Source of the DNA: an uncultured bacterium | GTDB lineage: Bacteria; Omnitrophota; Omnitrophia; Omnitrophales; Aquincolibacteriaceae | Assembly (NCBI GenBank): GCA_964434115.1 | Contig: CAYSSX010000011.1 | Coordinates: 3,605 to 67,604 of the forward strand | Direction: 5' to 3' | Length of the DNA: 64,000 nucleotides | Shown: positions 1 through 64,000 of the stretch, one piece after another | Position numbering within the stretch: the stretch's first letter is position 1 | Layout of the letters: the number at the start of each line of letters is the position of its first letter | Made by a program: the position numbers and the translations under genes | Notes under the pieces: model-generated | The model's input: only the letters and a program-made list of their open reading frames with translations | Told to the model about the DNA's origin: nothing | Database searches by the model: none

Positions 1-848
1 AGCCGTGTCTGTGTGTCCTTTGCGTTTTTGAAAAACTCCCATGTGTCTGCGGCAATGGCTTTCAGAAGCTTTTTATCGTTTCGTTCGGCCTTCAGTTTTT
101 TTCTTCGTCCCTCCGAAAGCACCTCCGCCGGAAATCCCACAAGATTATCGCGGTGGCTTTGAAAAGAAAGATTTTCGCCTCCAAAAAATGAAATCTCATC
201 GAGCCAGAGCGTTCCGCGAACAGGATCCTCCTGCGAAAGAATAGAGAAGCGGAGCGTAATCAACTGATCCTTGTCCAGGCTTTTGAAAAGCCCCGCGGGT
301 AAAGAGATTTCTGCCCATCCGGCGCCGGCATCAGGAAAAGAAGCGGTCACGTCCTGCGACACCTTCTGATGCTTCCAGTCCACAAGGGTTACGCGGATTC
401 TGCCGCGAAAGCGCTCATTCTTCGGGATTTCTAGCTTGCCCTTAAAAGCAAAGGCTGATGCTTGGCTGACATCCAGGCGGTCGAGAAAGGTCTCAAAAAA
501 AACTTGCTCTTTTTTGGAAAGATTGAAGATTGCCTTAAGCGAATGTCCACGCTTTGGGCTTCGGCCATCAATTTTGTCTATTGAAAGATCAAGCGCCCCG
601 ATTGCCGGCTGCTTAATTCTCCATGTTGCGCCCTGCCGGATTGTAAATTTTCCGGTATTAAAATCATCGACAACGACAAACCGGGAAGAAGACGCGAGGG
701 GTTTATCGTCGGGTATTGTCCCAAACGGTTTTTGAGAATCCTCTTGGGCAAAAAGATTCATGGGGAAAAAGGGCAGGGTTACGGCAAAAAAAATGGGCAG
801 GATCCCGGCGATGCTTTTAACGGTTTTATATTTCGTCGGTTTTTTCAT
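1..848 (-). CDS. Partial CDS (runs off the 5' window edge): secreted protein with a beta-sandwich carbohydrate-binding-module-like domain. N-terminal ~282 aa are present.
   Basis: Hand translation of the minus strand from the ATG at 848 gives an open frame to position 1 with no stops (MKKPTKYKTVKSIAGILPIFFAVTLPFFPMNLFAQ...VVVDDFNTGKFTIRQGATW...LWLDEISFFGG...). It has a signal-peptide-like N-terminus and CBM-like DDF/W/LWLDEI motifs. It is not in the ORF track because it is truncated by the window edge. Confidence 0.55.
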   Translation of the reverse strand, partial: MKKPTKYKTVKSIAGILPIFFAVTLPFFPMNLFAQEDSQKPFGTIPDDKPLASSSRFVVVDDFNTGKFTIRQGATWRIKQPAIGALDLSIDKIDGRSPKRGHSLKAIFNLSKKEQVFFETFLDRLDVSQASAFAFKGKLEIPKNERFRGRIRVTLVDWKHQKVSQDVTASFPDAGAGWAEISLPAGLFKSLDKDQLITLRFSILSQEDPVRGTLWLDEISFFGGENLSFQSHRDNLVGFPAEVLSEGRRKKLKAERNDKKLLKAIAADTWEFFKNAKDTQTR

Positions 849-930
849 TTTCAGGAGAACCGTTTAAGGGGCCGCCGCATGAAAATGATTTTAAAAGCGG
901 CAAGCCCGGTAAGGTCTTTAAAAAGAAAAA

Positions 931-970
931 CTCCACAGCCGCAGAATCACGCGCACGGCTGTGGAGTTTT
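931..970. terminator. Bidirectional intrinsic terminator hairpin between the GH94 stop and the start of the edge gene
   Basis: An 11-bp perfect stem, ctccacagccg (931-941) / cggctgtggag (956-966), with a 14-nt loop. It is followed by TTTT on the plus strand, and the complement of aaaaagaaaaa (920-930) gives a T-run on the minus strand. It lies ~17 nt downstream of the GH94 stop codon at 983-985. Confidence 0.5.
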
Positions 971-982
971 CTGTAAGTCCTA

Positions 983-3457
983 TTAACCGAGAGTGATTTG
1001 AACCTTGTGGGTTTTGCCGTCAGAAAACGCCGGAAGAACATTGGAGGAAACTTTCTTTCCGTCCACGAGAACTTCTTTGACGCCTTTGTTAACACCCTTG
1101 GGGTTGTTGACTTCAATCATATACACGGCCTTGCGGAAAGTTCTCTTCGCTTTGAAAGATTTCCAGGCCTTCGGGATCACAGGATCCACAATAAGTCCTT
1201 CTTTCGAGGCGCGAATACCGCAAATCCAGTTGTACGCGACTTTCTGCATCCAAGAACCGGAACCGGAGTACCAGGACCAGCCGCCACGGCCGAAGTTCGG
1301 AGAGTCGGGACCATCCACGTTGCCCGGAGTCACATAGGGTTCCGCATAGTACTTATCCGGATCCATTCCGCGGTAAACAGGACACATGTTCTTGTAGGCT
1401 GAGTACGCCTGCTCCGCATCACCCATCATAACCGCGGCTTGAACGCCCCAGCATGATGCGTGCGTGTACACGCCGCCGTTTTCACGAACAGACGGCGCAT
1501 AACGGGACAGATACCCGATCGTTTCGTCCAGCTTGTCGTATCCGGGAGTGAAAAGGAGCGGTCCGTATTCACGGTACAGCCACTTGTACGCAGAGTTCAT
1601 CGCGGTACGGGCGCGTTCAGGTGTCGCGGTGCCGCAAATAACGGCCCACGTCTGCGCGTTAAGGAAAATTTTTCCGCGGGATTCCGTCTTGCTTCCAAGA
1701 GGAATACCGTTGTCACGCGTCGCGCGGATATACCACTCTCCGTCCCAAGCATGCTGATTAATCGCATCCTTCAATTTCTTGGCGCGATCCAGGTACTTGG
1801 CGGCACGGTCTTTTTCACCACGCTTTTCACAGATCGGCGCAAGGCGATTAAGCAGGCCATGGAAAAAGTGACCCAGCCAAACAGATTCACCTTTCCATTT
1901 CGGGCCGACATGACTCATGCCGTCGTTCCAATCTCCCTCACCCATCAGCGGGAGACCGCGAGGAGACCAGCGCGAAAGCACTTTTTCATAAGAACGGACA
2001 ATATGATCATACACAGTGCCTTCCTGTTTGGGCTGACCCGCTTTGGTGACAAAGGGGGCAACTTCATCAAGAATGCTTTCGTCTCCGGTTTCATCAATGT
2101 AGTTAAGCGTGATGAGCGCAAGCCAGAGAAGGTCATCGACCATCTCGGTGTGGGCACCAATCCCAGCACCAGGATGCCACCAATGATAAACCGTCCCGTC
2201 CGGGAACATCTGCTCGGCGTGCACAAGAATCTGTTTGCGCGTAATTGCCGGGTCGCTCTCCAAGAGACAGTTGGAGTCCTGAAGCTGATCGCGGTAACCA
2301 ATGCCGCCCGAACACTGATAGTAAGCTGTTTTGGCCCACATTCTCGCGCACAGAGCTTGGTAGCGGTACCACTTGTTCGTCACAAAATTCATGGCTTCAT
2401 CCGGAGTTTCAATCCATGACTTGTCGGTCAGGTCATTCCAGTAACCGGTGATTCTGTCGAACTCTTTTTTCACCGTTGCCAAAGAGCTGTACTTTTTAAT
2501 GATGCTTGCGGCTTTCGTCGGATCTTCAAGACGCGCGAGCAGGAACACAAGGGTCTTGCTTTCGCCCGGCTTCAGATTGACATTGGCCTGCAATGCCGCG
2601 ATCGGATCGCCCCACTTTTCGAGTTCGCGGCGATTCTGCACTTTGCCTTCAACAACCGCTTTGGGCGCATCGTAATTGCCGTACATGCCGATAAAGGTTT
2701 CTTTATCGCCGTCGTATCCAACAGGCTTCTGGTTCGTGAGCGCAAGAACACCTGTCAGCGGAGTATCTTTCAAACCCGATGAAATATGCGGGGGTACGAG
2801 CGGCGGACGCTTTCTGCCAATGATCGCGCCAAGCTTGCGGTTAATCTGAACTTCGATAAAGGTCTTCTGAAATTCGCGGTGCGTTTCGGTACCGTTGCCC
2901 AAACACCAGTCAAAGAAAGGAAACACGCTGAGTTGGCGCGCTTTTTTGCTTTCATTTGTCAGGGTCACTTTCCAGATTTCGCAGCTATCCTCACGAGGAA
3001 CAAACATCACCTGCTCGGTTTTGATGTCCTGATATTTTGTTGTGAATTTCGTGTAACCCAAGCCGTAGCGGGCTTCGTAAAAATCATACTTAAAGCTGGT
3101 CGGTTTCCAGGTCGTCGACCAATGCTTCTTGGATTGGTTGTCGCGAACATAAACGTACTTGCCGTACGAATCGCGGATCAAATCCTGGTACCAGGTCGTA
3201 AGGCGTGAAAGTTGTGAATTGCCAAACCAGGAAAAGCCGCCGCCTGTCTGAGTCACAACAAAGCCATAATTTTCATTCGCGCAAACATTCACCCACGGAC
3301 GCGGTGTGCGGGGATCCTTAATCACATATTCGCTTCCGCATTCCGTAAAATAACCGTACTTATTTTCAAATTTGCGGACTTCTTTAGCTACAGGCGCTTT
3401 CGCCTTCGCTGCTTTCGGTGCTGGTTTTTTGGGGCTCTTTGTCAACGTCGTGGTCAT
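983..3457 (-). CDS. GH94-family glycan phosphorylase (cellobiose/cellodextrin phosphorylase-like), with an N-terminal Lys/Ala/Pro-rich extension
   Basis: 824 aa. The N-terminal block KYGYFTECGSEYVIKDPRTPRPWVNVCANENYGFVVTQTGGGFSWFGNS matches the conserved cellobiose-phosphorylase N-terminus (FGYFDD..EYVIT.PRTP.PWINYLG). The size is typical of GH94. Confidence 0.8.
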   Translation of the reverse strand: MTTTLTKSPKKPAPKAAKAKAPVAKEVRKFENKYGYFTECGSEYVIKDPRTPRPWVNVCANENYGFVVTQTGGGFSWFGNSQLSRLTTWYQDLIRDSYGKYVYVRDNQSKKHWSTTWKPTSFKYDFYEARYGLGYTKFTTKYQDIKTEQVMFVPREDSCEIWKVTLTNESKKARQLSVFPFFDWCLGNGTETHREFQKTFIEVQINRKLGAIIGRKRPPLVPPHISSGLKDTPLTGVLALTNQKPVGYDGDKETFIGMYGNYDAPKAVVEGKVQNRRELEKWGDPIAALQANVNLKPGESKTLVFLLARLEDPTKAASIIKKYSSLATVKKEFDRITGYWNDLTDKSWIETPDEAMNFVTNKWYRYQALCARMWAKTAYYQCSGGIGYRDQLQDSNCLLESDPAITRKQILVHAEQMFPDGTVYHWWHPGAGIGAHTEMVDDLLWLALITLNYIDETGDESILDEVAPFVTKAGQPKQEGTVYDHIVRSYEKVLSRWSPRGLPLMGEGDWNDGMSHVGPKWKGESVWLGHFFHGLLNRLAPICEKRGEKDRAAKYLDRAKKLKDAINQHAWDGEWYIRATRDNGIPLGSKTESRGKIFLNAQTWAVICGTATPERARTAMNSAYKWLYREYGPLLFTPGYDKLDETIGYLSRYAPSVRENGGVYTHASCWGVQAAVMMGDAEQAYSAYKNMCPVYRGMDPDKYYAEPYVTPGNVDGPDSPNFGRGGWSWYSGSGSWMQKVAYNWICGIRASKEGLIVDPVIPKAWKSFKAKRTFRKAVYMIEVNNPKGVNKGVKEVLVDGKKVSSNVLPAFSDGKTHKVQITLG

Positions 3458-3476
3458 GGATATCCTCTTTTTTTCC

Positions 3477-4766
3477 TCACTTTTGTGGGGATTTTAGAAT
3501 TTCATTCATCTTTGGAGCAACTTCTTCAAGAACTTCGGCAGCCGTTTTCTTTCCATTAAAAACAAGGTCCAGTTTCGGAAGCAAGTACTTCTGTTCGATT
3601 TCGTGCCAGCGGGAATCGAACGGCGAGAAAACAATGTGATTAACCGCCTCATTCAGCATCTTTTTGTTTGCTGGCGGATCCGGATTGCCTGCCCAGGCTT
3701 CTGATTTCGCAACCTCAATAAGCGAAGGCTGGGCAAGTCCCCTGCGGGCAAGTTCGCGCTGCCCTTCCGGACCGGTCAGCGCCTTGATAACTTCCCAAGC
3801 TTCTTTTTTGTTTTTAGAAGATTTCAAGATCGCATAGCCGGAGCCGCCGGAACCAAAAGCTCTTTCTCCTTCGGCGTTTTTCGGAAACATCACAACATCC
3901 CAATCAAAATTGTAGCGGCGAAGGCCGGGCGTTTCCCAGATTCCGGAAAGAAACATTCCGAGCCGGCCGCTCGCAAACATCAGATCAATGCCCATCCCCA
4001 GATTGGCAAGCGCCACAGGCGCGGGCATAACTTTGTAGAGATTCACAAGATCAGAATAAAATTGAAGTCCTTGAATCGTTTTAGGATCGTTGATTTTTGT
4101 GACCGTGGGGTTTGTAACATTATCAACGAGTCCGCCGCCATTACCATAAACGAAGTTTTGCCAGGCCCAGCCATAAAAACCATACTGAACCGTCCGGCCG
4201 CTTTCATCTTGTTTCGTCAGTGCCCGGGCTATGCGCAGAAGATCATCCCAGGTCCAGTCATCTGTGGGATACGCGAGACCCGCTTCATCAAAAAGCTTCT
4301 TATTATAGAAAACGCATGCAAAGGGGGCAACGTCACGCGGCACGGCGTAAAGATCACCGTTCACGGAAAAGCGGTCACGGATGGAGGGAAAAAAAGCATC
4401 CTTTGAAAATTCCGTATCTGCCGCTGCATAGGGGGCAAGATTTTCAAGGACCCCCTTGCTCGCAAAAGTCACGAAGTAGTCCACTTCGGTCGCAATGATG
4501 TCGGGAGCGGCACCGCCGGCGATGCGTGTCAGAATTTTGCTGTCGTAACCTGTGTAGGGCGTGTGTTCAAAAACAATTTTGATGTCGGGGTGTTTGACTT
4601 GCCAATCTTTTATAGAAGATGTGATGATGTCGATTTCCTCAGGGCTTCCCCAGAATGCGACTTTAATTTCTTTGCCGCTGCCTTGAGTGGATGCGGGGCC
4701 GCATCCGGCAATTGCGAGAAGTGAAAATCCTAACGCTATCGATTTAAGAAATAATTTCATGCGCAC
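3477..4766 (-). CDS. Sugar ABC transporter substrate-binding lipoprotein (family-1 extracellular solute-binding protein)
   Basis: Lipoprotein signal peptide with a lipobox (LLAIAGC). The overall length and composition fit a family-1 SBP. It sits immediately upstream of the GH94 gene in the same orientation. Confidence 0.8.
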   Translation of the reverse strand: MRMKLFLKSIALGFSLLAIAGCGPASTQGSGKEIKVAFWGSPEEIDIITSSIKDWQVKHPDIKIVFEHTPYTGYDSKILTRIAGGAAPDIIATEVDYFVTFASKGVLENLAPYAAADTEFSKDAFFPSIRDRFSVNGDLYAVPRDVAPFACVFYNKKLFDEAGLAYPTDDWTWDDLLRIARALTKQDESGRTVQYGFYGWAWQNFVYGNGGGLVDNVTNPTVTKINDPKTIQGLQFYSDLVNLYKVMPAPVALANLGMGIDLMFASGRLGMFLSGIWETPGLRRYNFDWDVVMFPKNAEGERAFGSGGSGYAILKSSKNKKEAWEVIKALTGPEGQRELARRGLAQPSLIEVAKSEAWAGNPDPPANKKMLNEAVNHIVFSPFDSRWHEIEQKYLLPKLDLVFNGKKTAAEVLEEVAPKMNEILKSPQK

Positions 4767-4880
4767 CTTCGTTATAGACTTTTAAAAAGAGCGGCGATTA
4801 TAGCACACACGCCTTGCGTGTCAATGAGGGAGAAATGCTCTTTCTGCTTGGGTTTTAGGCTGCCGGGAATGTCTTGGGGC

Positions 4881-5804
4881 CTAGGCTTTAGTAACGCCGA
4901 GGCGTTCTAAAACGGCGTCGAGCTCATCCAGCGAATAATAGACAATCTCGATTCGCCCTTGCTTCATGTTCTTTTTAGGGTGAAGTTTGACTTGAGCGCC
5001 CAGGTGTCTGGCCATACGATTTTCCAGATCCAAAATTTCGGGGCTCAGATGGCGTGCCTTTTTAGCGTGCCGCTTGTGAGCCACGCTTCGGCTCACCAAG
5101 GCTTCAACCTGTCGCACCGAAAGATTTTCTTCAATAATACGTTTGGCGATTTGACGCTGATGCTCGGGTGTTAGAAGCGCCAAAAGCGCGCGCGCGTGCC
5201 CGGCTGTCAAACGCCCCTCAGCGATCCAGCTCCGAATATCCTGAGGAAGGCGCAGCAAGCGGAGCATGTTCGCGACCGTTGTCCTCTTCTTTCCAACTCT
5301 TTTAGCTACCTCATCTTGCGATAAAACGTTGTCTTCTGCAATTTTCTCATACGCTTCTGCTTCTTCAATCGGGTTCAGGTCCTGCCGCTGAATGTTTTCG
5401 ATGAGGGCCCACTCGAGAAATTCGGCTGGCGCAATGTCTTTAATGACTGCCGGAACTTTTTCAAGCCCGCAGAGCGCGGCCGCGCGAAAACGCCGTTCAC
5501 CGCAAATTAACTCATACGATTGGGGGCCTAATTTTTTAACAACAACGGGCTGTAAGATGCCTTTTTCCTGAATGGATGCCGCAAGGTCTTCAATGGCTTC
5601 AGGATCAAAAACCTTTCTTGGCTGATCACGATTAGGCCGAATCTGGGAAATCGGAATAAGCTCTAAAAGGCTTTCTCCGCGCCCCGCCGCTGCGGCAGAG
5701 ACACCCCCGGACATTCCCGTGGAGGCCGCCGCCTCCAGCTTTTTATCTTTTACATAACTATCTGGTATTAATGCGCTTAGACCTTTACCTAGGGCTTTTT
5801 TCAT
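4881..5804 (-). CDS. parB: Chromosome partitioning protein ParB/Spo0J
   Basis: GERRFRAA ParB box motif (LICGERRFRAAALCGL), an HTH region, and a ParB-typical C-terminal dimerisation region. It overlaps the parA stop. Confidence 0.9.
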   Translation of the reverse strand: MKKALGKGLSALIPDSYVKDKKLEAAASTGMSGGVSAAAAGRGESLLELIPISQIRPNRDQPRKVFDPEAIEDLAASIQEKGILQPVVVKKLGPQSYELICGERRFRAAALCGLEKVPAVIKDIAPAEFLEWALIENIQRQDLNPIEEAEAYEKIAEDNVLSQDEVAKRVGKKRTTVANMLRLLRLPQDIRSWIAEGRLTAGHARALLALLTPEHQRQIAKRIIEENLSVRQVEALVSRSVAHKRHAKKARHLSPEILDLENRMARHLGAQVKLHPKKNMKQGRIEIVYYSLDELDAVLERLGVTKA

Positions 5805-6681
5805 AATTCGACTCCTCTTTCTTTTCTGGGGATTCCGCCGGCGCTTGTGTCAACGGCTTTGTCTCTTGCGGACGAATCTCTTCTTTGACAGCTTCAGCGT
5901 TCTTATGCTTTTCTTTTTCAGAGAACCGTTTTAAAAACTCGCGCCCCATGGCAACGTAGCTTTTCGATGCCTTGTTTTGAGGATCGTAGATAACCGCAGG
6001 CTTTCCAAAACTCGGCGCTTCCGATAACTTGACAGATCTTGGAATGATCGCTTCGAAGACCTTGTCTTTGAAGTAGGTTTTCACTTCTTCGATAACCTGC
6101 TGGGTTAGATTAGTTCTAAAATCCGCCATTGTTAAAATCACCCCTCCAACCTCCAGGCCTTGATTCAAATTGTCCTTTACAAGCTGAAAGGTATGAAGCA
6201 GCTGCCCAAGCCCTTCGAGCGCATAGTACTCACACTGGAGAGGTATTAGAAGATAGTCGCTAGCGGTTAAACAGTTGATTGTTACGAGCCCCAGGGATGG
6301 CGGGCAATCAATAAAAATAAAGTCGTAATTTTCGGCAATTTTCTTAATCCTCTCCGAGAGAACGTATTCGCGCCGGTTGGCACCCACCAGCTCCAGATCC
6401 GCGCTGGATAAGTCCGTATTCGCCGGAATCACGTCAAGCTTCTTAATCGCCGTCTTCAATATTCCAGGCTCTATCTCCTGGTTATCCACAAGAAGTTGAT
6501 AACTTGTGAATGAAAGCTCGGCTTTGTCTATTCCCAGCCCGCTGGTCGCGTTTCCCTGGGAGTCCATATCGATGAGCAGAGTTTTGTGTCCCGCCTTAGC
6601 TGTGAGCGTCGCCAAATTAACAGCTGACGTTGTTTTGCCTACGCCGCCTTTTTGGTTACAAAAGGAAAATATTTTCTTCAT
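5785..6681 (-). CDS. parA: Chromosome partitioning ATPase ParA/Soj (start probably at the second ATG, 6681), with a ~45-aa charged C-terminal extension
   Basis: Deviant Walker A motif KGGVGKTTSAVNLA. The second ATG (6679-6681) has a GGAGGG Shine-Dalgarno 5 nt upstream, whereas the first (6696) has none. The C-terminus EKEKHKNAEAVKEEIRPQETKP... is an unusual tail. Confidence 0.85.
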   Translation of the reverse strand: MKKIFSFCNQKGGVGKTTSAVNLATLTAKAGHKTLLIDMDSQGNATSGLGIDKAELSFTSYQLLVDNQEIEPGILKTAIKKLDVIPANTDLSSADLELVGANRREYVLSERIKKIAENYDFIFIDCPPSLGLVTINCLTASDYLLIPLQCEYYALEGLGQLLHTFQLVKDNLNQGLEVGGVILTMADFRTNLTQQVIEEVKTYFKDKVFEAIIPRSVKLSEAPSFGKPAVIYDPQNKASKSYVAMGREFLKRFSEKEKHKNAEAVKEEIRPQETKPLTQAPAESPEKKEESNYEKSPR

Positions 6682-6696
6682 TCTGCCCTCCGGCAT

Positions 6697-6712
6697 TGTT
6701 TCACGTGAAACA
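6697..6712. promoter_or_regulatory. parS: parS centromere site (perfect TGTTTCACGTGAAACA palindrome)
   Basis: Exact match to the canonical 16-bp parS consensus, 16 nt upstream of the parA start. Confidence 0.85.
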
Positions 6713-6793
6713 TCGAACGCATCCTAGCTTTCTTAATTTGAAATCTCAAGAGAAAAAGTGACTTCCGGTCAAATTACTGATGGGCGGGGCGAC

Positions 6794-6809
6794 TGTTTCA
6801 CGTGAAACA
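6794..6809. promoter_or_regulatory. parS: parS centromere site (second perfect copy)
   Basis: Exact TGTTTCACGTGAAACA, in the mnmG-parA intergenic region, 97 bp from the first copy. Confidence 0.85.
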
Positions 6810-6822
6810 TGTCTGTTTGAGG

Positions 6823-8643
6823 CTAGAGCGTGAACTTACTGCCGTTCTTTTCCAAATAAACCGCTAATAGGGTCAGGTCGCAAGGGGAGATACCGGGAAT
6901 TCTGGAAGCCTGCGCTATAGTTGCCGGGCAAACTTTTTTGAATTTTTCCTGCGCCTCCCGGCTTATTCCTTTAATTTGGCTATAGTCTATTTTTGAAGGA
7001 ATCTGTTTCTTTTCCATCTTTCTGAACTTTTCAACCTCCTGAAGCTGCCGAACAATGTAACCTTCATATTTGGCATAAATCTGCGCTTTTAACGCTTCTT
7101 CATCGGTTAATTCAGACGAGTGTAACTTGTTTTCTAGTAAATACTTGTAATCGTTTTTTGGGCGCTTTAGGTGGCTGTAAATCGATGCCCCCTGAAAAAA
7201 CTCCGTCTTCATGGTGTCGAGATCGCGCCGAATCTTTTCTTGCCCTTGCCGCATACCCTCTAAGGTATTCTCAGAAATCAGACCAAACTCGCGGCCATAG
7301 GGCATCAACCTTTCATCCGCATTATCTTGCCTGAGAAGGAGGCGGAACTCCGCCCGCGACGTAAACATCCGGTAGGGCTCATTGGTTCCGCGTGTTACAA
7401 GGTCGTCAATGAGTACTCCAATATAGGCTTCTGAACGGTCTAAAACAAAGGGTGGGCCCCCTTTAAGCTTCCGAATCACATTCAGCCCCGCCATTAATCC
7501 TTGGGCTGCGGCCTCTTCATAGCCTGAGGTACAATTAATTTGCCCGGCAAGAAATAGTCCCTCAATTTTTTTTGTTTCCAGGGAGTGATAAAGCTGTGTG
7601 GGCGGAGCACAATCGTATTCGATCGCATATCCCAGCCGGATAAATTTTGCATCCTCGAGACCGGGTATTTCAGCAACAACCGCACGCTGAATATCTTCCG
7701 GCAAGCTGGTCGACAGGCCGTTTACATAAATTTCATCTGTGTCTCGCCCCTCCGGCTCCAAATAAATTTGGTGCCGTGTCTTGTCTGCAAATTTCACGAT
7801 CTTATCTTCGATCGATGGGCAATAGCGCGTGCCCGTTCCCTTGATGGTGCCGCCATAAAGCGGCGACCGGTGAAGATTCTCTTTAATGTAGCGATGTATT
7901 TTTTCGTTGGTGTACGTCAAGTAGCAGGACAGCTGCTGAACGTCTAATTGTTTTGTGCGGTATGAAAATGGGGAAGGGGGGTCATCGCCTTTTTGCTCTT
8001 CGAGGCCTTCCCAGCGAATGCTTTTCGCATCAAGGCGCGGCGGTGTCCCTGTTTTAAACCGAACAAGTTCTATTCCGAGACTTCGCAGCGAGCCGCTTAA
8101 TCCTATCGCGGGCTTTTCTCCAATCCTTCCCCCGGAATAATTTCTTTCTCCAACATGGATGAGCCCCTGTAAAAAAGTCCCTGTTGTAAGAATCACAGCG
8201 CGGCTTTTAACGCTCTCGCCATCCTGCGTTCGAATTCCAACGGCCCGGTTTCCGGAGACTAAAATCTCAATCGCTTGGCCTTCTTTTAATACGATGTTTC
8301 GCTCGCCCTCGATAATTCTTTCCATATACGACGAATATTGTTTTTTATCCGCTTGAGCCCGCGGAGACCAAACAGCCGGGCCTTTTGAGCGGTTGAGCAT
8401 GCGAAACTGAATGCCGGTAGCATCCGTTGCCAGCGCCATCTCGCCGCCAAGTGCGTCGATTTCGCGAACCATGTGGCCTTTGGCAATTCCGCCGATCGCA
8501 GGGTTACATGACATTCTCGCAATGGCCTTTCGGTCCATGGTGAGCAGCATCACTTGGTAGCCTGCGCGGGCAAGGGAAAGCGATGCTTCGACGCCGGCGT
8601 GTCCGGCGCCTACAACGATCGCATCAAACTCTTGAGTGTTCAT
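6823..8643 (-). CDS. mnmG: tRNA uridine 5-carboxymethylaminomethyl modification enzyme MnmG (GidA)
   Basis: 606 aa. N-terminal FAD-binding motif DAIVVGAGHAGVEA. The length and its position next to parAB and yidC are classic. Confidence 0.9.
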   Translation of the reverse strand: MNTQEFDAIVVGAGHAGVEASLSLARAGYQVMLLTMDRKAIARMSCNPAIGGIAKGHMVREIDALGGEMALATDATGIQFRMLNRSKGPAVWSPRAQADKKQYSSYMERIIEGERNIVLKEGQAIEILVSGNRAVGIRTQDGESVKSRAVILTTGTFLQGLIHVGERNYSGGRIGEKPAIGLSGSLRSLGIELVRFKTGTPPRLDAKSIRWEGLEEQKGDDPPSPFSYRTKQLDVQQLSCYLTYTNEKIHRYIKENLHRSPLYGGTIKGTGTRYCPSIEDKIVKFADKTRHQIYLEPEGRDTDEIYVNGLSTSLPEDIQRAVVAEIPGLEDAKFIRLGYAIEYDCAPPTQLYHSLETKKIEGLFLAGQINCTSGYEEAAAQGLMAGLNVIRKLKGGPPFVLDRSEAYIGVLIDDLVTRGTNEPYRMFTSRAEFRLLLRQDNADERLMPYGREFGLISENTLEGMRQGQEKIRRDLDTMKTEFFQGASIYSHLKRPKNDYKYLLENKLHSSELTDEEALKAQIYAKYEGYIVRQLQEVEKFRKMEKKQIPSKIDYSQIKGISREAQEKFKKVCPATIAQASRIPGISPCDLTLLAVYLEKNGSKFTL

Positions 8644-8699
8644 CGATGAAGAAAACCGTCCGAGGGAAATTTATTTCCGGGAAGGGTGGCGCTCTCGTC

Positions 8700-10379
8700 T
8701 TAGTCCGAATGCCGGTCTTCATGATGAAGCGTTACAACAATACGCTTCACGAAGCCTTGCTGAATAATCGAAAGGACGTTATTGAGGAACCAATAAAGCA
8801 CTAGCCCGGAGGGCATGTTGTAAAAAATGAATCCGAAAATGAGCGGCATGAACGCAAACACTTTTTGCTGCTCGGGAGAAACCCCTGTCTGCGGCGTCAT
8901 CTTCTGCTGCACCACCATAGATGCAATCATAAAGAGCGGGAGCAGATTAAAACTGTCGCCAATGACTGGGAGAGAAAACGGAAACATGAAAAGCCGGTCG
9001 GGTTCCGCAAGATTGTGGATCCATCCCAGAAAGGGCGCTCCCTTGAGCTCAATCGCTTCATTCAAGACCTGATAAAAAGCAATGAAAATGGGGATCTGAA
9101 GAACCATCGGCAGGCATCCGCCCATGGGGTTCACGCGATTTCTTTTGTAGAGCTCCATCATTTCTTTATTAAGCCGCGCGGGGTCGCTCTTGAAACGCTC
9201 CTGAAGTGATTTGAGCTTCGGCTGAATCGCCTTCATTTTTTCCATAGATTTATAACTCATGTGCGTAAAGGGCGCGAAAAGAAGCTTGAGAATTACCGTC
9301 AAAAGGATAATGTCCCAGCCAAAGTTGTGTGTAAAGCGGTGGGACGCCTTGAGCGCTTTAAGAAACAAAATTTTAAGAGGTCCAAAAAAGCCCCGGGAGA
9401 GCATATTCTCAAACCCCACGTTAAAGCTCGCGAGGGTTTCATATCTTTGCGGCCCGGCATAAACGAAAACTTCTTTGCGAACGGTCTCTCCCGCGGGAAT
9501 GGAAAGGGGTTCCATGCGAAGCGTGCTCCACAGAACCGGCTCTTCCGACCGGCCTTCCACGGCTGCGGTTTTCCATTCTGGTTTCAGAAGAATGGCAAAA
9601 TATTTTTTTACAACGCCAGCCCACTCCACGTTCTCTGATAAGTGAAACCCTTTTTTAGAAACATGTTTCATGTCGGCGGTTGTCGCCTTGCCATTCCATG
9701 CAACAATACTGAACTCGTGCGGGTTTTGCTGATGCGAGAGATGATCCGCGTGAATTCCCGCGTCAAACTCGAGCGGAATTTGCCGGGTTTCGGAAGATAG
9801 ATTTTCCAGCGCAACATCAAGGCTGATGATTGGCTCCGCATGGCTTAAGACAAAATGCTTGGTCACTCTAAACTGGCCGGGCTTTTCAAACTGAAAGATG
9901 ACCTCATCGCGGTTTTCACTGCCTCCGATAACGCGAAACATGGCGCGGGATAGGTCTACGGGCTCTTGAGAGATACGAAGCGTCAAAAGGCCGGGCTCGA
10001 AGGGCGCTCCGTCAAAAAGGGTGTTCCGGGTCACTTCCTGCCGCCCGGAGTCTCCTTTGTAAATGAGCTTTGTGACGGATCCTCCGCGCGTGGAAAACTC
10101 CGCTTCATAGAGTTCATTTTCAAAACGAATGATTTCTGGTTCAACCAGGGGAGCATCGACTCCTTCGGGCTGAGGCTTTTTCGCGCGAAGATATTCGTCG
10201 TGCGGACGCCCCTCATCAAGCTTTGGGGGTTGCTCGGTTTCAGTGCTTGCCTCCGGCTGAGGCGCAGGAGGATACATAAGCTTGAGAACAAACGGGTAGG
10301 CCAGCATGACGGCCATGGACAAAACCAGCGCGAGTAAATAGTTTTTTTCGTTCTTGGGTTCAGGATTCAACGGGATCAT
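8700..10379 (-). CDS. yidC: Membrane protein insertase YidC
   Basis: 559 aa with a large periplasmic domain followed by the conserved C-terminal multi-TM region. It sits in the rpmH-rnpA-yidD-yidC context. Confidence 0.85.
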
Positions 10380-10572
10380 AGCCTCCGGGATGAAACGGGT
10401 GACACTTCAAGATTCTCAACGCAAAAACCGCAAGCCCGGCAAGGGCGCCTTTTTTTCCTATGGCTTCCTGCGCATACCTTGAACAGCTGGGGTAAAATCT
10501 GCAATTCTCTCCGAGCATCGGTGAGACCCACCGCTGATAGACGCTTAACAAAGTCAGCAAAAAAGGTTTCAT
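10360..10572 (-). CDS. yidD: Membrane protein insertion efficiency factor YidD
   Basis: 70 aa, [38 protein letters not shown], which is the conserved YidD Cys motif. It overlaps the yidC start by 20 nt. Confidence 0.85.
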
Positions 10573-10593
10573 TGTTTTTTCTTTCGCATGCTT

Positions 10594-10983
10594 TTAGCTG
10601 CGCTTCAATACGCCGCTTTCAGCAAGAAGCGTTTCGATTTCCTGTGCAATTTCTTTTTGCTCAGGCAGCCCTTTGTTCGGCCGGGCTTGAATAACGATTA
10701 GAACTCCAGGGTTAATCCGGCTGGCCATTCGCCTAAAAACATCGCGGACCCTTCTTTTCCAAAGATTTCTCCGGGTTGCTTTTGCCTCTGTTTTGCGGCT
10801 TATGACCAGGCCTATCTTAGCCTTCCCGGACTCGCCGTTTTTTTCGACTCTCACGGTCAGCCATTTAGCGCGGAAAGATTTCCCGCACTCAAAAACGCGC
10901 TGGAAATCTCGCCGCTTTAAGATTCGCTGATCTTTCCGAAGGGTTTTGGGGGTATTGCTTTGTGGCTGGCCGAATGGCTTCAT
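10594..10983 (-). CDS. rnpA: Ribonuclease P protein component RnpA
   Basis: 129 aa, basic, in conserved synteny between rpmH and yidD. Confidence 0.8.
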   Translation of the reverse strand: MKPFGQPQSNTPKTLRKDQRILKRRDFQRVFECGKSFRAKWLTVRVEKNGESGKAKIGLVISRKTEAKATRRNLWKRRVRDVFRRMASRINPGVLIVIQARPNKGLPEQKEIAQEIETLLAESGVLKRS

Positions 10984-11029
10984 CGTCCACTCACCGGAAA
11001 CAGGACTGCTGCGATCGCGGTTCCGGGCT

Positions 11030-11182
11030 TTATTTGGAATGGATGGAAATAGTGAGTCTTTTCCGGCCTTTTTTGCGGCGCCGCTGGATTACTTCTTTAC
11101 CGCCCTTTGTGGCAGTACGGGCTCTATACCCGTGCTTAGACCTTCTCTTACGCTTGGATGGCTGATACGTTCTTTTTGGCAC
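11030..11182 (-). CDS. rpmH: 50S ribosomal protein L34 (GTG start). Absent from the ORF track because it is shorter than 60 aa.
   Basis: Hand translation of the minus strand gives (V/M)[49 protein letters not shown], the canonical L34 sequence. There is a GGAAAGG-type Shine-Dalgarno ~10 nt upstream of the GTG at 11180-11182, and the stop is at 11030-11032. Confidence 0.8.
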
Positions 11183-11431
11183 GCTGCTGAAACCTTTCCT
11201 TTTCTATTGCTAACTCGCTGCCGGCGGTTGCCGGCGGTGACAAAAAAACCGCACCTCTTTAATTTCTTAAAGAATGCGGCTCTGTTTCCGCTATGGAAGG
11301 GCGCATTATAACCTAAGTCTTTTCTGGTACGCAAACGGATATTTGGAGGCTTTCCTCAAAAGACCTTGGTTTTTTCTTTTCTGGGCTTTAAAATAGGCTC
11401 ACTTTTGTCCCCGTGGTGGGCCTGTATTTCC

Positions 11432-11440
11432 TGTGGATAA
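11432..11440 (-). promoter_or_regulatory. DnaA box (perfect TTATCCACA on the minus strand)
   Basis: Exact 9-mer consensus. Confidence 0.7.
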
Positions 11441-11518
11441 CTATTTGATAACCTGCTGACGCCTGTGAATTCCTTTCGCTTTTCATCCATTTTTTCCTTT
11501 GTTTCCAAGGTTTTTGCC

Positions 11519-11527
11519 TGTGGATAT
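11519..11527 (-). promoter_or_regulatory. DnaA box (one mismatch, ATATCCACA) next to the dnaA start; likely an autoregulatory site
   Basis: 8/9 match to the consensus, 4 nt upstream of the ATG at 11532. Confidence 0.55.
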
Positions 11528-11531
11528 CCCG

Positions 11532-12914
11532 ATGTCTGATGCCGCCTCTTCTCCCGCTGCCGCGTGGGCTAAAGTTTGCGTTCAGCTTGCGAAAGAACTC
11601 AGCGAGCAGTCTTATAAGACCTGGCTCGAACCCCTTCACATTCGCACGCTTACAGAAGAAAAACTTGTTTTGGCGGTTCCTGATAGCTATTTCGGAAACT
11701 GGCTTCGTGATCATTACCATGACCTCATTCAAAGCTCTGTAAAGGATGTCTTGGGGGGTGCTCGAGACATCGTTTATGAGGTCGTAGAGAAGCCCCTTCC
11801 CCCTTCTTCTCCAGCAGTAAAGCATTCTGCCTCATCAAGGAGCCCTTCTTCCGGTGCCCGTTCCACGCTAGACTCTTTAGGTTTTCCAGAATCGTCTCTT
11901 CACAGAAGTTACACATTTGATGACTTTGTTGTGGGGCCGGGCAACCGCTTTGCTCACGCAGCATCTGTTGCTGTAAGTGAAGCCCCGGCAAAGAATTACA
12001 ATCCTCTCTTTATTCATGGCCCCACGGGTCTTGGAAAAACCCACTTGATGCAGTCTATAGCCCATGAAATGAAAAGAAGAAATCCTAATTTTAAGGTTTT
12101 ATATATTTCTAGTGAGAAATTTACAAACCAGCTTATTACCGCCATACAAACACGCACAACTAATCAATTTAGATCAAAATATAGAAACCTTGATCTTCTA
12201 CTAATCGACGACATTCATTTTCTGGCTGAAAAAGAGGCTACACAGGAAGAGTTTTTTCATACCTTCAACACTCTTTATGATGCCCATAAACAAATCGTTG
12301 TTTCGAGCGACCGCCCTCCCAGAGAAATTCCGGGTCTTGAAGAGCGCCTTGTTTCTCGGTTTGGCTGGGGCTTGGTTACGGATATACAGCCTCCGGATTT
12401 TGAAACACGTGTTGCTATTTTGAAGAAAAAAATGGAGCGGGAAACCGCCCGGGTTCCGGACGATGTGTGTTTTTTTATTGCGAGCCAGTTTAAGTCCAAT
12501 GTTCGTGAGCTTGAGGGCGCCCTTATTCGCGTCGTTGCTTATGGGACTTTAACGGCGCGCCCCATTGATCTGGTTTTGGCAAAACAGACTCTCCGTGACT
12601 CGGTAGAAGAGGAAGAGAAAAAAATAAATATGGATCAGATTCAGCGGCTTGTGGCGGACTATTTTAATATCAAGGTTTCCGACCTTCGTTCAAAGAGCCG
12701 GACAAAGTCGGTTGCGGAACCCCGCCAAATAGCGATGTATCTTGTTCGAACACTCACAACTCACTCTTATCCAGAGATTGGGGATTACTTTGGCGGCCGA
12801 GACCACACAACGGTTCTTCATGCCTGTCAGAAAATATCGAAAGATGTGGACTCTGACCCAAAAAAAATGCGTGTTATTTCTGAAATAAAGGATATGTTGA
12901 AAACTCCCCGGTAG
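11532..12914 (+). CDS. dnaA: Chromosomal replication initiator DnaA (the track ORF begins at 11499, but the ATG at 11532 is the better start)
   Basis: Walker A motif GPTGLGKTHLMQS. Domain IV signature VRTLTTHSYPEIGDYFGGRDHTTVLHA. The 11-aa extension from 11499 would overlap a DnaA box and has no homology support. Confidence 0.9.
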   Translation: MSDAASSPAAAWAKVCVQLAKELSEQSYKTWLEPLHIRTLTEEKLVLAVPDSYFGNWLRDHYHDLIQSSVKDVLGGARDIVYEVVEKPLPPSSPAVKHSASSRSPSSGARSTLDSLGFPESSLHRSYTFDDFVVGPGNRFAHAASVAVSEAPAKNYNPLFIHGPTGLGKTHLMQSIAHEMKRRNPNFKVLYISSEKFTNQLITAIQTRTTNQFRSKYRNLDLLLIDDIHFLAEKEATQEEFFHTFNTLYDAHKQIVVSSDRPPREIPGLEERLVSRFGWGLVTDIQPPDFETRVAILKKKMERETARVPDDVCFFIASQFKSNVRELEGALIRVVAYGTLTARPIDLVLAKQTLRDSVEEEEKKINMDQIQRLVADYFNIKVSDLRSKSRTKSVAEPRQIAMYLVRTLTTHSYPEIGDYFGGRDHTTVLHACQKISKDVDSDPKKMRVISEIKDMLKTPR

Positions 12915-12923
12915 TTATACACA
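12915..12923 (+). promoter_or_regulatory. DnaA box (TTATACACA, one mismatch) immediately after the dnaA stop
   Basis: 8/9 match, at the start of the dnaA-dnaN spacer. Confidence 0.45.
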
Positions 12924-12929
12924 GCCACC

Positions 12930-13045
12930 GGGCACCCATAAATGATTTTAAAATAAAGCTTTAGGGTGGTTGTTCACATATTCACAAGCCTTAATATTAT
13001 GATGACTATATTTAAAATTTTGATAGAATAAAAGAAAAGGGGAGA
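12930..13045. other. AT-rich dnaA-dnaN spacer, a candidate DNA-unwinding element / second oriC part
   Basis: AT-rich runs such as ataaatgattttaaaataaagc and cttaatattatgatgactatatttaaaattttgatagaataaaag stand out against the GC-moderate surroundings. Confidence 0.4.
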
Positions 13046-13049
13046 TGGA

Positions 13050-14150
13050 ATGGAAATCCTCGTTACAAAAAATAACTTTCTTAAGAGTATCTCTCTCGCT
13101 GGAAGCGTTACCTCAAACAAAACAAATACTCTCCCTATCCTCGCAAATATTCTCATTGAAACAGAGGGTGACGCGCAGCTTCGCCTTGTTGGAACCGACC
13201 TCGAGGTTGGGTTATCAACCCATGTCCCATGTAAAGTTGTGAAAGAAGGAAGTATTACTCTTCCCGCAAAAAAGATTCAGGAGATTGTTCGGGAATTACC
13301 GGAAGGGGAAGTTGAGATTTCGGTAGCCAAAAACAACTCCGTGACCATAAGATCCGGAAAAGCAGTTTTTAAAATCATGGGGCTCTCTAAAGAGGATTAT
13401 CCCAAACTTCCCGATATTGATGAAAAGGCAGCTATTGAGTTTGAACAGGCCCTTATTAAAGAGAGTTTAGAGCTCACATCGTTTGCTATTTCCTACGATG
13501 AGACAAGGTATGTGTTAAACGGTGTTCTGATGTCTATAAAAGGGAATCAAGTAAAGTTTGTGGCAACGGACGGAAGAAGGCTCGCGTACATGGATAGAAG
13601 TTTTGAGTCTCCCGTAACACAAAATATAGAAATGATAATCCCCACTAAAGCCGTTCAGGAACTGCTAAAAATTTTAAATTGGGACGGGATAATGAAAATT
13701 TTCCCATCTAAAAACCAGGTCGTATTTGAAGTGGGTGAAACGGTTGTTTTTTCGAGGGTTATTGAAGGGAATTTTCCAAACTATGAACAGGTTATTCCAA
13801 AGAGCGAAAAAACAGCATCGAGCGCTAAAAGAGAAGACTTTCTTCAGGCGATAAAAAGAACCGCCCTTTTAACTTCCGCCGACTCGCCGGCCGTAAAACT
13901 TGATTTTGTAAAAGGTAAAATTCTCATCTCTTCGCGGGCGCCAAACCTCGGAGAGGCAAAAGAAGAATTGACCGCCGAGGTTAAAGGGGACGATATAGCG
14001 ATAGGATTCAATCCCCACTACCTTATGGATGTTTTAAAAAACCTCGACACCGAAAACATTTCCTTTTCTCTTACAGATCCTGATAAGCCCGGATTGATCA
14101 AGGGAAAAGAGGGATACCAATACGTCATTATGCCCATGCAGCTTAATTGA
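13050..14150 (+). CDS. dnaN: DNA polymerase III beta sliding clamp
   Basis: 366 aa, MEILVTKNNFLKSISLAGSVTSNKTNTLPILANILIE..., which is typical DnaN length and N-terminus. It lies directly downstream of dnaA. Confidence 0.9.
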   Translation: MEILVTKNNFLKSISLAGSVTSNKTNTLPILANILIETEGDAQLRLVGTDLEVGLSTHVPCKVVKEGSITLPAKKIQEIVRELPEGEVEISVAKNNSVTIRSGKAVFKIMGLSKEDYPKLPDIDEKAAIEFEQALIKESLELTSFAISYDETRYVLNGVLMSIKGNQVKFVATDGRRLAYMDRSFESPVTQNIEMIIPTKAVQELLKILNWDGIMKIFPSKNQVVFEVGETVVFSRVIEGNFPNYEQVIPKSEKTASSAKREDFLQAIKRTALLTSADSPAVKLDFVKGKILISSRAPNLGEAKEELTAEVKGDDIAIGFNPHYLMDVLKNLDTENISFSLTDPDKPGLIKGKEGYQYVIMPMQLN

Positions 14151-14151
14151 C

Positions 14152-16931
<2,780 letters not shown>

Positions 16932-16974
16932 AGATCCAGTTTCTTAACCTCCAAAAAGAGGGAAGGTAAATAGT

Positions 16975-19461
16975 ATGGCCGATGAAAATCTTTACGCAAT
17001 GAATCAAAAGATTTTTCCTATGCCAATCGAAGATGAAATGCGGAACTCCTACATTGACTACGCTATGTCAGTCATTGTGGGCCGAGCTCTGCCCGACGTA
17101 CGGGATGGGTTAAAGCCTGTTCACCGCCGCATCCTTTTTGCAATGAACGATTTGGGCATCGTTCACAATAAACCTTACCGCAAATCCGCACGTATTGTTG
17201 GTGAAGTGCTCGGAAAATATCACCCGCACGGCGACATCGCTGTTTATGATTCTCTCGTCCGCATGGTTCAAAGCTTTTCGCTCCGCTATCCGCTCGTAGA
17301 CGGGCAAGGAAACTTTGGTTCGATTGACGGCGATAACGCGGCCGCGATGCGTTACACGGAAGCCCGTCTGCATTCAATCAGTAAAGAGCTGCTCGCGGAC
17401 ATTGATAAAAACACGGTCGATTTCACACCGAACTTTGACGAGTCCCTTGAAGAGCCGACAGTGCTGCCGGCAAATGTTCCGAATCTTCTTGTGAACGGAT
17501 CCAGCGGTATCGCGGTCGGTATGGCCACCAACATTCCTCCGCATAATCTTAAAGAAGTTTGCTCGGCTGTAACGGCAATTATTGATAACCCCCAAATCAC
17601 GATTAAAGAACTGATGAAGATTGTGAAGGGGCCGGACTTTCCGACGGGCGGCGTGATTCTTGGACGCGAAGGAATCCGCAATGCTTTCGAGACGGGCCGC
17701 GGCCGAATTGTGGTTCGGGCAAGAGCCGTCATTGAAACAGGTCCCAAGAAGGACGCGATTGTGATCACGGAAATTCCGTATCAAGTGAATAAAACTAATC
17801 TGATCGAATCGATTGTGCGGCTCGTTGAAAGCAAAAAGATAGAAGGTATTTCCGATATTCGCGACGAATCGGATCGCGACGGCATGCGGCTTGTCGTAGA
17901 GCTGAAGAAGGACGCCGTTGGCCAGATTGTTCTCAATCAGCTGTACAAACACACCCAGATGCAGGACACCTTCGGTGTGATTAATTTGGCGATTGTGGGC
18001 GGACAGCCGCGAGTTCTGAACCTCAAGCAAACGATCGAGCAGTACATTCTTTTCCGCGAAGAAGTTGTGACGCGCAGAACCCGCTTCGAGCTCGACAAGG
18101 CCGAAAAACGGGCGCACATTCTAGAAGGTTTGAAAATCGCAGTTTCGAACATCGATAAGGTTATCAAAATTATCAGAGGTTCAAAAAACCCGGAAGCGGC
18201 CAAGGAAGGCCTGATAACGCAATTGAAGCTGACCGACATTCAGGCTAAGGCGATCCTGGAAATGCAGCTGCAGCGTTTGACGGCGCTTGAGACCCTGAAA
18301 ATCGAAGAAGAGTACCTTGCCCTGATCAAGCACATCGAAGAGCTTCGCAGCATTCTGAAAAACCGCAAAAAACTTCTCGAAGTCATCCGAGCGGATAACG
18401 AGCTTGTGAAGGAAGCCTACGGAGACCCCCGGCGAACGGAAATCGTTGCGGACGAAGGCGAAATCGATATCGAAGACCTCATCGCCGAGGAAGACGTCAT
18501 TATTACCATGTCGTTTGCGGGATACATCAAGCGCATTCCCGTGTCTATGTACCGCAGGCAGCGCCGGGGAGGCTCTGGTGTAACAGGCTCGGGACTGAAG
18601 GACGACGAGGATTTTATTCAGCACATGTTTCTTTCGTCAACACACGATACCATTATGTTTTTTACCAACACGGGGCGTGTTTACTGGAGAAAAGCCTATG
18701 AGATTCCGCAGGCTTCCCGCCAGGCCAAGGGTAAAGCGATCGTGAATTTTCTTTCTCTCCGGCCGGATGAAAAAATCTCCAGCTTTTTGCAGGTCAAAGA
18801 GTATGACGATAAAAGATCCATTGTTATGGTGACGAAAAACGGCGTCATCAAGCGTACCAACCTTATTCATTATTCGCGTCCCAGGGCAAACGGGATTGTT
18901 GCCATCAATCTTCGCGAAAAGGATGAGCTTGTGAGCTGTAAGCTTGTCGAAAAGAAGGATGAGATATTTATCGCAACGCTTGCCGGTAAAGCCATTCGCT
19001 TTTCGGAAAAAGACGTTCGCGATATGGGGCGCACTGCAAGCGGTGTCCGGGGAATTAACCTTTCCAAGGGAGACCGTGTTATTGCTGCGGAGGTTGCGGA
19101 CCCGGAAACGGTTGCGCTGAGCGTCACTGAAAACGGGTTTGGAAAAAGATCCAAGTTTAAAGATTACCGTCTTCAAACCCGCGGCGGCAAGGGCGTGATT
19201 AATGTGAAAGTGACAGAAAAGAATGGCCAGGTTGTCGGTGTTCTTGCTGTGCAAGACACGGATGAAATCATTGTGGTCACGACGGGCGGTATGGTGGTGA
19301 GATGCCCAGTAGACCAGATTCGCGTGTCGGGACGGAATGCGCAAGGCGTGCGCGTTATCCGGCTTAAAGAAAAGCATCTTGTTGCTTCCGTGGCCCGCGT
19401 TGTTGAAAAAGAGGAAGAGGGCGGCGACGATGCGCAGCTTGAACTTCCCGGGGAAGAATAG
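16975..19461 (+). CDS. gyrA: DNA gyrase subunit A
   Basis: 828 aa. Active-site region [10 protein letters not shown], the QRDR-like region [15 protein letters not shown], and C-terminal beta-pinwheel repeats. Confidence 0.95.
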
Positions 19462-19475
19462 GGGAATTTTTAAAC

Positions 19476-20732
19476 GTGCTTGATTTGAAGTGGGTTCGAG
19501 AAAATCCCGAGTTGGTTAAAAAAGGTCTTGCGGCCAAGAACGTTTCTTTTGATTTGGAAGCGCTTCTTCAGCTGGACCAAAAAAGAAGGGCTCTTGTCAC
19601 CGAAGGGGAGGCCTTAAAAGCCGAACGTAACCGGGTTAATGAAGAAATAACCCGGCGGAAAAAGGCGGGCGAAGGCGCCGACGATATGATCGGCGCTATG
19701 AAGGCCGTATCCCAAAAAATTAAGGAAATAGACACTGAAGTGGGTGATGTTGAGCAAAAATCACAGCATTTAGCCCTCGTAATCCCAAATATACCCCATG
19801 AATCGGTTCCCGTAGCAAAGGGAGCGGATGGCAATAAAGTGGTTCGAACATGGGGAGACCCGCGAAAGTTTTCCTTCAAACCCAGAACCCATCTTGAGCT
19901 AGGTTCCGAAATTAACAAATTTTTCTCCATGGAATGGGGAAGCAAAATCACAGGGTCTGGATTTCCCGTTTACCGCGGCGAGGGCGCCAAGCTGGAGAGG
20001 GCCCTGATAAATTTTATGCTCGACTTGCATGTTTCGAAGCACGGGTATGAAGAAATCTGGCCGCCTGCGCTGGTGAATCGGGATTCTATGACGGGAACAG
20101 GTCAGCTTCCTAAAATGGAAGAAGACATGTACAAACTCCGTGACGATGAATTTTTTCTGATCCCGACAGCAGAAGTTCCGGTTACCAACCTGATGAGAAA
20201 CGAAGTTCTTGATGAATCAGAACTGCCCAGAAAATTTGTTGCCTACACGCCGTGCTTTCGGCGAGAAGCCGGGTCGTATGGAAAGGACACGAAGGGGCTC
20301 TCGCGGGTTCATCAATTTGACAAGGTTGAGATGGTCCGGCTTGTAAAGCCAGAGGATTCTCTTTCGGAGCTGGAAGACCTGCTTAAAAATGCTGAAGCCG
20401 TTCTGCAGGCCCTCGAACTTCCCTACCGCGTCCTGCTTCTTGGAAGCGGAGATATGAGCTTTGCTGCAGCCAAATGCTATGATCTCGAAGTTTGGGCGCC
20501 GGGAACCGAGAAATGGTTTGAAGTCTCCAGCTGCAGCACCTTTTGGGATTTTCAAGCCAGGCGCGCGAATATTAAGTTTCGCCGGAAAGAAACTCAAAAG
20601 ACAGAATACGTTCACACCTTAAACGGTTCAGGTGTTGCTCTTGCCAGAACAGTGCTTTGTCTGCTTGAAAATTTTCAGACCGAAGAGGGAAAGATTTTTT
20701 ACCCGGAAGCATTAAAGCCGTACATGAAATAA
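19476..20732 (+). CDS. serS: Seryl-tRNA synthetase
   Basis: 418 aa with an N-terminal coiled-coil arm and class-II core motifs (FRREAGSYGKDTKGLSRVHQFDKVE). Confidence 0.9.
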   Translation: MLDLKWVRENPELVKKGLAAKNVSFDLEALLQLDQKRRALVTEGEALKAERNRVNEEITRRKKAGEGADDMIGAMKAVSQKIKEIDTEVGDVEQKSQHLALVIPNIPHESVPVAKGADGNKVVRTWGDPRKFSFKPRTHLELGSEINKFFSMEWGSKITGSGFPVYRGEGAKLERALINFMLDLHVSKHGYEEIWPPALVNRDSMTGTGQLPKMEEDMYKLRDDEFFLIPTAEVPVTNLMRNEVLDESELPRKFVAYTPCFRREAGSYGKDTKGLSRVHQFDKVEMVRLVKPEDSLSELEDLLKNAEAVLQALELPYRVLLLGSGDMSFAAAKCYDLEVWAPGTEKWFEVSSCSTFWDFQARRANIKFRRKETQKTEYVHTLNGSGVALARTVLCLLENFQTEEGKIFYPEALKPYMK

Positions 20733-20845
20733 GAGCTGCAGCCCCCACCGGATTTTTGTCTTGGGATTTTTTGAAATCCCCCTATAATGATCGACCGGCC
20801 CGAGCGCAGCGGCAGGCTCTTTACCGCTGTGCGCCGCAGTTTTAT

Positions 20846-20932
20846 GGAGGAGTGGCAGAGCGGTCGAATGCGGCGGTCTTGAAAACCGTTAGAGTCGAAA
20901 GGCTCTCGTGGGTTCGAATCCTACCTCCTCCG
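20846..20932 (+). tRNA. tRNA-Ser (anticodon TGA), class II with a long variable arm
   Basis: Acceptor GGAGGAG/CTCCTCC, anticodon loop CT-TGA-AA, T-loop GGTTCGAATCC, 87 nt. CCA is not encoded. Confidence 0.85.
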
Positions 20933-20957
20933 AAATCATAATATACCTCCGTTTTTA

Positions 20958-21048
<91 letters not shown>

Positions 21049-21114
21049 TATTTTTTTCCCGCGGTTTTAAGACACGCTCCCCAGGAAGTCCTAGAGAAAG
21101 ACACCGGCTAAAAA

Positions 21115-21996
21115 ATGAAAAACATCAATGTATTTATCGTAAATGCCTTTGTTGAGGATGACGGGTCAGGCGGCAATCCCGCAGGGGTTGTCTTTGACGC
21201 GGACGCCTTGTCTCCTCAAGAAAAGCAAATGATTTCCCGGCGCGTGGGCCTGTCTGAAACAGCCTTTGTTTCAAAATCAAAGACAGCCGATTTCAAAATC
21301 GAATTTTTTACGCCAACCAGACAAATTCCTCACTGCGGTCATGCCACGGTCGGAACCTTTTGCCTTCTTGCAGAAAAAGGTCTCATTGCCAAAGACGGAG
21401 AATCCTCCAAAGAAACCAGCGACGGAACGCGGCGGATTTTTATGACTCTCGGGCAAGCGTATCTGGAACAAACGGCGCCGAAGTATGGAGACCTCAAAGA
21501 TACAACAGAGGAGGAGATTTTGTCTTCTCTGCATATTTCGCATTCGCGATCGCAGTTCTTGAAAAAGCCGCAAATTGTCAGTACCGCTAACCGCCTTCTT
21601 CTCATTCCTCTCTGCGATGGTGAAACTCTAGGCGCGGTAAATCCCCAGATGAAAGACATTGAAAAGATCAGTGAAAAAAACGACCTTGTTGGCTACTACG
21701 TGTTCACAACGGAAGCAAAAAAAGCGGGGCGGACAGCCTCGGCCCGGATGTTTGCTCCGCGCTATGGAATTCAAGAAGAGTCCGCAACCGGGACGGGCGC
21801 TGGCGCGCTCGCCTGTTATCTGTATGATTTTTTTGAAATTCGGAATAAACAAATGATTCTAGAACAGGGCGTTTATATGAATCCGCCGGCCGGCAGTAAG
21901 ATTAATGCAGCGCTGGAGGTAAACGGAAACAGCATTCAGAGCGTCCGGGTGGGCGGAAAGGCCTGTCTTAAAGAAGAAAGAAGAATAGCGGTTTAG
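21115..21996 (+). CDS. PhzF-family isomerase/epimerase
   Basis: 293 aa. MKNINVFIVNAFVEDDGSGGNPAGVVFDA...SETAFV...CGHATVG are conserved PhzF-family motifs. Confidence 0.75.
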   Translation: MKNINVFIVNAFVEDDGSGGNPAGVVFDADALSPQEKQMISRRVGLSETAFVSKSKTADFKIEFFTPTRQIPHCGHATVGTFCLLAEKGLIAKDGESSKETSDGTRRIFMTLGQAYLEQTAPKYGDLKDTTEEEILSSLHISHSRSQFLKKPQIVSTANRLLLIPLCDGETLGAVNPQMKDIEKISEKNDLVGYYVFTTEAKKAGRTASARMFAPRYGIQEESATGTGAGALACYLYDFFEIRNKQMILEQGVYMNPPAGSKINAALEVNGNSIQSVRVGGKACLKEERRIAV

Positions 21997-21997
21997 G

Positions 21998-23257
21998 TCA
22001 CCCGGTTTTTTGCTCCATCGTTCGAGTGTCGAAGCGAAGTTCCCGCAGCTGCTTTGCCCCAAGAGCCGTAAACAAAACAATTCCCAGCGTTACAATTCCT
22101 CCTGCCACAACACAAGGAACCACGCCTATCCAGGCTGCAATGAGACCGCTCTCAAAGGCGCCCAGCTCATTGGACGCGCAGATAAAAACCCAGCTGGCCG
22201 CCGCGATGCGCCCTCTTAAATGCTCGGGAGAGAGCAGCCGAACCATGGACCTCCGAATCACAACACTGATGCCGTCAAAAACGCCGCTAAAAAAAAGAGC
22301 CGCCATCGAAATCCAGAAATTTTTTGAAACCGCGAAAACAAGAATGCTGACGCCAAACCCGGCAACAGCAAGTAAAAGATTTCGTCCGGCCCGCCCAATC
22401 GGAGGGTGGCGCGTAGCGGTGAGTGTTGTTAAAAGAGCGCCCAGTGAAGGGGCTGCGGTGAGAAGTCCCAAACCTTTTGCGCCAACGCCAAGAATGTTTT
22501 CTGCGTAAATAGGCAAGAGCGCCATGGCCCCACCAAATAAAACTGCAAATAAATCCAGAGCCAAGGCGCCGAGCAGGGGCTGGTGAGAAAAAACAAACCG
22601 CCAGCCCGAGGTAAGGCTTTTTAGGAGAGGTTCTTTTAGAGATGGTTTTCCCTGAGGGGCCGGAGAAAGCAGCCATGTACAAAGCCAGGAAAGGGTAAAG
22701 AAAACAAAAATGACCAAGTAAGAGCCTACGGATCCCGAGGCCGCAAAAATAAAGCCAATGCAGGCAGGGCCGGCAATAGAGCAGCTTATCCAGGTGCTGC
22801 TTATCCAGGAGGAGGCATTGACCGTGAGCTGTTTGGGAACGATTTGTGCTTCAAAAGCGGTATTTGCAGGGTCGGCAAAACCCCGGGCGATTCCGGCGAA
22901 AAAAATCACCGCGTAAAGCCCCGGTAAGGAGGCGTGGGTTTGATTCAATGACAAAAGGGCGAGCGCCAGCGCGCAGACGCAGGATGAAGCCCGGGTTAGA
23001 AGAAGAATCTTGTGCCGGTTAAAATGGTCTGCGACATACCCGCCCCAAAGAACGAGTGAAAGCGCAGGAATGGCCTCGACGAGACCCAGCCAGCCCAAAG
23101 CCATGGCCGAGTGGGTAATCTTGTAAATTTGGAAACCGATGACAACCGTCAGGGCGCGGCTGGCCAGCGTGAAGAAACCAATTGATCCTATAAATAAACG
23201 GACATTTTGAATTTTTAGGGCATCGGTAAAGGATAGGCGCTGCTGATGAGGGGCCAT
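21998..23257 (-). CDS. MFS transporter (start probably at the internal ATG, 23257)
   Basis: Twelve-TM-like hydrophobic profile and MFS-typical loop motifs. The N-terminal 41 codons of the track ORF are hydrophilic and unsupported. Confidence 0.7.
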   Translation of the reverse strand: MAPHQQRLSFTDALKIQNVRLFIGSIGFFTLASRALTVVIGFQIYKITHSAMALGWLGLVEAIPALSLVLWGGYVADHFNRHKILLLTRASSCVCALALALLSLNQTHASLPGLYAVIFFAGIARGFADPANTAFEAQIVPKQLTVNASSWISSTWISCSIAGPACIGFIFAASGSVGSYLVIFVFFTLSWLCTWLLSPAPQGKPSLKEPLLKSLTSGWRFVFSHQPLLGALALDLFAVLFGGAMALLPIYAENILGVGAKGLGLLTAAPSLGALLTTLTATRHPPIGRAGRNLLLAVAGFGVSILVFAVSKNFWISMAALFFSGVFDGISVVIRRSMVRLLSPEHLRGRIAAASWVFICASNELGAFESGLIAAWIGVVPCVVAGGIVTLGIVLFTALGAKQLRELRFDTRTMEQKTG

Positions 23258-23402
23258 AAGCGTGTCCTTTATAGAATAATGCGGCCTTCTTGTAAATGAC
23301 GGGATTAAAAAGACGGAGAAAGCGGAAAAGTTTGGAAAATCGTTTCCCAACGGAGAAGAAAAAAATATACTGGTTCCCACTTAGACAGCGGAGCTTTGCT
23401 TT

Positions 23403-23856
23403 ATGTGTCAGCTTTTGGGGATGAACTGTAATGTTCCCACGGATATCTGTTTTTCTTTTCAAGGGTTTTGCGCCCGCGGAGGAAAAACCGATCAGTATCA
23501 GGATGGCCGGGGGATTGCTTTTTTTGAAGGCGCCGGCACAGGAAAAACTCACCCAGGCCATTGCTGAGGCAACAAAAAAAATAGCCGCGCACGGACCGTT
23601 TAACTACCTGCTTTCCGACGGAGAAAGTTTTTTCGCGCATTGCGCAACAAAACTTGCCTACATTGTCAGGGAAGCGCCGTTCTCCGCAGCGCACTTAATT
23701 GATGAAGACATCTCTGTGGACTTTAAAGAAGTAACCTCGGGGAGCGACCGCGTGGCCATTATCGCAACAACGCCGCTGACCGACAATGAGCACTGGACCC
23801 TTATGGCTCCCGGAGAGCTTCTAGCTTTTCAAAACGGGAAACCCGTAAAAAGTTAA
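23403..23856 (+). pseudogene. Remnant of a class-II (YafJ-like) glutamine amidotransferase, with an internal ~95-aa deletion and a frameshift in a T7 run
   Basis: The frame from the ATG at 23403 gives [43 protein letters not shown], the canonical class-II GATase N-terminus with the Cys2 nucleophile, then stops. The ORF at 23431..23856 in another frame carries the C-terminal GATase block (NYLLSDGESFFAHC...APF...DF...V..IAT.PLT..E.W). The two frames join at ttttttt, 23519-23525. Confidence 0.65.
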
Positions 23857-23893
23857 GATCAAAGAAATAAAAACCAAACAGAAGGAGAAAATT

Positions 23894-24172
23894 ATGTCAA
23901 AAGCAAGTGCCCGGCACATCCTCGTCGAGTCCAAGGAAGCCTGTGAAAAACTCAAGGCGGAGATAGAAAAAGGAAGTGACTTTGCCCTAGCCGCGAAAAA
24001 ACACTCGAAATGTCCGTCGGGACAGAGGGGCGGAGATCTCGGAACTTTTTTCCGGGGGCAGATGGTGAAAGAGTTTGACGATGTTGTGTTTACCGGCGAC
24101 CTGGGAAAAGTGCACGGTCCCGTAAAAACCCAGTTTGGGTATCACCTTATCGAAATTACGAGCCGCAGTTAA
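23894..24172 (+). CDS. Parvulin-type peptidyl-prolyl cis-trans isomerase (PpiC/Par10-like)
   Basis: 92 aa. SARHILVESKEACEKL...GGDLGTFFRGQMVKEFDDVVF...GYHLIEI is the classic parvulin fold signature. Confidence 0.8.
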   Translation: MSKASARHILVESKEACEKLKAEIEKGSDFALAAKKHSKCPSGQRGGDLGTFFRGQMVKEFDDVVFTGDLGKVHGPVKTQFGYHLIEITSRS

Positions 24173-24184
24173 AAAGAGGAAATC

Positions 24185-24616
24185 ATGGAAAATCTTGCAA
24201 CTCAGAATTGTCAGGATGTGAATTTGGACCAAGCCCGGGCCGCTGTTACCGCCGCTGTTAACAAATCCAAAGAGCTGGGTTTGAAAATGAACATCGCGGT
24301 TGTCGATGCAGGCGCAAATCTTAAAGCCTTCGCCCGCATGGACGGAGCCTGGCTGGGGTCCATTGATATCTCCATCAAAAAAGCCAAGACAGCGCGCTTT
24401 TTTGATATGCCCACGGGGGTTGTCGGTTCCCTGTCGCAGCCCGGCGGGTCGCTTTTTGGAATCGAACACTCCAACGGCGGGCTTATCACTTTTCCCGGCG
24501 GCATCCCGATTAAAAATAAAGACGGGCAGGTTATTGGAGGGATTGGGGTTTCCGGGAGCACGGTCGAGAATGATCATTTGGTTGCGGAGACAGGCGCGAA
24601 AACGTTTCTTGCGTAA
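24185..24616 (+). CDS. GlcG/HbpS-like (DUF336) heme-binding protein
   Basis: 143 aa. The pattern ...[35 protein letters not shown]...[18 protein letters not shown] is the DUF336 signature. Confidence 0.7.
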
Positions 24617-24652
24617 GCCGGTTTCATAAAAAATCCGTTGGGCTGAGGAAAA

Positions 24653-25891
24653 ATGAAACGCAAAGTCATTGTGACAACACCCTATTGGTCACTCAATGGG
24701 GTGAATGCGTTTTCGGCTGATTTAGCCGAGGGGCTTCAAAAAAAAGGAGCTCAGGTAACATTGCTTTTAACAGCCCCTGATGCTTTTAAGCGCACACCCA
24801 TGCCGCCGCCCCGCGGCGTGCAAATGGAAACCCTTCCCGTGGCCGCCGGAGCATCTCTCAAAGAGAGGCGAGAAGCTCTCCGAGGCTATTTAGAAAATCA
24901 AGGGCCCTGTTTTTACCTGCCCAATTATGATTACAGCCTTTCCTGCATCGCCCCGCAGCTCTCTCCAAAGGTCCGCGTTGTCGGAATTATTCACAGCGAT
25001 GACCCTGAGCATTATGAGCATGCCCGCCGCCTCGGCCCGAGCTGGGATGCAGTGGTGTCGATCACGGAAACCATAAGCCGGAAAATGGAAAAAGAAAATC
25101 CCCGGCTGATGTCCCGAAGCCGGATCATTCCCTACGGAGTTTTACCGTCCGCTGAAAAAACAAGACGCAAAGATTTTACGCCAGGCCCCCTTCGGATTAT
25201 TTATGCGGGCCGTATGGCGGACTATCAAAAAAGAGTTTTTGACCTTCCGTACATCGCAGGGTTCCTCGGAGAGCTTGGCGTTCCCTGTGAGTGGACGCTT
25301 GCGGGAGACGGGATTGACCGTAAAGCGCTTGAGAAAAAGTTCCATAAAATCCAGGCGCGAGCAGCAAAGATTCGGTTTGTCGGAACCCTGGACCGGCAGG
25401 AACTGCGGCAGATCTTTCAGCGGCAGGATATTTTTATTTTAACTTCAAGCTTTGAAGGCCTGCCAATCGCCCTCCTTGAAGCTATGAGCGAAGGATGCAT
25501 CCCCGTGGTTTCAAAGACCGGAAGCGGTATTCCGGATTTGATACAGCCCGGAGAGAATGGCTTTTTTGTTCCGGTTGGAGACAGGAATGGTTTTGCGGAA
25601 AGGATCAAAGCCCTTTTCGATTCCCCCCAAAAGAGGGAAGCTCTATCCTCCCAAGCCCGAAAAACCGCGGCGAAGTATGGCCGGGAAAAAATGGTTGAGG
25701 AGTATGAAAAACTTTTTGACGATCTCGATCTTAGAGCGGTTCAGAACCGGGGACAGACAGGAAGGGTTTTACCGCCGCCCCTTTTACCCGCGGATCCAGC
25801 ACGAATCCCCAGCCTCTTTAAAATCGCCGCACTCCACCTTCGAAAACGAGTCCGTGATCAATGGCAGCAGAGCCTTCAGAAAAGCCCATGA
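24653..25891 (+). CDS. GT4-family glycosyltransferase
   Basis: C-terminal EGLPIALLEAMSEGCIPVVSKTGSGIPDLIQPGENGFFVPVGD, which contains the GT4 E-x7-E motif. Confidence 0.8.
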   Translation: MKRKVIVTTPYWSLNGVNAFSADLAEGLQKKGAQVTLLLTAPDAFKRTPMPPPRGVQMETLPVAAGASLKERREALRGYLENQGPCFYLPNYDYSLSCIAPQLSPKVRVVGIIHSDDPEHYEHARRLGPSWDAVVSITETISRKMEKENPRLMSRSRIIPYGVLPSAEKTRRKDFTPGPLRIIYAGRMADYQKRVFDLPYIAGFLGELGVPCEWTLAGDGIDRKALEKKFHKIQARAAKIRFVGTLDRQELRQIFQRQDIFILTSSFEGLPIALLEAMSEGCIPVVSKTGSGIPDLIQPGENGFFVPVGDRNGFAERIKALFDSPQKREALSSQARKTAAKYGREKMVEEYEKLFDDLDLRAVQNRGQTGRVLPPPLLPADPARIPSLFKIAALHLRKRVRDQWQQSLQKSP

Positions 25892-26679
25892 GTGAACGGG
25901 AGGAATGGCCCAGAATAACACTCGTGACCCCCAATCTAAATCAAGGGGATCACCTTGAGCGAACCCTTTGCTCTGTTCTCGAGCAGGACTACCCTAATCT
26001 TGAATACATGGTGATTGATGGGGGAAGCAGCGATCAAAGCCTGAGCGTCATCCATAAGTATCAGCGCGCGCTTTCCTACTGGGTTTCTGAAAAAGACTCG
26101 GGGCAGTCCCAGGCGATTAACAAAGGGTTTGAACGGGCCACGGGAAGCCTTATGGGCTGGTTGAACGCAGATGACCGGCTTGAGCCCGGAGCGCTTCGGC
26201 ATGTGGCCGGTCTTCTCGGGCCCAGCTGCCCCTGGATTTCTGGCGCGGCAGCCATCACGATCCCCAAAAAACGGATGCCGGTTATCCGGACTCCAAAAGG
26301 AAGCCTGGGAAGAGAGAAAATTTTTCCGTGGCACCGGGGCTGGTTTGCCCAGCCTGCTACTTTTTGGACGCGGGAGCTTTGGGAAAAGGCGGGACCGCTT
26401 GATGAGGGGCTGCACTATGTGATGGACTACGATTTGTGGCTTCGCATGAGCCGCCACGCAGAAGCACAGACAACGCCAAGGGTATTAGCACAGTGTTTTT
26501 TGCATCAAGGGTCAAAAAGCTACACGCAGCGTCTGCGGGTCTACCACGAGATGTTTCAAGTTATGTGCCGATCGGTACGGCGAGATGAAAGAAAAAAACT
26601 TCCGGCTTATGCCGCGGGGCTTGCAGCGAAGTGCTTGTGGGATGCTGCGGCCGGTTTTTTAAAGCTGGGTAAGTTTTGA
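25888..26679 (+). CDS. GT2-family glycosyltransferase
   Basis: ITLVTPNLNQGDHLERTLCSVLEQDYPNLEYMVIDGGSSDQS is the GT-A fold N-terminus with a DGG(S)D motif. An ATGA overlap with the upstream GT4 gives the start at 25888. Confidence 0.8.
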   Translation: MSEREEWPRITLVTPNLNQGDHLERTLCSVLEQDYPNLEYMVIDGGSSDQSLSVIHKYQRALSYWVSEKDSGQSQAINKGFERATGSLMGWLNADDRLEPGALRHVAGLLGPSCPWISGAAAITIPKKRMPVIRTPKGSLGREKIFPWHRGWFAQPATFWTRELWEKAGPLDEGLHYVMDYDLWLRMSRHAEAQTTPRVLAQCFLHQGSKSYTQRLRVYHEMFQVMCRSVRRDERKKLPAYAAGLAAKCLWDAAAGFLKLGKF

Positions 26680-27836
26680 TAAAGGGCCGTGAGCTTTTTC
26701 GCCGTGTGAGAGACATCAAAAGCCGAACGAACCCTGTCCTGTCCGCACAGAGCCGCGCGCTCCCGGAGCCCGGGCGAAGAGATTAAAAGCGAAAGAATCT
26801 TTGCAAGCGCAGAGACATCCCGGGGCGGGTAAAGAAAACCCGAATCATTTGAGACGATTATTTCGGGATTGCCCGCCGTGTTCGCTGCCACGAGAACACA
26901 CCCTGAAGCCAAAGCCTCAAGGTTGGAAGTTGCAAGCCCCTCCTGCGTGCTTGGATCTACAAAAATAGCCACACTCCTAAGAAACTCCGGCATATTTTCC
27001 GGAGAAATAAACCCTTCTAGAGTAATGATCTGCGAAAGTCCGAGTTTGGATATGAGGCCTTCAAGAACAGGCCTCTCGGGTCCTGCTCCCGCAATCTTGA
27101 CGCAGATGCCGGGCAAGATCGGGTGCGGAAGTTTGCTGACAGCGTGAATAAGGTCAGAAATATTTTTTTCAGGAACAAGTCTCTTTGCGCAGCCCACCAC
27201 CACCCTTGACGGCTTGGCGCCTTGTTCGTGCTTGACGCTGAAGCGGTGAGTGTCAATGCCGTTGGCGATGACCGTAAAGCTTTTGCGAGGCAGCCCGTAT
27301 ACGGATGCAGCTTGAGCAAGATAATCACTGCAAGCCACGTTAGCTTCGGCATGCCGGTGTGTGAAGCGGAGCAAGGGTGCGAAATACTTTGGGAGATGAA
27401 AGTCTCCTCCAAGCGCAGTAATGACCACGGGTTTACGATGGAAGGGTTTTAAGAGAACAGCGATGAAGCCCATCGGAAGGTACCAGGGCGCGTGAAGGAT
27501 ATCGAAGGGTTCGCGTGAAATCGCACGCATGATTTGATAAGCAGAGGCAAAAAAGTAAAAAGGGAGTTCCAGCCACGCCAAAAGATTCTTTTTGAGAGAG
27601 GGCATTAGGCCCGGAAAGCGGTGAAGGCGGGAATTCCTCCAGGGCAGAAAAGGATAGGCCCGCACGCGAACCCCCGGGCCTTCCGAATACTCCAGAAGGG
27701 TGTTCTCGGGACTAAAAACAAGGATTTGAATTTCATGACCTTCAGCAGCGAGGGCCAAAAAGGTGTCTTTTAAAAACGGTGCCCACCCCGCGTGCCCGGG
27801 CAAAGGGTAGCTCGAGGTCGGGATCAAGATTTTCAT
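26607..27836 (-). CDS. GT4-family glycosyltransferase
   Basis: 409 aa with a GT-B two-domain profile and a C-terminal EGLATSNLEALASGCVLVAANTAGNPEIIV motif. Confidence 0.75.
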   Translation of the reverse strand: MKILIPTSSYPLPGHAGWAPFLKDTFLALAAEGHEIQILVFSPENTLLEYSEGPGVRVRAYPFLPWRNSRLHRFPGLMPSLKKNLLAWLELPFYFFASAYQIMRAISREPFDILHAPWYLPMGFIAVLLKPFHRKPVVITALGGDFHLPKYFAPLLRFTHRHAEANVACSDYLAQAASVYGLPRKSFTVIANGIDTHRFSVKHEQGAKPSRVVVGCAKRLVPEKNISDLIHAVSKLPHPILPGICVKIAGAGPERPVLEGLISKLGLSQIITLEGFISPENMPEFLRSVAIFVDPSTQEGLATSNLEALASGCVLVAANTAGNPEIIVSNDSGFLYPPRDVSALAKILSLLISSPGLRERAALCGQDRVRSAFDVSHTAKKLTALYQNLPSFKKPAAASHKHFAASPAA

Positions 27837-29581
27837 TTTTCGTTTACCGATCTCTGAAGCAGGCTTTCCAGCTGGCCGGCAAGAGGCAGTGCCCCCAGCT
27901 GAAATAAAATTTCCTGTTCGGTTTTTGCCGAGGTCCTGTTGCCGGATTTTAGAAGTGCTACCGCGCGATTGAAATGAGACGAAGGGTTGAAGGGATCGTT
28001 GTCGACGGCCTTATTGTAAAAAAGAAGAGCCTCTCGGAGCTTTCCCTGAAGGAGGCAGACATTCGCAAGATTGTTGTAGCTGTGCCCAAGGAGATGCCTG
28101 TCGTCCGGAATCTTTTTGGCGTAGCCAATGGCCCGCTTGAAGCTCTTGGAAGCCATCAGGAAATTTTTTTGCTCACCGTACATCGCTCCGAGGTTGTTGT
28201 AAGTGGCAGCGTTTCGAGGGCTCAACTCAACGGCCCTTAAGCAGTAGGGAATGGCCCGCGAAAAGTTTTTCTCATCTTTCCAGGCGAGGCACAGCCGCGC
28301 ATAGCCGCGAGCCTTGGAAGGGGATTTTTGGATCACATCTTCCCAGATTGTAATTTCGCTTTTCCAGGCTTTATTTCTTTCGTAAGTCAAAACAGAAAAA
28401 ATAAGGACAATGACCCCTAAAGCGGCCAGCGCTTTTTGGGGTCCGCGCATAACCGCAAAAAAAGAATAAGTCAAAACCGCCGCAAAGCCTGCCATGGGAA
28501 GATAGAGACGGTGTTCAAAAATAACATCCCGGATAGGTAAAATTCCCGACTCCACACTCAATGAAACAAAGAACCAGAGCACGCCCCAAAAGAGCAGGCG
28601 GTGCCGCGAACGAATGCAAAAAGCGGCGGCCAGGATGGCGAGGATCAAACCCGCGGAGAGCAGGGGCGGCGCAGAAAAAAAGCTGTGAGAGACCGGGAAA
28701 TCGTAATCCAGGTTTTGGTTTGCAGGAAAAATAAGCAGACGAAGGTAGGTTCTGATGACGCTGAGCTGCGTTAAGAAGTAATCGGCTCCAAAGGCGGTGG
28801 GGTAACCGTAGTAAAAATGAGGACGGAGATAAAAGCCCAGTTTTCCCGAGGCTGCAACCGCGGCGGGGATCAGAAGAATCGCGGCGGCAAAAGGCACGAG
28901 ACCCAGGAGGCGCTTCTTCCGGGGGGTAGAGCCATCAAAGAAAAGCCATTCAGCGAGCAGGATCATCACGGGAAGCGTTGCCGAGATTTCTTTACTGAAG
29001 AGGGCCAACACCATGGCGAAAAGAGACAGAGCATAAAAAAGGCGGCGGCCGGAAAACCGGAAAGTAAGGTAGGAAACCACGCTTAAAAGATAGAGAAAGG
29101 TGGCTAGAACCGCAAACCGCTGCCAGATGTAAGTCACCGCTTGAGTTTGAATCGGATGACATAGAAATACCAGAGAAGCAGCCCAAGCTGCCCAAGCCCC
29201 TGAATTTTCAGGAATGCAGCCGCGCGCGCGCGGAGACGCTGAGAGAAGCTGAAACATTCGAAAAACCAGCAGCGAGGCGCCGACATGCAGCAAAAGATTC
29301 GTGAGGTGATAGCCCGCGACCGAAAGGCCGTGGATGCGAAAATTAAAGGCGAAAGTCAGAAAAGTGAAACAGCGGGTTACATTGTCACCTTCACAAGATT
29401 TGAAAAGCGGGTACGGGGGACGTAAAAAAGGATTGTCCCGGATGGAGCCGATACCGTCAAAGTGAAACCCCGAGTGGAAAGTGTTGGAATAAATTAAGAA
29501 ACCCAAAAAGAAGTTTAGAAAAAGGAGGCCTAAAGGAAAAAGGTGCTTCTGACGGACGTCCCGGGAAAGGCCTTTAGACAT
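27833..29581 (-). CDS. Polytopic membrane protein with C-terminal TPR repeats (DUF1736/PMT_2, TMTC-like GT-C glycosyltransferase family)
   Basis: 582 aa. About 10 predicted TM helices N-terminally, including a HLTNLLLH motif. The C-terminal ~200 aa contain TPR-like repeats (YNNLGAMYGEQKNF..., YNNLANVCLLQGKLREALLFYNKAVDNDPFN). Confidence 0.65.
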   Translation of the reverse strand: MSKGLSRDVRQKHLFPLGLLFLNFFLGFLIYSNTFHSGFHFDGIGSIRDNPFLRPPYPLFKSCEGDNVTRCFTFLTFAFNFRIHGLSVAGYHLTNLLLHVGASLLVFRMFQLLSASPRARGCIPENSGAWAAWAASLVFLCHPIQTQAVTYIWQRFAVLATFLYLLSVVSYLTFRFSGRRLFYALSLFAMVLALFSKEISATLPVMILLAEWLFFDGSTPRKKRLLGLVPFAAAILLIPAAVAASGKLGFYLRPHFYYGYPTAFGADYFLTQLSVIRTYLRLLIFPANQNLDYDFPVSHSFFSAPPLLSAGLILAILAAAFCIRSRHRLLFWGVLWFFVSLSVESGILPIRDVIFEHRLYLPMAGFAAVLTYSFFAVMRGPQKALAALGVIVLIFSVLTYERNKAWKSEITIWEDVIQKSPSKARGYARLCLAWKDEKNFSRAIPYCLRAVELSPRNAATYNNLGAMYGEQKNFLMASKSFKRAIGYAKKIPDDRHLLGHSYNNLANVCLLQGKLREALLFYNKAVDNDPFNPSSHFNRAVALLKSGNRTSAKTEQEILFQLGALPLAGQLESLLQRSVNEK

Positions 29582-30830
29582 AATGGATCTCAGGCAAAGG
29601 TTCGCGGGTTATTTTTTGATTTTTCCACTGAAGGGGAATGGCCAAGAGACCTTTTTTGACCGGAGAATTCTCCAGGGAAGCATGGAAAGCCTCTTGATCG
29701 TGGAGATTGAAAACAAGAGTTCGGGCACTTCCTTTTTCGATCCCCTGGAGACGGAGAAGGCGGGCGCGTATTTGATAAGTTCCAGAATTTAAAATCCCAG
29801 CCGGAAAAAAAACAGAGCAAAGAAAATGGCCGTGCCCGTCCGGGAGCATGCCTTGCGGAAGGGTCTCCCGATAGAGCAGAAGACCGTCAATGCGCTCCAA
29901 ACATATTTCCAGCGAAACGTTTAGGGAAGCATCGCGGACAAAGTACTCGATCTGAACCTGCATGGGCGAGCTCTTCGCGGGGCGGGGCTGATGATCCAGC
30001 AGGCGGAGCGCCGTGATCTGCGCGGGCGCGTCTGCGGTGAACGGAAAGGTTTCAAAAGTCCTTTCTGTGGAAAGGGAGTCGAGGTATGTGCGAATGACAT
30101 TTTTGATGGGGCCATAGGCCGCCAGACGGCCGCCATCCATCAAAAGCCCCTGCCCGCAATAACGCACAAGAGCGTTGATGTCATGGCTTACCAGCATCAC
30201 AGTTCTGCCTTCTCCCGTGATGAAATCCATCTGAGCCCGGCATTTTTTTTGAAACCCAAGATCGCCTACGGCGAAGACCTCGTCGACTAAAAGAATTTCG
30301 GATTCAAGATGCGACGCGATCGAAAAGGCCAGGCGCAGGTACATGCCCCAGGAATAGCGTTTGACGGGAGTGTTTATAAACATTTCCAGCTCTGAAAAAG
30401 CAATAATGGCCTCGAGCTTTCGCCGGATTTCCCGGCGCTTCATGCCGAGGATCGCCCCATGGAGATAAATATTGTCTAACCCTGAGAGCTCCGGATGAAA
30501 GCCCGCGCCGATCTCAAGAAGGCTCGCGGTGCGGCCGCGTAAAACAACCCTGCCTGAAGTCGGTTCCGTGATGCCGGATAAAATTCTGAGCAATGTTGAT
30601 TTCCCAGCCCCGTTATTTCCCAGGACGCCAACAACTTCTCCTCGTGAAATTTCAAAGGAAACATCCCGCAGCGCTTGCAAGGAGTCGAGGTGTGACGGGC
30701 CGACTCCAGCCTCCTTCCGCTTGAAAAAGTTTTTTGCCAGCCAGTTTCGGCCCGAGCGGATGAGGCCCGCTTCAGAGGGGAGGCGGTAAGCCTTGGATAG
30801 ATTTTCAGCCTGAATCATCGCCGCGGGCAT
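29574..30830 (-). CDS. wzt: Polysaccharide ABC exporter ATP-binding protein (Wzt/TagH-like), with a C-terminal glycan-binding domain
   Basis: Walker A GVLGNNGAGKST, a signature/LSGG-like region, and a ~170-aa C-terminal extension typical of Wzt. Confidence 0.8.
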   Translation of the reverse strand: MPAAMIQAENLSKAYRLPSEAGLIRSGRNWLAKNFFKRKEAGVGPSHLDSLQALRDVSFEISRGEVVGVLGNNGAGKSTLLRILSGITEPTSGRVVLRGRTASLLEIGAGFHPELSGLDNIYLHGAILGMKRREIRRKLEAIIAFSELEMFINTPVKRYSWGMYLRLAFSIASHLESEILLVDEVFAVGDLGFQKKCRAQMDFITGEGRTVMLVSHDINALVRYCGQGLLMDGGRLAAYGPIKNVIRTYLDSLSTERTFETFPFTADAPAQITALRLLDHQPRPAKSSPMQVQIEYFVRDASLNVSLEICLERIDGLLLYRETLPQGMLPDGHGHFLCSVFFPAGILNSGTYQIRARLLRLQGIEKGSARTLVFNLHDQEAFHASLENSPVKKGLLAIPLQWKNQKITREPLPEIHYV

Positions 30831-31691
30831 CTAGAGCGTATCCACGAAAGTTCGCTCGGCGCGTGAAAAAACCAGCGCTCCCGAAATCAGCACCGCGAAG
30901 GAGACCGCGACAGAGAGTGTCACATCCCATGAGGAAATACGGCCGGTCCCCAAGAAAAGAACACGCGAAAATTCGATAAGCGTGGCCATGGGGTTGAGCC
31001 CCGCCCAAGGGCGAAAATTTTCAGGGATGGATGAAACGGGATAAATCACAGGGGTTATAAACATCAAAAGATTAACAGCAAAATCGAGAATGTGCTGCAG
31101 ATCCCGGTGCTTCACCGTAAGCGAAGCCACCCACAAGCCCAGTCCGAGCGTGGTACTCATGAGTAAAAACAGGCAGGGAGGCAGGAGGAAAAAAAGCCGG
31201 AGATCAGGGGGCGCCGGCTCCCAGCCCCTGAAAAAAAAGAAGAAGGCATAAAAAGAACCAAAGACAAAGCCTTGGGCCGCGAGTGTAACAAGATTCGCAA
31301 GCAAAAGAGAAAGAGGAATTGTGAGCCGGGGAAAGTAGACCTTTCCTAAGAGCGAAGCGTTAGAAGTTAGAGAGCCGGCAATCCGCGTAAAGGTGTAGGA
31401 AAAATAACGCCAAAAGAGAAGACCGCAAAGATAGAACAAAATAGCCGGAGTGCCGCCCGTGGAAACCCCCAGAGTTTTGTTGAAAATAATGACAAAAACA
31501 GCTGCCGCCAAGACCGGCTGAACAAGAAACCACAAAGGCCCGAGAAGCGTCTGATGAAAAGCCGTGTGCAAATACCTGCGATAAAGGAAGTAAACAAGGT
31601 CTTTGTACTCAAACAATTCACGCCACTTGAGATTTAAGAGCCCCCGAGTAGGTTCGATAATACGCAGGTAACCGCCCTCACGATTCCGCAT
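30831..31691 (-). CDS. wzm: ABC-2 type polysaccharide exporter permease (Wzm-like). The start is probably the internal ATG at 31691, not the track's 31901.
   Basis: Six-TM ABC-2 profile beginning after MRNREGGYLRIIEPTRG. The longer track ORF would overlap the upstream gene by more than 200 nt. Confidence 0.7.
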   Translation of the reverse strand: MRNREGGYLRIIEPTRGLLNLKWRELFEYKDLVYFLYRRYLHTAFHQTLLGPLWFLVQPVLAAAVFVIIFNKTLGVSTGGTPAILFYLCGLLFWRYFSYTFTRIAGSLTSNASLLGKVYFPRLTIPLSLLLANLVTLAAQGFVFGSFYAFFFFFRGWEPAPPDLRLFFLLPPCLFLLMSTTLGLGLWVASLTVKHRDLQHILDFAVNLLMFITPVIYPVSSIPENFRPWAGLNPMATLIEFSRVLFLGTGRISSWDVTLSVAVSFAVLISGALVFSRAERTFVDTL

Positions 31692-32475
31692 GACAAAGAG
31701 TCCTTTCGGAAGGCTGGGCCAAGACACGATCCCTGACGAGTTCAAGCTGGGATATTTTGTTTTCAATCCCGCAGGTCCAGTTGGCATGATGTAAGACGAT
31801 GTCGCCGGGAACCCCCAGACGGTCTCCCTTGGCCCAAATTTTTTCAGTCTGGATTCCAGGACTGAAAAAGCTGGGCGGGAAATAGCGCAGACGAACTCCA
31901 TAAGAACTTCCTAGATGAGGCTTTAAAAAGAGCAAAAGAGACCGCATCGGCCCTTGCAGCCAAACAAAGCGGCTCAAAAATGAAACGATCTTCCAAAGAA
32001 TGCGAAGGGGCGCACGCGCTCTCCTAAACCACAGATCGTTGAGAGCTTCTTGGTCGTGTTTTTCAGGAAAAAGGGCCATTTCCATCTGTACGTCCCGCCA
32101 CAAGCGGATCGTTTTGGCATTGGACCGGCAGGCGAAGAATCCGGTTCCCAAGGTCCCCTGGGGAGAATCTTGCAAAACAGCAAGGTCGCAGCGGGCCATG
32201 AGGGTTAGAACCCAAGGCTCTGTTTTTCTGAAAAATTGGATATCGACATCTGAAAAGAGGAAAACTTCCCCCGGATTTTCGCGGAGGGCCCGAAGGATAA
32301 GAGAAACCTTTTTATGAATAGCACGATTCCAAGAGGAGTCCTTGTAATTTCCAGTCCCCGCTGAGGGGTCTGAATCCAGTTGAAGGAGGTAAGGGTCTTT
32401 GAGGCTGGGGAGAAACCATTGCTCGGCCAATGGCCGGTGAGAGACAGAACAAAGACAATAGAGCTTCAGCGGCAT
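31678..32475 (-). CDS. Putative nucleotide-diphospho-sugar transferase (Nucleotid_trans-like, DxD)
   Basis: 265 aa. The FLFSDVDIQFF DxD-type motif, and its placement inside the glycan cluster. Confidence 0.4.
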   Translation of the reverse strand: MPLKLYCLCSVSHRPLAEQWFLPSLKDPYLLQLDSDPSAGTGNYKDSSWNRAIHKKVSLILRALRENPGEVFLFSDVDIQFFRKTEPWVLTLMARCDLAVLQDSPQGTLGTGFFACRSNAKTIRLWRDVQMEMALFPEKHDQEALNDLWFRRARAPLRILWKIVSFLSRFVWLQGPMRSLLLFLKPHLGSSYGVRLRYFPPSFFSPGIQTEKIWAKGDRLGVPGDIVLHHANWTCGIENKISQLELVRDRVLAQPSERTLCHAES

Positions 32476-32490
32476 GGGGGCACGGGGACG

Positions 32491-33255
32491 TTAAAGATAG
32501 GTTTTAATCAGGCTTTGGCCGGACCGAAACAAATAATCCCAAGAATTCCGGGCGAGCCGCGAGTCGCGAAGCTTTGGGTTCACAGAAACAGGGACTTCGC
32601 GGAGCCTTAGGTTATAGCGTCCGGCAAGAAGGATTGTCTCCAGTGTGTAAGTGTAAGTGGAAACAAGATTCATGAGCAGGGCTGTGCGGCGGTTGCAAGC
32701 CCTAAAGCCGCTTGTAGCGTCCTTAACTCCCGTTCCAGAGATTTTGCCGATGACCCAGCTGCCCGTTTTTTGTAAGCGCTTTTTCATCCAAGAAAAATCG
32801 GAAATTTCTTCGATAGGACGTGTCCCGATCACAAAATCAGCCCCGTCTTCAAGGATCGGGCGGATAAGATCAGGAATGTGCCGCGCAGAGTATTGGTTGT
32901 CAGCATCCGTATTGATGATGATATCGGCCCCCCAATCCAGCCCGTAACGGAGGCCCGATGAGAAAGCTTGGGCAAGGCCGCGGTGATTTTCAAACCGGAT
33001 AAGATGAGAAACACCATTTTCTTTGGCCACGCGCGAAGTGCTGTCCGTGCTTCCGTCATCCACCACAAGGACAGCAAGCTCTTTGACTCCCGGAATTTTT
33101 TTTGGCAGATCCCGAAGAGTGATGGGAAGACAGGCCTCCTCGTTCCAGCACGGGATTTGAATCATGACTTTAAGATTGTTTTGGAAAAGCGCGGACGAGG
33201 ATGCGCGGAGGCTGTCGAACAGCATTGGATCCTGAGAGAGAAAGGTCTGCGTCAT
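32491..33255 (-). CDS. GT2 glycosyltransferase (DPM1/polyprenol-phosphate glycosyltransferase-like). The start is uncertain; candidates are 33390, 33255 and 33165.
   Basis: VMIQIPCWNEEACLPITL...LVVDDGSTDSTSRVAKENG...LAQAFSSGLRY are typical GT2 (PF00535) motifs. Confidence 0.75.
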   Translation of the reverse strand: MTQTFLSQDPMLFDSLRASSSALFQNNLKVMIQIPCWNEEACLPITLRDLPKKIPGVKELAVLVVDDGSTDSTSRVAKENGVSHLIRFENHRGLAQAFSSGLRYGLDWGADIIINTDADNQYSARHIPDLIRPILEDGADFVIGTRPIEEISDFSWMKKRLQKTGSWVIGKISGTGVKDATSGFRACNRRTALLMNLVSTYTYTLETILLAGRYNLRLREVPVSVNPKLRDSRLARNSWDYLFRSGQSLIKTYL

Positions 33256-33469
33256 GTCGGACCATACCCAAAGAGAGTCAACCGTGATTGTCGTTGAAGA
33301 GAAGCGAGCAGAAATTAGTTTATCGGAAAAAAGGTATGAAGCAAGACTGAAATCATGAAAACCTGATTCAGGCCCGGGTTTATCCCCCAAGACTACGGCG
33401 AAGCAAAAGGATGGAAAGAAAAATCATAGACAAAAACTAATAAATATATGCTGATTATCTATTTTGTAA

Positions 33470-33547
33470 ATGATTCGAGGGGAAGTATGCTTCGTTCATC
33501 GAAGCGGTGAAGCCGGAAGAGGCCGTTACAAAGGAGATTAGCTTGTC
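33470..33547 (+). ncRNA. Candidate yybP-ykoY (Mn2+) riboswitch-like leader upstream of TerC
   Basis: GGGGAAGUA (33479-33487) resembles the conserved GGGGAGUA L1 element. Then a hairpin gcttcg-ttcat-cgaagc (33489-33505), then ...GAUUAGCUUGUCAUGG spanning the SD and ATG. TerC-family genes are a classic target of this riboswitch. Confidence 0.35.
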
Positions 33548-34507
33548 ATGGAAAATTTGATACCCTGGATTGTTTTTAATCTTTTCGTTTTACTGATGCT
33601 GGCCCTTGATTTGGGAGTTTTTCATAAAAAAAATCATGTCATAAACTTCAAAGAAGCCTTAGCTTGGAGCGGGGTGTGGATCGGCCTCGCGCTCGCCTTT
33701 AATCTGGGGATTTATTTTTGGAAGGGCCCTCAAAGCGGGCTGGAATTTTTGACCGGCTATCTGATCGAAAAGGCATTAAGCGTTGATAATATCTTTGTTT
33801 TCATCATGATCTTTGCTTATTTCAAAGTCCCTGCCCTCTATCAGCACAAGGTTCTCTTTTGGGGAATCCTGGGCGCCCTGGTCATGCGAGCCCTTTTTAT
33901 AGCCGCGGGGATCACTCTTTTAAAGCAATTCCATGGGCTTATTTATATCTTCGGGGCATTTCTAATCTTTACGGGGATCAAGATGGCTCTGAAAAAAGAT
34001 GAGGAAATCCACCCCGAAAACAACCCGTTCATTAAACTGTGCAAAAAAATCCTTCCGACAACCCATGAGTACGACGGGGGGAATTTTTTTACTAAAATCT
34101 CGGGCAGGTTTTATGCAACGCCGCTTTTTTTGGCGCTCGTTCTCGTTGAATTGACCGATGTCGTTTTTGCGGTTGATTCTATACCGGCTATTCTTGCGGT
34201 CACAGAAGACCCTTTCATTGTTTACACGTCAAACGTTTTTGCCATTCTGGGCATGCGGTCGCTCTACTTTGCGGTCTCGGGAAGCATGAGCAAATTTCAC
34301 TTCTTGCACTATGGTTTAGCAGCGATCCTTGTTTTTGTGGGCTCCAAAATGATGCTGGCAGAGTTCTATAAAGTCCCGATAGGCTTATCGCTTGCCATGA
34401 TAGCGTCCGCGCTTCTTTGCTCTGTTGGGGCCTCTAAAATTTGGCCCCAAAAAAAGGAGGAAGAAAATCTTTCAGGAGAGTCTAAAAAGGATTCTTGTGG
34501 AATTTAA
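33548..34507 (+). CDS. TerC-family integral membrane protein (Mn/metal exporter family)
   Basis: 319 aa. LSVDNIFVFIMIF and a second DSIPAILAV repeat are characteristic of the TerC family. Confidence 0.8.
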   Translation: MENLIPWIVFNLFVLLMLALDLGVFHKKNHVINFKEALAWSGVWIGLALAFNLGIYFWKGPQSGLEFLTGYLIEKALSVDNIFVFIMIFAYFKVPALYQHKVLFWGILGALVMRALFIAAGITLLKQFHGLIYIFGAFLIFTGIKMALKKDEEIHPENNPFIKLCKKILPTTHEYDGGNFFTKISGRFYATPLFLALVLVELTDVVFAVDSIPAILAVTEDPFIVYTSNVFAILGMRSLYFAVSGSMSKFHFLHYGLAAILVFVGSKMMLAEFYKVPIGLSLAMIASALLCSVGASKIWPQKKEEENLSGESKKDSCGI

Positions 34508-34562
34508 GTGCTGTGAGGAATATAAATAGTCATCGGGAGCTAAAACCCGACAGGAGAGAGCA

Positions 34563-35159
34563 ATGAAAAAAAATATTTTAATCGGACTCGGTGTTGTGAT
34601 TGCTCTGGCGCTGATTATGGCGTCGAGTTTCGGAGGTATCTATAACCGCCTTGTAACATCCGAGGAAGGCGTGAAAAGCGCCTGGGCCCAGGTTGAGAAC
34701 GTGTATCAACGCAGACTGGATCTTATTCCCAACCTTGTTGAAACCGTCAAGGGATACGCGGCACACGAAAAAGAAACCCTCTCCCGGGTGGTCGAAGCGC
34801 GAGCCAGCATTTCACAGATGAAAATTTCGTCGGACGTTGTTAACGATCCCGCGGCACTTGAAAAATTTCAGGCTTCGCAAGGGACCCTTTCTTCAGCGCT
34901 CAGCCGGCTGCTTGTAGTGGCTGAACAGTATCCTGACCTGAAGGCAAGCCAGAATTTTTTAGCCCTGCAGAGCCAGCTCGAAGGCACCGAGAATAGAATC
35001 ACGGTCGAGCGTATGAGATTCAATGAAGCGGCGCAAAAATTCAACACCTTACGCAGGACCTTTCCCGCTGCGTTTTTGGCCAACATGATGGGGTTTAAAG
35101 AGAAAGCCTACTTTCAAGCTGACGCTGCGGCCGCAAAAGCCCCCAGTGTTCAGTTTTAA
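34563..35159 (+). CDS. LemA-family protein
   Basis: 198 aa with an N-terminal TM segment followed by SAWAQVENVYQRRLDLIPNLVETVKGYAAHEKETL, the LemA signature. Confidence 0.8.
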   Translation: MKKNILIGLGVVIALALIMASSFGGIYNRLVTSEEGVKSAWAQVENVYQRRLDLIPNLVETVKGYAAHEKETLSRVVEARASISQMKISSDVVNDPAALEKFQASQGTLSSALSRLLVVAEQYPDLKASQNFLALQSQLEGTENRITVERMRFNEAAQKFNTLRRTFPAAFLANMMGFKEKAYFQADAAAAKAPSVQF

Positions 35160-35162
35160 GCC

Positions 35163-35960
35163 ATGACGAAGGCTCTAAAAGCCGGAATCGTATTTGTTTT
35201 TTTGGGCCTCATGCCCGCCGCATCCGCCGCCCTTAAAATACCGGCCCAGCCTGATGGGTATATCACGGATCAAGCGGGCATGATGACGCCTGCGCTTCGG
35301 TCCCGCCTTGAGGCACGGCTGCAGGATTTTGAAAAGCAGACCACCAGCCAAATTTTGATAGCCACATTTCAAACCCTTGATGGGGAATCACTCGAAGATT
35401 TTTCAATACGCGTTGCCGAAACCTGGAAAGCCGGTCAGCAAGGGAAGGACAACGGGGTTCTTTTGCTTATCTTTCGAGACGATCGAAAAATCAGAATCGA
35501 AGTGGGCTATGGCCTCGAAGGGGTTTTAACGGACGCCCTCTCTGCGGCAATCATTCGAGACATCATTACGCCACAGTTCAAGACCGGGAATTTTGACCAA
35601 GGCATCGAAGACGGCGCGGATGCCCTCATGAAAACCATTCGCGGGGAATATACAGCGCCGCGCCCCGAGCCGCCCAGCGAGACCGACGGACTCGTCCACG
35701 CTGTCCTCATGGTGCTTTTGGCTGCCGGCGTGCTGGATGTGATTCGCTATCTATCTTATTGGTCAGGGCATCGCAGCTACAGCGGCCGGTACGGTGTCTG
35801 GGAATGGTTTTTTCTTTTTTCTATTCTTTGGTTTATTCTTAGACTTCTTTTGAGCAGCCGGGGCGGTTACTCCGGCCGAAGCGGCGGCTGGAACAGCGGC
35901 GGCGGTTACTCCGGCGGCGGGGGACGTTTTGGCGGCGGCGGTGCGAGCGGAGGGTGGTGA
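35163..35960 (+). CDS. TPM-domain (YgcG-like) protein with a C-terminal Gly-rich tail
   Basis: A signal/TM segment, then the TPM core GVLLLIFRDDRKIRIEVGYGLEGVLTDALSAAIIRDIITPQFKTGNFDQGI, a second TM segment, and a GGYSGRSGGWNSGGGYSGGGGRFGGGG tail. The 3-nt gap after LemA fits the classic LemA-TPM pair. Confidence 0.75.
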   Translation: MTKALKAGIVFVFLGLMPAASAALKIPAQPDGYITDQAGMMTPALRSRLEARLQDFEKQTTSQILIATFQTLDGESLEDFSIRVAETWKAGQQGKDNGVLLLIFRDDRKIRIEVGYGLEGVLTDALSAAIIRDIITPQFKTGNFDQGIEDGADALMKTIRGEYTAPRPEPPSETDGLVHAVLMVLLAAGVLDVIRYLSYWSGHRSYSGRYGVWEWFFLFSILWFILRLLLSSRGGYSGRSGGWNSGGGYSGGGGRFGGGGASGGW

Positions 35961-36424
35961 TGAAAAAAATGGCATTTATGAGATTTCCTATCCCGGCGCT
36001 CTTTTTCTCTCGAAAAGAAAAAGAGAGGATTCAAAGCGCTATTCGAGAGGTTGAAAAAGAGACCTCTGCCGAGATCCGCGTCCATCTTGAACGCCGGCAA
36101 AAAGGGCGTGATACTTTGGAACAGGCCCGCGAGTCTTTTGAAAGAATCGGAATGACGGCGACGCAAGAAAAGAACGGGATCCTTATTTTTTTATGCCCCG
36201 AAACTCGACGCTTTGCCGTTTTGGGTGACTCGGGCATTCATGAAAAGGTTTCCCAAGACTTTTGGGAAGAAATCAGCCGCGCGATGAAACCTCATTTTTT
36301 ACAGGATCGATTTGCCGACGGTATTGTCGAGGCTGTGGAAAAAATCGGAAGCCGAGTGAAGAAATTTTTTCCAAGAAAAACGGGCGACCGGAACGAACTT
36401 CCGGATAATATTTCCCACGGTTGA
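35954..36424 (+). CDS. Second TPM-domain protein (cytoplasmic-type)
   Basis: 156 aa. ERIQSAIREVEKETSAEIRVHL...NGILIFLCPETRRFAVLGDSGIHEKV...FADGIVEAVEKIG is the TPM pattern. Confidence 0.65.
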   Translation: MVMKKMAFMRFPIPALFFSRKEKERIQSAIREVEKETSAEIRVHLERRQKGRDTLEQARESFERIGMTATQEKNGILIFLCPETRRFAVLGDSGIHEKVSQDFWEEISRAMKPHFLQDRFADGIVEAVEKIGSRVKKFFPRKTGDRNELPDNISHG

Positions 36425-36445
36425 AAGGCTGATGGAAGAGAACCC

Positions 36446-37444
36446 TTGAACAAACGCCTTCTCCTGTACCTTGCTGAAAATTACAACGGAGCACCCCCCG
36501 CATCAGAAGCCCCCTGCATTTCCTCGCACTGGCAGCAATGTCTTGAGCGGCTCAAAATCAAAACCGATGATGAAGGGAAAATTATTTTCCTGGCCGCCCG
36601 GGACACGGGGCTCGACACCTTTGAGCGGCGGGGTTTTTTAGATGCATTGACCGAGTTCCTAAACATGGCTATCCATTGGCTGCGGCTTCCCAGAAAAAAA
36701 GAACTGTTAAAGCTCTCCGCGAAGGCGCTTTCAGTTTGCCGGGCGATGAAACGCCCTTTTAACTTCGACGTTTTCCGCCAGCTGTACTGTCTGGCAGTCA
36801 TTAAGGAAAACTTTGGCGTTCAGGGGGCCCCCGAGCTTTGCCGGAATGTGCTCATGGTGGGGGACGGCTACGGGATTCTTTCCGCGGTTTTCAAAGAGGT
36901 TTTTCCAGAAAGCCGTTTGGTTCTGGTCGATCTCGGGAAAACACTATTGCTTCAGGCGGCCTATTGCCAGCTCGCGCACCCAGGGAAAAAGCACAGGCTT
37001 TTTAACGAAGTTGACGCGTCGAGCAGCGACTTCGTGTACTGCCCGGCCGAGTTTTTGGAGAAACTCGAAGGGCTCCGGTTCGATTTAGCAGTTAATATCG
37101 TTTCGATGCATGAGATGAATGCCGGGAGCATCCGCCGCTACTTTGATTTTTTCCGGAAAAATATGAACGAGAGAAATCTGTTTTATTGCTGTAACCGGGA
37201 GTACAAGCAGCTCAAAGGAGGCGAGAAGACGCTCTTTTCTGATTATCCGTGGCACCCGGAAGACAAAATATTTTTTGATGAACCATGTCCGTGGCATCAG
37301 GTTTTTCTCTCCAGAAGGTCAGGCCGAAGCCCGGGCTTGGGCGGGTTTAGATTCCTCCCCCGGCTGAACTATTATCACAGCGAATCAAAAGGGTATGGGA
37401 GGATAAGGCACCGTCTTTGTGTCTTGGGGGTGGAGACACCTTGA
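36446..37444 (+). CDS. Putative class-I SAM-dependent methyltransferase (sugar O-methyltransferase-like)
   Basis: Motif I-like VLMVGDGYGILSAVF followed by LVLVDLGKTLL and DLAVNIVSMHEMN (motif IV-like). Confidence 0.45.
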   Translation: MNKRLLLYLAENYNGAPPASEAPCISSHWQQCLERLKIKTDDEGKIIFLAARDTGLDTFERRGFLDALTEFLNMAIHWLRLPRKKELLKLSAKALSVCRAMKRPFNFDVFRQLYCLAVIKENFGVQGAPELCRNVLMVGDGYGILSAVFKEVFPESRLVLVDLGKTLLLQAAYCQLAHPGKKHRLFNEVDASSSDFVYCPAEFLEKLEGLRFDLAVNIVSMHEMNAGSIRRYFDFFRKNMNERNLFYCCNREYKQLKGGEKTLFSDYPWHPEDKIFFDEPCPWHQVFLSRRSGRSPGLGGFRFLPRLNYYHSESKGYGRIRHRLCVLGVETP

Positions 37445-37461
37445 AACGTAAAAGGCGATCC

Positions 37462-38022
37462 TTAACGGGGTTTTTTCGGGAACACGCGAACAGCGATGTC
37501 CTTCGGAGCCTTTGCTAAAAAGCAGATTGTTTTTTTTAAGAAACCTGGCAGCCGGACCCTGCCGTTGTTCAATTCCCGAAGCCTTTTAAAAATAACATGA
37601 AGAGTCCATTCCGCGAGCGATAAAAAGCCAATCAGGCGCGACGAAAGCCTTGATCCGGCCGACGAAAAATTCACGGACTTTTTATCTCTTCGCGCCCCCT
37701 GCACAATGCCCACAAGGCTCTCCTTAAAAAATGGAGGATCCGCGACCCAGGCGTTGTCCGGCTTTGCAATCATTCCGAACTTTTCGCCGATGGGCTTTCG
37801 ATACAGAAAACGGTGAACCCAGCGATGCCCGCGCGCCGTATAGACAACAATGTCTCCCAGCCGAAGGTCCTGTGCTGAGACAGGCCGGACAAGAATTAAA
37901 TCTTCATCTTGGAGCACAGGGAACATGCATTGCCCCTTATAAATGAACCGCACAAGACCCTCGCGGGTTTCGACAGTATTAATAAGCCGCAGAGCTTCTT
38001 CCTTAATGGGGGTATCAGCCAT
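37462..38022 (-). CDS. Soluble S24/S26-type (signal-peptidase-I / LexA-like) peptidase homologue, in which the Ser/Lys dyad positions carry Cys and His
   Basis: 186 aa. KGQCMFPVLQDEDLILV aligns with SPase-I box B (G-D-S-M-x-P-T-L..GD.L.V). LGDIVVY aligns with box C (RGDIVV). RWVHRFLYRKPIGE aligns with box D (V-K-R-vIGlPGD). So S becomes C and K becomes H. There is no N-terminal TM anchor. Confidence 0.55.
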   Translation of the reverse strand: MADTPIKEEALRLINTVETREGLVRFIYKGQCMFPVLQDEDLILVRPVSAQDLRLGDIVVYTARGHRWVHRFLYRKPIGEKFGMIAKPDNAWVADPPFFKESLVGIVQGARRDKKSVNFSSAGSRLSSRLIGFLSLAEWTLHVIFKRLRELNNGRVRLPGFLKKTICFLAKAPKDIAVRVFPKKPR

Positions 38023-38087
38023 AAAATAGAACCCTTCCAGAGGTTGTAGAGATCATCGGCATCAGGTAACCTTTCTATAGGAGGGGT

Positions 38088-38438
38088 TTGAACCCTGTGG
38101 CCCGAGGGAAACGGCTGTTACCAAACCGGAACAATCCGTTGACCCCCGAAATGTGCAGAGCTAAACTGGTCTTAATGCAAATCCTTGTCGATAAAGAAGT
38201 TGTTTGCTGGAGTAAGCTGGGAGACGAAACGCTCCTGCTGAACCTTGATACAGGCTATTATTACACGCTCGATGAGCTGGGCGGCTTGATCTGGGAGATG
38301 CTGATCGAGCAGCATGATCAGGAAAAGATCGTAGAACGGATTGTCTCCGAGTACGAAGCCGAAAGAAAGTCTGTGGAAAGTGACTTGAAAACTCTTCTGG
38401 AAGAACTTCAGAGAGAGGGTATGATTGTCATTAAGTAG
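38088..38438 (+). CDS. PqqD-family protein (RiPP recognition element-like). Start uncertain among TTG 38088, GTG 38097 and ATG 38175.
   Basis: The C-terminal 88 aa, MQILVDKEVVCWSKLGDETLLLNLDTGYYYTLDELGGLIWEMLIEQHDQEKIVERIVSEYEAERKSVESDLKTLLEELQREGMIVIK, fit the PqqD/RRE pattern (..vL.N..TG.yy.LN..g..IWe.l..........l...Y.v......Dv..fl..L...GLi). It is paralogous to the gene at 48091. Confidence 0.8.
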   Translation: MNPVARGKRLLPNRNNPLTPEMCRAKLVLMQILVDKEVVCWSKLGDETLLLNLDTGYYYTLDELGGLIWEMLIEQHDQEKIVERIVSEYEAERKSVESDLKTLLEELQREGMIVIK

Positions 38439-38449
38439 GGAGGTCCGTT

Positions 38450-38563
38450 GTGGAAAACGCAGAGAAACAGGAAAAGCCCGAAAGCAATGGAAAGAAGAAG
38501 CTTTATAAGAAGCCGGCCATAAAAAAATATGAACGGCTCTATGAACCCGGAATCGGATCTTAA
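38450..38563 (+). CDS. Unannotated 37-aa basic peptide, a candidate precursor/substrate peptide of the adjacent modification system
   Basis: GTG at 38450, preceded by GGGAGG (38438-38443) with a 6-nt spacer. Translation: (M)ENAEKQEKPESNGKKKLYKKPAIKKYERLYEPGIGS, stop TAA at 38561-38563. It starts 12 nt after the PqqD stop. It is homologous to the peptide at 47852 through a shared Y-x-K-P-A-(I/L)-x-K motif. Confidence 0.6.
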   Translation: MENAEKQEKPESNGKKKLYKKPAIKKYERLYEPGIGS

Positions 38564-38598
38564 CACGCGCTTGAAAAACCCTCACTAATCCTGGGCTG

Positions 38599-40422
38599 AT
38601 GAAACCCTCTATGCCCTTCCCCCGCGTCAGTTGTATTGTTCCTGTCTTCAATGGAGAGAAGTATTTGTCCGAAACCATCGAAAGCATTCTTGGCCAAACC
38701 TACTCAAACATTGAAACTATCGTTATTGATGACGGCTCCACGGACGGCACCGCCGAAGTTTTAAAGCAGTACACTGGACGGGTCCGGGCGTTTAAACAAA
38801 ACCATTCAGGGCCTTCTGCGGCCCGGAATTTGGGCATTGAAAAATCATCGGGAGAACTCATCGCGTTTCTTGATGCGGACGATCTGTGGGCACCCGAAAA
38901 AATTCAGCAGCAAGTCGAACATCTTCAAGCTCACGCAGAACTTGATGTGTGTTTTACACAGGCCAGGAATTTTTGGATTCCCGAATTAGAGCATGAAAAA
39001 AAGAGGCTTGAGGAAGAAGGGCTCGTAAAATTTATCCACCCCTTTTTGGTCTGCACCTTCTTGGGCAGAAGAGAGATTTTTGACAAAGTCGGGATGTTTA
39101 AGCCGGAGCTTGTGATTGGCGAAGATAGTGATTTTTTTTGCCGGATGAAAGACGCGGGAATTCAAAGCGGTGTTATTTCGAAAAATTTAGTTTTCAGAAG
39201 ACTGCATGAGAGCAACCTCACCCGGAACATGTCGCTGTTCACCCGTGTGGAGCTTCAGCAGAGAGCCGCAGAGGCTCTGGGGAGGTATCGGCAAAAAGAA
39301 GCGGAGGCATCCTGCTCAGAGCAGCCCGGCAAGGCAGAAGGAAAGCCTTCGAGCCGGAAAGATGCCGATATTTTTTTTGAAGCTTTAAGCAAGGTCTATA
39401 CTCGCGCACGAAACAGCCGCGCCGGTGCAGCGGATTTTTATTATTCCATCGCCGGACATACCGTAAAACTTTGTTTTGCCGGGCCGGCACTTATTTCCCT
39501 GATGACCCCGGCACTTGAACATCTCCGAGTCAAGACACAGGAGCGCGCGGAGCTGACAATCGGCCTCTGTGATTTTGATTCTAATGACGTGGTAATGCCG
39601 GAGGTTCCTTGTACCTTTAAGGATTATACGGCGCGCCGGAAAACGACAGAATTTAATGATGATGAATACCTCCGGGCAGACTATCAAGAAAGAGCTCAAA
39701 AGCTCCACGTTCTCCACGCACAAAAAGACGAAGCCTTCTTTTTTGTAAAAAACAGCGCCTCCGTTCTCCAGGCTGATCAAGGCGCCCCGCTTGCCAAAAT
39801 TTTCCGCTGGTGGATGCGAAAAAAGGGGATCCAGCTTGTTCATGGCGGAGTTGTTGGAATGAATGGCACCGGAATTTTGCTGGCCGGAAAAGGGGGTTCG
39901 GGAAAATCGACTACAGCGCTCACCTGCCTGGCCGGAGGCATGGACTACCTAAGTGATGACTATTGCCTTGTCGAGTCCAAGCCGGTACCGGCCGCCTACA
40001 GTTTATATTGCAGCGGTAAAGTGCAGTCCAATAACCTTGACCTTGTGCCCGGGCTTTCGAAGTTAAGCAGTAAGGGCCGCCCGGATCAGGAGTCAGGGAA
40101 AACCCTTTTCTTTGTTCAGGAGCTGTTTCCTGAAAGAATAACCCGGCAACTTCTTCTTAAAGCGATTCTTATTCCCGTGATCGAAGCGCGCCCGCAAAGT
40201 GAACTTATAGGAGCATCGGCTGTCGCGGCGCTTCAGGCCTTGGCCCCGAGCACTCTGTTTCAGCTTCCCGGGTCAAAAAATAAGGACTTTTATGAGCTGG
40301 TTAAGATTGTAGAATCTCTTCCCTGTTATGTTTTCCGGGTCGGAAGCGACCCCGGGGAAGCAACGAGAATCATCCGCGAATTTTTAACCTCTCAAACGCC
40401 GGAAGCGAAGAACAAGGCTTAG
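38599..40422 (+). CDS. Bifunctional-looking protein: N-terminal GT2 glycosyltransferase fused to a C-terminal HPr-kinase-like P-loop kinase domain
   Basis: N-terminus: VSCIVPVFNGEKYLSETIESILGQTYSNIETIVIDDGSTDGT...LDADD (GT-A fold, DxD). C-terminus: LVHGGVVGMNGTGILLAGKGGSGKSTTALTCLAGGMDYLSDDYCLVE, which aligns with the HprK core (lHG..v...G.GvLi.G.SG.GKSe.AL.L...Gh.LvaDD). Confidence 0.7.
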   Translation: MKPSMPFPRVSCIVPVFNGEKYLSETIESILGQTYSNIETIVIDDGSTDGTAEVLKQYTGRVRAFKQNHSGPSAARNLGIEKSSGELIAFLDADDLWAPEKIQQQVEHLQAHAELDVCFTQARNFWIPELEHEKKRLEEEGLVKFIHPFLVCTFLGRREIFDKVGMFKPELVIGEDSDFFCRMKDAGIQSGVISKNLVFRRLHESNLTRNMSLFTRVELQQRAAEALGRYRQKEAEASCSEQPGKAEGKPSSRKDADIFFEALSKVYTRARNSRAGAADFYYSIAGHTVKLCFAGPALISLMTPALEHLRVKTQERAELTIGLCDFDSNDVVMPEVPCTFKDYTARRKTTEFNDDEYLRADYQERAQKLHVLHAQKDEAFFFVKNSASVLQADQGAPLAKIFRWWMRKKGIQLVHGGVVGMNGTGILLAGKGGSGKSTTALTCLAGGMDYLSDDYCLVESKPVPAAYSLYCSGKVQSNNLDLVPGLSKLSSKGRPDQESGKTLFFVQELFPERITRQLLLKAILIPVIEARPQSELIGASAVAALQALAPSTLFQLPGSKNKDFYELVKIVESLPCYVFRVGSDPGEATRIIREFLTSQTPEAKNKA

Positions 40423-40490
40423 AAGGTTAATTTTAAAGAGAAGCGAAAACTCAAAACGGGTACGCATCCCCGTCAGGAAAAATTTCCCAA

Positions 40491-41672
40491 ATGAACTCAG
40501 CAGATAAAAAAGAGCACTCTAAAGAAATACTGTTTATTCTCGAATGCCTTCAGTCGCTTATCCAAAACCGGGCGCCTGAGATAGACTCCCGGCGGATCAC
40601 CGGCCTCGACTGGAATCAGCTCCTCCGATTGGCCCGCGAGCAAAGGGTTCTGGGGCTTTTCGGGCATGTCCTCGAGAAGGGCGGGGCATTTCCTTTGGTT
40701 CCCGTGACGGTAAAAGAGGAAATCGAAAAAGGTGTTCATGAATACAACCAGGGCCTGCTGATCAAAAAGTGGCAATTTGGGTCCATTCACCGTTTATGCC
40801 GCGAGCAGAACCTCGAAATCATTCCTTATAAAGGCGCCGCCCTTGCGCTCACCGTTTTTAAAGACCTGCCTTTTCGCCGCATGAGCGATATTGATATTTT
40901 TATCCGTGAAAGCGATGCTGCGCGCATTTATCCGCTTTTTTTTAAGCAAGGCTTCGCAAGACTTGAAACGCCTTACCCTAACCGATGGCAGGCAGAGATT
41001 CTTCGGGGTGCTTATGCCGCCCCGTCAGGAAGAGAGTCCCTTTTTAAGCAAGGGTGGGACATTGATATTCATAGGCAAGCGAGATATCACATTGAAAAAG
41101 ATATCGTTTCGCTGGATATGCAGGACGTTTGGTCCAGAGCAAAGCCCAGGGCCACGGAGCTTGGAGAGGTCCTTTTTCTCGATGATATTGATCATACCCT
41201 GCTTTTGCTTTTTCACGCGATCGATCTTTTTGCCCCGCATTTCAGCCAGATTGTGGATACCGCCCTGCTGATGAAAAGCTCCGCGATTCGTAAAGAGGAT
41301 CTGATAGCAAGGCTCCCCGGAAACCTCGGCCCGGAGGCCAGTGCTTTTTTAGAAACCGCCAGCGATGCTATCGAAGAGTTTCTAGCGCCTCAGAAAAGGA
41401 GCGGAAATTTTTCAGAAGCAACGATCCGTTTTTTTGATTTGTTTTTTTACAAACGCAAGAGGACCTACGAAGAGCCGTTATCCAGCTCCGGCTGGAAGCG
41501 CCTTGCCAAAAGCCTAAAAGCCATACGGAGCGTTCGCGAGAAGGTGGTGTTTATCGCGGGATTTTTTGTGCCGGATCCAGAATACTACAAAAAGCAAGGC
41601 AAGAGCGGCCTCAGCAGTTACCTTCACCACTGGGGACAGCTGAGCTCGCGTATTTTGAAATCATTTAATTGA
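40491..41672 (+). CDS. Nucleotidyltransferase-family protein (PF14907-like 'uncharacterised nucleotidyltransferase')
   Basis: 393 aa. IPYKGAALALTVFKDLPFRRMSDIDIFI is the nucleotidyltransferase-fold G[SA]...D.D motif. This family is seen in lasso-peptide and other RiPP neighbourhoods. Confidence 0.55.
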   Translation: MNSADKKEHSKEILFILECLQSLIQNRAPEIDSRRITGLDWNQLLRLAREQRVLGLFGHVLEKGGAFPLVPVTVKEEIEKGVHEYNQGLLIKKWQFGSIHRLCREQNLEIIPYKGAALALTVFKDLPFRRMSDIDIFIRESDAARIYPLFFKQGFARLETPYPNRWQAEILRGAYAAPSGRESLFKQGWDIDIHRQARYHIEKDIVSLDMQDVWSRAKPRATELGEVLFLDDIDHTLLLLFHAIDLFAPHFSQIVDTALLMKSSAIRKEDLIARLPGNLGPEASAFLETASDAIEEFLAPQKRSGNFSEATIRFFDLFFYKRKRTYEEPLSSSGWKRLAKSLKAIRSVREKVVFIAGFFVPDPEYYKKQGKSGLSSYLHHWGQLSSRILKSFN

Positions 41673-41682
41673 GACCCGGTGG

Positions 41683-42624
41683 ATGATGCGTCAACAGCTG
41701 CATTTTTTGGATATTACAATTGAACTCACCGGGGCCGCCGATTCAAATTCGCGGACTCTGCTGAAAGAGCTTCAAGGGTATGGCTCAACAGCAATCCGCA
41801 AAGATGTCTCAGGAACACTGAGCATCAAAAAGGCCGCAAACTTCAGAATTCCTAAACAAGCCTGCCTGAAAGGCTTTTGGAGATCTTCGGGACTTCGGCA
41901 CTATGCCGAAACGACAACTCATTTTTGGGTTCAAGGAAAATCAGCGATTGTCAGTAATCTGCATACCCGCGGCGTTGAAATTCATTTGGGCGATAACCCT
42001 TCTGCCGAATTTATTGCCGCGGCTAGAAACGCGATCAAGTGGCTGATCATCAAGGCTGCGGAAAAATCAGGTTATGGATATGCCCATGCGGCAGCCGCTT
42101 ATTTCCGCGGGCGGAGTATTCTTCTGCCTGGAAATCCGGGCGCCGGAAAGTCCTCCTTTGTGATGCGCCTGATGAAAGCCGGAGCCGTGGTCCTTAACGA
42201 TGATGTAACCCTGATTCATCTGGGTTCTGGCCGTATGATCCCGCTGGCCCTGAACCTTCACGTTAAAGGGGATTTTTCTAAACGGTTCAATGTTTCGCCG
42301 CGCGAGCGCTGGGCATGGTTTCGCGATGAGGCGGTAAAAGAAGCCGAAAAGGTCAAAGGGGTGGATGTTATTTTATTTCCACAGGTATGGGCAGCGTCCG
42401 AGAGCCGTGTCAAAAAACTATCGCCCGAAGAAACGGAAATACGGCTGGATGGTATTTACCTGAAAGAGATGTCCTGGAACGCTTTTCCTGCTCCATCGCA
42501 AAGAATGAAATCAGCTCACCGGAAAATGATCAAGAATGCGGACAGCTATGTTTTTTACTGCGGAACACACGAAGCAAAAATCCAGAAGCGGCTGGAGAAT
42601 TTTTTGAAAAAATATGAAGAATAA
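41683..42624 (+). CDS. HPr-kinase-like (HprK-related) P-loop kinase
   Basis: YAHAAAAYFRGRSILLPGNPGAGKSSFVMRLMKAGAVVLNDDVTLI, i.e. P-loop followed by a DD motif as in the HprK C-terminal domain. Confidence 0.6.
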   Translation: MMRQQLHFLDITIELTGAADSNSRTLLKELQGYGSTAIRKDVSGTLSIKKAANFRIPKQACLKGFWRSSGLRHYAETTTHFWVQGKSAIVSNLHTRGVEIHLGDNPSAEFIAAARNAIKWLIIKAAEKSGYGYAHAAAAYFRGRSILLPGNPGAGKSSFVMRLMKAGAVVLNDDVTLIHLGSGRMIPLALNLHVKGDFSKRFNVSPRERWAWFRDEAVKEAEKVKGVDVILFPQVWAASESRVKKLSPEETEIRLDGIYLKEMSWNAFPAPSQRMKSAHRKMIKNADSYVFYCGTHEAKIQKRLENFLKKYEE

Positions 42625-43537
42625 TCAGCGTCCTTTTTTTGTTTTTCAAGGAAAGATGCGTGTTGAGGTCCTCTCAGACAGAGCTGCCGCCAGTCAGTTA
42701 AAACGGCACCAAGACGCCGGGCGGGAGGAGAGGACTTTGCTGGCCGGCCGCCTTAAAATCTATAAAGTGAGAAGGTTCACGCCGCTCAACCACCGGGCGC
42801 TGCGCGCTCACTGCAACGGTCAAACCCGCAGGGAAGAGTATGCAAAGTCCGGGACCCACACCTACTTGGCGCCCACTTTTCAAATCCGCCTCGACAAGCG
42901 GAAGAGAAGCTGCCGCGTCGAATACTTGAAATGGGACTCCCGCCTGCTTCATGAAGTCCGGCTCCTGATACGCTGGATTATGAAATCAGCGCATCTCGAT
43001 CAGGGGTGTGTTTATTTTCCGGGCATTCTGCTGGGCTCTGACGACGGTGGCGGGGTCGCTTTTACGGGGCAGCAGGAGTGTGGGATTTTGGATGCTTTGC
43101 CGCGCGTTTCAGCTTTTGGGAGGGGCCGGCCCGGCAGTTATGGTTTTATCATGAATCCGAAGTCAAAACAGATCACAGCGCTGCCTTTTCCGGGAGTCTG
43201 CAAATATGAGAGCTCCCGGGTCTATGCTGAGGCCTTGGAAAAAACAAAACAGAAGGAGGGGGAAAAGAGCCCCCGCTTCTCCAGGAGGATTGTTTTTGTC
43301 CAATCCTGGAACCGGCCGGACTCTCACCTGGGAAGTCTTTCCAGGCGTGAAGGAGTTCTAAAACTGGATGAGCTGAACCGGAGAGCTTACGAGTATTTTT
43401 TCCCCAGTCAAAGAGAGCGTCTTTTGGAGCGCTACCAAGGCATGCGGCAGCTCAGGTTTTTTCAGCTCAATCTCGGAACAGATTCCGTGAAAGCCGCAAC
43501 GCTGCTTTCACGCTTTCTGAGGGAAGGGAAAAAGTGA
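42614..43537 (+). CDS. Hypothetical protein
   Basis: 307-aa ORF translationally coupled to its neighbours (ATGA overlap). No motifs recognised. Confidence 0.4.
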   Translation: MKNNQRPFFVFQGKMRVEVLSDRAAASQLKRHQDAGREERTLLAGRLKIYKVRRFTPLNHRALRAHCNGQTRREEYAKSGTHTYLAPTFQIRLDKRKRSCRVEYLKWDSRLLHEVRLLIRWIMKSAHLDQGCVYFPGILLGSDDGGGVAFTGQQECGILDALPRVSAFGRGRPGSYGFIMNPKSKQITALPFPGVCKYESSRVYAEALEKTKQKEGEKSPRFSRRIVFVQSWNRPDSHLGSLSRREGVLKLDELNRRAYEYFFPSQRERLLERYQGMRQLRFFQLNLGTDSVKAATLLSRFLREGKK

Positions 43538-44565
43538 AAGAAACCGTTTTTTGTACTGTGGTTTCGCGAAGCTTTTTGCCTGGAGCGTTGGCGCTGTACC
43601 GATCCCTGGAAAAGCATTGCGTTGATTTGAGTTTTACAGCGCTTGTTATAGACATCCATCCGGCCGAGGCGCGCAAACTGTCCGTAAAACTGCCTTTTCA
43701 GATCCTGACTCCCGAAGCGCTTGATGCACCCGGCCTTCGCCGTCTCTGGAAATATTATTCTGTTTTTGAACTTTGCAATGTTCTACGGCCCTTTCTGATC
43801 CGGCATCTCTTGAAAAAAAAGAAGCCCAACCAAGTTATTTATCTCGACTCGGATATCTATGTAACCGGGCGTTTTGACTATATTGAGAAAAAGCTGAATC
43901 AGTACGTTTACGCCTTTACCCCCCACACGCTAAAACCTTATCCGCTGGATTCGTTCGTGCCAAACGACCTGTCTTTGCTGCACTACGGAATTTATAACAG
44001 CGGCTTTCAGGCCTATAGAAACCATCCGCAAAGCTTCAAGGTTCTTGAATGGCTGATGCCAAGGCTCATGCTTTATGGGTTCAATGATCCGCCCCGGTAT
44101 TACGTGGATCAAAAATTTCTTCCGCTGGCAGCAGCCAGTTTCCCGGAAGGTTTTTTTTGCGTGGATCATCCAGGCTATAACATTGCTTACTGGAACCTTC
44201 ACGAACGCAAAATTGAAATAAAAGCAGGCCGTTATTTTACCCAGGGCAGCCCGGCCGTTTTCTTTCATTTCAGCGGATACGATTTAAGACGCCCCGGGGA
44301 ATGGACTCAGCGGGGGAGAAAAAAAGATCCCAGCCAGCCCTCGGGGACAAGCGGGATTTCCCTGAGGAAGCCCGCAAAGCACGCGGTGCCCACGCTCGGA
44401 AAAGTCTTGGCGGAATACCGGGAACTCCTTAAGGGATGCTGCGAGGAATTGAAAGGGGAAAAGAAAGCGGAGCTGAAAAAGCAAACGAGAAATAGAAACA
44501 GGGCCAGGTTTTTTAAAGAGGAGTACCCAAAACTCCTCAAGCAAATAAATCTTTTAAAACGTTGA
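43534..44565 (+). CDS. Putative GT-A-fold nucleotide-sugar transferase (DxD motif)
   Basis: VIYLDSDIYVTGRFDYI DxD context, with its start overlapping the upstream stop. The family assignment is tentative. Confidence 0.4.
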   Translation: MKETVFCTVVSRSFLPGALALYRSLEKHCVDLSFTALVIDIHPAEARKLSVKLPFQILTPEALDAPGLRRLWKYYSVFELCNVLRPFLIRHLLKKKKPNQVIYLDSDIYVTGRFDYIEKKLNQYVYAFTPHTLKPYPLDSFVPNDLSLLHYGIYNSGFQAYRNHPQSFKVLEWLMPRLMLYGFNDPPRYYVDQKFLPLAAASFPEGFFCVDHPGYNIAYWNLHERKIEIKAGRYFTQGSPAVFFHFSGYDLRRPGEWTQRGRKKDPSQPSGTSGISLRKPAKHAVPTLGKVLAEYRELLKGCCEELKGEKKAELKKQTRNRNRARFFKEEYPKLLKQINLLKR

Positions 44566-45664
44566 GGTATTCCGCGTTCTTTTGTTCCACAAAAAAACGA
44601 GCTTTTTCAGACAGCCCTGAAGCCAGCGAATCGTCTTCCAGAACTGACAGAACATGTTTCGAAAACTCTTCAGCGTTCCGACCCACCAAAAAAGCGTCCG
44701 TGTCTTTTAGGCCTCTTGCCCCCAAAGGGGAAGTGACCAAGGGCATTCCAAAGCCAAGGGCCGTCCTATTTTTAGTGCTGATTCCTGTCGCAAAGACCTC
44801 GGCGGAAACAACGACCCTTGCAGATTCAAAAAAGGAATCGAGGGTTTCTTGATACCCCTCAAGGGTCAGGCTGGGGGCTTTTTCTTCGATTAGCTGGCAG
44901 ATAGTTCCCGCAACCGAAAGCCGGGCTTCCGGGCACTGGCTTTGAATCCGCGGCCAAATCTGATGAAAAAAGTATTTGAAATTGGCAAGTCCTACCTGGT
45001 TTGCCGAAGAAAAAAAGACAACATTGTTTTTATTCCTCGGTGAAAATTTATTTTTTACAGGGGTCCAAAGCCCGAGTTCCACAACCGGTCTTGCGGCCGC
45101 CTTTTTGAAATACTCGGCGTCATTTTTTTGGATCGCGAGCAAAAGGTCTGAACGGAGCAGCGCCTTTGCCTCTTCCTCGGGGGAAAAGGAATACCCGTCG
45201 GACAGGGGGATGTTATGCGCGAGAAGCTGCTCATTTCTGTTGGCGTGAACATCATGGGTGTCGAGAATTTTTAAAACCGGAAACGAAAAGTAGTCTAGAA
45301 GCCGAGAAATGGAGGCATACATCACGACCACAGCCTGCGGACGAACAGACTCGAAATGCGCACGAATCGGAGCCTCCAGCCCGTCATCAAACCAGTCATC
45401 GACCCTGCGGATATGGCTGAGACAAATTTTCCCGGAAGACCGCCTCATGTTTTCCCCCTCCGCGTAATCCAGCGAGGCAAAATTTCCCCATTCCTTTTTC
45501 ATTGCCGGCAAATGGTCATCCTTTGCCTGGCGCGAGGTTCGGAGATAGAGGAAGTGGACGTCGTGGCCAAGCTCACGGAGCTTTTGAGTCAGGAAAAAAA
45601 TGCGGGACCGATGACCCGCATTTTGCGGGTGTGTGGCGATGGGGGAGACAATGAGAATTCTCAT
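44537..45664 (-). CDS. GT4-like glycosyltransferase
   Basis: MRILIVSPIATHPQNAGHRSRIFFLTQKLRELGHDVHFLYL is the GT4 N-terminal domain pattern. There is also a C-terminal GT-B domain. Confidence 0.55.
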   Translation of the reverse strand: MRILIVSPIATHPQNAGHRSRIFFLTQKLRELGHDVHFLYLRTSRQAKDDHLPAMKKEWGNFASLDYAEGENMRRSSGKICLSHIRRVDDWFDDGLEAPIRAHFESVRPQAVVVMYASISRLLDYFSFPVLKILDTHDVHANRNEQLLAHNIPLSDGYSFSPEEEAKALLRSDLLLAIQKNDAEYFKKAAARPVVELGLWTPVKNKFSPRNKNNVVFFSSANQVGLANFKYFFHQIWPRIQSQCPEARLSVAGTICQLIEEKAPSLTLEGYQETLDSFFESARVVVSAEVFATGISTKNRTALGFGMPLVTSPLGARGLKDTDAFLVGRNAEEFSKHVLSVLEDDSLASGLSEKARFFVEQKNAEYLNVLKDLFA

Positions 45665-45713
45665 GGGCGGCTATGAAATCATTAAACCCGCCGAAGGGGC
45701 AAGTATTTTCATT

Positions 45714-46781
45714 TTAAATCGGCTCACCGGGCGAAGGAATGTTTTCTAAAAGCCCTTTTAAGGCACGCCGCTGAACAGCGCTCAAGCGCACCCCCTCAAA
45801 GATTTTTGCAGCACGCGCCAATTCAAAGTAACCTTCCTTGCTCTTTTGGGAAAAATTGAAACCGTTTCCCGTGCTGTACTTTACCGCAAGCATGGCGCGG
45901 AACGACTTTGGCTCCCGGTATTGTTTGTGGAGCGCGTTGGCATCAAAAAGGATCACGGTTCCTTTAGGTCCTACACAGTTTACAACCGGGTATTTTGACC
46001 GCACGTAAGCATCAGAATAGAGGGAATCGCTTAAACTCAAGGGAACCCTCCAGGGCCTGTGAGAGCCCTTCGCGATAAGCATGCGGACACTGCTTTCCGT
46101 GACGTCATTTAAAAAGACCAGCATCTTGAGGGTGTTAACGTTATCGCTATGCCATTCGGTTACGATTTCCTCTTCAGGGGGGGATGACGGAGCGCTTAAA
46201 GTGTTGACCACGGTAATCACCGGAAGATCCTGGACAAAGGGCTGATAGCCAAAAATTTGCCCGAGGGCCGAAAGAATCGTTTCATGGAGGGCTATTTTTG
46301 AAAAGGCTTCATCCAAAAGACTTAGGTAGCGAACCGTTAATTCTTTGACGGGTTGGTTTTTGTTCGGGACCGCAGAATAACGGTCGGCAAGTCCGTGAAT
46401 TTGATTTTGAAAATAGCCGGGCAGGATGACGAACCCATCGGATTTAAAGGAGTGTACCCAGGAGCTTATTTCTTGGTTTCGCTGAATATCAGAGGGAAGA
46501 TTTTCTGATAAGCGAAATGATTGCGGAAGGGGAAAAATCTGCCCGTGGGATAGTTTCAGCAGAAACCTTTCCGGGCGCAATAGGTTCTTTATGATAAGCA
46601 GTCCCGGGGAATCTGACCCGATGCGTTTTTCGCAGTAAAGATCCGGAGCGTTTTTTACAAGGCTGCGAGTCATCCAAGCCAGGAAGCCGCTGGTTAAACT
46701 CTTCCAGCCTCGCCGCCACAAGCGGGGCTGATGGTTAGCGATGAACCGGTACGTGTTTGCCATTTTTTTACTAAGCCGCAT
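45714..46781 (-). CDS. Putative PhyH-family Fe(II)/2-oxoglutarate-dependent dioxygenase
   Basis: 355 aa. A TEWHSDNV (H-x-D) motif and a later His-containing segment. The assignment is tentative. Confidence 0.35.
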   Translation of the reverse strand: MRLSKKMANTYRFIANHQPRLWRRGWKSLTSGFLAWMTRSLVKNAPDLYCEKRIGSDSPGLLIIKNLLRPERFLLKLSHGQIFPLPQSFRLSENLPSDIQRNQEISSWVHSFKSDGFVILPGYFQNQIHGLADRYSAVPNKNQPVKELTVRYLSLLDEAFSKIALHETILSALGQIFGYQPFVQDLPVITVVNTLSAPSSPPEEEIVTEWHSDNVNTLKMLVFLNDVTESSVRMLIAKGSHRPWRVPLSLSDSLYSDAYVRSKYPVVNCVGPKGTVILFDANALHKQYREPKSFRAMLAVKYSTGNGFNFSQKSKEGYFELARAAKIFEGVRLSAVQRRALKGLLENIPSPGEPI

Positions 46782-46798
46782 GATGGCCGCTCTTACTC

Positions 46799-47755
46799 TT
46801 AAAGGATAAAGTCATAAGCGCCCAGCCACTGGAAGACTTTGGCGCCAAACCCGCTGTAAAATCGAAATAATCCGTCGCCTCTTCCGGGCGATGAGGAGTC
46901 GGCAGCTGGACGCTGAACACCCCAAAGATCCAAAACGGAGCAGCCCGTCTTTTTTCCGAACAGCATGGCCTGCCACATCAAAGCATAGTTGACCATCGCG
47001 TTTTTATAAACCCGGCTTGAGGCGCCATGAGGAAAGTATAGCCGGTCACCCGCCTTGAAAAGCATCATGACCGCCGCCGTTTCTCCCCGGTAGGTCGCTT
47101 TAAGCAGGTGAAGCATTCCTGTGGGTTTCATGATCTTCCAAAACAAACGCAGGGTTTCTGGTGAATGAGGGTAGGCAATCCCCGCACGAACCACAGTGAC
47201 GTTGAAAAAAAGATGCAGAAACTCCTCAAAGCATTGGTCTGAGTTATCCCGGGTTACCGCGACACCCTTTCTTTCCGCGAGCCGGATATTGTAGCGGGTC
47301 TTAGAGTGCATTTTTCCAAGCAAAGCTGGATCCGGCCCTTCCAGCGAAATAAGCAGTGTGTGCTGAGGATAAACACCTCGCGAATTCAAGCCCCCCTGGG
47401 AATGAATTTTTCTTTCGATCGATCGCTTTTCGGCTTTATCAGTTGAAGTCATAGGGTAAAGCCATCCGTAGCAGGGCTCGATTTTGAGCGAAATACAGGC
47501 GTGCTTTTTCGCGATCGTCTTTAGATAGGAAATCTGTCTGCGGCCGGGAAGCGGAGCTCTTGGAACATAGGCGAGGTTGTGATTCCGGACCACGCTTTTT
47601 TGGATGATAGCCTGGACCCCGAAGCTGGGCCCGGGATCTTCTTTCAAGCGGTGCCGAATGACTTTGAACCCCAGCCTGTGACAGTAACGGCCCCATTCGT
47701 AGGTTTGGAGGGGATGAGAAACACCTTTATTGAATTGGGCCGGGGTCACGTTCAT
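46799..47755 (-). CDS. FemAB-family (FemXAB-like, GNAT-fold) aminoacyl/peptidyl transferase homologue
   Basis: 318 aa. HLLKATYRGETAAVMMLFKAGDRLYFPHGASS...KNAMVNYALMWQAMLFGKKTGCSVLDLWGV matches the FemABX C-terminal lobe pattern (...yyl.Gas....k....yll.weai.wake.G....D..G). Confidence 0.55.
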   Translation of the reverse strand: MNVTPAQFNKGVSHPLQTYEWGRYCHRLGFKVIRHRLKEDPGPSFGVQAIIQKSVVRNHNLAYVPRAPLPGRRQISYLKTIAKKHACISLKIEPCYGWLYPMTSTDKAEKRSIERKIHSQGGLNSRGVYPQHTLLISLEGPDPALLGKMHSKTRYNIRLAERKGVAVTRDNSDQCFEEFLHLFFNVTVVRAGIAYPHSPETLRLFWKIMKPTGMLHLLKATYRGETAAVMMLFKAGDRLYFPHGASSRVYKNAMVNYALMWQAMLFGKKTGCSVLDLWGVQRPAADSSSPGRGDGLFRFYSGFGAKVFQWLGAYDFIL

Positions 47756-47851
47756 TTATCGGTCTCTATTGGAGATTGTTAAGAACTATAAGATTGATCA
47801 AGAGGCATCCGCGATGTAAGCTTTTCATAGTAATCAAAAAAGGACTAAAAA

Positions 47852-47998
47852 GTGGCAAAAAAAAAATCACAATCTCCCAAGCCTAAGACTAAGCTAGCAC
47901 CGCCGAAAGGCAGGCAAAAGAGAAAACCCTATCAAAAGCCTGCGCTTGAAAAACATAGCGAAGTTCAGTTGTGGGCGTTTGGGACCATGGGCGGGTGA
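47852..47998 (+). CDS. Unannotated 48-aa basic peptide, paralogue of the 38450 peptide and candidate precursor/substrate peptide
   Basis: GTG at 47852 with AAAGGA ~8 nt upstream. Translation: (M)AKKKSQSPKPKTKLAPPKGRQKRKPYQKPALEKHSEVQLWAFGTMGG, stop TGA at 47996-47998. RKPYQKPALEKHSEV aligns with KKLYKKPAIKKYERL of the first peptide at the protein level, but with different codons. Confidence 0.6.
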   Translation: MAKKKSQSPKPKTKLAPPKGRQKRKPYQKPALEKHSEVQLWAFGTMGG

Positions 47999-48090
47999 AG
48001 CCAGGCCCGGCAGGCTTAAAACGGATGCAATTTTAAAACGAAATCACGGGCGAATGCGGATATTGATGCAGAATCTCTTAATGGGGCAGC

Positions 48091-48375
48091 ATGTATAAGA
48101 TCGATCAAAAGGCCGTTGTCTGGAAAAAAACGGAATCCGAAGTGGTGCTCCTTAATCTAAGCACCGGACACTACTACACACTCAATGCGGCAGGCCTTGT
48201 GTTGTGGGACGGAGTTCTTAAAAAGCTTTCACCCGAGAAGATCGCTCGAAAACTGGAATCAGAGTTCGAGGTGGAATACAAAACCGCCTTTAAGGACACG
48301 CTCGAATGTCTTGATCAGCTGACCCAAGAGGGAATCATCACGAGACCGCCTACGCCTTCAACTAAAAAGAAATAA
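48091..48375 (+). CDS. PqqD-family protein (second RRE-like paralogue)
   Basis: 94 aa. MYKIDQKAVVWKKTESEVVLLNLSTGHYYTLNAAGLVLWDGVL...LESEFEVEYKTAFKDTLECLDQLTQEGII is the PqqD pattern. It starts 92 nt after the peptide gene. Confidence 0.8.
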   Translation: MYKIDQKAVVWKKTESEVVLLNLSTGHYYTLNAAGLVLWDGVLKKLSPEKIARKLESEFEVEYKTAFKDTLECLDQLTQEGIITRPPTPSTKKK

Positions 48376-48393
48376 CCCGGCCGAATTCTCCCC

Positions 48394-49479
48394 ATGGTGG
48401 ATATCGTCATCGTCACTTATAATGCGCGGTCCGAGCTCATGAAATGCCTTGAGTCGGTCCGGCGTTATACGCCCGCTTCAATGTATAAATTATATGTTGT
48501 TAATAATGCCAGCAGCGACGGCACCCGCCAATATCTTGATCAAACCCGCCTTGTGAATGGTCAGTTTTTTCATCTTCCCCGGAACCTTGGGTTCTCGGGT
48601 GCAGCCAATTGGATAATCCCAAAGCTAAAATCGGCAGACGTAGTTTTTTTGGATGACGACGCCAGGGCCACCCCAGGCTGGCTTTCCGGGCTTGTCCGTT
48701 CGGTGAAAAAATCAAAAAAAACCGGCATGGTGGGCTGCAAGATTATTTATCCAGACAAAAAAATTTTTTCGTGCGAGGTTCGGTTTGGGCCGAGAAGAAT
48801 CTTATTTTTTAAAGACAGGGACCTGGGGCAGGCCGACTACGTTAAAGAAGTGGATGCTCTGGCGGGTGCCTGCTTTCTTGTCCCGCGAAAGATTTTGAAA
48901 AAAATAGGCCCCTTTGACGAAAGTTTCTTTCCCTGTCAGGGAGAAGACTGGGATTATTGTCTTCGAATCCGGAAAGCCGGCTATAAAATTATCTACAATG
49001 GCAAAGTAAGTATTATTCACAGTAATCTTTTCCGTGCGGGCGGCGAAAAAGTAAATAAAGAAAACAAAACCCGGTTCTATGAAAAGTGGAATGCGTATCT
49101 TGCTAAGCACTTTCCGCGCAAAGACAGCCACTTTGCAGACAGACTTATGTCGAAAGCGATTGCCGCGCTTGAGGCCGGCGACAGCGAAAGGGCCTTAAAG
49201 ATCTCCGGCAAGCTGGCCAAGAGCCGCCCCGAACTTGTTGAGCTGTGGGTTCCCGCGCTTGCCTATATAAGACTTCAAAATTTCAAGAAAGCCTTACCGA
49301 AGTTAAAAGAAATTATAAAAAGGAATCCGGATAACTATTCCGCACGGAGTTACCTTACCCTCTGTTTGCGCAGCCTGGGGATGAAGGGCGAAGCGGAGGC
49401 GTACACGGAGAAGATGCTTGCCTGCGTCACAAAGAACATAGACAAAAAAAGAGCCGCCGTTTCAAGGGGCAAACCTTGA
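48394..49479 (+). CDS. GT2 glycosyltransferase with a C-terminal TPR-like helical domain (SunS-like architecture)
   Basis: N-terminus: MVDIVIVTYNARSELMKCLESV...NNASSDGT...VVFLDDDA (GT-A fold, DxD). C-terminal ~110 aa have TPR-like repeats (AIAALEAGDSERALKISGKLAKSRPELVELW...LQNFKKALPKLKEIIKRNPDNYSARSYL). Confidence 0.7.
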   Translation: MVDIVIVTYNARSELMKCLESVRRYTPASMYKLYVVNNASSDGTRQYLDQTRLVNGQFFHLPRNLGFSGAANWIIPKLKSADVVFLDDDARATPGWLSGLVRSVKKSKKTGMVGCKIIYPDKKIFSCEVRFGPRRILFFKDRDLGQADYVKEVDALAGACFLVPRKILKKIGPFDESFFPCQGEDWDYCLRIRKAGYKIIYNGKVSIIHSNLFRAGGEKVNKENKTRFYEKWNAYLAKHFPRKDSHFADRLMSKAIAALEAGDSERALKISGKLAKSRPELVELWVPALAYIRLQNFKKALPKLKEIIKRNPDNYSARSYLTLCLRSLGMKGEAEAYTEKMLACVTKNIDKKRAAVSRGKP

Positions 49480-50537
49480 GCATACAACCGCTGAAGATAG
49501 AGCCTGTTTTCATTATGAGCTCAGAGAGATCAGGCAGCAATTTGCTCCGCGTGCTGCTTTCAAATCATCCGAACATTCATTCGGCGCCGGCCCCGCATTT
49601 TTTGAAGATTTTCCACACCATAATCTCATCTTATGGAGACCTGTCGGATCGAGGGAACGTCGAAACCCTTTTTTTTGACATGGCCAATTTTGTCAGTGAC
49701 GAGGGGACCGCGTGGAACACGAAGTTCGACTTCAAAACGCTCTATGAAGAGTTCAGGCCGAAAAGCTTTCTGGACTGCTTCCACCTTTTTTACACGGTAA
49801 ACACCCGCGAAAGCGGGAAGCAGAGATTTGTTGTGAAAGAAAACAACCTTTTCGATTTTGCTTTCCAGCTTGTTCATTATTATGGATCGCCTAAGTTTAT
49901 ATACTTGTACCGGGACCCGAGAGACTATGCCGCATCCTGGATGCGGCTGTCCCACAATACCTTAACGCCCTATGCGGCCGCGGTAAGATGGGCGTACGAA
50001 CAGGAAAAGTGCCTTGAGCTGATGGATGGATTCGGTCTAAAGGCTTTTCCAGTTAAATACGAGGAGTTGATTACAGATACGGCTCAGGTGATGAGTGGTG
50101 TGCTCCGGCATCTTGAGGAGCCGGATACCGATCTTTGCTGCCAGGTAGACACCCGAAAAACAGCGTGCTTTGCCTGGAACGAGAGCTGGGCCAACATCGC
50201 GCAGCCGGTCCTCAAAAACAACAGCGGCCGATACAGGTTTTTTTTGAAGAAAAAAGATATCCTGATCATTGAGAGTGCGGCTAAAGCGCCGATGCTGAAA
50301 CTGGGGTACGCGTTAGAAACCCGGGCTGACTGGAAACCTTCCATGGCGTTCCGGTGGACAGAGAAGGTGCGCGGCAGAATAAAGCGCTTTCAGGCTTCAG
50401 TGAATCGAAACAGAACAAAGGATTTCTTAGACATGAAAAAAAATCTGGTGGAAAGCATCCGCGCGCGGCAGCGTGGTTTGGCTGACAGCAGCGCCTCCCG
50501 CGGCGGGACTCGAAATCCTGGCGGAGGGAAGGCGTGA
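49476..50537 (+). CDS. Sulfotransferase-family protein
   Basis: PVFIMSSERSGSNLLRVLL is a 5'-PSB-like motif (P.F.I.G..RSGTT) and RDPRDYAASWMR is 3'-PB-like. The start overlaps the upstream stop. Confidence 0.65.
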   Translation: MSIQPLKIEPVFIMSSERSGSNLLRVLLSNHPNIHSAPAPHFLKIFHTIISSYGDLSDRGNVETLFFDMANFVSDEGTAWNTKFDFKTLYEEFRPKSFLDCFHLFYTVNTRESGKQRFVVKENNLFDFAFQLVHYYGSPKFIYLYRDPRDYAASWMRLSHNTLTPYAAAVRWAYEQEKCLELMDGFGLKAFPVKYEELITDTAQVMSGVLRHLEEPDTDLCCQVDTRKTACFAWNESWANIAQPVLKNNSGRYRFFLKKKDILIIESAAKAPMLKLGYALETRADWKPSMAFRWTEKVRGRIKRFQASVNRNRTKDFLDMKKNLVESIRARQRGLADSSASRGGTRNPGGGKA

Positions 50538-51517
50538 TTAAAAAAATATTCACGACAGCTTACCTGCGTATTGAACTTCAAACAAACTCCCGCCAGGTTG
50601 CAGCTCTGTTAAGCCGGTCGATGAGTTTTGGCGTCCGGCCGGAGAAAAGCGCCGTGAAAATTTCCTTCTTTATTACGCACGTCCCCAAATCAAGTTTTGG
50701 AGATGGCGATTATTCCTACCACCGCTTGCGCAGCAGGGAAGGGATCGCCACTCGCCTTCATCATGGATGTTTGGCCTCAGTGTCGGTTGATGAGAAAAGA
50801 ATGAGGGTTACGGGTGCGGTTTATGATTTGAAAGAAAAACACCATCCGCGTCTCGCTCAAACACTTTTTATCGACCCCCTTATTCAGCTGCTCAGCCTTC
50901 ATGGCTACCAGTTTCTCCACTGTGCACTGATCGAGAAGGGCGGCGAATGCGTTCTTGTATCGGGGCCGTCTGGAAGCGGTAAGAGCACCCTGTCTTTAGC
51001 CCTTGCCATGCACGGAGCAAAGCTGCTGACCGACGACAAGTGCCTTTTTAGATTTAACCCGGAAGGGGGCTGTACATTTTTGGCGATGCGGCAAAGCATT
51101 GGTGTTCAGCCGCATCTCTGGAGAAAATTTTCAGCGATAAGAAAATTTCCTTCAGAAATCGATTGTGACGGCAAGCGAAGGCGTATCCCGGCAGACTCTT
51201 TTGGGAAACAGTCCGCCGATCAATTTAAGTTTGCCCCCAAGGCGATTCTTTTCCCGAAGTTCAGAAAAGGCGGGAAGGTTAGAATGAAAAGCCTTTCCGC
51301 CAAAGAAGCACTTAAACGTCTGTGGGCCGACAAAAGCAATGCCTGTAATGCGGGGCGAAACAAGAAAAGTCTTAGCGAAGCCCTTTTCAGCCTTCATCAG
51401 CTGACAAAACAAACCCCGGCTTACCAGGTTTTTTATAACGATCCAGAGGTTGGAAAAATCGGAAGCCTTGTGGAGCCTTTGTTTGCGGGCCGCGGCCAGT
51501 TTCATGAATCCCGGTAA
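50534..51517 (+). CDS. HPr-kinase-like (HprK-related) P-loop kinase, the third in the locus
   Basis: FLHCALIEKGGECVLVSGPSGSGKSTLSLALAMHGAKLLTDDKCLF. GTG start overlapping the sulfotransferase stop. Confidence 0.6.
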   Translation: MIKKIFTTAYLRIELQTNSRQVAALLSRSMSFGVRPEKSAVKISFFITHVPKSSFGDGDYSYHRLRSREGIATRLHHGCLASVSVDEKRMRVTGAVYDLKEKHHPRLAQTLFIDPLIQLLSLHGYQFLHCALIEKGGECVLVSGPSGSGKSTLSLALAMHGAKLLTDDKCLFRFNPEGGCTFLAMRQSIGVQPHLWRKFSAIRKFPSEIDCDGKRRRIPADSFGKQSADQFKFAPKAILFPKFRKGGKVRMKSLSAKEALKRLWADKSNACNAGRNKKSLSEALFSLHQLTKQTPAYQVFYNDPEVGKIGSLVEPLFAGRGQFHESR

Positions 51518-52484
51518 AACCTTCTTTTCAGGCCGGGCCGATTCCCCGGAACTCTGGCGAAAATTTATTGACCCCGCGGATTGGTCCGAAGCGGTAAGGC
51601 AATTCCCCAGCGCCCCCTGGAAGCTTTATTTGATGCCCGCAGGGCAGTACACCCCCAAAGAGTGGAATCATTTTAAGCGGGCTGTGCGCTGGGTCTGGAA
51701 AAAGGCCGCGGAGAACCGGAGCCAGAGGCGTGAAAAACTTTCGGTACGGGATCTATTAAAAATCAATGCCCTTGTTATCTTTGGGGATTCCACCCTTTGG
51801 CGGAAAACCTTGCGGAATAACCGGCCGATTTTCAATTACCGGACGACTGAGGAAATCCTGCGGGTTTATGAGAGCGGTTCATGCCTTTACCGCAATGGTG
51901 ATGGACTTCCCTTACGCATTGATGGATTTTGGCCCGCCGAAGCAGCCTCCCTGGATTTTTTTACCTGCTGCAGGGCGCTTGCAGCGACGCCTTTTGATAA
52001 AAACCCCAAACAATGGGAAAAGGTTCTGCGGCATTTCAAAACCTTGCTTCATCAGAAAGTCTCAGGACGCGGTGAAAAATGGCAGGTCTACTTTACGACG
52101 AGGCGCAAAGACCTGATTAAGCAGCTGGAAATTATTTTGGACTGGTATCAGGCGCAAGCGAATCGTCTTCTTGCCGCCCAGGAAAGCGCAGGCTTTCACC
52201 CTCGTGAGGTCCTTGAACTGGCAGTCAAAATGCAGCGCTACGTTGACATGACCCAGTTCTGTATGGATGGCTCCGGCAGAACAAGCAAACTGGTTCAGGA
52301 GTATATTTTTCTGCGTTTTGGGTACTTCCCCCCAAAGCCCGTTTATTATGAGGCGTACCGGCGAGGCTGGGAAAATGGCACTTACCTCCCATTAAAGAAA
52401 GCGATCCAGATGCAGCGGCGAGGCTGGACGGCTGTTCGGCTAAACAGTCCGGGCAAGCGCCCAGCCAAAGGCCGCTCGGATTGA
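51504..52484 (+). CDS. Hypothetical protein (the start is probably the ATG at 51504, not 51450)
   Basis: ~326-aa ORF, last gene of the co-directional block. No confident motif. Confidence 0.4.
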   Translation: MNPGKTFFSGRADSPELWRKFIDPADWSEAVRQFPSAPWKLYLMPAGQYTPKEWNHFKRAVRWVWKKAAENRSQRREKLSVRDLLKINALVIFGDSTLWRKTLRNNRPIFNYRTTEEILRVYESGSCLYRNGDGLPLRIDGFWPAEAASLDFFTCCRALAATPFDKNPKQWEKVLRHFKTLLHQKVSGRGEKWQVYFTTRRKDLIKQLEIILDWYQAQANRLLAAQESAGFHPREVLELAVKMQRYVDMTQFCMDGSGRTSKLVQEYIFLRFGYFPPKPVYYEAYRRGWENGTYLPLKKAIQMQRRGWTAVRLNSPGKRPAKGRSD

Positions 52485-52694
52485 GCGCGTATTCATCCCG
52501 GTTGGATGCGCCTCGAACCCGTTAAAGATCGCCCCGGTTTCAGAGGCTAGACAAAACAATTTTCCTTCTATACAAAACACCTCCTTTTTAGGTATACTTT
52601 CCGGCCTTAAGGCGCGAAGCAGTTGCCCATAAGCAGCGGCCTTTGAAACAGACCCTTTAGGGCTTCCGTGGTAAGACATCGCAAGTCTCTTTGT

Positions 52695-52700
52695 TATAAT
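52695..52700 (+). promoter_or_regulatory. Candidate -10 box (TATAAT) for tRNA-Arg
   Basis: Perfect TATAAT, 15 nt upstream of the mature tRNA 5' end. Confidence 0.35.
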
Positions 52701-52715
52701 ACTTTGCAAGTTCAT

Positions 52716-52789
52716 GCGCCCGTAGCTCAACTGGATAGAGCATCTGACTACGGATCAGAAGGTTAGAGGTTCGACTCCTCTCGGGCGCA
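52716..52789 (+). tRNA. tRNA-Arg (anticodon ACG)
   Basis: GCGCCCGTAGCTCAACTGGATAGAGCATCTGACTACGGATCAGAAGGTTAGAGGTTCGACTCCTCTCGGGCGCA. Cloverleaf with anticodon loop CT-ACG-GA, 74 nt. Confidence 0.85.
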
Positions 52790-52855
52790 TATTTATTAAG
52801 CCCTAACCAGAAGGAACTCTTCTGGTTATTTTTTTGCGAAAAGGCAGAGGCCCGA

Positions 52856-53350
52856 ATGAAAAAAACCCCCCAGGATCTCCATGAGCATTTTATGCTGGAA
52901 GCGCTGAAGCAGGCGCAAAAGGCGTTTGATGCCGGCGAAGTTCCCGTGGGGGCTGTGATGGTTTATGAGAATAAGATTATTGCCCGGGCCTATAATCAGA
53001 TGGAGCTGCTGAAAGACCCCACCGCGCACGCTGAAATTGTGGCCATGACACAGGCCTCCGAAACACTTTCCCATCAGAATGAAAATCATCGCGGTTCCCT
53101 TGAAAATGCCACGCTTTATGTGACCCTTGAGCCCTGCCTGATGTGTTCGGGAGCGCTGATCAATACGAAATGTAAAAGCCTGGTCTATGGAACACCGGAC
53201 CCTCGCGCGGGAGCGTGCGGCAGTCTTTACAATGTGGTTCAGGATGACAGGCTGAACCACAGGCTTCAAGTCACGAGCGGTGTTTTGGCTGAGGAGTCCA
53301 AGTTTCTTCTCAAAGAGTTCTTTCGGACGCTGCGCAAAGAACAGCGGTAG
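52856..53350 (+). CDS. tadA: tRNA-specific adenosine deaminase TadA
   Basis: 164 aa. HAEIVAM and LEPCLMCSGAL, the CDA-fold zinc ligand motifs (H-A-E / P-C-x-x-C). Confidence 0.85.
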   Translation: MKKTPQDLHEHFMLEALKQAQKAFDAGEVPVGAVMVYENKIIARAYNQMELLKDPTAHAEIVAMTQASETLSHQNENHRGSLENATLYVTLEPCLMCSGALINTKCKSLVYGTPDPRAGACGSLYNVVQDDRLNHRLQVTSGVLAEESKFLLKEFFRTLRKEQR

Positions 53351-53513
53351 AATCAAACCAGAGCTTGATTCTTTCGGATAAAATTGATTAAATGAACCCT
53401 CTTTGACCTCCCCGAAGGACTGGAGGAGGATCTCCCGGGTCTTCTTAAGGAAAATCCCGTCTTTATTTTCAAGGCGCCAAGCAGCTTGTGTGCAGGCTCA
53501 TTGAGTTCATTTT

Positions 53514-53603
53514 GGAGAGGTCGCATAGCCCGGTCGAGTGCGCTCGCTTGGAAAGCGAGTAGACCGCAAGGTCTCAAGGGTTCGAATCCCTTCCTCTCCG
53601 CCA
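53514..53603 (+). tRNA. tRNA-Ser (anticodon GGA), with encoded CCA
   Basis: GGAGAGG acceptor, anticodon loop TT-GGA-AA, long variable arm, T-loop GGTTCGAATCC, 3' CCTCTCC-G-CCA. Confidence 0.8.
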
Positions 53604-53652
53604 TTTCCCCAGCCTGTCCTTTCTGGCAGGCTGGGGGAGTTCTCTGAAAAAG

Positions 53653-53941
53653 GGATTCGAAGCCGACCCAAGCGCCGTAAGGATGAAGCGAGGGCGGCCG
53701 GCTTCGGAGGAGGCCGCTGACAAGCGGACGGGGGAGAAGGAATCCCGCATTCATCATTCATCCTCATTTTTCGGCAAGGTTTCATGAATTGGATTCGAAG
53801 CCGACCCAAGCGCCGTAAGGATGAAGCGAGGGCGGCCGGCTTCGGAGGAGGCCGCTGACAAGCGGGCGGGGGAGAAGGAACCCCGCATTCATCCTCATTT
53901 TTCGACAAGGTTTCATGAATGCCGACCCGAGCGCATTTTTA
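53653..53941. repeat. Tandem direct repeat of unknown function, ~138-bp unit, 2.1 copies, between tRNA-Ser(GGA) and the ABC exporter
   Basis: Copy 1, 53653-53790, begins ggattcgaagccgacccaagcgccgtaaggatgaagcgagggcggccggcttcggaggaggccgctgacaagcgg. Copy 2, 53791-53920, is near-identical but 7 nt shorter. A truncated third start, tgccgacccgagcgc, lies at 53921-53935. Confidence 0.8.
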
Positions 53942-53957
53942 ACCGTACCCCCGCTTA

Positions 53958-54896
53958 GTGACCATGACCCCAGCCATAGCCATACAAAACCTGACCAAAT
54001 TTTATAAACAGTTCAAAGCCCTCGACGGTGTTTCTTTTGAAGTTGAACCGGGAGCCTTCTTCGGCTTTTTGGGCCCCAACGGTGCGGGCAAAACAACCAC
54101 CATTGGCGTTTTGACCGGGCTTGCCAACTTTCAGACCGGGGATGTCCGAGTTTTCGGCCATGACGTGAGGTCCGGGTACCGGGAAACGCGGCGTCTCATT
54201 GGACTGGTTCCGCAGGAGTTTAATTTTGATCCGTTTCTTTCCGCGGAGCAGATTTTGACTTTTGAGGGCGGATATTTCGGCCTGCCCAGGGCAGAAGCGA
54301 AAAAGCGCGCGCATGAACTCCTGAAGGTCTTTGACCTTTGGGAAAAGCGGACCGGGAACTATAAGAAACTTTCCGGGGGGATGAAGCGCCGGCTTTTAAT
54401 TGCCCGGGCCCTTATGCACAGTCCTAAAATCCTGATCCTGGATGAGCCCACGGCCGGGGTGGATCTCGAACTTCGTCATCATCTCTGGGATTTTCTGAGG
54501 AAGCTCAACGAAAAAGGGACCACCATTTTTTTGACAACACATTATATCGAAGAAGCGGAAAAACTTTGCAGCCGGATCGGCGTTATCCATCAAGGGAGCA
54601 TGGTTGCTCTTGATAACACCGAAGTGCTGATTCAAAAAATGGCAGGCGATCAGGTGGAGCTTTATTTTAAACGGCCCCTCCAGGCTCTCCCGGAGCTTCT
54701 AAAAAAACTCCCTGTTTTTCTTGAGGAAAACGGAAGCCGGCTTCGCTTTGAAGAGAAACATCAAATCGTTTCCGCCGTGCTGAAAATTCTTCATGACGAA
54801 AAGCTTGAAGTGGATCGGCTGGACGTGCGGAGGCCGACCTTGGAAGACGCCTTCCTGAAGCTTGTCGCAAAGGGAAACGGAGCGATTAAAGTATGA
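53958..54896 (+). CDS. ABC transporter ATP-binding protein (ABC-2 exporter type)
   Basis: Walker A GPNGAGKTT, signature LSGGMKRRL, Walker B ILILDEPT. Confidence 0.85.
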   Translation: MTMTPAIAIQNLTKFYKQFKALDGVSFEVEPGAFFGFLGPNGAGKTTTIGVLTGLANFQTGDVRVFGHDVRSGYRETRRLIGLVPQEFNFDPFLSAEQILTFEGGYFGLPRAEAKKRAHELLKVFDLWEKRTGNYKKLSGGMKRRLLIARALMHSPKILILDEPTAGVDLELRHHLWDFLRKLNEKGTTIFLTTHYIEEAEKLCSRIGVIHQGSMVALDNTEVLIQKMAGDQVELYFKRPLQALPELLKKLPVFLEENGSRLRFEEKHQIVSAVLKILHDEKLEVDRLDVRRPTLEDAFLKLVAKGNGAIKV

Positions 54897-55657
54897 AGAT
54901 CAGCGTGGGTTTTAAAACCCTTGTGGAGCGGGAAGTTTTTCGCTTTTTCTCCGTCTTCAGCCAGACGATTTTCCCGCCCGTGGTCTCAAGCTTTCTCTAT
55001 ATTTTTATTTTTGGGTACTCTTTGGGAGCTCGGATCGAAACGGTTCACGGGTTCCCATATCTTGTTTTCCTGGTTCCCGGGCTTGTCATGATGTACGTCA
55101 TTGAAGGGGCCTACGCGAACACCTCCAGCTCGCTGTTTATTTCCAGATGGGCAAATAATATCGAGGAACTCCTGGTGACGCCGCTTTCTTATTTAGAAAT
55201 GGTTCTTGCGATTTTAATCGGCGGGCTGGCCCGAAGCCTTGTCACGGCCTTTGGAGTTTACCTCGTGTCCTTGTGTTTTGTCAGATTCGAGATAGCGCAT
55301 CCGGGCCTGGTGCTTTTTTTTATGATTTTTGTTTCGCTAAGTTTTTCTGCTGCGGGTATGATTGTGGCGCTGTTTGCCGAGGAGTTTGAACACCTGACGA
55401 TTGCGACAACCTTTGTAATCACACCACTTGTTTTTCTGGGAGGTGTTTTTCACTCCTTGGACATGGTGCCTCAAGCGCTCCGCGGCGTGACCATTTTTAA
55501 TCCGATGTTTTACATGGTCAACGGCCTGCGCTATGGAATACTCGGAACCTCAGATGTTCCGGTGGGGCTGTGTGCGGCGGTCGTGACCGTGCTTTTTTTC
55601 GCCTTATTCTTTTTCACCGTATTTCTTTTTAAGACAGGTTATAAACTGAGAAAATAG
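54893..55657 (+). CDS. ABC-2 family transporter permease
   Basis: 254 aa, six hydrophobic segments, overlapping the ATPase stop. Confidence 0.75.
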   Translation: MKISVGFKTLVEREVFRFFSVFSQTIFPPVVSSFLYIFIFGYSLGARIETVHGFPYLVFLVPGLVMMYVIEGAYANTSSSLFISRWANNIEELLVTPLSYLEMVLAILIGGLARSLVTAFGVYLVSLCFVRFEIAHPGLVLFFMIFVSLSFSAAGMIVALFAEEFEHLTIATTFVITPLVFLGGVFHSLDMVPQALRGVTIFNPMFYMVNGLRYGILGTSDVPVGLCAAVVTVLFFALFFFTVFLFKTGYKLRK

Positions 55658-55672
55658 CCAGGAGCAGGCCTT

Positions 55673-56656
55673 ATGCTGACCACCTATCTCTACCGTAAAG
55701 AGCAGCCTTTGAAAAAAGAGGCCAGCCGTGCGGAAATGTTCGCGGCCCTCAAAGACCCGGAAAGCCTTTTGTGGGTCGACCTGGAAGACCCCACGGATTT
55801 TGAGACGGAGCTGCTGGTGGAGATTTTTAATTTTCATCCGCTCGCGATCGAAGACTGCCTTTGCGATCATTCCGAGCCCAAAATGGATGACTATGAAGAG
55901 CACTTGTTTATTGTTGTTCATGCCGTGAACATCGAGAAGGATGAAGAAAAAGAACTGGATCAGCTGATGAGCCGCGAGCTGAATATTTTCTTCGGAAAAA
56001 ATTATATTGTGACACTGCACAAAACCCCGATTAAGACCATGATGCAGGTCCGCGCCGCCATTGAAAAAAGACCGGAGAAGATGCTGGGCCATGGCTCGGA
56101 CCTTCTCCTCCATGAGATTCTGGACCGCCTGGTCGATAACTATCAGCCCGCGCTTGATCACTTTGACGTGAAGATTGATAAATTGGAAGAAGACCTGTTC
56201 AGTAACGACTCACGGGATTATCTCGCTACGATCATGCAGGCAAAGCGCGATGTTTTTAACCTCCGCAGGCTTATTTCTCCCCAGAGGGATCTCCTTAATA
56301 ACCTTACACGCATCCACACGGATTTTATTACCCCAAACCACATGATGTATTTCCGCGATGTGTATGACCACCTTCTCCGTGTCTACGGACTTACGGAGAG
56401 CTTCCATGAATCCCTTTCGAACATTCTGCAGGTTTACTTTTCCTATTCGTCGAACAAACTGAATGAGATCATTAAACATATGACCGTCATGGCCACCTTG
56501 ACGATGCCGTCAGTGATTGTGGCCAGTATTTACGGAATGAATTTTGAACACATGCCGGAACTTCACTGGCGATACGGGTATCATTTCTCAATATTTCTTT
56601 CGCTGTTCATTTCCGCGTCCCTGCTGCTTTGGATGAAAATTAAAAAATGGATCTGA
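55673..56656 (+). CDS. corA: Magnesium/cobalt transporter CorA
   Basis: 327 aa. C-terminal two TM segments with the YGMNFEHMPEL GMN motif. Confidence 0.85.
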   Translation: MLTTYLYRKEQPLKKEASRAEMFAALKDPESLLWVDLEDPTDFETELLVEIFNFHPLAIEDCLCDHSEPKMDDYEEHLFIVVHAVNIEKDEEKELDQLMSRELNIFFGKNYIVTLHKTPIKTMMQVRAAIEKRPEKMLGHGSDLLLHEILDRLVDNYQPALDHFDVKIDKLEEDLFSNDSRDYLATIMQAKRDVFNLRRLISPQRDLLNNLTRIHTDFITPNHMMYFRDVYDHLLRVYGLTESFHESLSNILQVYFSYSSNKLNEIIKHMTVMATLTMPSVIVASIYGMNFEHMPELHWRYGYHFSIFLSLFISASLLLWMKIKKWI

Positions 56657-57708
56657 AGAAATTTGCGCCCAGCCTTTATGATTTGACCCTTGCTGAAGCC
56701 GAAGCCCTCGCGAAGGAAAAAAATCAGCCCGCTTACCGGGGGCGGCAGATGCTGGAATGGCTGTACAAGCATTTGGTCAACGACCTTTCAAAAGCAAGAA
56801 CCCTCCCTGAAGATTTCCGCAAGAGCCTTTCAGAAACACACACGGCCTCCGCCCTTGAGCTGGTAGAGGCGAACCGTTCCTCCAATGGCGAGTCCACAAA
56901 GTTTCTTTACCGCACCCGTGATCAGCGGCTTTTGGAGACGGTGCTGATTTCCCAGAGCGGCCGTGAAACGGTCTGTGTCTCAACCCAGCTGGGCTGTAAA
57001 ATGGGCTGTGTTTTTTGCGCCAGCGGGAAAGGGAAATTTGGAAGGAATCTTACGGCTGGGGAAATCGTCGAGCAGGTCGCGGGGGTTGCCCGGAAAACTG
57101 AAAAACGCGTTTCGAATATTGTTTTCATGGGTATGGGGGAACCGCTGGACAACTTTGATGCCACGATGAAAGCTTTGGATATCCTCCAAGCCCCTTGGGG
57201 GTTCGGAATCGGCTCCCGCCGAATTACCGTCTCGACTTCCGGCATCACGCCAAAGATGATCGAGTTTGTGAAACGTCACGAGGGCCGGGTCAGGCTTTCC
57301 GTGTCCCTGCATTCGAGCAACGATAAGACGCGAACAGAACTCATGCCCATCAACAAACGTTATAACCTTCCCGAGCTTGTGAAAACGCTTACGGAAATTA
57401 ACCGTACGCTGAAGCGCGAAATCACCTTTGAGTTTACCGTGATTGACGGGATCAATGATTCCAAGGAAGAAGCCGAGGGGCTGGCCAGTATTTCAAAACC
57501 GCTGGCCGCGAAGGTCAATCTTATTCCGTATAATCCGATCAGTGAGATGGATTTTAAAACACCGTCCAAAGAAAAAGTCGAAGCCTTCCAGAAAATTCTG
57601 GAATCACACGGGCTTCGTGTGACCGTGCGCCAGACGGCCGGCCGCGATATCAATGCCGCCTGCGGTCAGCTGCGGCTGGACCGCGAAAAAGAATCCCCCG
57701 CCGCTTAA
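56647..57708 (+). CDS. rlmN: 23S rRNA m2A2503 / tRNA m2A37 methyltransferase RlmN (radical SAM)
   Basis: CVSTQLGCKMGCVFCASG radical-SAM CxxxCxxC motif, and the conserved downstream Cys in GMGEPL... Confidence 0.85.
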   Translation: MDLKKFAPSLYDLTLAEAEALAKEKNQPAYRGRQMLEWLYKHLVNDLSKARTLPEDFRKSLSETHTASALELVEANRSSNGESTKFLYRTRDQRLLETVLISQSGRETVCVSTQLGCKMGCVFCASGKGKFGRNLTAGEIVEQVAGVARKTEKRVSNIVFMGMGEPLDNFDATMKALDILQAPWGFGIGSRRITVSTSGITPKMIEFVKRHEGRVRLSVSLHSSNDKTRTELMPINKRYNLPELVKTLTEINRTLKREITFEFTVIDGINDSKEEAEGLASISKPLAAKVNLIPYNPISEMDFKTPSKEKVEAFQKILESHGLRVTVRQTAGRDINAACGQLRLDREKESPAA

Positions 57709-57784
57709 GCCTTCCCTATAAAGATCTCTGACAGAAAACTTCCCGGGATTGAATGATAAGGATGACTGAGCGCCCGTGAGGAGT

Positions 57785-58432
57785 CTACCGGGCAAAGCAG
57801 TAGAGGAACATTCCCGATTTTGAACCCAAAAGACGCTCCGGTGAAAGCGCAAAGGGCAGGACATTGAGGCCGCCGGTCTCGATGACGTCCATTCCCGCAT
57901 GAAGATCCAGAAGTTCCTTTTTTGTAAAAGGCTTTGCCGGGGCAGCTGTAGTTTCAGAGGGCGGAGGTTTCCATAGCGCATCTTGGTTGAGAACGAACGT
58001 CCCGACGATGCCTACGGGAGTTTTCATGCGTTTGAAATTTTTAAGGATGGAGAAGCGGTCTTTTTCCGGGAGGCTTTCGAAAAGCCCTGCTGTGAAAATG
58101 AAATCAAAGCGTTCATCGTAGCGGGAGCCCAGATCCGGGGCGAGAAGATCCTCCTTCAAATAGGCTTCGCAGCGGTTGTTTGTTTCCCGCCGTGTCAGGG
58201 CAAGGGCGCTCTCGGAATGATCGAGCGAATAAACAACACATCCCATGGAAAGAAAGTAATCTGAAAAAAAACCTGAACCGCACCCCGCGTCCAGAACAGA
58301 CTGACCGGGTTTCAAATAAGGCGCGAGCTGTTTCATAATCCGTATATGGCCCCAGCTTTTCTTTGTAAACCGCGATGCGCTGTTGTTTTTCCAGGGCCGA
58401 TCCCAGTTTTCCTGCGCCGCGCCTGTCCTCAT
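57785..58432 (-). CDS. Class-I SAM-dependent methyltransferase
   Basis: VLDAGCGSGFFSDYF motif I. Confidence 0.7.
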   Translation of the reverse strand: MRTGAAQENWDRPWKNNSASRFTKKSWGHIRIMKQLAPYLKPGQSVLDAGCGSGFFSDYFLSMGCVVYSLDHSESALALTRRETNNRCEAYLKEDLLAPDLGSRYDERFDFIFTAGLFESLPEKDRFSILKNFKRMKTPVGIVGTFVLNQDALWKPPPSETTAAPAKPFTKKELLDLHAGMDVIETGGLNVLPFALSPERLLGSKSGMFLYCFAR

Positions 58433-59439
58433 GCGTCATCATCAGCCTGTTGAAAGTAAAATTTAAAAAATCCCACCGCGGCGCCAAAAAACCAGAAGAA
58501 GGCCCGGACAAATGAAACACAGGCACCCACGAAAGCGGTTGCCGGATCCCGTGTCACGATGTAAGGGAAAGAGGCCAGCGAACAGATCAGGAGAACGAAA
58601 AAGGAAAGGCCTTGAATAAGAGATGCGCCGGGAATGAAGGAGGGTAAGAGCGCGGAAGACACAGTGAAAAGCCCGGCGGCAAGAATCTGGTATTTATCGG
58701 AGTTTCCTGTGTAACCGTCGCCCGAGCGTTTTTCCGGATGATCCCGGTAGACAAGCATTCTGTCATAACCCCGGCGGCATTGGTTTTTCATGTAGGCCGT
58801 AAAAGACTCAGGGTGGTAATGACCGACCACCGCATCACGAACAAAAGCAATCTTGTGTTTTTTTGAGATCCGGTAAGTAAGGTCCCAGTCTTCACCGCTG
58901 GGCTTCTTGTACATTTCTTTGAATCCGCCGGTTTCTTCAAGCACCTGTTTTCTTACGGCTAAATTGTAAGAGCCGTGCGCGTCGACCGTTTTGCCGATAC
59001 GGCTGTGGCGCCAGGCAATCTCCAGACCGATGAAACGGGCCAGAATATTTTCAGGGTTCATGGTTCTGTAAGTTCCGGCACTGGCACCGACATTGGGATT
59101 TTCAAAGGGAACGATCAGTTTTTCAAGCCAATCCGGATCCGGAACGCAATCGCCGTCCGTGAAGACACAGATTTCGGAGAGGCTGCCCTTCCAGCCGAGG
59201 TTACGTGCCGCTGCCGGGCCTCGGTTGTTTTGATGAAAAATACGCAGCCGGGAATTCTGGAGAGCGGAATCGCGGAGAATGGCATTGGTTCTATCGGAAG
59301 AGCCGTCATCGACAATGATGATTTCTTGCGGCTGATGGGACTGCTTGCTTAAAGCGCTTAGCAGGTGAGGAAGGTGTTTTTCCTCATTAAAAACAGCAAC
59401 CACAACCGCAACCCTATACGCAGAAATTTCTGAAGGCAT
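58429..59439 (-). CDS. GT2 glycosyltransferase with C-terminal TM segments
   Basis: VAVVVAVFNEEKHLPHLLSALSKQ...IIIVDDGSSDRT...TDGDC motifs, plus a hydrophobic C-terminus. Confidence 0.75.
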   Translation of the reverse strand: MPSEISAYRVAVVVAVFNEEKHLPHLLSALSKQSHQPQEIIIVDDGSSDRTNAILRDSALQNSRLRIFHQNNRGPAAARNLGWKGSLSEICVFTDGDCVPDPDWLEKLIVPFENPNVGASAGTYRTMNPENILARFIGLEIAWRHSRIGKTVDAHGSYNLAVRKQVLEETGGFKEMYKKPSGEDWDLTYRISKKHKIAFVRDAVVGHYHPESFTAYMKNQCRRGYDRMLVYRDHPEKRSGDGYTGNSDKYQILAAGLFTVSSALLPSFIPGASLIQGLSFFVLLICSLASFPYIVTRDPATAFVGACVSFVRAFFWFFGAAVGFFKFYFQQADDDA

Positions 59440-59445
59440 GAGGGG

Positions 59446-61059
59446 CTAGGATGCTTCAGGGGTTCGTGCTACATGGGCCATGTTTACGCTTTTCTGAGCT
59501 GCGTCTCCTCCCGCTGAAGAGGGGGGTTTTGGTTCTGAAGAAGAAGGCGCTTTCGGGGTTTTGTCAGTGGTGTACATGGCCACCAGCTTTTGAATGAAAT
59601 ATTGAAGGCCCTTCACAATCCGTGAACGCTCTCTGGGCTTCAAAGCGAACTGTTTTAATTTTGACCAAAGGTAGCCAGGGCGAAAGTAAAACTCTTTAAG
59701 GGCTTGGTCGCAGAAAGCCGTCAGTTCTTCTTTTGAGATGCTGGTGCGGTTCAGCTGGGACATGTAATAGCCCGAGCCTTTGAGCCAGGTGGCGTAGTTT
59801 TCCGTTTCGAGCTCTCCGCGCTTTTTCGCTTCTTCGTAAGCTCGCGTGCCGGGGTAAACCATCATCGGAAAAAACTGGGCGGTATCCGGGTTCATGCGCT
59901 TTGCAAACTCAAGCGTGCCGCGCATCGTATCTTTCGTTTCTCCCGCACCGCCGAGTAAAAAGCACCCGTGAATAAGGATGCCCGCCTGCTTGCAGGCATC
60001 GACGAATTTTTCACGGATCTTGCCCGTGGCCCCGCCTTTTTTCATATTGCGAAGCATCTCCTGATCATCCGATTCAAAACCCACGCAAAACAGCCGGCAC
60101 CCTGATTTATGCATCAGCTTCAGAAGCTCAACATCGTCAAAATCCGCACGCGCATTGCCCGACCAGGTGACTTGAAGGCCCCGGCGGATAATTTCTTCAG
60201 ACATCTCACGCATGCGCACTTTATCGAGAGTCATGGTGTCATCTTCAAACATGATTTCTTTGTTATGCGGCCAGGTTTTTACGATGAACTCCATTTCATC
60301 GACAACGTCTTTGACGGAGCGGGCACGGTAACGCTGCCCCGTGATCGTCTGGGGAAAAACACAGTAAGTGCACTGATAAGGACACCCGCGGCCGCCGACA
60401 ATCGTAATTTCAGGGTGAAGCTGAGCGCCATAACTGTAGTTTTCAATTTTCAAAAAATCTTTGTAAATCAAACTGGCCCAGGGAATCTCGTCCATTTTTT
60501 CCCACATGGGGCGGTCCGCATTGCGAAGGAATTGATCCCCCAAACGGTAGGCGAGGCCAAGGACAGAAGAAAGCTCCTCGCGCTTTTTTCCAGCGCCGAA
60601 GTGATTCGCCACATCAAGAATCGTGAAGTCGTATTCTCCGACAGCCACAAAATCAAGGCGTTTGGACATTTGAAGGGTTTCTATCGGCCGGGCGGTTGCG
60701 TGTGTCCCGACAAGCATGGTCATGGCTCCCGTGCTTTCAGAAAGATCATCCATCACCTGGACGTCATGGCAAACGGACGCCGTGACCGTGGTGGAAACAA
60801 TGAGGTCCGGGGCGAATTTTTTAATACGTTCCTTGGTCTGAGCAAGGTCATAGCGGTCTGCGGGAGCATCAAGAAAATCAATGGTGTGTCCGCCTTTGCG
60901 TGTGACTCCCGCGGCAAGAGCAAGGTAGATCGGGTAATAAAGAGTTCCGGAAGGGGCAACGCCCGGAGAGCGGCTTTCGCGCGAGTAGCGCTCATGGAAC
61001 GGAATATTAAGAAAAAAAACTTTCATGGAGGCATCCTTCCCTTCGGGTTGCCCTAACAT
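59446..61059 (-). CDS. B12-binding-domain radical SAM enzyme (class B radical SAM)
   Basis: N-terminal cobalamin-binding-like domain, then GGRGCPYQCTYCVFP, which contains the CxxxCxxC motif. 537 aa. Confidence 0.75.
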   Translation of the reverse strand: MLGQPEGKDASMKVFFLNIPFHERYSRESRSPGVAPSGTLYYPIYLALAAGVTRKGGHTIDFLDAPADRYDLAQTKERIKKFAPDLIVSTTVTASVCHDVQVMDDLSESTGAMTMLVGTHATARPIETLQMSKRLDFVAVGEYDFTILDVANHFGAGKKREELSSVLGLAYRLGDQFLRNADRPMWEKMDEIPWASLIYKDFLKIENYSYGAQLHPEITIVGGRGCPYQCTYCVFPQTITGQRYRARSVKDVVDEMEFIVKTWPHNKEIMFEDDTMTLDKVRMREMSEEIIRRGLQVTWSGNARADFDDVELLKLMHKSGCRLFCVGFESDDQEMLRNMKKGGATGKIREKFVDACKQAGILIHGCFLLGGAGETKDTMRGTLEFAKRMNPDTAQFFPMMVYPGTRAYEEAKKRGELETENYATWLKGSGYYMSQLNRTSISKEELTAFCDQALKEFYFRPGYLWSKLKQFALKPRERSRIVKGLQYFIQKLVAMYTTDKTPKAPSSSEPKPPSSAGGDAAQKSVNMAHVARTPEAS

Positions 61060-61143
61060 TATCGTTGTTTTTGGGCAGAATTTAACCCACGAACCTACAA
61101 AACTATACCCTGAAATTATAAGTAACTCAAACTAAATAACTTT

Positions 61144-61177
61144 AAATAGCAATTATATTATAATAAATAGCAATTAT
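61144..61177. promoter_or_regulatory. Two perfect 13-bp direct repeats (AAATAGCAATTAT) spaced 21 bp apart, in the AT-rich region upstream of the radical-SAM operon
   Basis: Copies at 61144-61156 and 61165-61177. The two-helical-turn phasing suggests a dimeric regulator binding site. Confidence 0.4.
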
Positions 61178-61183
61178 GGGTGT

Positions 61184-61822
61184 TTAAACAGGCTGCATTT
61201 TACAGAAAACCTGAAACAAAAAAGACTGATGAGAAGCGGGAAACTCTTTCTGAACAGAGAGCCGGCTTCCGGTTTGAGAGGAAAAAGACTGTCCGAATTG
61301 AATCAGCTTGTCTTTATCCGCGGGTGAATAATAAGGGTGCAGCAGTACAAGAATCCCGCCCGGCGCAAGAGACTGCCAGAGATTTTTAAAAATCCGGCGC
61401 ACAAGATGAGGGTGGTGATCGGCGCCAAGATAAGGCAGAACGCTGAAAAGCCAAACCGCACCATAGGTGTGGGGTTTGGGATGAAAGCTGTCGAGACTGC
61501 TTTCAACAAATAAGACGGAAGGCCCCGAGATTCTTTCCTGGGCGCGGGCAAGGGCATCAGCCTGGATATCTAAAAGGTGGTAGTGAGGAATCAAGTCCGA
61601 TAGCGGATCATAGAACCAGCCTTCTCCGCCGCCAGCGTCAAGAAGGGGGAGCTGTGCGGCTTCGGAAGATCTCGCTTGGAGCGCTTCCCGTATCGAAGGC
61701 AAAAAAGGATCGCGCAGGTCGCGGCTGCGCCAGGGATCTTCCATGGCGTAAAGCGATGAAAGTTTTTTCCGCAGCCGCGTCTTAAAAAAGAAGTAAGAAA
61801 TTTTTTCTGCTAAAAGCATCAC
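61184..61822 (-). CDS. SAM-dependent methyltransferase-like protein (NodS/TehB-like)
   Basis: YAMEDPW motif and LLDAGGGEGW (a degenerate motif I). Confidence 0.45.
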   Translation of the reverse strand: MMLLAEKISYFFFKTRLRKKLSSLYAMEDPWRSRDLRDPFLPSIREALQARSSEAAQLPLLDAGGGEGWFYDPLSDLIPHYHLLDIQADALARAQERISGPSVLFVESSLDSFHPKPHTYGAVWLFSVLPYLGADHHPHLVRRIFKNLWQSLAPGGILVLLHPYYSPADKDKLIQFGQSFSSQTGSRLSVQKEFPASHQSFLFQVFCKMQPV

Positions 61823-61882
61823 GATTCCTGATTCGGAGAGGTGTTTTATTTACGGAAGAAAGCTCTCGTGAGTTCAGGAAAA

Positions 61883-63568
61883 TCATGAAGCTGTCATTTG
61901 TGTCTGAACCGGAGGGTCTTCAAGCTTCTGGAGCTGAGGGTGATCCCGGCGCCCCTGATTGAGCGCTTGAGAAAGGTAACCGTTCGTTAAACCGTCAAGC
62001 AGAGAGGTTAACTCCTCAAGCCGAAGACGGTTTTCATAAAAGGTACGGACATCCTGAGCCTTGGCATAGGCAAGCTCCATTTGCAGGCGGCGGCGCTCGT
62101 AGTAAAGACGCGTGGCCTCGGCAAGAAGGTCATTTCGAAGTTCGGTCATGAGTTTATCCCGGCTGTCGATGGAAGTCTGATTCGAGCTCCAGATAAAATC
62201 TCCAAGATCCCAGCTGACCCCGAGATCCCACCCGCTGTCGAGCTGATCGGGTCCCGCGATATAGCGGTCAGGGTCACTTGTGCCGCCCCGGTCAATATCC
62301 ACATTGTTTCCCCTGGAAACATCTCGCCCGAAAGATACGGTCGGAAAAAAAGCGCGAAGCCTTGACTCCGCATGCCAGCGGCGGGTTTTTCCCGGAGACA
62401 CATTGGCTGCCTTGATCACAGCCTTTTGAATGTCCCGGGCAGAAGGCTCCACGCGAAGGATGAGCTGAAGGAGCTCCGCGGTCTCTGGAAAAGGGGTTTC
62501 CCCTCGCGGAGCCATTTCCAGATCAGCGCCCAGAGGAAAAGTGAGAACGCCGTCGCCGGTAACAGCCGCAAGGGATTCCGAGTTTCCTGAAATTAAGCAA
62601 AGCGACTTCACATCCGTGGAAGAAAGACCTTGATAGAGTTCCCGCCAAAGGCCGCGGGCGGCATCAAAAATAAAAATTCCGGAAGATGTTCCGGCTGCGA
62701 GAAGCTGGGTTTTTTTGGCCCAAACCAAATAACGGATGGTGTGATTTTTTAATCCTGACAAAGGAAGGCGCCGAGAAGACATCTTCTCAATGTCATATTC
62801 AAAGACGCCATCGGATGTTCCAAGCCAAATGCGGAAAGGAGCGTGGTCTGAAAATTCCGCGGCCATAATTTCAGGCGCAGAAGCCGTTGATGATTCAGAA
62901 AAATCCGAGATGCTTTCATCCGAATCTTTTCCCTCCGGTGAGCGGAGGGAAAACACACAGCGGAAAGAGGACAGGGTATCGGTGACATAAACGCGGGAAC
63001 TTGTGATGACCCAGAAGCGGTCATTTTCAAAATGAATTTTCCGGACAGGTTCGCGGTCTGAAAAATTTTCAAACCGGTGCCAGGTGGCACCCTGGTCATC
63101 AGACTCAAAGAGGCCTTGGTCCGTTCCCGCGAGCCAGTAATCGGGATCCTCCGGCAGTATAGAAAATGAAAGCACGCGTGCGGAGCGGCTCCATTTCTTT
63201 GCAAAAGCCTCAGACCATTCTCCCGAATCCAAATTGCCGAAATAAGCGCCGTTTTCTGTAAGCGCAAAAAGTTTCCCGGGAAGAGCTGGAAATGCCGCCA
63301 TGTCCAAAATGGCCGCATCGCCATTTCCAGGTCTTCCAAAACTTTTCCATGTTCCCTCTTTTGTGCCGCCTAAAATTTCTGATGCCGATGCCGCCAAAAG
63401 CAAGCTGGGTTCTGCCGGGTTGGGTGCTAGAGCCGTAATTTTTCCAGGGGCCGCGGGCTGTTCAACCGGCCGTTCCCAAGTCGGCATCGCGGACGCAGAA
63501 ACCTCAAAAGCAAACATCGTTACAAGGGCCAAAAGCATTGTTTTTCCAAGAAAATGCATAAAAATCAC
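61883..63568 (-). CDS. Secreted BNR/Asp-box beta-propeller protein with a C-terminal helical (TolC-like) segment
   Basis: Signal peptide MIFMHFLGKTMLLALVTMFAFEVSASA. Asp-box SDDQGATW. C-terminal heptad-like region RNDLLAEATRLYYERRRLQMELAYAKAQ. Confidence 0.5.
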   Translation of the reverse strand: MIFMHFLGKTMLLALVTMFAFEVSASAMPTWERPVEQPAAPGKITALAPNPAEPSLLLAASASEILGGTKEGTWKSFGRPGNGDAAILDMAAFPALPGKLFALTENGAYFGNLDSGEWSEAFAKKWSRSARVLSFSILPEDPDYWLAGTDQGLFESDDQGATWHRFENFSDREPVRKIHFENDRFWVITSSRVYVTDTLSSFRCVFSLRSPEGKDSDESISDFSESSTASAPEIMAAEFSDHAPFRIWLGTSDGVFEYDIEKMSSRRLPLSGLKNHTIRYLVWAKKTQLLAAGTSSGIFIFDAARGLWRELYQGLSSTDVKSLCLISGNSESLAAVTGDGVLTFPLGADLEMAPRGETPFPETAELLQLILRVEPSARDIQKAVIKAANVSPGKTRRWHAESRLRAFFPTVSFGRDVSRGNNVDIDRGGTSDPDRYIAGPDQLDSGWDLGVSWDLGDFIWSSNQTSIDSRDKLMTELRNDLLAEATRLYYERRRLQMELAYAKAQDVRTFYENRLRLEELTSLLDGLTNGYLSQALNQGRRDHPQLQKLEDPPVQTQMTAS

Positions 63569-63687
63569 CTCATTGTTTAATTTTAAATCATAAAATATAT
63601 GAAAATAGATGAATCGTCAAGAAAGACTTGAGACTCGATAAATTCATGTTATAGTCACTCGCATTTTTACGCCCATTTGGAGGGGTC

Positions 63688-64000
63688 ATGAGTTTTCGCT
63701 GTGGGATCGTCGGGCTGCCGAACGTTGGCAAATCCACCATTTTTAATGCCCTGTCAAAGGCCAAGGCAGAGGCCTCTAACTATCCCTTTTGTACGATCGA
63801 TCCCAATAAGGGAATCGTGACCATTCCCGATCCTCGCCTGGATGCCCTGACAGAAATTTACAAGCCCGGAAAAACAACTTCCAACACCATGGAGTTCTAC
63901 GACATCGCGGGTTTGGTGGCCGGAGCTTCAGAGGGTGAAGGGCTGGGGAATCAATTTCTTGGACATATCAAGGAAGTCGAAGCCATTCTTCATGTTGTTC
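63688..64000 (+). CDS. ychF: Ribosome-binding ATPase YchF (Obg-like GTPase family), partial at the 3' window edge
   Basis: [22 protein letters not shown]...[10 protein letters not shown] is the YchF N-terminus, with an SD (GGAGGGG) upstream of the ATG at 63688. Confidence 0.85.

Follow-up and report, generated by a model that had tools for sequence, protein, structure and literature searches.

What is the role of an enzyme in which a GT2 glycosyltransferase and an HprK-like kinase share one polypeptide, and what does it have to do with the very small peptide encoded just upstream of it? The question is raised by a 64,000-nucleotide stretch of Omnitrophota DNA (hereafter the window, meaning the whole stretch that was analyzed), in which a GT2::HprK-like fusion protein of 607 aa is encoded as a single ORF on the plus strand (38599..40422). 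We favor the reading, to which we give a probability of roughly 60%, that the fusion is a bifunctional tailoring enzyme, a peptide-directed kinase and a glycosyltransferase in one, acting on a 37-aa peptide in a RiPP-type pathway like that of the linear polyphosphorylated peptides (LPPs). The product of the cassette is most likely a peptide that is both phosphorylated and glycosylated and has its relatives in the LPP class, which was described only in 2026. We infer the chemistry downstream of the domain assignments from sequence, and the presence of a peptide and a discrete RiPP recognition element (RRE) supports action on a peptide.

The first-pass annotation had placed both activities on one chain, with an N-terminal GT-A/GT2 domain of ~230 aa and an HprK-type block of ~200 aa at the C-terminus. 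Profile matches to both halves agree with this, and the 607-aa ORF is a genuine single protein. The GT2 (GT-A) domain occupies residues ~8-230 (38620..39288, plus strand), followed by a low-complexity, partly disordered inter-domain linker (residues ~231-264; 39289..39390, plus strand) and a complete HprK-like/PEPCK-fold P-loop kinase module (residues ~265-600; 39391..40398, plus strand). The C-terminal block was therefore correctly recognized, with its P-loop and DD motif in place, but underestimated in extent, as it covers ~340 aa. In a full-length model of the fusion (pLDDT 85.7, pTM 0.82), the pLDDT of the linker drops below 50 over residues 240-250, which separate the helices 216-239 and 250-273, and the same stretch is variable across an alignment of 17 proteins with the GT2-to-kinase order. 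An ATG at 38611 (MPFPRVSC...) fits the aligned N-termini of orthologues and may be the true start codon.

Separate, adjacent genes for the kinase and the GT2 occur in 19 species-representative genomes, with a 4-nt overlap in nine of these loci, and such genes could in principle have been joined by an error of assembly or gene calling, such as a frameshift or a lost stop codon. We give this explanation next to no credence. A separate contig from a public assembly (Logan SRR16481186) encodes the identical 607-aa protein, and 16 further GT2-to-kinase proteins, 31-54% identical, are colinear with the window protein through the linker. Moreover, the separate-gene relatives have the opposite order, kinase first, so that no simple frameshift could yield this fusion. 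A gene split by a frameshift was not seen in related genomes: the fusion is a single ORF in every close orthologue (45-54% identity). Among species-representative genomes, the best full-length match is 37% identical.

The domain scan proposed at the outset, with PF00535 and PF07475, matched both domains, the GT2 well above its gathering score and PF07475 under its own. PF00535 aligns to residues 11-163 (127.6 bits against a gathering score of 23.3, E = 6e-37), and PF10111 and PF13641 carry the match to residue ~228. Among 17 aligned subfamily members, D44-D45-G46-S47-x-D49 (DDGSxD) and D92-x-D94-D95 (DxDD) are invariant and the GED motif is nearly so; both the profile score and these predicted nucleotide-sugar/metal-binding motifs fit a GT2. 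Among solved structures, it stands closest to the GT2 domains of chondroitin and heparosan synthases, GalT1, TarS/TarP, SpsA and PglI. The domain is thus nearest to sugar-to-sugar glycan elongators and not to GT2s that glycosylate phosphate or peptide, which we count against the peptide reading. The GT2s of RiPP pathways, namely the glycocin S-glycosyltransferases SunS and ThuS and the mycofactocin enzyme MftF, are likewise GT-A/GT2 proteins, whose substrate is a ribosomal peptide or a product derived from one, but none is fused to a kinase and the window domain resembles them generically. It matches the MftF model (E = 6.5e-19) and the SunS model (E = 4e-6) far below their cutoffs; its likeness to MftF is that of any GT2.

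In the kinase module, the P-loop G430-KGGSGKST-438 (nt 39886..39912) is accompanied by H415, D453 and D454, and the block GKGGSGKSTTAL...LSDDYCLVE corresponds to residues 430-459. PF07475 (Hpr_kinase_C) matches residues 413-460 with 27.7 bits, below its gathering score of 33.3 (E = 2e-6); TIGR00679 (hpr-ser) gives 28.7 bits, below its cutoff of 240; and NCBIfam HprK_rel_A and HprK_rel_B give 26-32 bits against cutoffs of 200. Because these family scores fall below cutoff, we place the fusion outside the HprK/P family proper. A generic AAA or P-loop domain, the alternative raised for the C-terminal part, was not borne out. The four best PDB sequence matches are all HPrK/P and cover the Walker-A loop and the downstream DD motif, and the Walker-A loop, upstream His and downstream Asp-Asp align to the solved HprK/P chains 2qmh_A, 1jb1_A and 1ko7_A. 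The module aligns end to end with stand-alone proteins of ~350 aa, and its model (pLDDT 92.3, pTM 0.91) was matched by Foldseek to ATP-PEPCK (1j3b; E = 4e-11, TMq 0.55) and to the HprK/P catalytic domain (1kkl_A; E = 5e-7), which belong to one common fold superfamily. An HprK/PEPCK-like P-loop kinase fold is supported by both the alignments and the predicted structure. The best structural matches are PEPCKs and not HprK/P, so the phosphoryl acceptor could be something other than a protein. The module shares with HprK/P (PF07475, TIGR00679) the Walker-A loop, the preceding His, the downstream Asp-Asp and the catalytic-domain fold, but it differs in its N-terminal half, has no HPr/CcpA context and has a small peptide as its predicted substrate.

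HPrK/P is itself bifunctional, being both kinase and phosphorylase, and every kinase-family match to the module sits below its curated cutoff. The module might then be no kinase at all, but a phosphorylase, a pyrophosphate-dependent enzyme, or a nucleotide-binding domain that docks the peptide or regulates and steers the GT2, with kinase activity provided by a stand-alone paralogue in the window whose P-loop is intact. This seems quite improbable to us. In 82 sequences from diverse fusions, H415, G430, G435-K436-S437 and D454 are invariant and D453 is >90% conserved; such strictness at the His, the P-loop Lys/Ser and the Asp argues for retained phosphoryl transfer, and minimal cassettes such as that of locus L002 hold no other kinase.

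The architecture was initially described as unusual, which overstates the case. GT2-kinase fusions were found in >100 protein clusters at 90% identity, across many phyla and in both domain orders: among the 120 clusters listed, 17 have the GT2-to-kinase order and about 90 the kinase-to-GT2 or kinase-to-GT2-to-GT2 order. Fusions of PqqD to the kinase and of an MsbA-like exporter to the kinase also occur. PqqD accompanies the kinase module in most loci that bear the module and is rare in loci with a GT2 only. The module family has thousands of members, including a stand-alone relative with a weak match to the FomB phosphonate kinase family. That kinase and GT2 are joined in one protein is direct evidence from the genome that one substrate is phosphorylated and glycosylated in successive steps, and this evidence is strengthened by the recurrence of the fusion in both orders, together with translationally coupled genes, across many phyla.

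The fusion gene lies directly downstream of a candidate precursor, as the first-pass annotation had stated. This 37-aa ORF, peptide A (MENAEKQEKPESNGKKKLYKKPAIKKYERLYEPGIGS; 38450..38563, plus strand), starts with GTG, 6 nt past a GGGAGG Shine-Dalgarno sequence, and carries a YxxPxI motif of the RRE-binding type, YKKPAI. It ends in …YKKPAIKKYERLYEPGIGS, and the terminal Ser is position 19 counting from the Tyr of the motif. Five other distinct copies were found, all ending in ...Y[KE]KPxxKK[YF][ED]R[LI]YEPG[ILF]G[ST]-stop, with conservation centered on the C-terminal 19 residues. Ser or Thr stands exactly at position 19 in 6/6 copies of this first set and also in peptide B, a 48-aa candidate precursor elsewhere in the window (...KPYQKPALEKHSEVQLWAFGTMGG; 47852..47998, plus strand), which has Thr at position 19 from the YxxP Tyr; most of these peptides end in Thr. 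A degenerate DNA scan of metagenomes for the peptide returned only four stretches, two of them already among the collected loci. A much larger sister group has an RRE with a fused tail and Asp instead of Ser/Thr at position 19, so that the rule for the acceptor may not be the same throughout the superfamily.

Between peptide A and a divergently encoded peptidase lies a discrete PqqD-family RRE (38088..38438, plus strand; PF05402, E = 4e-16; NCBIfam lasso_PqqD_Bac, E = 1e-16). By match E-value, this RRE is nearer the lasso B1 proteins TbiB1 (4e-12) and PbaB1 (9x90; 5e-10) than LppB (9x8z; 9e-4), which counts against the LPP-like reading. The peptidase is archaeal-type signal-peptidase-I-like (SpI-like, S24/S26), an LppS analogue (37462..38022, minus strand; PF00717, E = 2e-5; NCBIfam sigpep_I_arch, E = 4e-10, below cutoff). 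In its motif GQC32MFPVL, Cys32 stands at the nucleophile position, and His70 and Asp89 are conserved; the Cys is kept in loci L002, L005 and L007, and L009 has Ser. The set of SpI-like peptidase (on the minus strand), PqqD, 37- or 38-aa peptide and fusion is kept in five distinct orthologous loci (45-54% identity). Upstream, a 332-aa NanM-like putative sugar O-methyltransferase is encoded (36446..37444, plus strand; TIGR04371, 66.4 bits against a cutoff of 44), orthologues of which adjoin the cassette in L002/L003 and L090 (E = 7e-118 and 2e-119). This enzyme travels with the minimal cassette (L002, L090), which points to a glycosylated product.

Downstream of the fusion lie an NTP_transf_5 nucleotidyltransferase-like protein of the LppN/PsmN type (40491..41672, plus strand; PF14907, E = 8e-30) and the stand-alone HprK-like kinase paralogue, 313 aa with intact P-loop and DD (41683..42624, plus strand; HprK_rel_A, E = 5e-10, below cutoff), which hhalign aligns to the module profile with a probability of 93.8% (E = 2e-7). 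The NTP_transf_5 family adjoins fusions in L004, L007, L088 and L089, but the minimal orthologous cassettes of L002 and L005 lack it, a point against the LPP-like reading. A 307-aa ORF that overlaps the kinase gene by 11 nt (42614..43537, plus strand) has no Pfam or NCBIfam match, and a 343-aa ORF (43534..44565, plus strand) is marginally GT8-like (PF01501, E = 0.0099, below cutoff). The 307-aa ORF and a 344-aa ORF at 51450..52484 had been considered as P-loop-less HprK-like paralogues on a five-sequence MAFFT alignment; profile comparison did not support this (probabilities of 2.8% and 0.2%), and the idea was dropped. Over 81 aa at its C-terminus, the 307-aa ORF weakly matches the 313-aa kinase (E = 3e-4). 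A promoter and terminator scan of 37.3-44.8 kb found 6 promoter-like sites against 4.8 expected and nothing informative, and a PADLOC scan for defense systems returned no system and two marginal P-loop matches.

The fusion locus is set among genes for GT4, GT2 and Nucleotid_trans glycosyltransferases and a TPR protein, with a predicted ABC exporter pair at 29574..31901, and L005 and L007 keep several of these polysaccharide-type neighbors. In such surroundings the fusion might be an enzyme of polysaccharide biosynthesis, in which the GT2 extends a capsule- or O-antigen-type glycan and the module phosphorylates a sugar, a glycan or a lipid-linked intermediate, the PqqD protein and small ORF being separate or regulatory. 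The closest solved relatives of the GT2, which act on glycans or teichoic acids, would suit this role, as would the likeness of the module to PEPCK, a small-molecule kinase, and the weak FomB match of its relative. We nevertheless consider it unlikely. The wider surroundings change among orthologous loci, and peptide, PqqD and fusion stay together in L002/L003, where polysaccharide genes are absent and the L002 cassette sits among unrelated genes. PqqD::kinase fusions occur, and the peptide has a canonical YxxPxΦ motif and a terminal Ser/Thr that never varies and shares its register with the phosphosite mapped in LPPs. LPP clusters themselves lie within capsule loci (PMC13381572), and the glycan context therefore does not discriminate between the two readings.

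The likeness to LPP clusters (LppA/LppB/LppK/LppS/LppN) extends to most of their parts. These clusters were described as restricted to Bacillota and have a core set of SpI, discrete RRE, HprK-like kinase and NTP transferase (Popov et al., Nat Commun 2026, PMC13381572). The window cassette has in common with them the archaeal-type SpI-like peptidase, the discrete PqqD/RRE, the HprK-like kinase and the NTP_transf_5-type transferase, as well as a YxxPxΦ precursor motif with a hydroxyl acceptor 18 residues past the Tyr and a place in a polysaccharide locus without a lasso cyclase. LppK polyphosphorylates core Ser3, which is position 19 from Tyr-16 of YxxP, and it rejected Thr in place of this Ser (S3T) (PMC13381572), whereas peptides of the window type often carry a Thr acceptor, which also counts against the LPP-like reading. 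Of the LPP consensus YxxPxVLxHQxIxFETxxS, peptides A and B have YxxPx[IL] and the Ser/Thr at 19; the HQxIxFET part is absent from peptide A, and peptide B retains His9. The LppA core comprises 45 aa, whereas the window precursor has 37 aa in all and ends at the acceptor residue. Where LppS has the catalytic triad S29/H68/D93 (PMC13381572), the window peptidase has Cys32 in place of the Ser nucleophile, with His and Asp kept. The MsbA-like exporter of the LPP core has no counterpart adjoining the window cassette, although MsbA-like exporters are present in sister loci. Lastly, the window kinase is fused to a GT2, and its host belongs to Omnitrophota: the best named relatives of its SerRS are Candidatus Omnitrophota, with up to 80% identity.

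A second comparison is with the lasso-peptide kinases PadeK, ThcoK, SyanK and PsmK, which are likewise HprK-like with a His-Lys-Asp-Asp motif and act on a C-terminal Ser. This motif is essential by mutagenesis (reviewed in PMC9266682), and H415/K436/D453/D454 would be its counterpart in the fusion, a correspondence drawn through HprK/P and not by direct alignment. The precursors of these kinases carry a [Y/W]xxP leader, as peptide A carries YKKPAI and a terminal Ser with a discrete RRE encoded alongside. In pseudomycoidin (PsmK, PsmN), hexose is added to phospho-Ser (PMC9266682) with the involvement of an NTP_transf_5 protein, a family also present in the window cassette. The window kinase differs in having a dedicated GT2 covalently joined to it, and neither an Asn-synthetase-like macrolactam cyclase (C) nor a transglutaminase-like B2 peptidase was found by Pfam among the substantial ORFs of the 64-kb window. 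In the NCBIfam "HPr-rel-A system" and in SynChlorMet ScmC (PF27840/TIGR04249), an HprK-related P-loop protein is likewise tied to a PqqD-family chaperone, but these families are not GT2 fusions. A precomputed match to PF27840 (ScmC) covers the kinase module, TIGR04249 is not among the matches listed for the fusion, and the radical-SAM/SPASM partners of the SynChlorMet cassette are absent from the window cassette. A literature search for ScmC/SynChlorMet returned unrelated acronyms only.

The window holds a second cassette in which the same parts are unfused. Peptide B is followed on the plus strand by a second PqqD/RRE (94 aa; 48091..48375; PF05402, E = 2e-13), a free-standing GT2 whose C-terminal part is a TPR region (361 aa; 48394..49479; PF00535, E = 5e-20, with TPR matches), a sulfotransferase (353 aa; 49476..50537; PF13469, E = 1e-19) and a stand-alone HprK-like kinase (327 aa; 50534..51517), whose matches to PF07475 (E = 2e-5) and HprK_rel_A (E = 2e-15) fall short of the gathering score and the cutoff, respectively. 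Farther along the window there is an ABC-2 pair (53958..55657). In its layout, GT-A plus TPR, the GT2-TPR protein resembles SunS.

We propose the following course for the fusion cassette. By homology to lasso and LPP RREs, the discrete PqqD/RRE would bind YKKPAI of the 37-aa peptide and present its C-terminal tail to the HprK-like module, which with ATP would phosphorylate the terminal Ser/Thr hydroxyl once or several times. Phosphorylation of Ser/Thr is proposed because the register equals that of the mapped LppK site and because lasso kinases prefer a C-terminal Ser. The covalently attached GT2 would then glycosylate the same intermediate with an NDP-sugar as donor, the fusion channeling the kinase product to the next enzyme. 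The most economical putative acceptor would be the new phosphate, and the result a Ser/Thr-O-phospho-sugar comparable to pseudomycoidin with its hexose on phospho-Ser; transfer of the sugar onto the new phosphate is the more tentative part of the proposal, and we put it at somewhat less than even odds. The NTP_transf_5 protein, the sugar O-methyltransferase and further glycosyltransferases may elaborate the product, and the leader would be cut off by the SpI-like peptidase, in which a Cys takes the place of the nucleophile.

The removal of the leader raises a further alternative. A cut at the LPP-equivalent site would leave just I-G-S, L-G-T or F-G-T, and such a tripeptide core is atypical for a RiPP, which counts against the LPP-like reading. 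The peptide could instead be a disposable scaffold or primer, whose terminal Ser/Thr or Φ-Gly-Ser/Thr receives phosphate and sugar and is then either released as a small phosphoglyco-amino-acid or phosphoglyco-tripeptide or used to anchor an exported, phosphodiester-linked glycan. There is a precedent in mycofactocin, whose pathway processes a C-terminal dipeptide with the help of an RRE protein before oligoglycosylation by the GT2 MftF, and the precursor here stops exactly at the acceptor, with conservation concentrated in its C-terminal 19 residues and with many glycosyltransferases, the sugar O-methyltransferase and the predicted ABC exporter pair nearby. However, the cleavage position and the product are themselves deduced, the peptidase has Cys replacing the Ser nucleophile, and the MftF match, below cutoff, reflects generic GT2 similarity. 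We think this route unlikely and retain the bifunctional tailoring enzyme as the preferred reading.

Up to now, the ribosomal peptides known to undergo HprK-like phosphorylation have been a few lasso peptides and, as of 2026, the LPPs. The present finding would carry this chemistry far beyond Bacillota, to which LPPs were thought confined, and L002, a five-gene minimal cassette with a 37-aa substrate, offers an unusually tractable system for it. A broader view, speculative and on balance doubtful, is that the PqqD-kinase-GT2 partnership defines a very large cross-phylum class of phospho-glycosylated ribosomal peptides, in which the kinase would make a phospho-Ser/Thr "handle" on which the GT2 builds a phosphodiester-linked sugar or glycan, and in which the precursor of the window clade would consist of a leader and a three-residue core. 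If this is true, it would name the "missing" glycosylation partner left unassigned in the work on LPPs and pseudomycoidin, and the product of the window clade may be a small phosphoglyco-tripeptide or a surface-exported, peptide-primed glycan, unlike a conventional RiPP.

The 607-aa open reading frame at 38599..40422 (+) joins a GT2 glycosyltransferase domain to an HprK-like kinase module in a single protein, as the first-pass annotation had proposed, and an identical protein is encoded by a separate public assembly contig. The gene may begin at ATG 38611 (MPFPRVSC…), which aligns with orthologue N-termini; ATG 38599 adds MKPS, which the orthologues lack. A domain scan had been expected to return both PF00535 and PF07475. 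The former was found (residues 11-163, E 6e-37; related Pfam GT2 models lengthen the match to about residue 228), but the latter reached only 27.7 bits against a gathering score of 33.3 bits, the Pfam Hpr_kinase_C match being short (residues 413-460, E 2e-6). Over the same stretch, the NCBIfam models for HprK-related kinase B, HPr(Ser) kinase and HprK-related kinase A were also sub-threshold. The P-loop block that the annotation had quoted is present in the reading frame and is HprK-like, with a family assignment that is weak by profile.

A generic AAA ATPase was the alternative raised for the C-terminal half, and comparisons with solved structures point away from it. When residues 255-607 were compared with PDB sequences using phmmer, all four top matches were HPrK/P; these are weak (E 0.014-0.35) and align exactly on the His, the Walker-A loop and the Asp-Asp stretch of the module. 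An AlphaFold model of the module, for which an 82-sequence alignment served as input, had a pLDDT of 92.3 and a pTM of 0.91. Foldseek placed this model closest to ATP-dependent PEP carboxykinases (best E 4e-11, TMq 0.55) and also matched it to the L. casei HprK/P catalytic domain (1kkl_A; E 5e-7, 18% identity). Because the nucleotide-binding domains of HprK/P and PEPCK belong to one fold superfamily in structural classification, the module is classed as a PEPCK/HprK-like P-loop kinase rather than a generic AAA ATPase. Searched exhaustively with phmmer, 1.84 billion representatives yielded 4,809 relatives of the module at E<=1e-3, 1,202 of them at E<=1e-30. The closest 150 of the 4,809 are mostly stand-alone proteins, 340-380 aa in length, whose alignment covers the entire module, so the fusion consists of a GT2 domain and a complete protein of the kinase family, and its kinase part spans about 340 aa instead of the ~200 aa originally assigned to it. 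None of the scanned relatives reached an NCBIfam cutoff, and this branch is therefore unnamed. H415, G430, G435, K436, S437, D454 and K501 are invariant in 82 fusions, and D453 is kept in >90%; a His-Lys-Asp-Asp motif is reportedly essential in lasso-peptide kinases (PMC9266682).

Catalytic motifs are intact in the GT2 half as well. DDGSxD (44-49) and D92-x-D94-D95 are invariant, and G-E-D nearly so, in the 17 sequences with the window's domain order. Among solved structures, this half is nearest to the GT2 domains of chondroitin and heparosan synthases, GalT1, TarS/TarP, SpsA and PglI, which marks it as a generic SpsA-like GT-A enzyme with an acceptor that cannot be read from the sequence. 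The full-length model is confident (pLDDT 85.7, pTM 0.82), with a disordered linker at residues 240-250, and its fairly high pTM hints at a defined arrangement of the two domains.

The fusion lies directly downstream of the candidate peptide, as had been noted, within a cassette of tailoring-type genes. A NanM-like sugar O-methyltransferase (36446..37444) and a gene resembling S24/archaeal-type signal peptidases (SpI-like; 37462..38022, - strand) are followed by a PqqD-family RiPP recognition element (RRE; 38088..38438) and a 37-aa peptide ORF (38450..38563) preceded by a good Shine-Dalgarno sequence. Downstream of the fusion come an NTP_transf_5 gene (40491..41672), a free-standing kinase-module paralogue (41683..42624; hhalign probability 93.8%) and two poorly defined ORFs, including 42614..43537. 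The order SpI-like(-), PqqD, peptide, fusion is kept at the orthologous loci L002/L003, L005/L006, L007, L090 and L092 (45-54% identity), and the unrelated genes surrounding the L002 cassette delimit the functional unit. The peptides of these loci have variable N-termini and a near-invariant C-terminus, Y[KE]KPxxKK[YF][ED]R[LI]YEPG[ILF]G[ST]-stop, in which a terminal Ser/Thr always occupies position 19 counted from the YxxP Tyr; at two orthologous loci the peptide gene is present in two copies. When this C-terminus was turned into a strict DNA pattern, it matched only four metagenome stretches, so the discrete-peptide form is a narrow clade. The window RRE is a lasso-type B1 homologue, matching TbiB1 (4e-12) and PbaB1 (9x90; 5e-10) and, more weakly, LppB (9x8z; 9e-4). 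In the SpI-like peptidase, a Cys occupies the position of the catalytic Ser of signal peptidases (GQC32MFPVL), with His70 and Asp89 conserved. This Cys is common to three close orthologues (L002 6886-7437, L005 6769-7380 and L007 3569-4147), and a more distant homologue, L009 43-879, retains Ser.

A second, unfused cassette is found at 47852..52484. It comprises a 48-aa ORF (47852..47998), PqqD, GT2-TPR, a sulfotransferase, an HprK-like protein and a 344-aa ORF, is followed by an ABC-2 transporter (53958..55657), and lacks its own SpI-like and NTP_transf_5 genes. Its peptide (…YQKPALEKHSEVQLWAFGTMGG) has a Thr at position 19 from the Tyr, and the sulfotransferase suggests a product that is sulfated in addition to being phosphorylated and glycosylated. 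Each of the stand-alone HprK-like genes of the window overlaps the ORF immediately downstream of it; these ORFs are about 310-345 aa long and match no family (42614..43537 and 51450..52484). The first of these (307 aa) has only a weak, 81-aa C-terminal similarity to the preceding kinase (E 3e-4), and no similarity to the preceding kinase was found for the second (344 aa). Neither an Asn-synthetase-like lasso cyclase nor a B2 peptidase is present within the 64-kb window. Elsewhere in the window are a GH94 glycoside phosphorylase of the cellobiose/chitobiose phosphorylase type (983..3457, -), an RlmN-like radical-SAM enzyme (56647..57708, +) and a B12-binding radical-SAM enzyme adjoining methyltransferases and GT2 (59446..61059, -). 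The region ~4881..19461 is a chromosomal replication-origin neighbourhood, with parB, parA, gidA/mnmG and yidC on the - strand and dnaA (11499..12914), dnaN, gyrB and gyrA on the + strand; G+C falls to 0.42 at 12-14 kb, and a change of sign in GC skew lies near 10-12 kb. By SerRS similarity the genome falls within Candidatus Omnitrophota, with up to 80% identity to named MAGs.

The annotation's interpretation of the protein is essentially supported. The architecture had been regarded as unusual, but GT2/kinase fusions are widespread, in both domain orders and in many phyla. No description of an HprK-like/GT2 fusion was found in the literature searched. When domain order was assigned by P-loop position in 120 listed homologue clusters, 17 had the window's order of GT2 then kinase (P-loop about 395-433) and about 90 the order kinase then GT2 (P-loop about 181-216), the latter including forms of 820-856 aa with two GT2 domains; 12 had no P-loop. 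Cluster sources include MAGs named Smithella and other Deltaproteobacteria, Nitrospirota, Bacteroidales, Lentisphaerae and KSB1. Species-representative genomes likewise carry the kinase-GT2 pair, in Actinomycetota, Chloroflexota, Cyanobacteria, Acidobacteriota, Planctomycetota and Chlamydiota; isolates with the pair include Roseobacter sp. GAI101 and Rhodopirellula sp. SWK7. At 19 species-representative loci the two are separate neighbouring genes, with a 4-nt overlap in nine; these are natural unfused states, in a gene order opposite to that of the window fusion.

In a much larger sister group of PqqD-kinase-GT2 loci, the PqqD proteins are about 140-160 aa long and carry a conserved terminal tail, [YFW]xxPx[LV]xx[YF]xDMxxLLLLDPIHxVDExGWP, with [DE] directly before LLLL and [ED] after PIH (L004 10562-10984; L010-L020, L027, L034, L041, L045 and L051; L088 5312-5773; L089 3611-4060). 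From this tail, the protein resembles an RRE to which a leader-like YxxPxL motif of its own has been joined. Counted from the aromatic residue, position 19 holds an invariant Asp (LDP) rather than Ser/Thr, and the superfamily may therefore not share a single chemistry. At the L088 locus (Deltaproteobacteria), PqqD, NTP_transf_5 and two further GT2 genes accompany a reverse-order kinase::GT2 fusion, and the radical-SAM/SPASM gene that follows the fusion (10346-11317) recalls the SynChlorMet (ScmC/ScmD) cassette.

The closest described parallel is the linear polyphosphorylated peptides (LPP) defined by Popov et al. (Nat Commun 2026; PMC13381572). Their core comprises an archaeal-type SpI-like peptidase LppS, a discrete RRE LppB, the HprK-like LppK, the NTP transferase LppN and an MsbA-like exporter; the clusters sit inside capsule loci and are described as restricted to Bacillota (PMC13381572). 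Leaders follow the consensus YxxPxVLxHQxIxFETxxS; LppK polyphosphorylates core Ser3, LppS (S29/H68/D93) cleaves after Thr-1 in an RRE-dependent manner, and no activity was seen for LppN on heterologous expression (PMC13381572). Ser3 lies at position 19 from Tyr-16, the same register as the terminal Ser/Thr of the conserved window-type peptides. This terminal position also agrees with the C-terminal Ser favoured by PadeK, ThcoK and SyanK, three lasso kinases (PMC9266682). However, LppK rejected Thr, whereas most window-type peptides end in Thr, and an LPP-equivalent cut would leave just a tripeptide. NTP_transf_5 is absent from minimal window-type cassettes, unlike the NTP transferase of the LPP core, and the window peptidase has Cys where LppS has its Ser nucleophile; it may represent a Cys-His-Asp form of LppS-type leader peptidases. 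The window system would work like LPP but is not demonstrably a member of its clade.

Some GT2 enzymes glycosylate phosphate monoesters, for example dolichol-phosphate mannose synthase and ArnC, although the window GT2 domain is not especially close to these. Building on the observed domain identities, intact catalytic motifs, conserved cassette, register match and recurrent fusion and coupling, we propose that the RRE would bind YKKPAI of the peptide and the kinase module would phosphorylate the terminal Ser/Thr. The tethered GT2 would then place a sugar on the same intermediate, in the simplest version on the phosphate. The O-methyltransferase, NTP_transf_5 and other glycosyltransferases would elaborate the product, and the SpI-like enzyme would remove the leader. 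Several results count against this scheme: kinase-family profile scores all fell below cutoff, the best structural match was PEPCK, and there are the Thr, tripeptide, NTP_transf_5 and Cys differences from LPP and the Asp of the sister group described above. In pseudomycoidin, hexoses are added to phospho-Ser in a PsmN-dependent manner, although a separate glycosyltransferase could not be excluded (PMC9266682).

The kinase module is also fused to PqqD (L054 4951-7050, L074 4783-6633 and the 485-aa relative P0287) and to an MsbA-like ABC exporter (the 941-aa relative P0339). Together with the GT2/kinase fusions, these form a classic Rosetta-stone pattern that ties kinase, GT2, RRE and exporter to one pathway. 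The window system is best filed as a variant of LPP/phosphorylated-lasso tailoring logic in which the kinase is fused to GT2, outside Bacillota and with a minimal precursor, and the PqqD::kinase and exporter::kinase fusions connect its kinase module to further LPP-type core components.

Follow-up and report, generated by a model that had tools for sequence, protein, structure and literature searches.

A 48-codon gene beside a PqqD-like gene probably encodes an LPP-like precursor of a linear modified peptide with a minimal substrate end

The window, the whole 64,000-nucleotide stretch of DNA that was analysed, contains a short uncalled gene whose product, peptide B, is probably a translated, LPP-like precursor of a linear, non-lasso modified peptide that carries its modification on Thr45. 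The LPPs are linear polyphosphorylated peptides, known from the lppA-K-B-S-D-N genes of Paenibacillus alginolyticus (Popov et al., Nat Commun 2026, PMC13381572). Peptide B is encoded beside PqqD2, and a paralogous pair, peptide A and PqqD1, lies within the same 15-kb cluster. The two pairs are as follows:

47852..47998, + strand: peptide B, GTG start, 48 aa (covered by ORF and SD checks, orthologues, dN/dS, HMM tests and a register table)
48091..48375, + strand: PqqD2, PF05402 E 1.7e-13, a discrete RiPP recognition element (RRE) and the predicted binding partner of peptide B
38450..38563, + strand: peptide A, 37-aa paralogue, GTG start; Y19-K-K-P22-A-I24 ... G-I-G-S37
38175..38438, + strand: PqqD1, PF05402 E 4e-16, the RRE paired with peptide A

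The initial annotation had reported an unannotated 48-codon ORF, and the sequence it quoted is exact at these coordinates. The GTG codon of peptide B is preceded by AAGGA at a distance of 8 nt. It is the sole workable start, since a stop is found two codons before it and no other candidate follows except a TTG at codon 42. The product has a basic, variable N-terminus, followed by the RRE-docking motif Y27-Q-K-P30-A-L32 and then by EKHSEVQLWAFG-T45-MGG, and its ORF ends 92 nt upstream of PqqD2. Peptide A has GGAGG 6 nt before its GTG and begins 11 nt past the PqqD1 stop codon. The listed PqqD1 ORF ran from TTG 38088; the ATG at 38175 agrees better with its orthologues. The earlier statement that both peptides adjoin PqqD paralogues thus holds, with PF05402 found in both neighbours. 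No promoter or terminator was detected in simple scans around the peptide B ORF. The predicted folding of the 92 nt between peptide B and PqqD2 does not surpass that of shuffled sequences (z = +1.9), and for this reason no attenuator is proposed there.

The absence of peptide B from gene calls extends beyond the window. No gene is on record for its product, and the gene calls for the identical contigs L001 and L002 omit it. At locus L003, the gene finder called an overlapping 44-aa ORF in the wrong frame in place of the orthologue. No B-type peptide occurs among 5.8 billion predicted proteins, yet at least six loci encode one. Peptide A is identical to a called gene, P0154. Neither peptide matches any NCBIfam model, and a search of PDB chain sequences with peptide B gave no match.

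Related loci were collected through the PqqD proteins. A word-indexed protein search with PqqD2 returned only itself and one relative, so an exhaustive profile search was needed, which gave 13,790 PqqD relatives as representatives at E<=1e-3. From genomes and metagenomes, 30 loci were picked by PqqD similarity alone. The locus scan was seeded with a nine-sequence PqqD alignment because the 41-sequence alignment was too diverse. Together with the window, the 30 loci gave a six-frame set of 8365 stop-to-stop segments (499,421 residues), which was searched with small HMMs. Further loci were picked via the protein unk2, which is unrelated to PqqD (L038/L039 and L040), and YxxPx[LI]-type peptides were present there too. 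The related loci that carry names come from MAGs labelled Bdellovibrionales or Bdellovibrionota, plus an 'uncultured bacterium'.

Examination of the homologous loci for such an ORF revealed B-type orthologues adjoining PqqD2 orthologues in five other loci, which with the window makes six independent B-type loci:

L003: ...KKKPYQKPVLEKHSEVQLWAFGTMGG
L005: ...KRKPYRKPVLEKHSEVQLWAFGTMGG
L006 (Bdellovibrionales MAG): ...KQKYVKPALEKHGDVHLWAFGTLGG
L038/L039 (found via unk2): ...KKKYQKPLLEKHSDTQLWAFGTMGG
L040 (found via unk2): ...RKPYLKPTLEKHSDTNLWAFGTLGG

A GTG start is present in all four B-type genes checked, with an SD-like sequence in three of them. Substitutions were analysed in a gap-free comparison of the window, L003 and L005. 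Across the last 23 codons of peptide B, 8-14.5 synonymous differences were counted against 1-2.5 non-synonymous ones, corresponding to a pN of 0.02-0.05 and a pS of 0.56-0.97. The adjoining PqqD2 gene has a dN of about 0.19. The N-terminal 25 codons of peptide B change rapidly (dN 0.38-0.54) with their basic character kept. When the same DNA is read in the other two frames, the changes are mostly non-synonymous, and DNA similarity drops sharply directly 3′ of the stop codon. Judged from these substitutions, the last 23 codons are under strong purifying selection. The substitution pattern, the frame test, the collapse of similarity after the stop codon and the GTG/SD signals together indicate that peptide B is a real protein-coding gene with a constrained C-terminal half.

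These results bear on the suggestion that the ORF arose by chance, or that it is a regulatory upstream ORF whose peptide sequence is irrelevant. Peptide B is indeed short, lies in the 5′ region of an operon, starts with GTG and was left uncalled by gene finders. Such an origin is nevertheless highly improbable given the strong, frame-specific purifying selection, the retention of the motif in loci where the PqqD protein shares 32-70% identity with PqqD2, and the paralogous peptides that lie downstream of, or are fused to, their PqqD. The substitution pattern rules it out. Codon divergence between peptides A and B had previously been offered as the sign of selection. The codons quoted for it (ccg gcc ata vs cct gcg ctt) are correct and selection is confirmed, through the orthologues and their pN/pS; the divergence of codons within one genome is itself weak evidence of it.

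The proposed homology of the two peptides was upheld both against shuffled controls and in profile searches with the shared motif. The local alignment of A and B (BLOSUM62) scores 51, against 25 +/- 5 for shuffled sequences (p about 4e-4 to 1e-3). An HMM built solely from A-type peptides of other loci, with no B-type sequence, retrieved peptide B as its top non-A match among the 8365 six-frame segments (E 3.8e-4). Reciprocally, the top non-B match of a B-only HMM was an A-type peptide (E 4.4e-3). An HMM made from the two window peptides matched peptides beside PqqD in L003, L005, L006, L009, L023, L025 and L027 (E 7e-17 to 3e-5), with two copies in L025, and gave no further match in the window below E=2. 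By these alignment and profile scores, peptides A and B are homologous. The more distant loci L010, L017, L020-L022 and L024 contain related YxKPxL peptides; L022 and L024 also contain a Cys-rich, SPASM-like ORF of 346 aa.

The C-terminal tails had been regarded in the initial annotation as divergent, variable cores behind a conserved recognition motif. The comparison points the other way: conservation within each type is highest in the tail, it is the N-terminus that varies, and the A and B tails align. Counted from the Tyr of the motif, a Gly at Y+17 and a Ser, Thr or Tyr at Y+18 occur in 18 of 18 A-type, B-type and fused peptides, with Tyr found only once. Without guidance, MAFFT likewise aligns the Y+18 residues in a single column. 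The Y+18 residue is always Thr in B-type peptides and corresponds to Thr45 of peptide B. In peptide A, it is Ser37, which is at the same time the C-terminus. It is followed by no residue in A-type peptides and fusions, by one, or by three in B-type peptides ([M/L]GG). As only 0-3 residues lie past Y+18, the peptides come close to being ‘leader-only’ precursors, in which the end that would be modified is very short.

The Y+18 position coincides with a known site of modification. In LppA, the mapped polyphospho-Ser3 is at Y+18 when counted from the leader Tyr (PMC13381572). HPr-kinase homologues of the paeninodin type phosphorylate the C-terminal Ser of linear precursors, and hexoses are added onto that phosphate by the pseudomycoidin nucleotidyltransferase (PMC8498205). 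On these precedents, the residues expected to be modified are Thr45 in peptide B and Ser37 in peptide A, and by analogy the invariant Thr45 is probably phosphorylated or glycosylated. A finding that counts against Thr as the site in B-type peptides is that an S3T variant is not phosphorylated by LppK (PMC13381572).

Recognition by the PqqD proteins is the second element of the proposal. Both peptides carry YxxPx[LI], the leader motif by which lasso precursors bind the B1 (PqqD-like) RRE. The shared segment had been described as a chaperone-recognition motif, and it does correspond to this lasso/LPP leader motif. PqqD1 and PqqD2 are 38% identical. Their best NCBIfam scores are to lasso PqqD chaperone models, yet remain below the cut-off. 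Among PDB sequences they match TbiB1 (5v1u), PbaB1 (9x90) and TfuB1 (6jx3), all of which are leader-bound RREs. LppB (9x8z) is matched by PqqD1 and by the family profile but not by PqqD2 alone at E<=1, and it ranks below TbiB1. As a comparison of scores only, PqqD1 and PqqD2 reach 42 and 32 bits against paeninodin B1, and at most 29 and 26 against eight published LPP RREs.

In the 41-sequence family alignment, Asp69 of PqqD2 never varies. It aligns with D70 of LppB and with the Asp of TbiB1 and TfuB1, and Asn32 aligns with N33 of LppB. In the crystal structure of LppB, D70 hydrogen-bonds the leader Tyr-16 and N33 fixes the kink at Pro (PMC13381572). On sequence comparison, a PqqD-type RRE is always next to the B-type ORF and keeps the residues that hold the motif in solved RREs. 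In-frame fusions of the peptide to the C-terminus of the RRE were found at three loci from two lineages, each from single MAG or metagenome contigs:

L009 (4591-4977): ...EEIPYSRPCLVKHERLYELGIGT, then stop
L035/L036: ...KKPYTVPTIKKFDDILQWGFGS, then stop
L041 (9413-9805): ...KKPYATPSVKKFDDILQWGFGS, then stop

Their tails bridge the A-type (..YEPGIGS) and B-type (..QLWAFGT) ends. As fused sequences, they support direct interplay between the RRE and the peptide.

The leader motif, and the best scores of the PqqD proteins against lasso B1 models and structures, are what a canonical lasso peptide precursor would show. Pfam found no Asn_synthase match in any large ORF of the 64-kb window, and the transglutaminase-like B2 peptidase is equally unmatched in the window's large ORFs. 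The region 37462-52484 is fully occupied by the genes listed below, so that this dense cluster (37.4-52.5 kb) has no space for an Asn-synthetase-like cyclase or a B2 protease. Past the canonical lasso cleavage position there are only five residues (GTMGG) with no Asp/Glu acceptor. A lasso shares the B1-type RRE and YxxPxL leader with the present system, but its core of about 14 or more residues with Asp/Glu at position 7-9 is absent here. A lasso product can scarcely be expected from peptide B, and is ruled out by the missing defining enzymes and the missing core. In the paeninodin (PadeK) and pseudomycoidin (PsmK/PsmN) pathways, the B1 RRE binds [Y/W]xxPxL and sulfotransferase genes occur in some clusters (PMC8498205). 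The A-type peptides end in the same kind of C-terminal Ser/Thr; the cyclase, B2 protease and lasso core of those pathways are lacking here, and for that reason the product must stay linear.

The remaining genes of the cluster are listed below, with the B half first and then the A half, of which the first three entries (42614..45664) lie between the two peptide/RRE pairs:

48394..49479, + strand: GT2 with C-terminal TPR, conserved beside PqqD2 in L003 and L005
49515..50537, + strand: sulfotransferase (Sulfotransfer_3)
50534..51517, + strand: HPrK2, HPr-kinase-like P-loop kinase, ScmC/HprK_rel_A-like; candidate Thr45 kinase
51504..52484, + strand: unk2, predicted Fic/Fido fold, DGSGR motif
46799..47755, - strand: FemAB/GNAT-like transferase, divergent from peptide B and present in every B-type locus
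45714..46781, - strand: PhyH-like Fe(II)/2-oxoglutarate dioxygenase, with B-type peptides in L003, L005 and L006
42614-43537, + strand: unknown 307-aa protein
43534-44565, + strand: GT8-like protein
44537-45664, - strand: GT1
37462..38022, - strand: S24/S26 archaeal-type signal-peptidase-like protease, candidate leader peptidase and LppS counterpart
38599..40422, + strand: fusion of GT2 and an HPr-kinase-like domain, after A-type peptides in L023 and L025 too
40491..41672, + strand: NTP_transf_5 (PF14907) nucleotidyltransferase, E 8e-30, LppN/PsmN counterpart
41683..42624, + strand: HPrK1, a second HPr-kinase-like P-loop protein

The P-loops of HPrK1 and HPrK2 are intact. The three genes at 42614..45664 are probable tailoring or polysaccharide genes. 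In the protease, the nucleophilic Ser is replaced by Cys32, with His70 and Asp89 kept; its match to TIGR02228 (E 4e-10) is below the cut-off. The window as a whole is a chromosomal origin region with dnaA, dnaN, parAB, gidA and yidC. A tRNA at 52716 follows the last gene of the cluster, and the only Rfam matches in the window are four tRNAs.

The gene sets of the two types differ in content. All five A-type loci combine the protease, an RRE and the peptide. The GT2-HPrK fusion is present in both A-type contigs long enough to hold it (L023 and L025), and in L009 the start of a GT2 lies at the contig end. The FemAB-like gene accompanies six of six B-type loci and a recognisable HPrK-like gene five of six; in L038/39, Pfam matches none of the ORFs that flank the PqqD gene. 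A PhyH-like gene is confirmed for four of them, the window, L003, L005 and L006. The last of these is the smallest B-type locus and comprises the B-type peptide and PqqD with FemAB-like, HPrK-like and PhyH-like genes and a GT4. A protease gene next to the B-type peptide is missing from the window as well as from L003, L005 and L006, and L006 has no NTP transferase.

The protein unk2 has no Pfam match and 17 homologues; all five whose context was fetched lie in PqqD clusters. Its AlphaFold model (pLDDT 87) matches AnkX (E 2e-5), AvrB and FICD, with TM-scores of 0.4-0.5 and a Gln at the position of the Fic catalytic His. On this model, a Fic/Fido fold is predicted for unk2. Members of this fold place phospho-linked groups or sugars on Ser, Thr or Tyr hydroxyls. 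A paralogous relationship between unk1 and unk2 was considered and rejected.

The closest characterised system is that of the LPPs. Its core consists of a signal-peptidase-like protease LppS, the RRE LppB, the HprK-like kinase LppK, the NTP transferase LppN and an MsbA-like exporter; the clusters have no cyclase and lie within polysaccharide loci (PMC13381572). The precursors are 35-200 aa long, with the leader YxxPxVLxHQxIxFETxxS, and are cut after T-1 and polyphosphorylated on Ser+3 (PMC13381572). The present cluster also lacks a macrolactam cyclase and has polysaccharide-gene surroundings, and in both systems the precursor gene adjoins a discrete PqqD-type RRE. The peptides share the register of Y0, P3, aliphatic 5, His/Tyr 8, aliphatic 11 and a hydroxyl at +18. 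HprK-like kinases (HPrK2, HPrK1 and the GT2-HPrK fusion) and, in the A half, the PF14907 NTP transferase are further points in common.

There are also differences from the LPPs. These peptides do not show the full leader consensus and lack the FET box on which LppS depends. An HMM of nine published LPP leaders matches peptide B at E=1.5 with only its KKpYxxPxxxxH part aligned; as this result is non-significant, membership of the LPP family is not claimed. PqqD1 and PqqD2 score nearer to lasso B1 than to the eight LPP RREs. The ‘core’ is 3-6 residues long here and 18-45 or more in the LPPs, and the nucleophile position of the protease is Cys here and Ser there. No MsbA-like exporter was found in the window, where the only transporters of this kind are ABC-2-type (29574-31901 and 53958-55657); the related loci L037 and L038 do contain MsbA-like ABC genes. 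Genes found in addition in the B-type set are the PhyH-like, FemAB-like, Fic-fold, GT2-TPR and sulfotransferase ones, and the set does without its own protease (L003, L005, L006) and its own NTP transferase (L006). The LPPs have been described as restricted to Bacillota (PMC13381572), whereas the named relatives of this cluster are the Bdellovibrionales/Bdellovibrionota MAGs. A supplementary table of the same paper lists, without analysing them, signal-peptidase homologues with ‘other’ RREs in many phyla, Cys variants included (PMC13381572). The combined A and B cluster would work like the Bacillota LPP system, yet as a separate variant with almost no core. Its sequence scores lean against a place in the LPP clade, and it is not filed as a member despite its LPP-like logic.

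A pairing of a PqqD-family chaperone with an HPr-kinase-related P-loop protein, as found here, also occurs in the HPr-rel-A, SynChlorMet (Scm) and GeoRSP cassettes of Haft. The NCBIfam models for these (TIGR04352/04353, TIGR04248/04249 and TIGR04302) all score well under their curated cut-offs for the window proteins. With the HPr-rel-A models TIGR04352/TIGR04353, HPrK2 reaches 56.8 bits against a cut-off of 200 and PqqD1 20.3 against 35, and PqqD2 has no match. No published precursor assignment is known for any of the three cassettes.

On the preferred reading, that of an LPP-like precursor, PqqD2 would bind Y27, P30 and L32 of peptide B as an added beta-strand and present the C-terminal segment to the enzymes. 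HPrK2 would then phosphorylate Thr45, as occurs in LPPs and paeninodin-type lasso peptides. The phosphate may be extended or replaced with phospho-linked or glycosyl groups by later enzymes, for which the Fic-fold unk2, the GT2-TPR protein, the A-cluster NTP transferase and the sulfotransferase are candidates. Further changes would be made by the PhyH-like dioxygenase and the FemAB-like transferase. The basic N-terminus might be removed, for instance by the Cys-variant protease at 37462-38022. Beyond the LPP-equivalent cleavage position, three residues are left in A-type and six in B-type peptides, which would be unprecedented, and for this reason the peptide may be kept entire in the real product. 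Other forms that the end product could take are a peptide trimmed at its N-terminus and a tiny fragment from the C-terminus.

The last of these options leads to a further explanation, in which the peptide serves as the scaffold on which a small molecule is made, as in the PQQ, mycofactocin and PEARL pathways, and its modified last residues are cut off as a tri- to hexapeptide or amino-acid derivative. PQQ is made from PqqA, and mycofactocin from MftA with the glycosyltransferase MftF, a GT2 that acts late in the pathway. These peptides resemble A and B in being very short, bound by PqqD and of importance only in their last residues. The short stretch past the LPP-equivalent cleavage position fits this explanation, as do the protease homologue adjoining every A-type peptide, the conservation of FemAB-like and dioxygenase genes with B, and the weak scores of the GT2s against the mycofactocin glycosyltransferase model. 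The PQQ and mycofactocin pathways rely on a radical SAM enzyme encoded beside the RRE; neither such an enzyme nor any other cross-linking enzyme is found within the cluster 37462-52484, and the nearest radical SAM genes are an RlmN-like one at 56647-57708 (~4 kb off) and a B12-binding one at 59446-61059 (~7 kb off). The PQQ and mycofactocin NCBIfam models score far under cut-off for the window proteins, and conservation is lacking at the residues that correspond to FET, the recognition box of LppS. A scaffold of this kind is unlikely on balance.

It was also considered that peptide B is a leader-only adaptor rather than a substrate, which binds and stabilises PqqD2 and so switches on enzymes acting elsewhere, for example on polysaccharide. 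LppB is insoluble without its peptide (PMC13381572), the clusters sit among polysaccharide genes, and in L009, L035 and L041 the peptide is permanently fused to the RRE. The protease homologue in the fusion loci has also lost its catalytic residues. An adaptor is nonetheless improbable, as the strongest conservation lies beyond the RRE-binding motif and ends in the invariant Gly-Ser/Thr/Tyr, a pattern to be expected if an active site grips this end of a substrate. Kinases of the HPr-kinase type have, moreover, been demonstrated on such peptides (PMC13381572, PMC8498205).

A more speculative extension, doubtful at present, is that the near leader-only peptides act as ribosomal primers or anchors for a phosphate-linked, sulfated glycan on the terminal Ser/Thr. 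The RRE would hold the peptide and the terminal hydroxyl would be phosphorylated. On this phosphate, the NTP transferase, the Fic-fold enzyme, the glycosyltransferases and the sulfotransferase would build a peptide-tethered surface polymer. If true, RiPP machinery would be linked to capsule or exopolysaccharide assembly outside Bacillota.

Returning to the LPP-like precursor, the best reading of peptide B is that it represents, outside Bacillota, a variant of the linear phosphorylated peptides whose first description dates from 2026, and that its substrate end is unusually minimal. The same logic of a lasso-type leader, an RRE and an HPr-kinase-like enzyme without a cyclase would thus operate outside Bacillota. 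As the precursors are pared down to a docking motif and one invariant hydroxyl residue, the modification site and the minimal substrate are easy to test. The B-type genes that go uncalled in at least six loci mark a blind spot of annotation. The natural RRE-peptide fusions, together with the Cys-variant and inactivated protease homologues, provide material for studies of the co-evolution of RRE, leader and peptidase.

A signal-peptidase-like protease is encoded beside PqqD1, one of the two PqqD-type RiPP recognition elements (RREs), and has orthologues at loci fetched for comparison through PqqD similarity or unk2 (L handles).

Signal-peptidase-like protease and orthologues
Window 37462-38022, minus strand: protease beside PqqD1
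L009 4073-4558: orthologue
L023 382-960: orthologue
L025 5271-5849: orthologue
L037 4968-5441: orthologue
L040 6148-6633: orthologue
L035 10947-11429: orthologue
L041 8926-9435: orthologue

By sequence comparison, the window protease carries Cys32 at the nucleophile position, which is Ser in signal peptidases and in LppS, the published leader peptidase of the linear polyphosphorylated peptides (LPP) of Bacillota (Popov et al. 2026), and retains His70. The orthologues occur in three states: Cys with His; Ser with His, as in LppS (L037); and Gly with Asn or Arg, in which both catalytic residues are gone (L040, L035 and L041). At L035 and L041, the protease without either residue shares its locus with a precursor peptide fused to the RRE. 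Every such natural in-frame fusion has the C-terminal end G-[I/F]-G-[S/T] at Y+18, the eighteenth residue after the leader Tyr.

RRE-precursor peptide fusions
L009 4591-4977
L035 11413-11811 (the same as L036 8958-9356)
L041 9413-9805

In a profile search, three of the closest PqqD1/2 relatives (P0009, P0025 and P0060; approximately 390-400 aa) contain three tandem PqqD-like stretches, and others contain two.

The B-type gene is mis-handled by gene callers. At L003 4503-4637, a wrong-frame ORF of 44 aa was called on top of it, and the PqqD homologue P0004 is extended at its N-terminus by residues 1-25 (KNTATYSCGPLERWGADK), which resemble the final part of a peptide-B gene read in a shifted frame. 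A third peptide type shares the leader (YxKPxLx[RK][HY]xKLT...) and is encoded by two to four short genes per tandem array, most of the peptides having LGC[TS]R[FSVY], or a sequence close to it, as their C-terminal end.

Third-type peptide arrays, each encoded on the opposite strand from PqqD
L010 10489-11010
L017 9959-10401
L020 3556-4076
L021 8924-9355
L022 3429-4234
L024 8987-9939

Both L022 and L024 encode a 346-aa ORF whose Cys-rich C-terminus looks like a candidate SPASM-like domain. In a Nitrospiraceae MAG, the PqqD gene has a candidate lasso-like precursor (MEALKENYSQPILIKQASLRDVTATGSHSRHNNNWD...; L012 7206-7394) approximately 400 nt upstream of it. The linear cluster of L041 is directly adjoined by another PqqD gene, the second at this locus, together with a lasso cyclase-like gene of the Asn_synthase type (3551-5657), recalling the LPP/lasso co-localisation reported for Bacillota.

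The window protein unk2 (51504-52484) has no match in Pfam. Its family of 17 members is seen only in these PqqD clusters (contexts fetched for five homologues). A Fic/Fido fold is predicted from its structural model (pLDDT 87), for which AnkX, AvrB and FICD are the top structural matches; the motif QFCMDGSGRTSK is similar to the Fic motif, except for Gln in place of the catalytic His. The L037 locus contains PqqD, unk2, an S24 protease and a peptide of 35 aa, and in addition encodes a fusion protein (13850-16363) that joins an NTP_transf_5 domain to an MsbA-like exporter (ABC_membrane/ABC_tran).

The window is from a chromosomal replication-origin region, with parAB, gidA, yidC, dnaA, dnaN and serS within 983-21996; therefore the peptide cluster lies approximately 25 kb from dnaA.

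Further features of the origin region
Window 14457-19461: two ORFs, approximately 825 aa each
Window 20846-21048: two tRNAs

A GT2 glycosyltransferase and an HPr-kinase-like domain form one fused protein at window 38599-40422. As this fusion is kept directly after the A-type peptides in L023 and L025 (46-53% identity), the gene arrangement suggests that phosphorylation and glycosylation are coupled.

Follow-up and report, generated by a model that had tools for sequence, protein, structure and literature searches.

Glycosyltransferase and sulfotransferase genes in a candidate RRE-dependent peptide cluster of an uncultured Omnitrophota bacterium

A glycosyltransferase gene and a sulfotransferase gene lie side by side in the 64,000-nucleotide stretch of Candidatus Omnitrophota DNA analysed here (the window; contig CAYSSX010000011.1), just downstream of a small peptide gene and a PqqD-type RRE gene. 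This raises the question of their substrate: is it a ribosomal peptide, a sugar carried by such a peptide, or an ordinary glycan? RiPP glycosylation is rare and sulfation rarer still, and we know of no RiPP that carries a sulfated sugar.

The two genes and their products

The glycosyltransferase (48394-49479, plus strand, 361 aa) matches Pfam Glycos_transf_2 (5e-20). With the single sequence its Pfam repeats, TPR_16 (1.7e-6) and TPR_19, stay below the gathering score. A profile of the family nevertheless matches TPR consensus proteins (1e-86 to 1e-38), so the tail is a true TPR. In the AF2 model (pLDDT 90.3) a long helix links the GT-A domain to six TPR helices (residues 247-327), with a capping helix in addition. 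Both DDD87-89 and E184/D185 are invariant across the family. Sequence and model together show a cytoplasmic GT-A (GT2) enzyme with intact DxD and ED motifs and three C-terminal TPRs (hereafter GT2-TPR).

The PAPS-type sulfotransferase (49476-50537, plus strand, 353 aa) matches Pfam Sulfotransfer_3 (1e-19; 72.2 bits, cutoff 27). Its 5'-PSB loop SSERSGSN (residues 15-22) and its 3'-PB residues (R146-x7-S154) are invariant in the alignment. The AF2 model (pLDDT 92.3) finds TPST and CurM sulfotransferases in Foldseek; in the PDB its fold comes closest to TPST1/2 and the tick TPST (E 1e-7 to 1e-6, TMt 0.56-0.63, identity 14-17%), while carbohydrate sulfotransferases appear only at E above 1e-3.

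Pfam, AF2 and alignments confirmed the open reading frames, domain calls, PSB/PB motifs and gene overlap described in an earlier sequence-only reading. That reading had the pair translationally coupled directly after the second PqqD paralogue. This holds for the junction between the two genes, where the glycosyltransferase stop and the TTG start of the sulfotransferase share 4 nt (TTGA; cTTGA), but not for the upstream one: the glycosyltransferase starts 18 nt after the PqqD stop and therefore adjoins it without overlap. Public gene calls start the sulfotransferase at ATG 49515, not at the TTG. The TTG and the strand PVFI upstream of that ATG are kept in all three orthologues with synonymous changes, and PVFI, which forms strand E11-15 in the model, is kept in 27 homologues. 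At its other end the sulfotransferase stop overlaps the GTG start of an HprK-like gene (GTGA). Orthologues of both genes (70-82% identity, gene order unchanged) occur in three other assemblies, and the alignments indicate conservation far beyond chance.

A cluster with peptides, RREs and HprK-like proteins

Both genes belong to a putative chromosomal peptide-modification cluster of about 16 kb (36.4-52.5 kb). Besides a SipW-type peptidase and two RREs of the lasso-B1 type, it encodes a pair of short, Lys-rich YxxP peptides and three P-loop proteins that resemble HprK, along with an NTP_transf_5 enzyme, several glycosyltransferases and a sugar O-methyltransferase. The left edge is formed by this putative NanM-like sugar O-methyltransferase (36446-37444, plus strand; NCBIfam TIGR04371 66.4 bits, cutoff 44; no Pfam match). 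At the right edge lies a conserved protein of unknown function (51504-52484, plus strand; 326 aa in the public gene call, L001; no Pfam match) with orthologues in four related loci (L004, L009, L011 and L019; 1e-59 to 1e-153). A tRNA-Arg(ACG) gene (52715-52790, plus strand; ARAGORN) marks the end. Within 36.4-52.5 kb there is no flippase, polymerase, priming transferase or MsbA-like exporter; an ABC-2/DrrA-type pair is found at 53958-55657, past the tRNA gene and tadA. A scan for promoters and terminators gave no signal above shuffle expectation. Polysaccharide genes of the ordinary kind occupy 24.6-33.4 kb of the window, and a Wzm/Wzt-type locus lies upstream of the cluster. GyrA falls into one cluster, at 90% identity or more, with a protein from Omnitrophota.

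The two RREs resemble the YxxP-binding lasso B1 proteins most closely. Paralogue 1 (38088-38438, plus strand; Pfam PqqD 4e-16) matches the solved RREs TbiB1 (4e-12), PbaB1 (5e-10) and LppB (9e-4); paralogue 2 (48091-48375, plus strand; 1.7e-13) matches TbiB1 (1e-6) and PbaB1 (8e-5), with LppB unmatched at E<=1. A lasso peptide cluster was considered and rejected: the Asn-synthetase-like cyclase and the transglutaminase-like B2 protease are both absent from the window.

Each RRE gene is accompanied by a small peptide gene. Precursor peptide A, MENAEKQEKPESNGKKKLYKKPAIKKYERLYEPGIGS (38450-38563, plus strand; from the ORF list), matches the stringent family motif and carries the YxxP RRE-binding motif; in its motif region YKKPAIKKYERLYEPGIGS the C-terminal Ser occupies position 19. 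Its Tyr31, within ERLYEPG, has acidic flanks and is His in related peptides. One protein of a related locus (L004:7902-8297) joins a near-identical copy of the tail to a PqqD domain as a fusion. Precursor peptide B, VAKKKSQSPKPKTKLAPPKGRQKRKPYQKPALEKHSEVQLWAFGTMGG (47852-47998, plus strand, 48 aa; GTG start, AAGGA Shine-Dalgarno), is conserved and has Thr at position 19 of its motif region YQKPALEKHSEVQLWAFGT; its only Tyr is the RRE anchor. Its last 24 codons show eight synonymous differences and one non-synonymous difference from those in L009, a codon pattern that indicates purifying selection, and the tail is found again in L011. Neither peptide contains Cys. Precursors of linear polyphosphorylated peptides (LPPs) combine the motif YxxPxVLxHQxIxFETxxS with a long variable core (PMC13381572). 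Peptides A and B agree with it at Y, P and the first aliphatic position, at H/Y and at the second aliphatic position, but they lack the FET motif and end at that point. The 'core' can be at most about 4-6 residues because the peptides stop 19-22 residues past the Tyr. The stringent motif occurs 15 times in the 250 kb that the family loci make up, never in the 189 kb from control loci and 1.4 times in shuffles. The YxxP peptides recur across the GT2-TPR family loci, and RRE-peptide fusions occur in two of these (L004 and L020).

The peptidase (37462-38022, minus strand; TIGR02228 4e-10, under cutoff; Pfam Peptidase_S24 1.9e-5), a SipW/archaeal-type signal peptidase I-like protein, lies 65 nt from PqqD paralogue 1. 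It has Cys where the Ser nucleophile is expected (GQCMFP compared with SASMYP/GRSMHP in relatives from L015, L018 and L019); His and Asp are kept. From its sequence it is a candidate leader peptidase and LppS analogue.

Between the two RRE genes lie a GT2-HprK-like fusion protein of 607 aa (38599-40422, plus strand; Pfam Glycos_transf_2 6e-37, Hpr_kinase_C 2e-6 at residues 413-460; weak NCBIfam HprK_rel_B and HprK_rel_A matches), an LppN/PsmN-type NTP_transf_5 nucleotidyltransferase (40491-41672, plus strand; PF14907 8e-30) and a second HprK-like P-loop protein (41683-42624, plus strand; NCBIfam HprK_rel_A 5e-10). These are followed by a 307 aa protein of unknown function (42614-43537, plus strand; no Pfam or NCBIfam match), which on comparison proved not to be a paralogue of the right-edge protein. 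A possible, weak GT8-like protein (43534-44565, plus strand; Pfam Glyco_transf_8 0.0099, under cutoff; homologue in L026) and a GT1/GT4-type glycosyltransferase (44537-45664, minus strand; Glyco_trans_1_4 1e-10; orthologue in L004 at 2e-85) come next. A weakly matching PhyH-like Fe/2OG dioxygenase (45714-46781, minus strand; PhyH 8.6e-4, under cutoff) stands beside a FemAB/Acetyltransf_6-family transferase (46799-47755, minus strand, divergent from peptide B; FemAB 7e-16, Acetyltransf_6 1e-12), and the two are kept together in L009 and L011. Similarity of the FemAB-like protein to the Acetyltransf_6 proteins of sulfated-glycan cassettes is only weak (E 1e-5, 20 bits). The third HprK-like protein, downstream of the sulfotransferase (50534-51517, plus strand; NCBIfam HprK_rel_A 1.9e-15, Pfam Hpr_kinase_C 1.8e-5), is ScmC/HprK_rel_A-like and is the conserved GT2-TPR partner in other loci. 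The name ScmC comes from the SynChlorMet cassette of NCBIfam; a literature search for it returned only unrelated acronyms.

Relatives of the two enzymes

The GT2-TPR family is small, known from metagenomes only, and comes from Omnitrophota and Planctomycetia. In a profile search of representative sequences, giant tandem-GT2 proteins crowd the list through the summing of their domain scores, and its contribution to sizing the family is limited to about 20 single-domain clusters at 50% identity. Of 12 independent family loci, 11 carry PqqD, whereas all five loci whose GT2 relatives are only distant lack it. PqqD directly adjoins the glycosyltransferase in the window and in L003, L004, L009, L011 and L020; an HprK-like gene lies directly 3' of it in L004, L018, L019 and L020, and an HprK-like domain is fused to it in L014 and L017. 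GT2-PqqD fusions are also found in loci that carry GT2-TPR, and an NTP_transf_5-MsbA fusion is found in the related locus L019. In one family locus (L005) PqqD is 5 kb away and the HprK-like gene is absent. The gene neighbourhoods and fusions tie the family to PqqD and to an HprK-like partner, either as the next gene or fused. The link of the glycosyltransferase to the upstream peptide and RRE, drawn originally from this one locus, is strengthened by these counts, the GT2-HprK fusions and the recurrent YxxP peptides.

The sequence-only reading had called the enzyme SunS-like. In a SunS/ThuS-type glycocin system, the helical domain would bind the precursor and direct S- or O-glycosylation would be the class-defining step. 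The C-terminal domain of SunS/ThuS is helical and TPR-like, and the general layout is indeed alike: an N-terminal GT-A GT2 domain with DxD, common to the SunS family, precedes an all-helical domain, and a peptide gene and an RRE gene adjoin the glycosyltransferase here, SunS and ThuS themselves acting on ribosomal peptides. The ppGalNAc-Ts (peptide O-glycosyltransferases) are among the top Foldseek matches, through the GT-A domain only. Against this, TIGR04195 gave no match at E<=0.01 (cutoff 350 bits), whereas SunS from phage SPbeta (L010:8714-9979), the positive control, scored 798.8 bits. BLASTP aligned the enzyme with SunS over 103 N-terminal residues only (23% identity) and hhalign over only 109 columns (query 6-134), the nucleotide-binding half of GT-A. 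SunS and ThuS are absent among the 53 PDB sequence matches listed (phmmer/hmmsearch) and among the top 50 Foldseek matches. The SunS tail has no significant Pfam TPR match, whereas the tail here is canonical TPR, and by these comparisons the C-terminal domains are non-homologous. The peptides lack a Cys acceptor and a double-glycine leader, and no gene for Bdb, a SunT-type/C39-ABC transporter or a thiol-disulfide oxidoreductase was found within 36-57 kb. To our knowledge, glycocin systems use no PqqD RREs. Clearly, the SunS label does not stand, and we consider a glycocin-type glycosyltransferase highly improbable.

Nor is GT2 plus TPR by itself diagnostic, since TPR-tailed GT2 domains also occur in the giant tandem-GT2 proteins. 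GT2 domains 25-33% identical to that of GT2-TPR, some with TPR tails, sit in these giants, which probably build glycans; the enzyme may therefore extend a glycan instead of modifying an amino acid. Its best NCBIfam model is MftF, the mycofactocin GT2 (2.6e-16; 59.5 bits, far under the cutoff of 280). MftF and the RRE-GT2 (PF00535) fusions noted bioinformatically (PMC12710340) likewise tie a GT2 to PqqD-type RRE systems, but the window enzyme carries TPR and not an RRE, and there is no radical-SAM MftC-type chemistry beside it.

The closest non-orthologous relatives of the sulfotransferase that were examined (41-45% identity) all lie in sulfated-polysaccharide cassettes without PqqD (6/6). These cassettes combine the sulfotransferase with Acetyltransf_6, a second sulfotransferase, DegT, GT2 and GT4, and with Wzx or Wzm/Wzt transporters. 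Among the GT2-TPR family loci, the sulfotransferase gene is confined to the clade of the window, where it is a lineage-specific insertion between the glycosyltransferase and its HprK-like partner. Grouping with carbohydrate or lipid sulfotransferases had been named beforehand as an outcome that would refute the peptide reading; gene context largely agrees with it, the fold, nearest to TPSTs, does not. The PAPS-binding motifs and the Sulfotransfer_3 fold are common to this enzyme, to TPST, RaxST and SslST and to the cassette sulfotransferases. Unlike theirs, its gene stands inside an RRE cluster, flanked by a glycosyltransferase gene and a kinase-like one, and the adjacent peptide B offers no evident Tyr acceptor. 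The family has Ala in place of the Glu of the CurM PPELH segment, which is presumably the catalytic base of CurM and TPST.

Probable function and its alternatives

The nearest known systems are the LPP and the paeninodin/pseudomycoidin clusters. LPP clusters, in which Ser polyphosphorylation is the primary modification, are described as restricted to Bacillota, with an unknown final product (Popov et al., Nat Commun 2026; PMC13381572). They share with the window a SipW-type leader peptidase, a discrete lasso-B1-type RRE, a kinase of the HprK-like kind, an NTP_transf_5 transferase and precursors with YxxPx(L/V) followed by a basic or aromatic and then a hydrophobic residue. Both lack a lasso cyclase and lie amid many glycosyltransferase genes. 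In contrast, the window cluster comes from Omnitrophota, with relatives in Planctomycetia; its RREs are nearer to TbiB1/PbaB1 than to LppB and fall outside the LppB clade; its 'core' is tiny compared with the 45 residues of LppA; it has three HprK-like paralogues, one fused to GT2; it adds GT2-TPR, sulfotransferase, FemAB-like, PhyH-like and sugar methyltransferase genes; and it has no MsbA-type exporter and a Cys at the peptidase nucleophile position. In the known systems, HprK kinases phosphorylate Ser and NTP transferases add hexose to the phosphate (PMC8498205, PMC13381572); paeninodin/pseudomycoidin-type tailoring involves an HprK kinase, the nucleotidyltransferase PsmN and, in some Firmicute clusters, a putative, uncharacterised sulfotransferase (PMC8498205). 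The Ser phosphorylated in the latter is C-terminal, and peptide A also ends in Ser. The window has no lasso cyclase or B2 protease, and GT2-TPR is absent from the paeninodin/pseudomycoidin-type clusters. The S3T variant of LppA is not phosphorylated by LppK (PMC13381572), and Thr19 of peptide B may therefore not be a kinase site.

We consider it probable, with some reserve, that the two enzymes are tailoring enzymes of an RRE-dependent peptide cluster, a distant, lasso-cyclase-free relative of the LPP and paeninodin systems. PqqD paralogue 2 would bind the YQKPAL motif of peptide B, and the glycosyltransferase would be recruited by its TPR domain, either to the complex of RRE and peptide or to the kinase. 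It would then move a sugar from a nucleotide sugar either to the short stretch at the C-terminus, ...SEVQLWAFGTMGG (with Thr at motif position 19 or Ser at position 10 as acceptor), or to a phosphate or sugar that the HprK-like and NTP-transferase enzymes had put there beforehand. The sulfotransferase would next O-sulfate the transferred sugar, giving a small linear peptide that is phosphorylated, glycosylated and sulfated. Most likely, then, the glycosyltransferase acts on the RRE-bound peptide, or on its phosphate or glycan, and the sulfotransferase acts on the sugar. Of the glycosylation and sulfation of a peptide proposed originally, glycosylation of a peptide-linked substrate is likely; sulfation is more likely to fall on a sugar than directly on the peptide. 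The neighbouring sugar O-methyltransferase points to glycan tailoring.

It is unlikely that the two enzymes act only on a polysaccharide, lipid-linked or secreted (for example a sulfated capsule or EPS), with the proximity of peptide and RRE incidental or due to co-regulation. The glycan cassettes of the sulfotransferase relatives, the related GT2 domains of the tandem giants and the Wzm/Wzt-type locus upstream would fit such a role, and capsule loci are known to harbour embedded LPP and lasso clusters (PMC13381572). It is opposed by the linkage of PqqD to the glycosyltransferase across two phyla and its absence from the distant-relative loci, by the HprK-like domains fused to the glycosyltransferase, by the start/stop overlaps that join three genes directly after PqqD and by the missing flippase, polymerase and priming transferase. 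Direct sulfation of a peptide in the manner of TPST or RaxST would target Tyr31 of peptide A or, in peptide B, a Ser, a Thr or a residue that is hydroxylated. It has the TPST fold matches and the acid-flanked Tyr in its favour, and Tyr-sulfated RiPPs offer precedent (RaxX, and lanthipeptides that SslST makes; PMC11143521). We judge it quite unlikely given the six glycan-cassette homologues, the use of the only Tyr of peptide B as RRE anchor, the His in place of Tyr31 in relatives of peptide A and the Ala replacing the CurM Glu. In addition, the PDB similarity is at a TM of about 0.5 only, and the bacterial glycan sulfotransferases of this clade have no solved structure.

A further and more speculative idea, improbable as yet, sees in the tiny YxxP peptides not antibiotic-like cores but primers or scaffolds of ribosomal origin. 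A phosphodiester-linked, methylated and sulfated oligosaccharide would be built on their last residues (the C-terminal Ser of peptide A; Thr19 or the C-terminus of peptide B) while these are held by the RREs. Its builders would be GT2/HprK-like modules acting in pairs, with the NTP transferase and methyltransferase and the recruited sulfotransferase. Such a pathway, if true, would yield the first sulfated glyco-RiPP. It would also be the first that depends on an RRE and is characterised in either Omnitrophota or Planctomycetia, and possibly a route by which peptides prime capsule-like surface glycans.

From its gene content, the locus hints at a new sulfated, sugar-bearing peptide. It extends the logic of YxxP leader, lasso-type RRE, HprK-like kinases and SipW-type peptidase to uncultivated Omnitrophota and Planctomycetia, and the set of fusions (GT2-TPR, GT2-HprK, GT2-PqqD and RRE-peptide) shows which proteins act jointly. 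Peptide B, PqqD paralogue 2, GT2-TPR, the sulfotransferase and the third HprK-like protein form a small defined set suited to heterologous expression, which could show the product of the cluster and yield peptide-directed glycosyltransferase and sulfotransferase tools.

Gene structure and domains of the glycosyltransferase and sulfotransferase

Both genes were recovered at exactly the coordinates claimed in the sequence-only reading: a glycosyltransferase, GT2-TPR, at 48394-49479 (plus strand, 361 aa) and a sulfotransferase at 49476-50537 (plus strand, 353 aa). GT2-TPR starts 18 nt past the stop codon of PqqD2 (48091-48375), one of two RRE paralogues. The TTG start of the sulfotransferase lies inside the sequence cTTGA and has 4 nt in common with the GT2-TPR stop, while its own stop shares GTGA with the GTG start codon of the gene that follows. 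Public gene calls place the sulfotransferase start at an internal ATG at 49515 (340 aa), as they do for its orthologues. This call drops the conserved PVFI sequence; the TTG sits 39 nt upstream. All three orthologues keep the TTG as well as the upstream PVFI strand, with synonymous changes, and PVFI is present in nearly all sulfotransferase homologues and forms the first beta-strand in the AlphaFold2 model (pLDDT 92.3). The gene overlap proposed earlier is thus real.

The expected domains are also present and the catalytic motifs are intact. GT2-TPR matches Pfam Glycos_transf_2 (5e-20), and its DxD (D87-D89) and E184/D185 are invariant across the family. With the single sequence, the C-terminal TPR matches in Pfam each fall under the gathering score. 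However, a profile of 26 family members matches consensus TPR proteins at 1e-86 to 1e-38, and the tail is therefore a genuine TPR. The AlphaFold2 model (pLDDT 90.3) agrees, with the GT-A domain followed by a long linker helix and then by six TPR helices and a cap; the TPR domain covers residues 240-361 approximately. The sulfotransferase matches Pfam Sulfotransfer_3 (1e-19), and the predicted 5'-PSB loop (SSERSGSN) and 3'-PB motif (R146...S154) are invariant in the homologue alignment. A homologue search for this family gave 575 matches.

The gene cluster and its peptides

The region at 36.4-52.5 kb forms one coherent cluster. It begins with a NanM-like sugar O-methyltransferase and a SipW/archaeal-type signal-peptidase-like (SpI-like) gene (37462-38022, minus strand), followed by PqqD1 (38088-38438), peptide A (38450-38563, 37 aa, …LYKKPAIKKYERLYEPGIGS), a GT2-HprK-like fusion (38599-40422), an NTP_transf_5 nucleotidyltransferase and a second HprK-like protein (41683-42624). 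Next are a protein without assignment, a weak GT8-like protein, a GT1, PhyH-like and FemAB-like genes on the minus strand, and peptide B (47852-47998, 48 aa, …KPYQKPALEKHSEVQLWAFGTMGG). After peptide B come PqqD2, GT2-TPR, the sulfotransferase, a third HprK-like protein (50534-51517) and a conserved unknown protein, and a tRNA-Arg marks the end. No lasso cyclase or B2 protease was found in the cluster. The SpI-like protein has Cys (GQCMFP) at the nucleophile Ser position and retains the triad His and Asp; the protein may use Cys as its nucleophile or lack activity. Its relatives in other loci have Ser (SASMYP in L018, GRSMHP in L019) or Gly (L015) there.

Its codon changes mark peptide B as a real gene. 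Compared with its orthologue in locus L009, the last 24 codons differ at 8 synonymous and 1 non-synonymous sites, while its N-terminal part varies freely. A search for the stringent motif (K/R)-Y-x-x-P-x-(aliphatic)-x-(K/R/E)-(Y/F/H…), located 6-26 residues ahead of a stop codon, gave 15 matches in 250 kb of family loci; control loci (189 kb) gave 0 and shuffles 1.4. Within the 64-kb window, peptides A and B are its only matches. All of the motif peptides terminate 15-25 residues past the Tyr, many with a G-x-G-S end. In two loci (L004:7902-8297 and L020:4293-4712) a YxxP Lys-rich precursor-like peptide is carried in-frame on the PqqD C-terminus as a single ORF. The fused tail in L004 (…LYKKPTMKRYEQLHEIGVGS) is almost the same as peptide A; in the window, peptide A has an ORF of its own, 11 nt past PqqD1. 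These fusions give direct evidence for the presumption that the YxxP peptides are ligands of the RREs. Among solved structures, both window RREs are nearest to the lasso-B1 RREs TbiB1 and PbaB1, binders of YxxP leaders, and weakly to LppB.

The cluster has its core logic in common with linear polyphosphorylated peptide (LPP) and lasso-tailoring systems. LPPs, described from Bacillota (Popov et al. 2026, PMC13381572), are the nearest known counterpart. Precursors in those clusters have the motif YxxPxVLxHQxIxFETxxS, are cut after the Thr and become polyphosphorylated at the position-19 Ser of that motif; what they finally yield is undescribed in that paper. In related lasso peptides an HprK kinase phosphorylates the Ser at the C-terminus, and a nucleotidyltransferase adds hexoses to the phosphate, and some of these clusters include a sulfotransferase with no assigned role (PMC8498205). 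Like the LPP precursors, peptide A terminates in Ser exactly at motif position 19, whereas peptide B has Thr there. The window cluster differs from LPP clusters in its phylum and RRE lineage, in the near absence of a core peptide, in its three kinase-like paralogues, in the Cys at the peptidase nucleophile position and in having no MsbA exporter. It also adds the GT2-TPR, sulfotransferase, FemAB-like, PhyH-like and methyltransferase genes.

The window is a chromosome origin region (parB, parA, mnmG, yidC, dnaA, dnaN, gyrB, gyrA), and its GyrA falls into one cluster with a Candidatus Omnitrophota protein at the ≥90% identity level. Within positions 1-20000, parB, parA, mnmG and yidC are on the minus strand and dnaA (11499-12914), dnaN, gyrB and gyrA on the plus strand; near 12-14 kb the GC skew changes sign and GC drops to 0.42. 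Positions 983-3457 encode a GH94 phosphorylase. A polysaccharide locus of the ABC-2 (Wzm/Wzt-like) type, distinct from the peptide cluster and upstream of it (24653-33390), comprises GT4 and GT2 genes together with a TPR protein of 582 aa and a nucleotide-diphospho-sugar transferase, a setting that parallels the reported embedding of LPP clusters in capsule loci. At 57785-63568 (minus strand) a methyltransferase, a GT2, a B12-binding radical SAM protein, a second methyltransferase and a 561-aa protein with no Pfam match may constitute another modification module.

The GT2-TPR family and its loci

A word-indexed search returned 29 GT2-TPR relatives at ≥36% identity, all metagenomic, and in a scan of one genome per species family members occurred only in Omnitrophota and Planctomycetia MAGs. 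The exhaustive profile search is dominated by giant tandem-GT2 proteins (per-domain identity 25-33%, family linker signature absent), which rank highest because their domain scores add up. These giants (P0221-P0368; 1000-4400 aa) each contain 3-11 GT2 domains in tandem, broadly of the same subtype, some with a C-terminal TPR. Within the best 150 matches, true single-domain members form about 20 clusters (50% identity).

The cluster proteins of the window served as queries against the ORFs of all fetched loci. Of 12 independent GT2-TPR family loci, 11 contain PqqD; the remaining one, a contig of 6 kb, begins at the GT, with HprK-like and SpI-like genes adjoining. None of the five loci holding only distant GT2 relatives (≤31% identity) includes PqqD. 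PqqD directly adjoins GT2-TPR in six loci (the window, L003, L004, L009, L011 and L020), and GT2-PqqD fusions also occur in family loci. An HprK-like gene lies directly 3' of the GT in L004, L018, L019 and L020, and the two are fused into proteins of about 700 aa in L014 and L017. In L019, a Planctomycetales relative of the cluster, a 987-aa fusion of NTP_transf_5 with an MsbA-type ABC exporter (11785-14745) would link the nucleotidyltransferase step to export. L003 (Omnitrophota GCA_030692045.1, 21 kb) is a very dense RRE locus with at least seven PqqD domains (four or five fused to GT2), two GT2-TPR genes, B12-radical SAM and SPASM radical SAM proteins, methyltransferases, an HprK/ScmC-like protein and four YxxP peptides. 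The sulfotransferase, among GT2-TPR loci, is confined to the window's own clade (window, L009, L011), and is therefore a lineage-specific insertion that separates the GT from its conserved kinase-like partner.

Probable substrates and proposed pathway

The glycosyltransferase had been described as SunS-like, the basis for a glycocin reading that we now consider very improbable. The layout of GT2 domain and helical tail is similar, but SunS (yolJ) from phage SPbeta, our positive control, scores 798.8 bits on NCBIfam TIGR04195, whereas GT2-TPR gives no match at E≤0.01. BLASTP similarity to SunS (23% identity) is limited to 103 N-terminal residues, and profile-sequence hhalign to 109 columns in the nucleotide-binding half of the GT-A domain. 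Neither SunS nor ThuS occurs among the PDB sequence/profile matches listed or the top 50 Foldseek matches; the latter are ppGalNAc-transferases, AvpGT, RmlT and WrtF, all on the GT-A domain only. The SunS tail has no significant TPR match in Pfam, neither peptide contains Cys, and no Bdb or SunT-type genes occur within the cluster. We therefore rejected the SunS-like assignment: the resemblance is one of general layout, not of family.

Evidence on the sulfotransferase substrate is divided. In fold comparisons the top solved structures are tyrosylprotein sulfotransferases (TPSTs; E 1e-7, TMt 0.56-0.63, 14-17% identity), then the CurM and OLS sulfotransferases, with the carbohydrate enzymes Stf0 and NDST scoring far worse. 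Relatedness and gene context point instead to glycan synthesis. All six loci examined for its nearest non-orthologous relatives (41-45% identity) contain the same conserved cassette (sulfotransferase, Acetyltransf_6, second sulfotransferase, DegT aminotransferase, GT2, GT4), accompanied, where the contig is long enough, by Wzx flippases or Wzm/Wzt transporters and further sulfotransferases. PqqD was not found in any of the six. These loci (L007, L008, L028-L031) are on unrelated metagenomic contigs, often with up to six sulfotransferases, and their product is probably a heavily sulfated amino-sugar polysaccharide. In addition, the single Tyr of peptide B is the RRE anchor residue, and the family has Ala at the position aligned with the Glu of the CurM PPELH segment, which we take to be the catalytic base of CurM and TPST. 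For these reasons we conclude that sulfated-glycan synthesis is the source from which the enzyme was recruited, with a sugar as its most likely substrate. Direct sulfation of the peptide, favoured by the fold, is a quite unlikely, minority possibility. A purely polysaccharide role for both enzymes is also unlikely; such a role recalls the cassettes, while GT2-TPR itself accompanies RREs and HprK-like partners. Of the earlier proposal that a peptide is glycosylated and sulfated, the connection with an RRE and its peptide is upheld by the fusions and the 11 PqqD-containing loci; for sulfation, a sugar is the likelier target.

We favour as reasonably probable, taken as a whole, a pathway in which the YQKPAL motif of peptide B would be held by PqqD2. 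GT2-TPR, recruited through its TPR domain and working with an HprK-like partner, would transfer a sugar either onto the short C-terminal segment or onto a phosphate or sugar previously installed there, and the sulfotransferase would then sulfate that sugar. What the sequences establish is the gene content with its overlaps, the intact motifs, the ties of the GT to RREs and HprK-like partners (fusions among them), the peptide family and the selection on it, and the pattern of sulfotransferase recruitment. The functions assigned here are bioinformatic inferences for uncultivated source organisms.

The finding is real, and is of more interest as a system than as a 'SunS-like' enzyme. The cluster represents a previously undescribed variation, in Omnitrophota and Planctomycetia, on the RRE-kinase logic of LPP and paeninodin-type systems, with its own dedicated GT2-TPR family and, in the window lineage, a recruited sulfotransferase.
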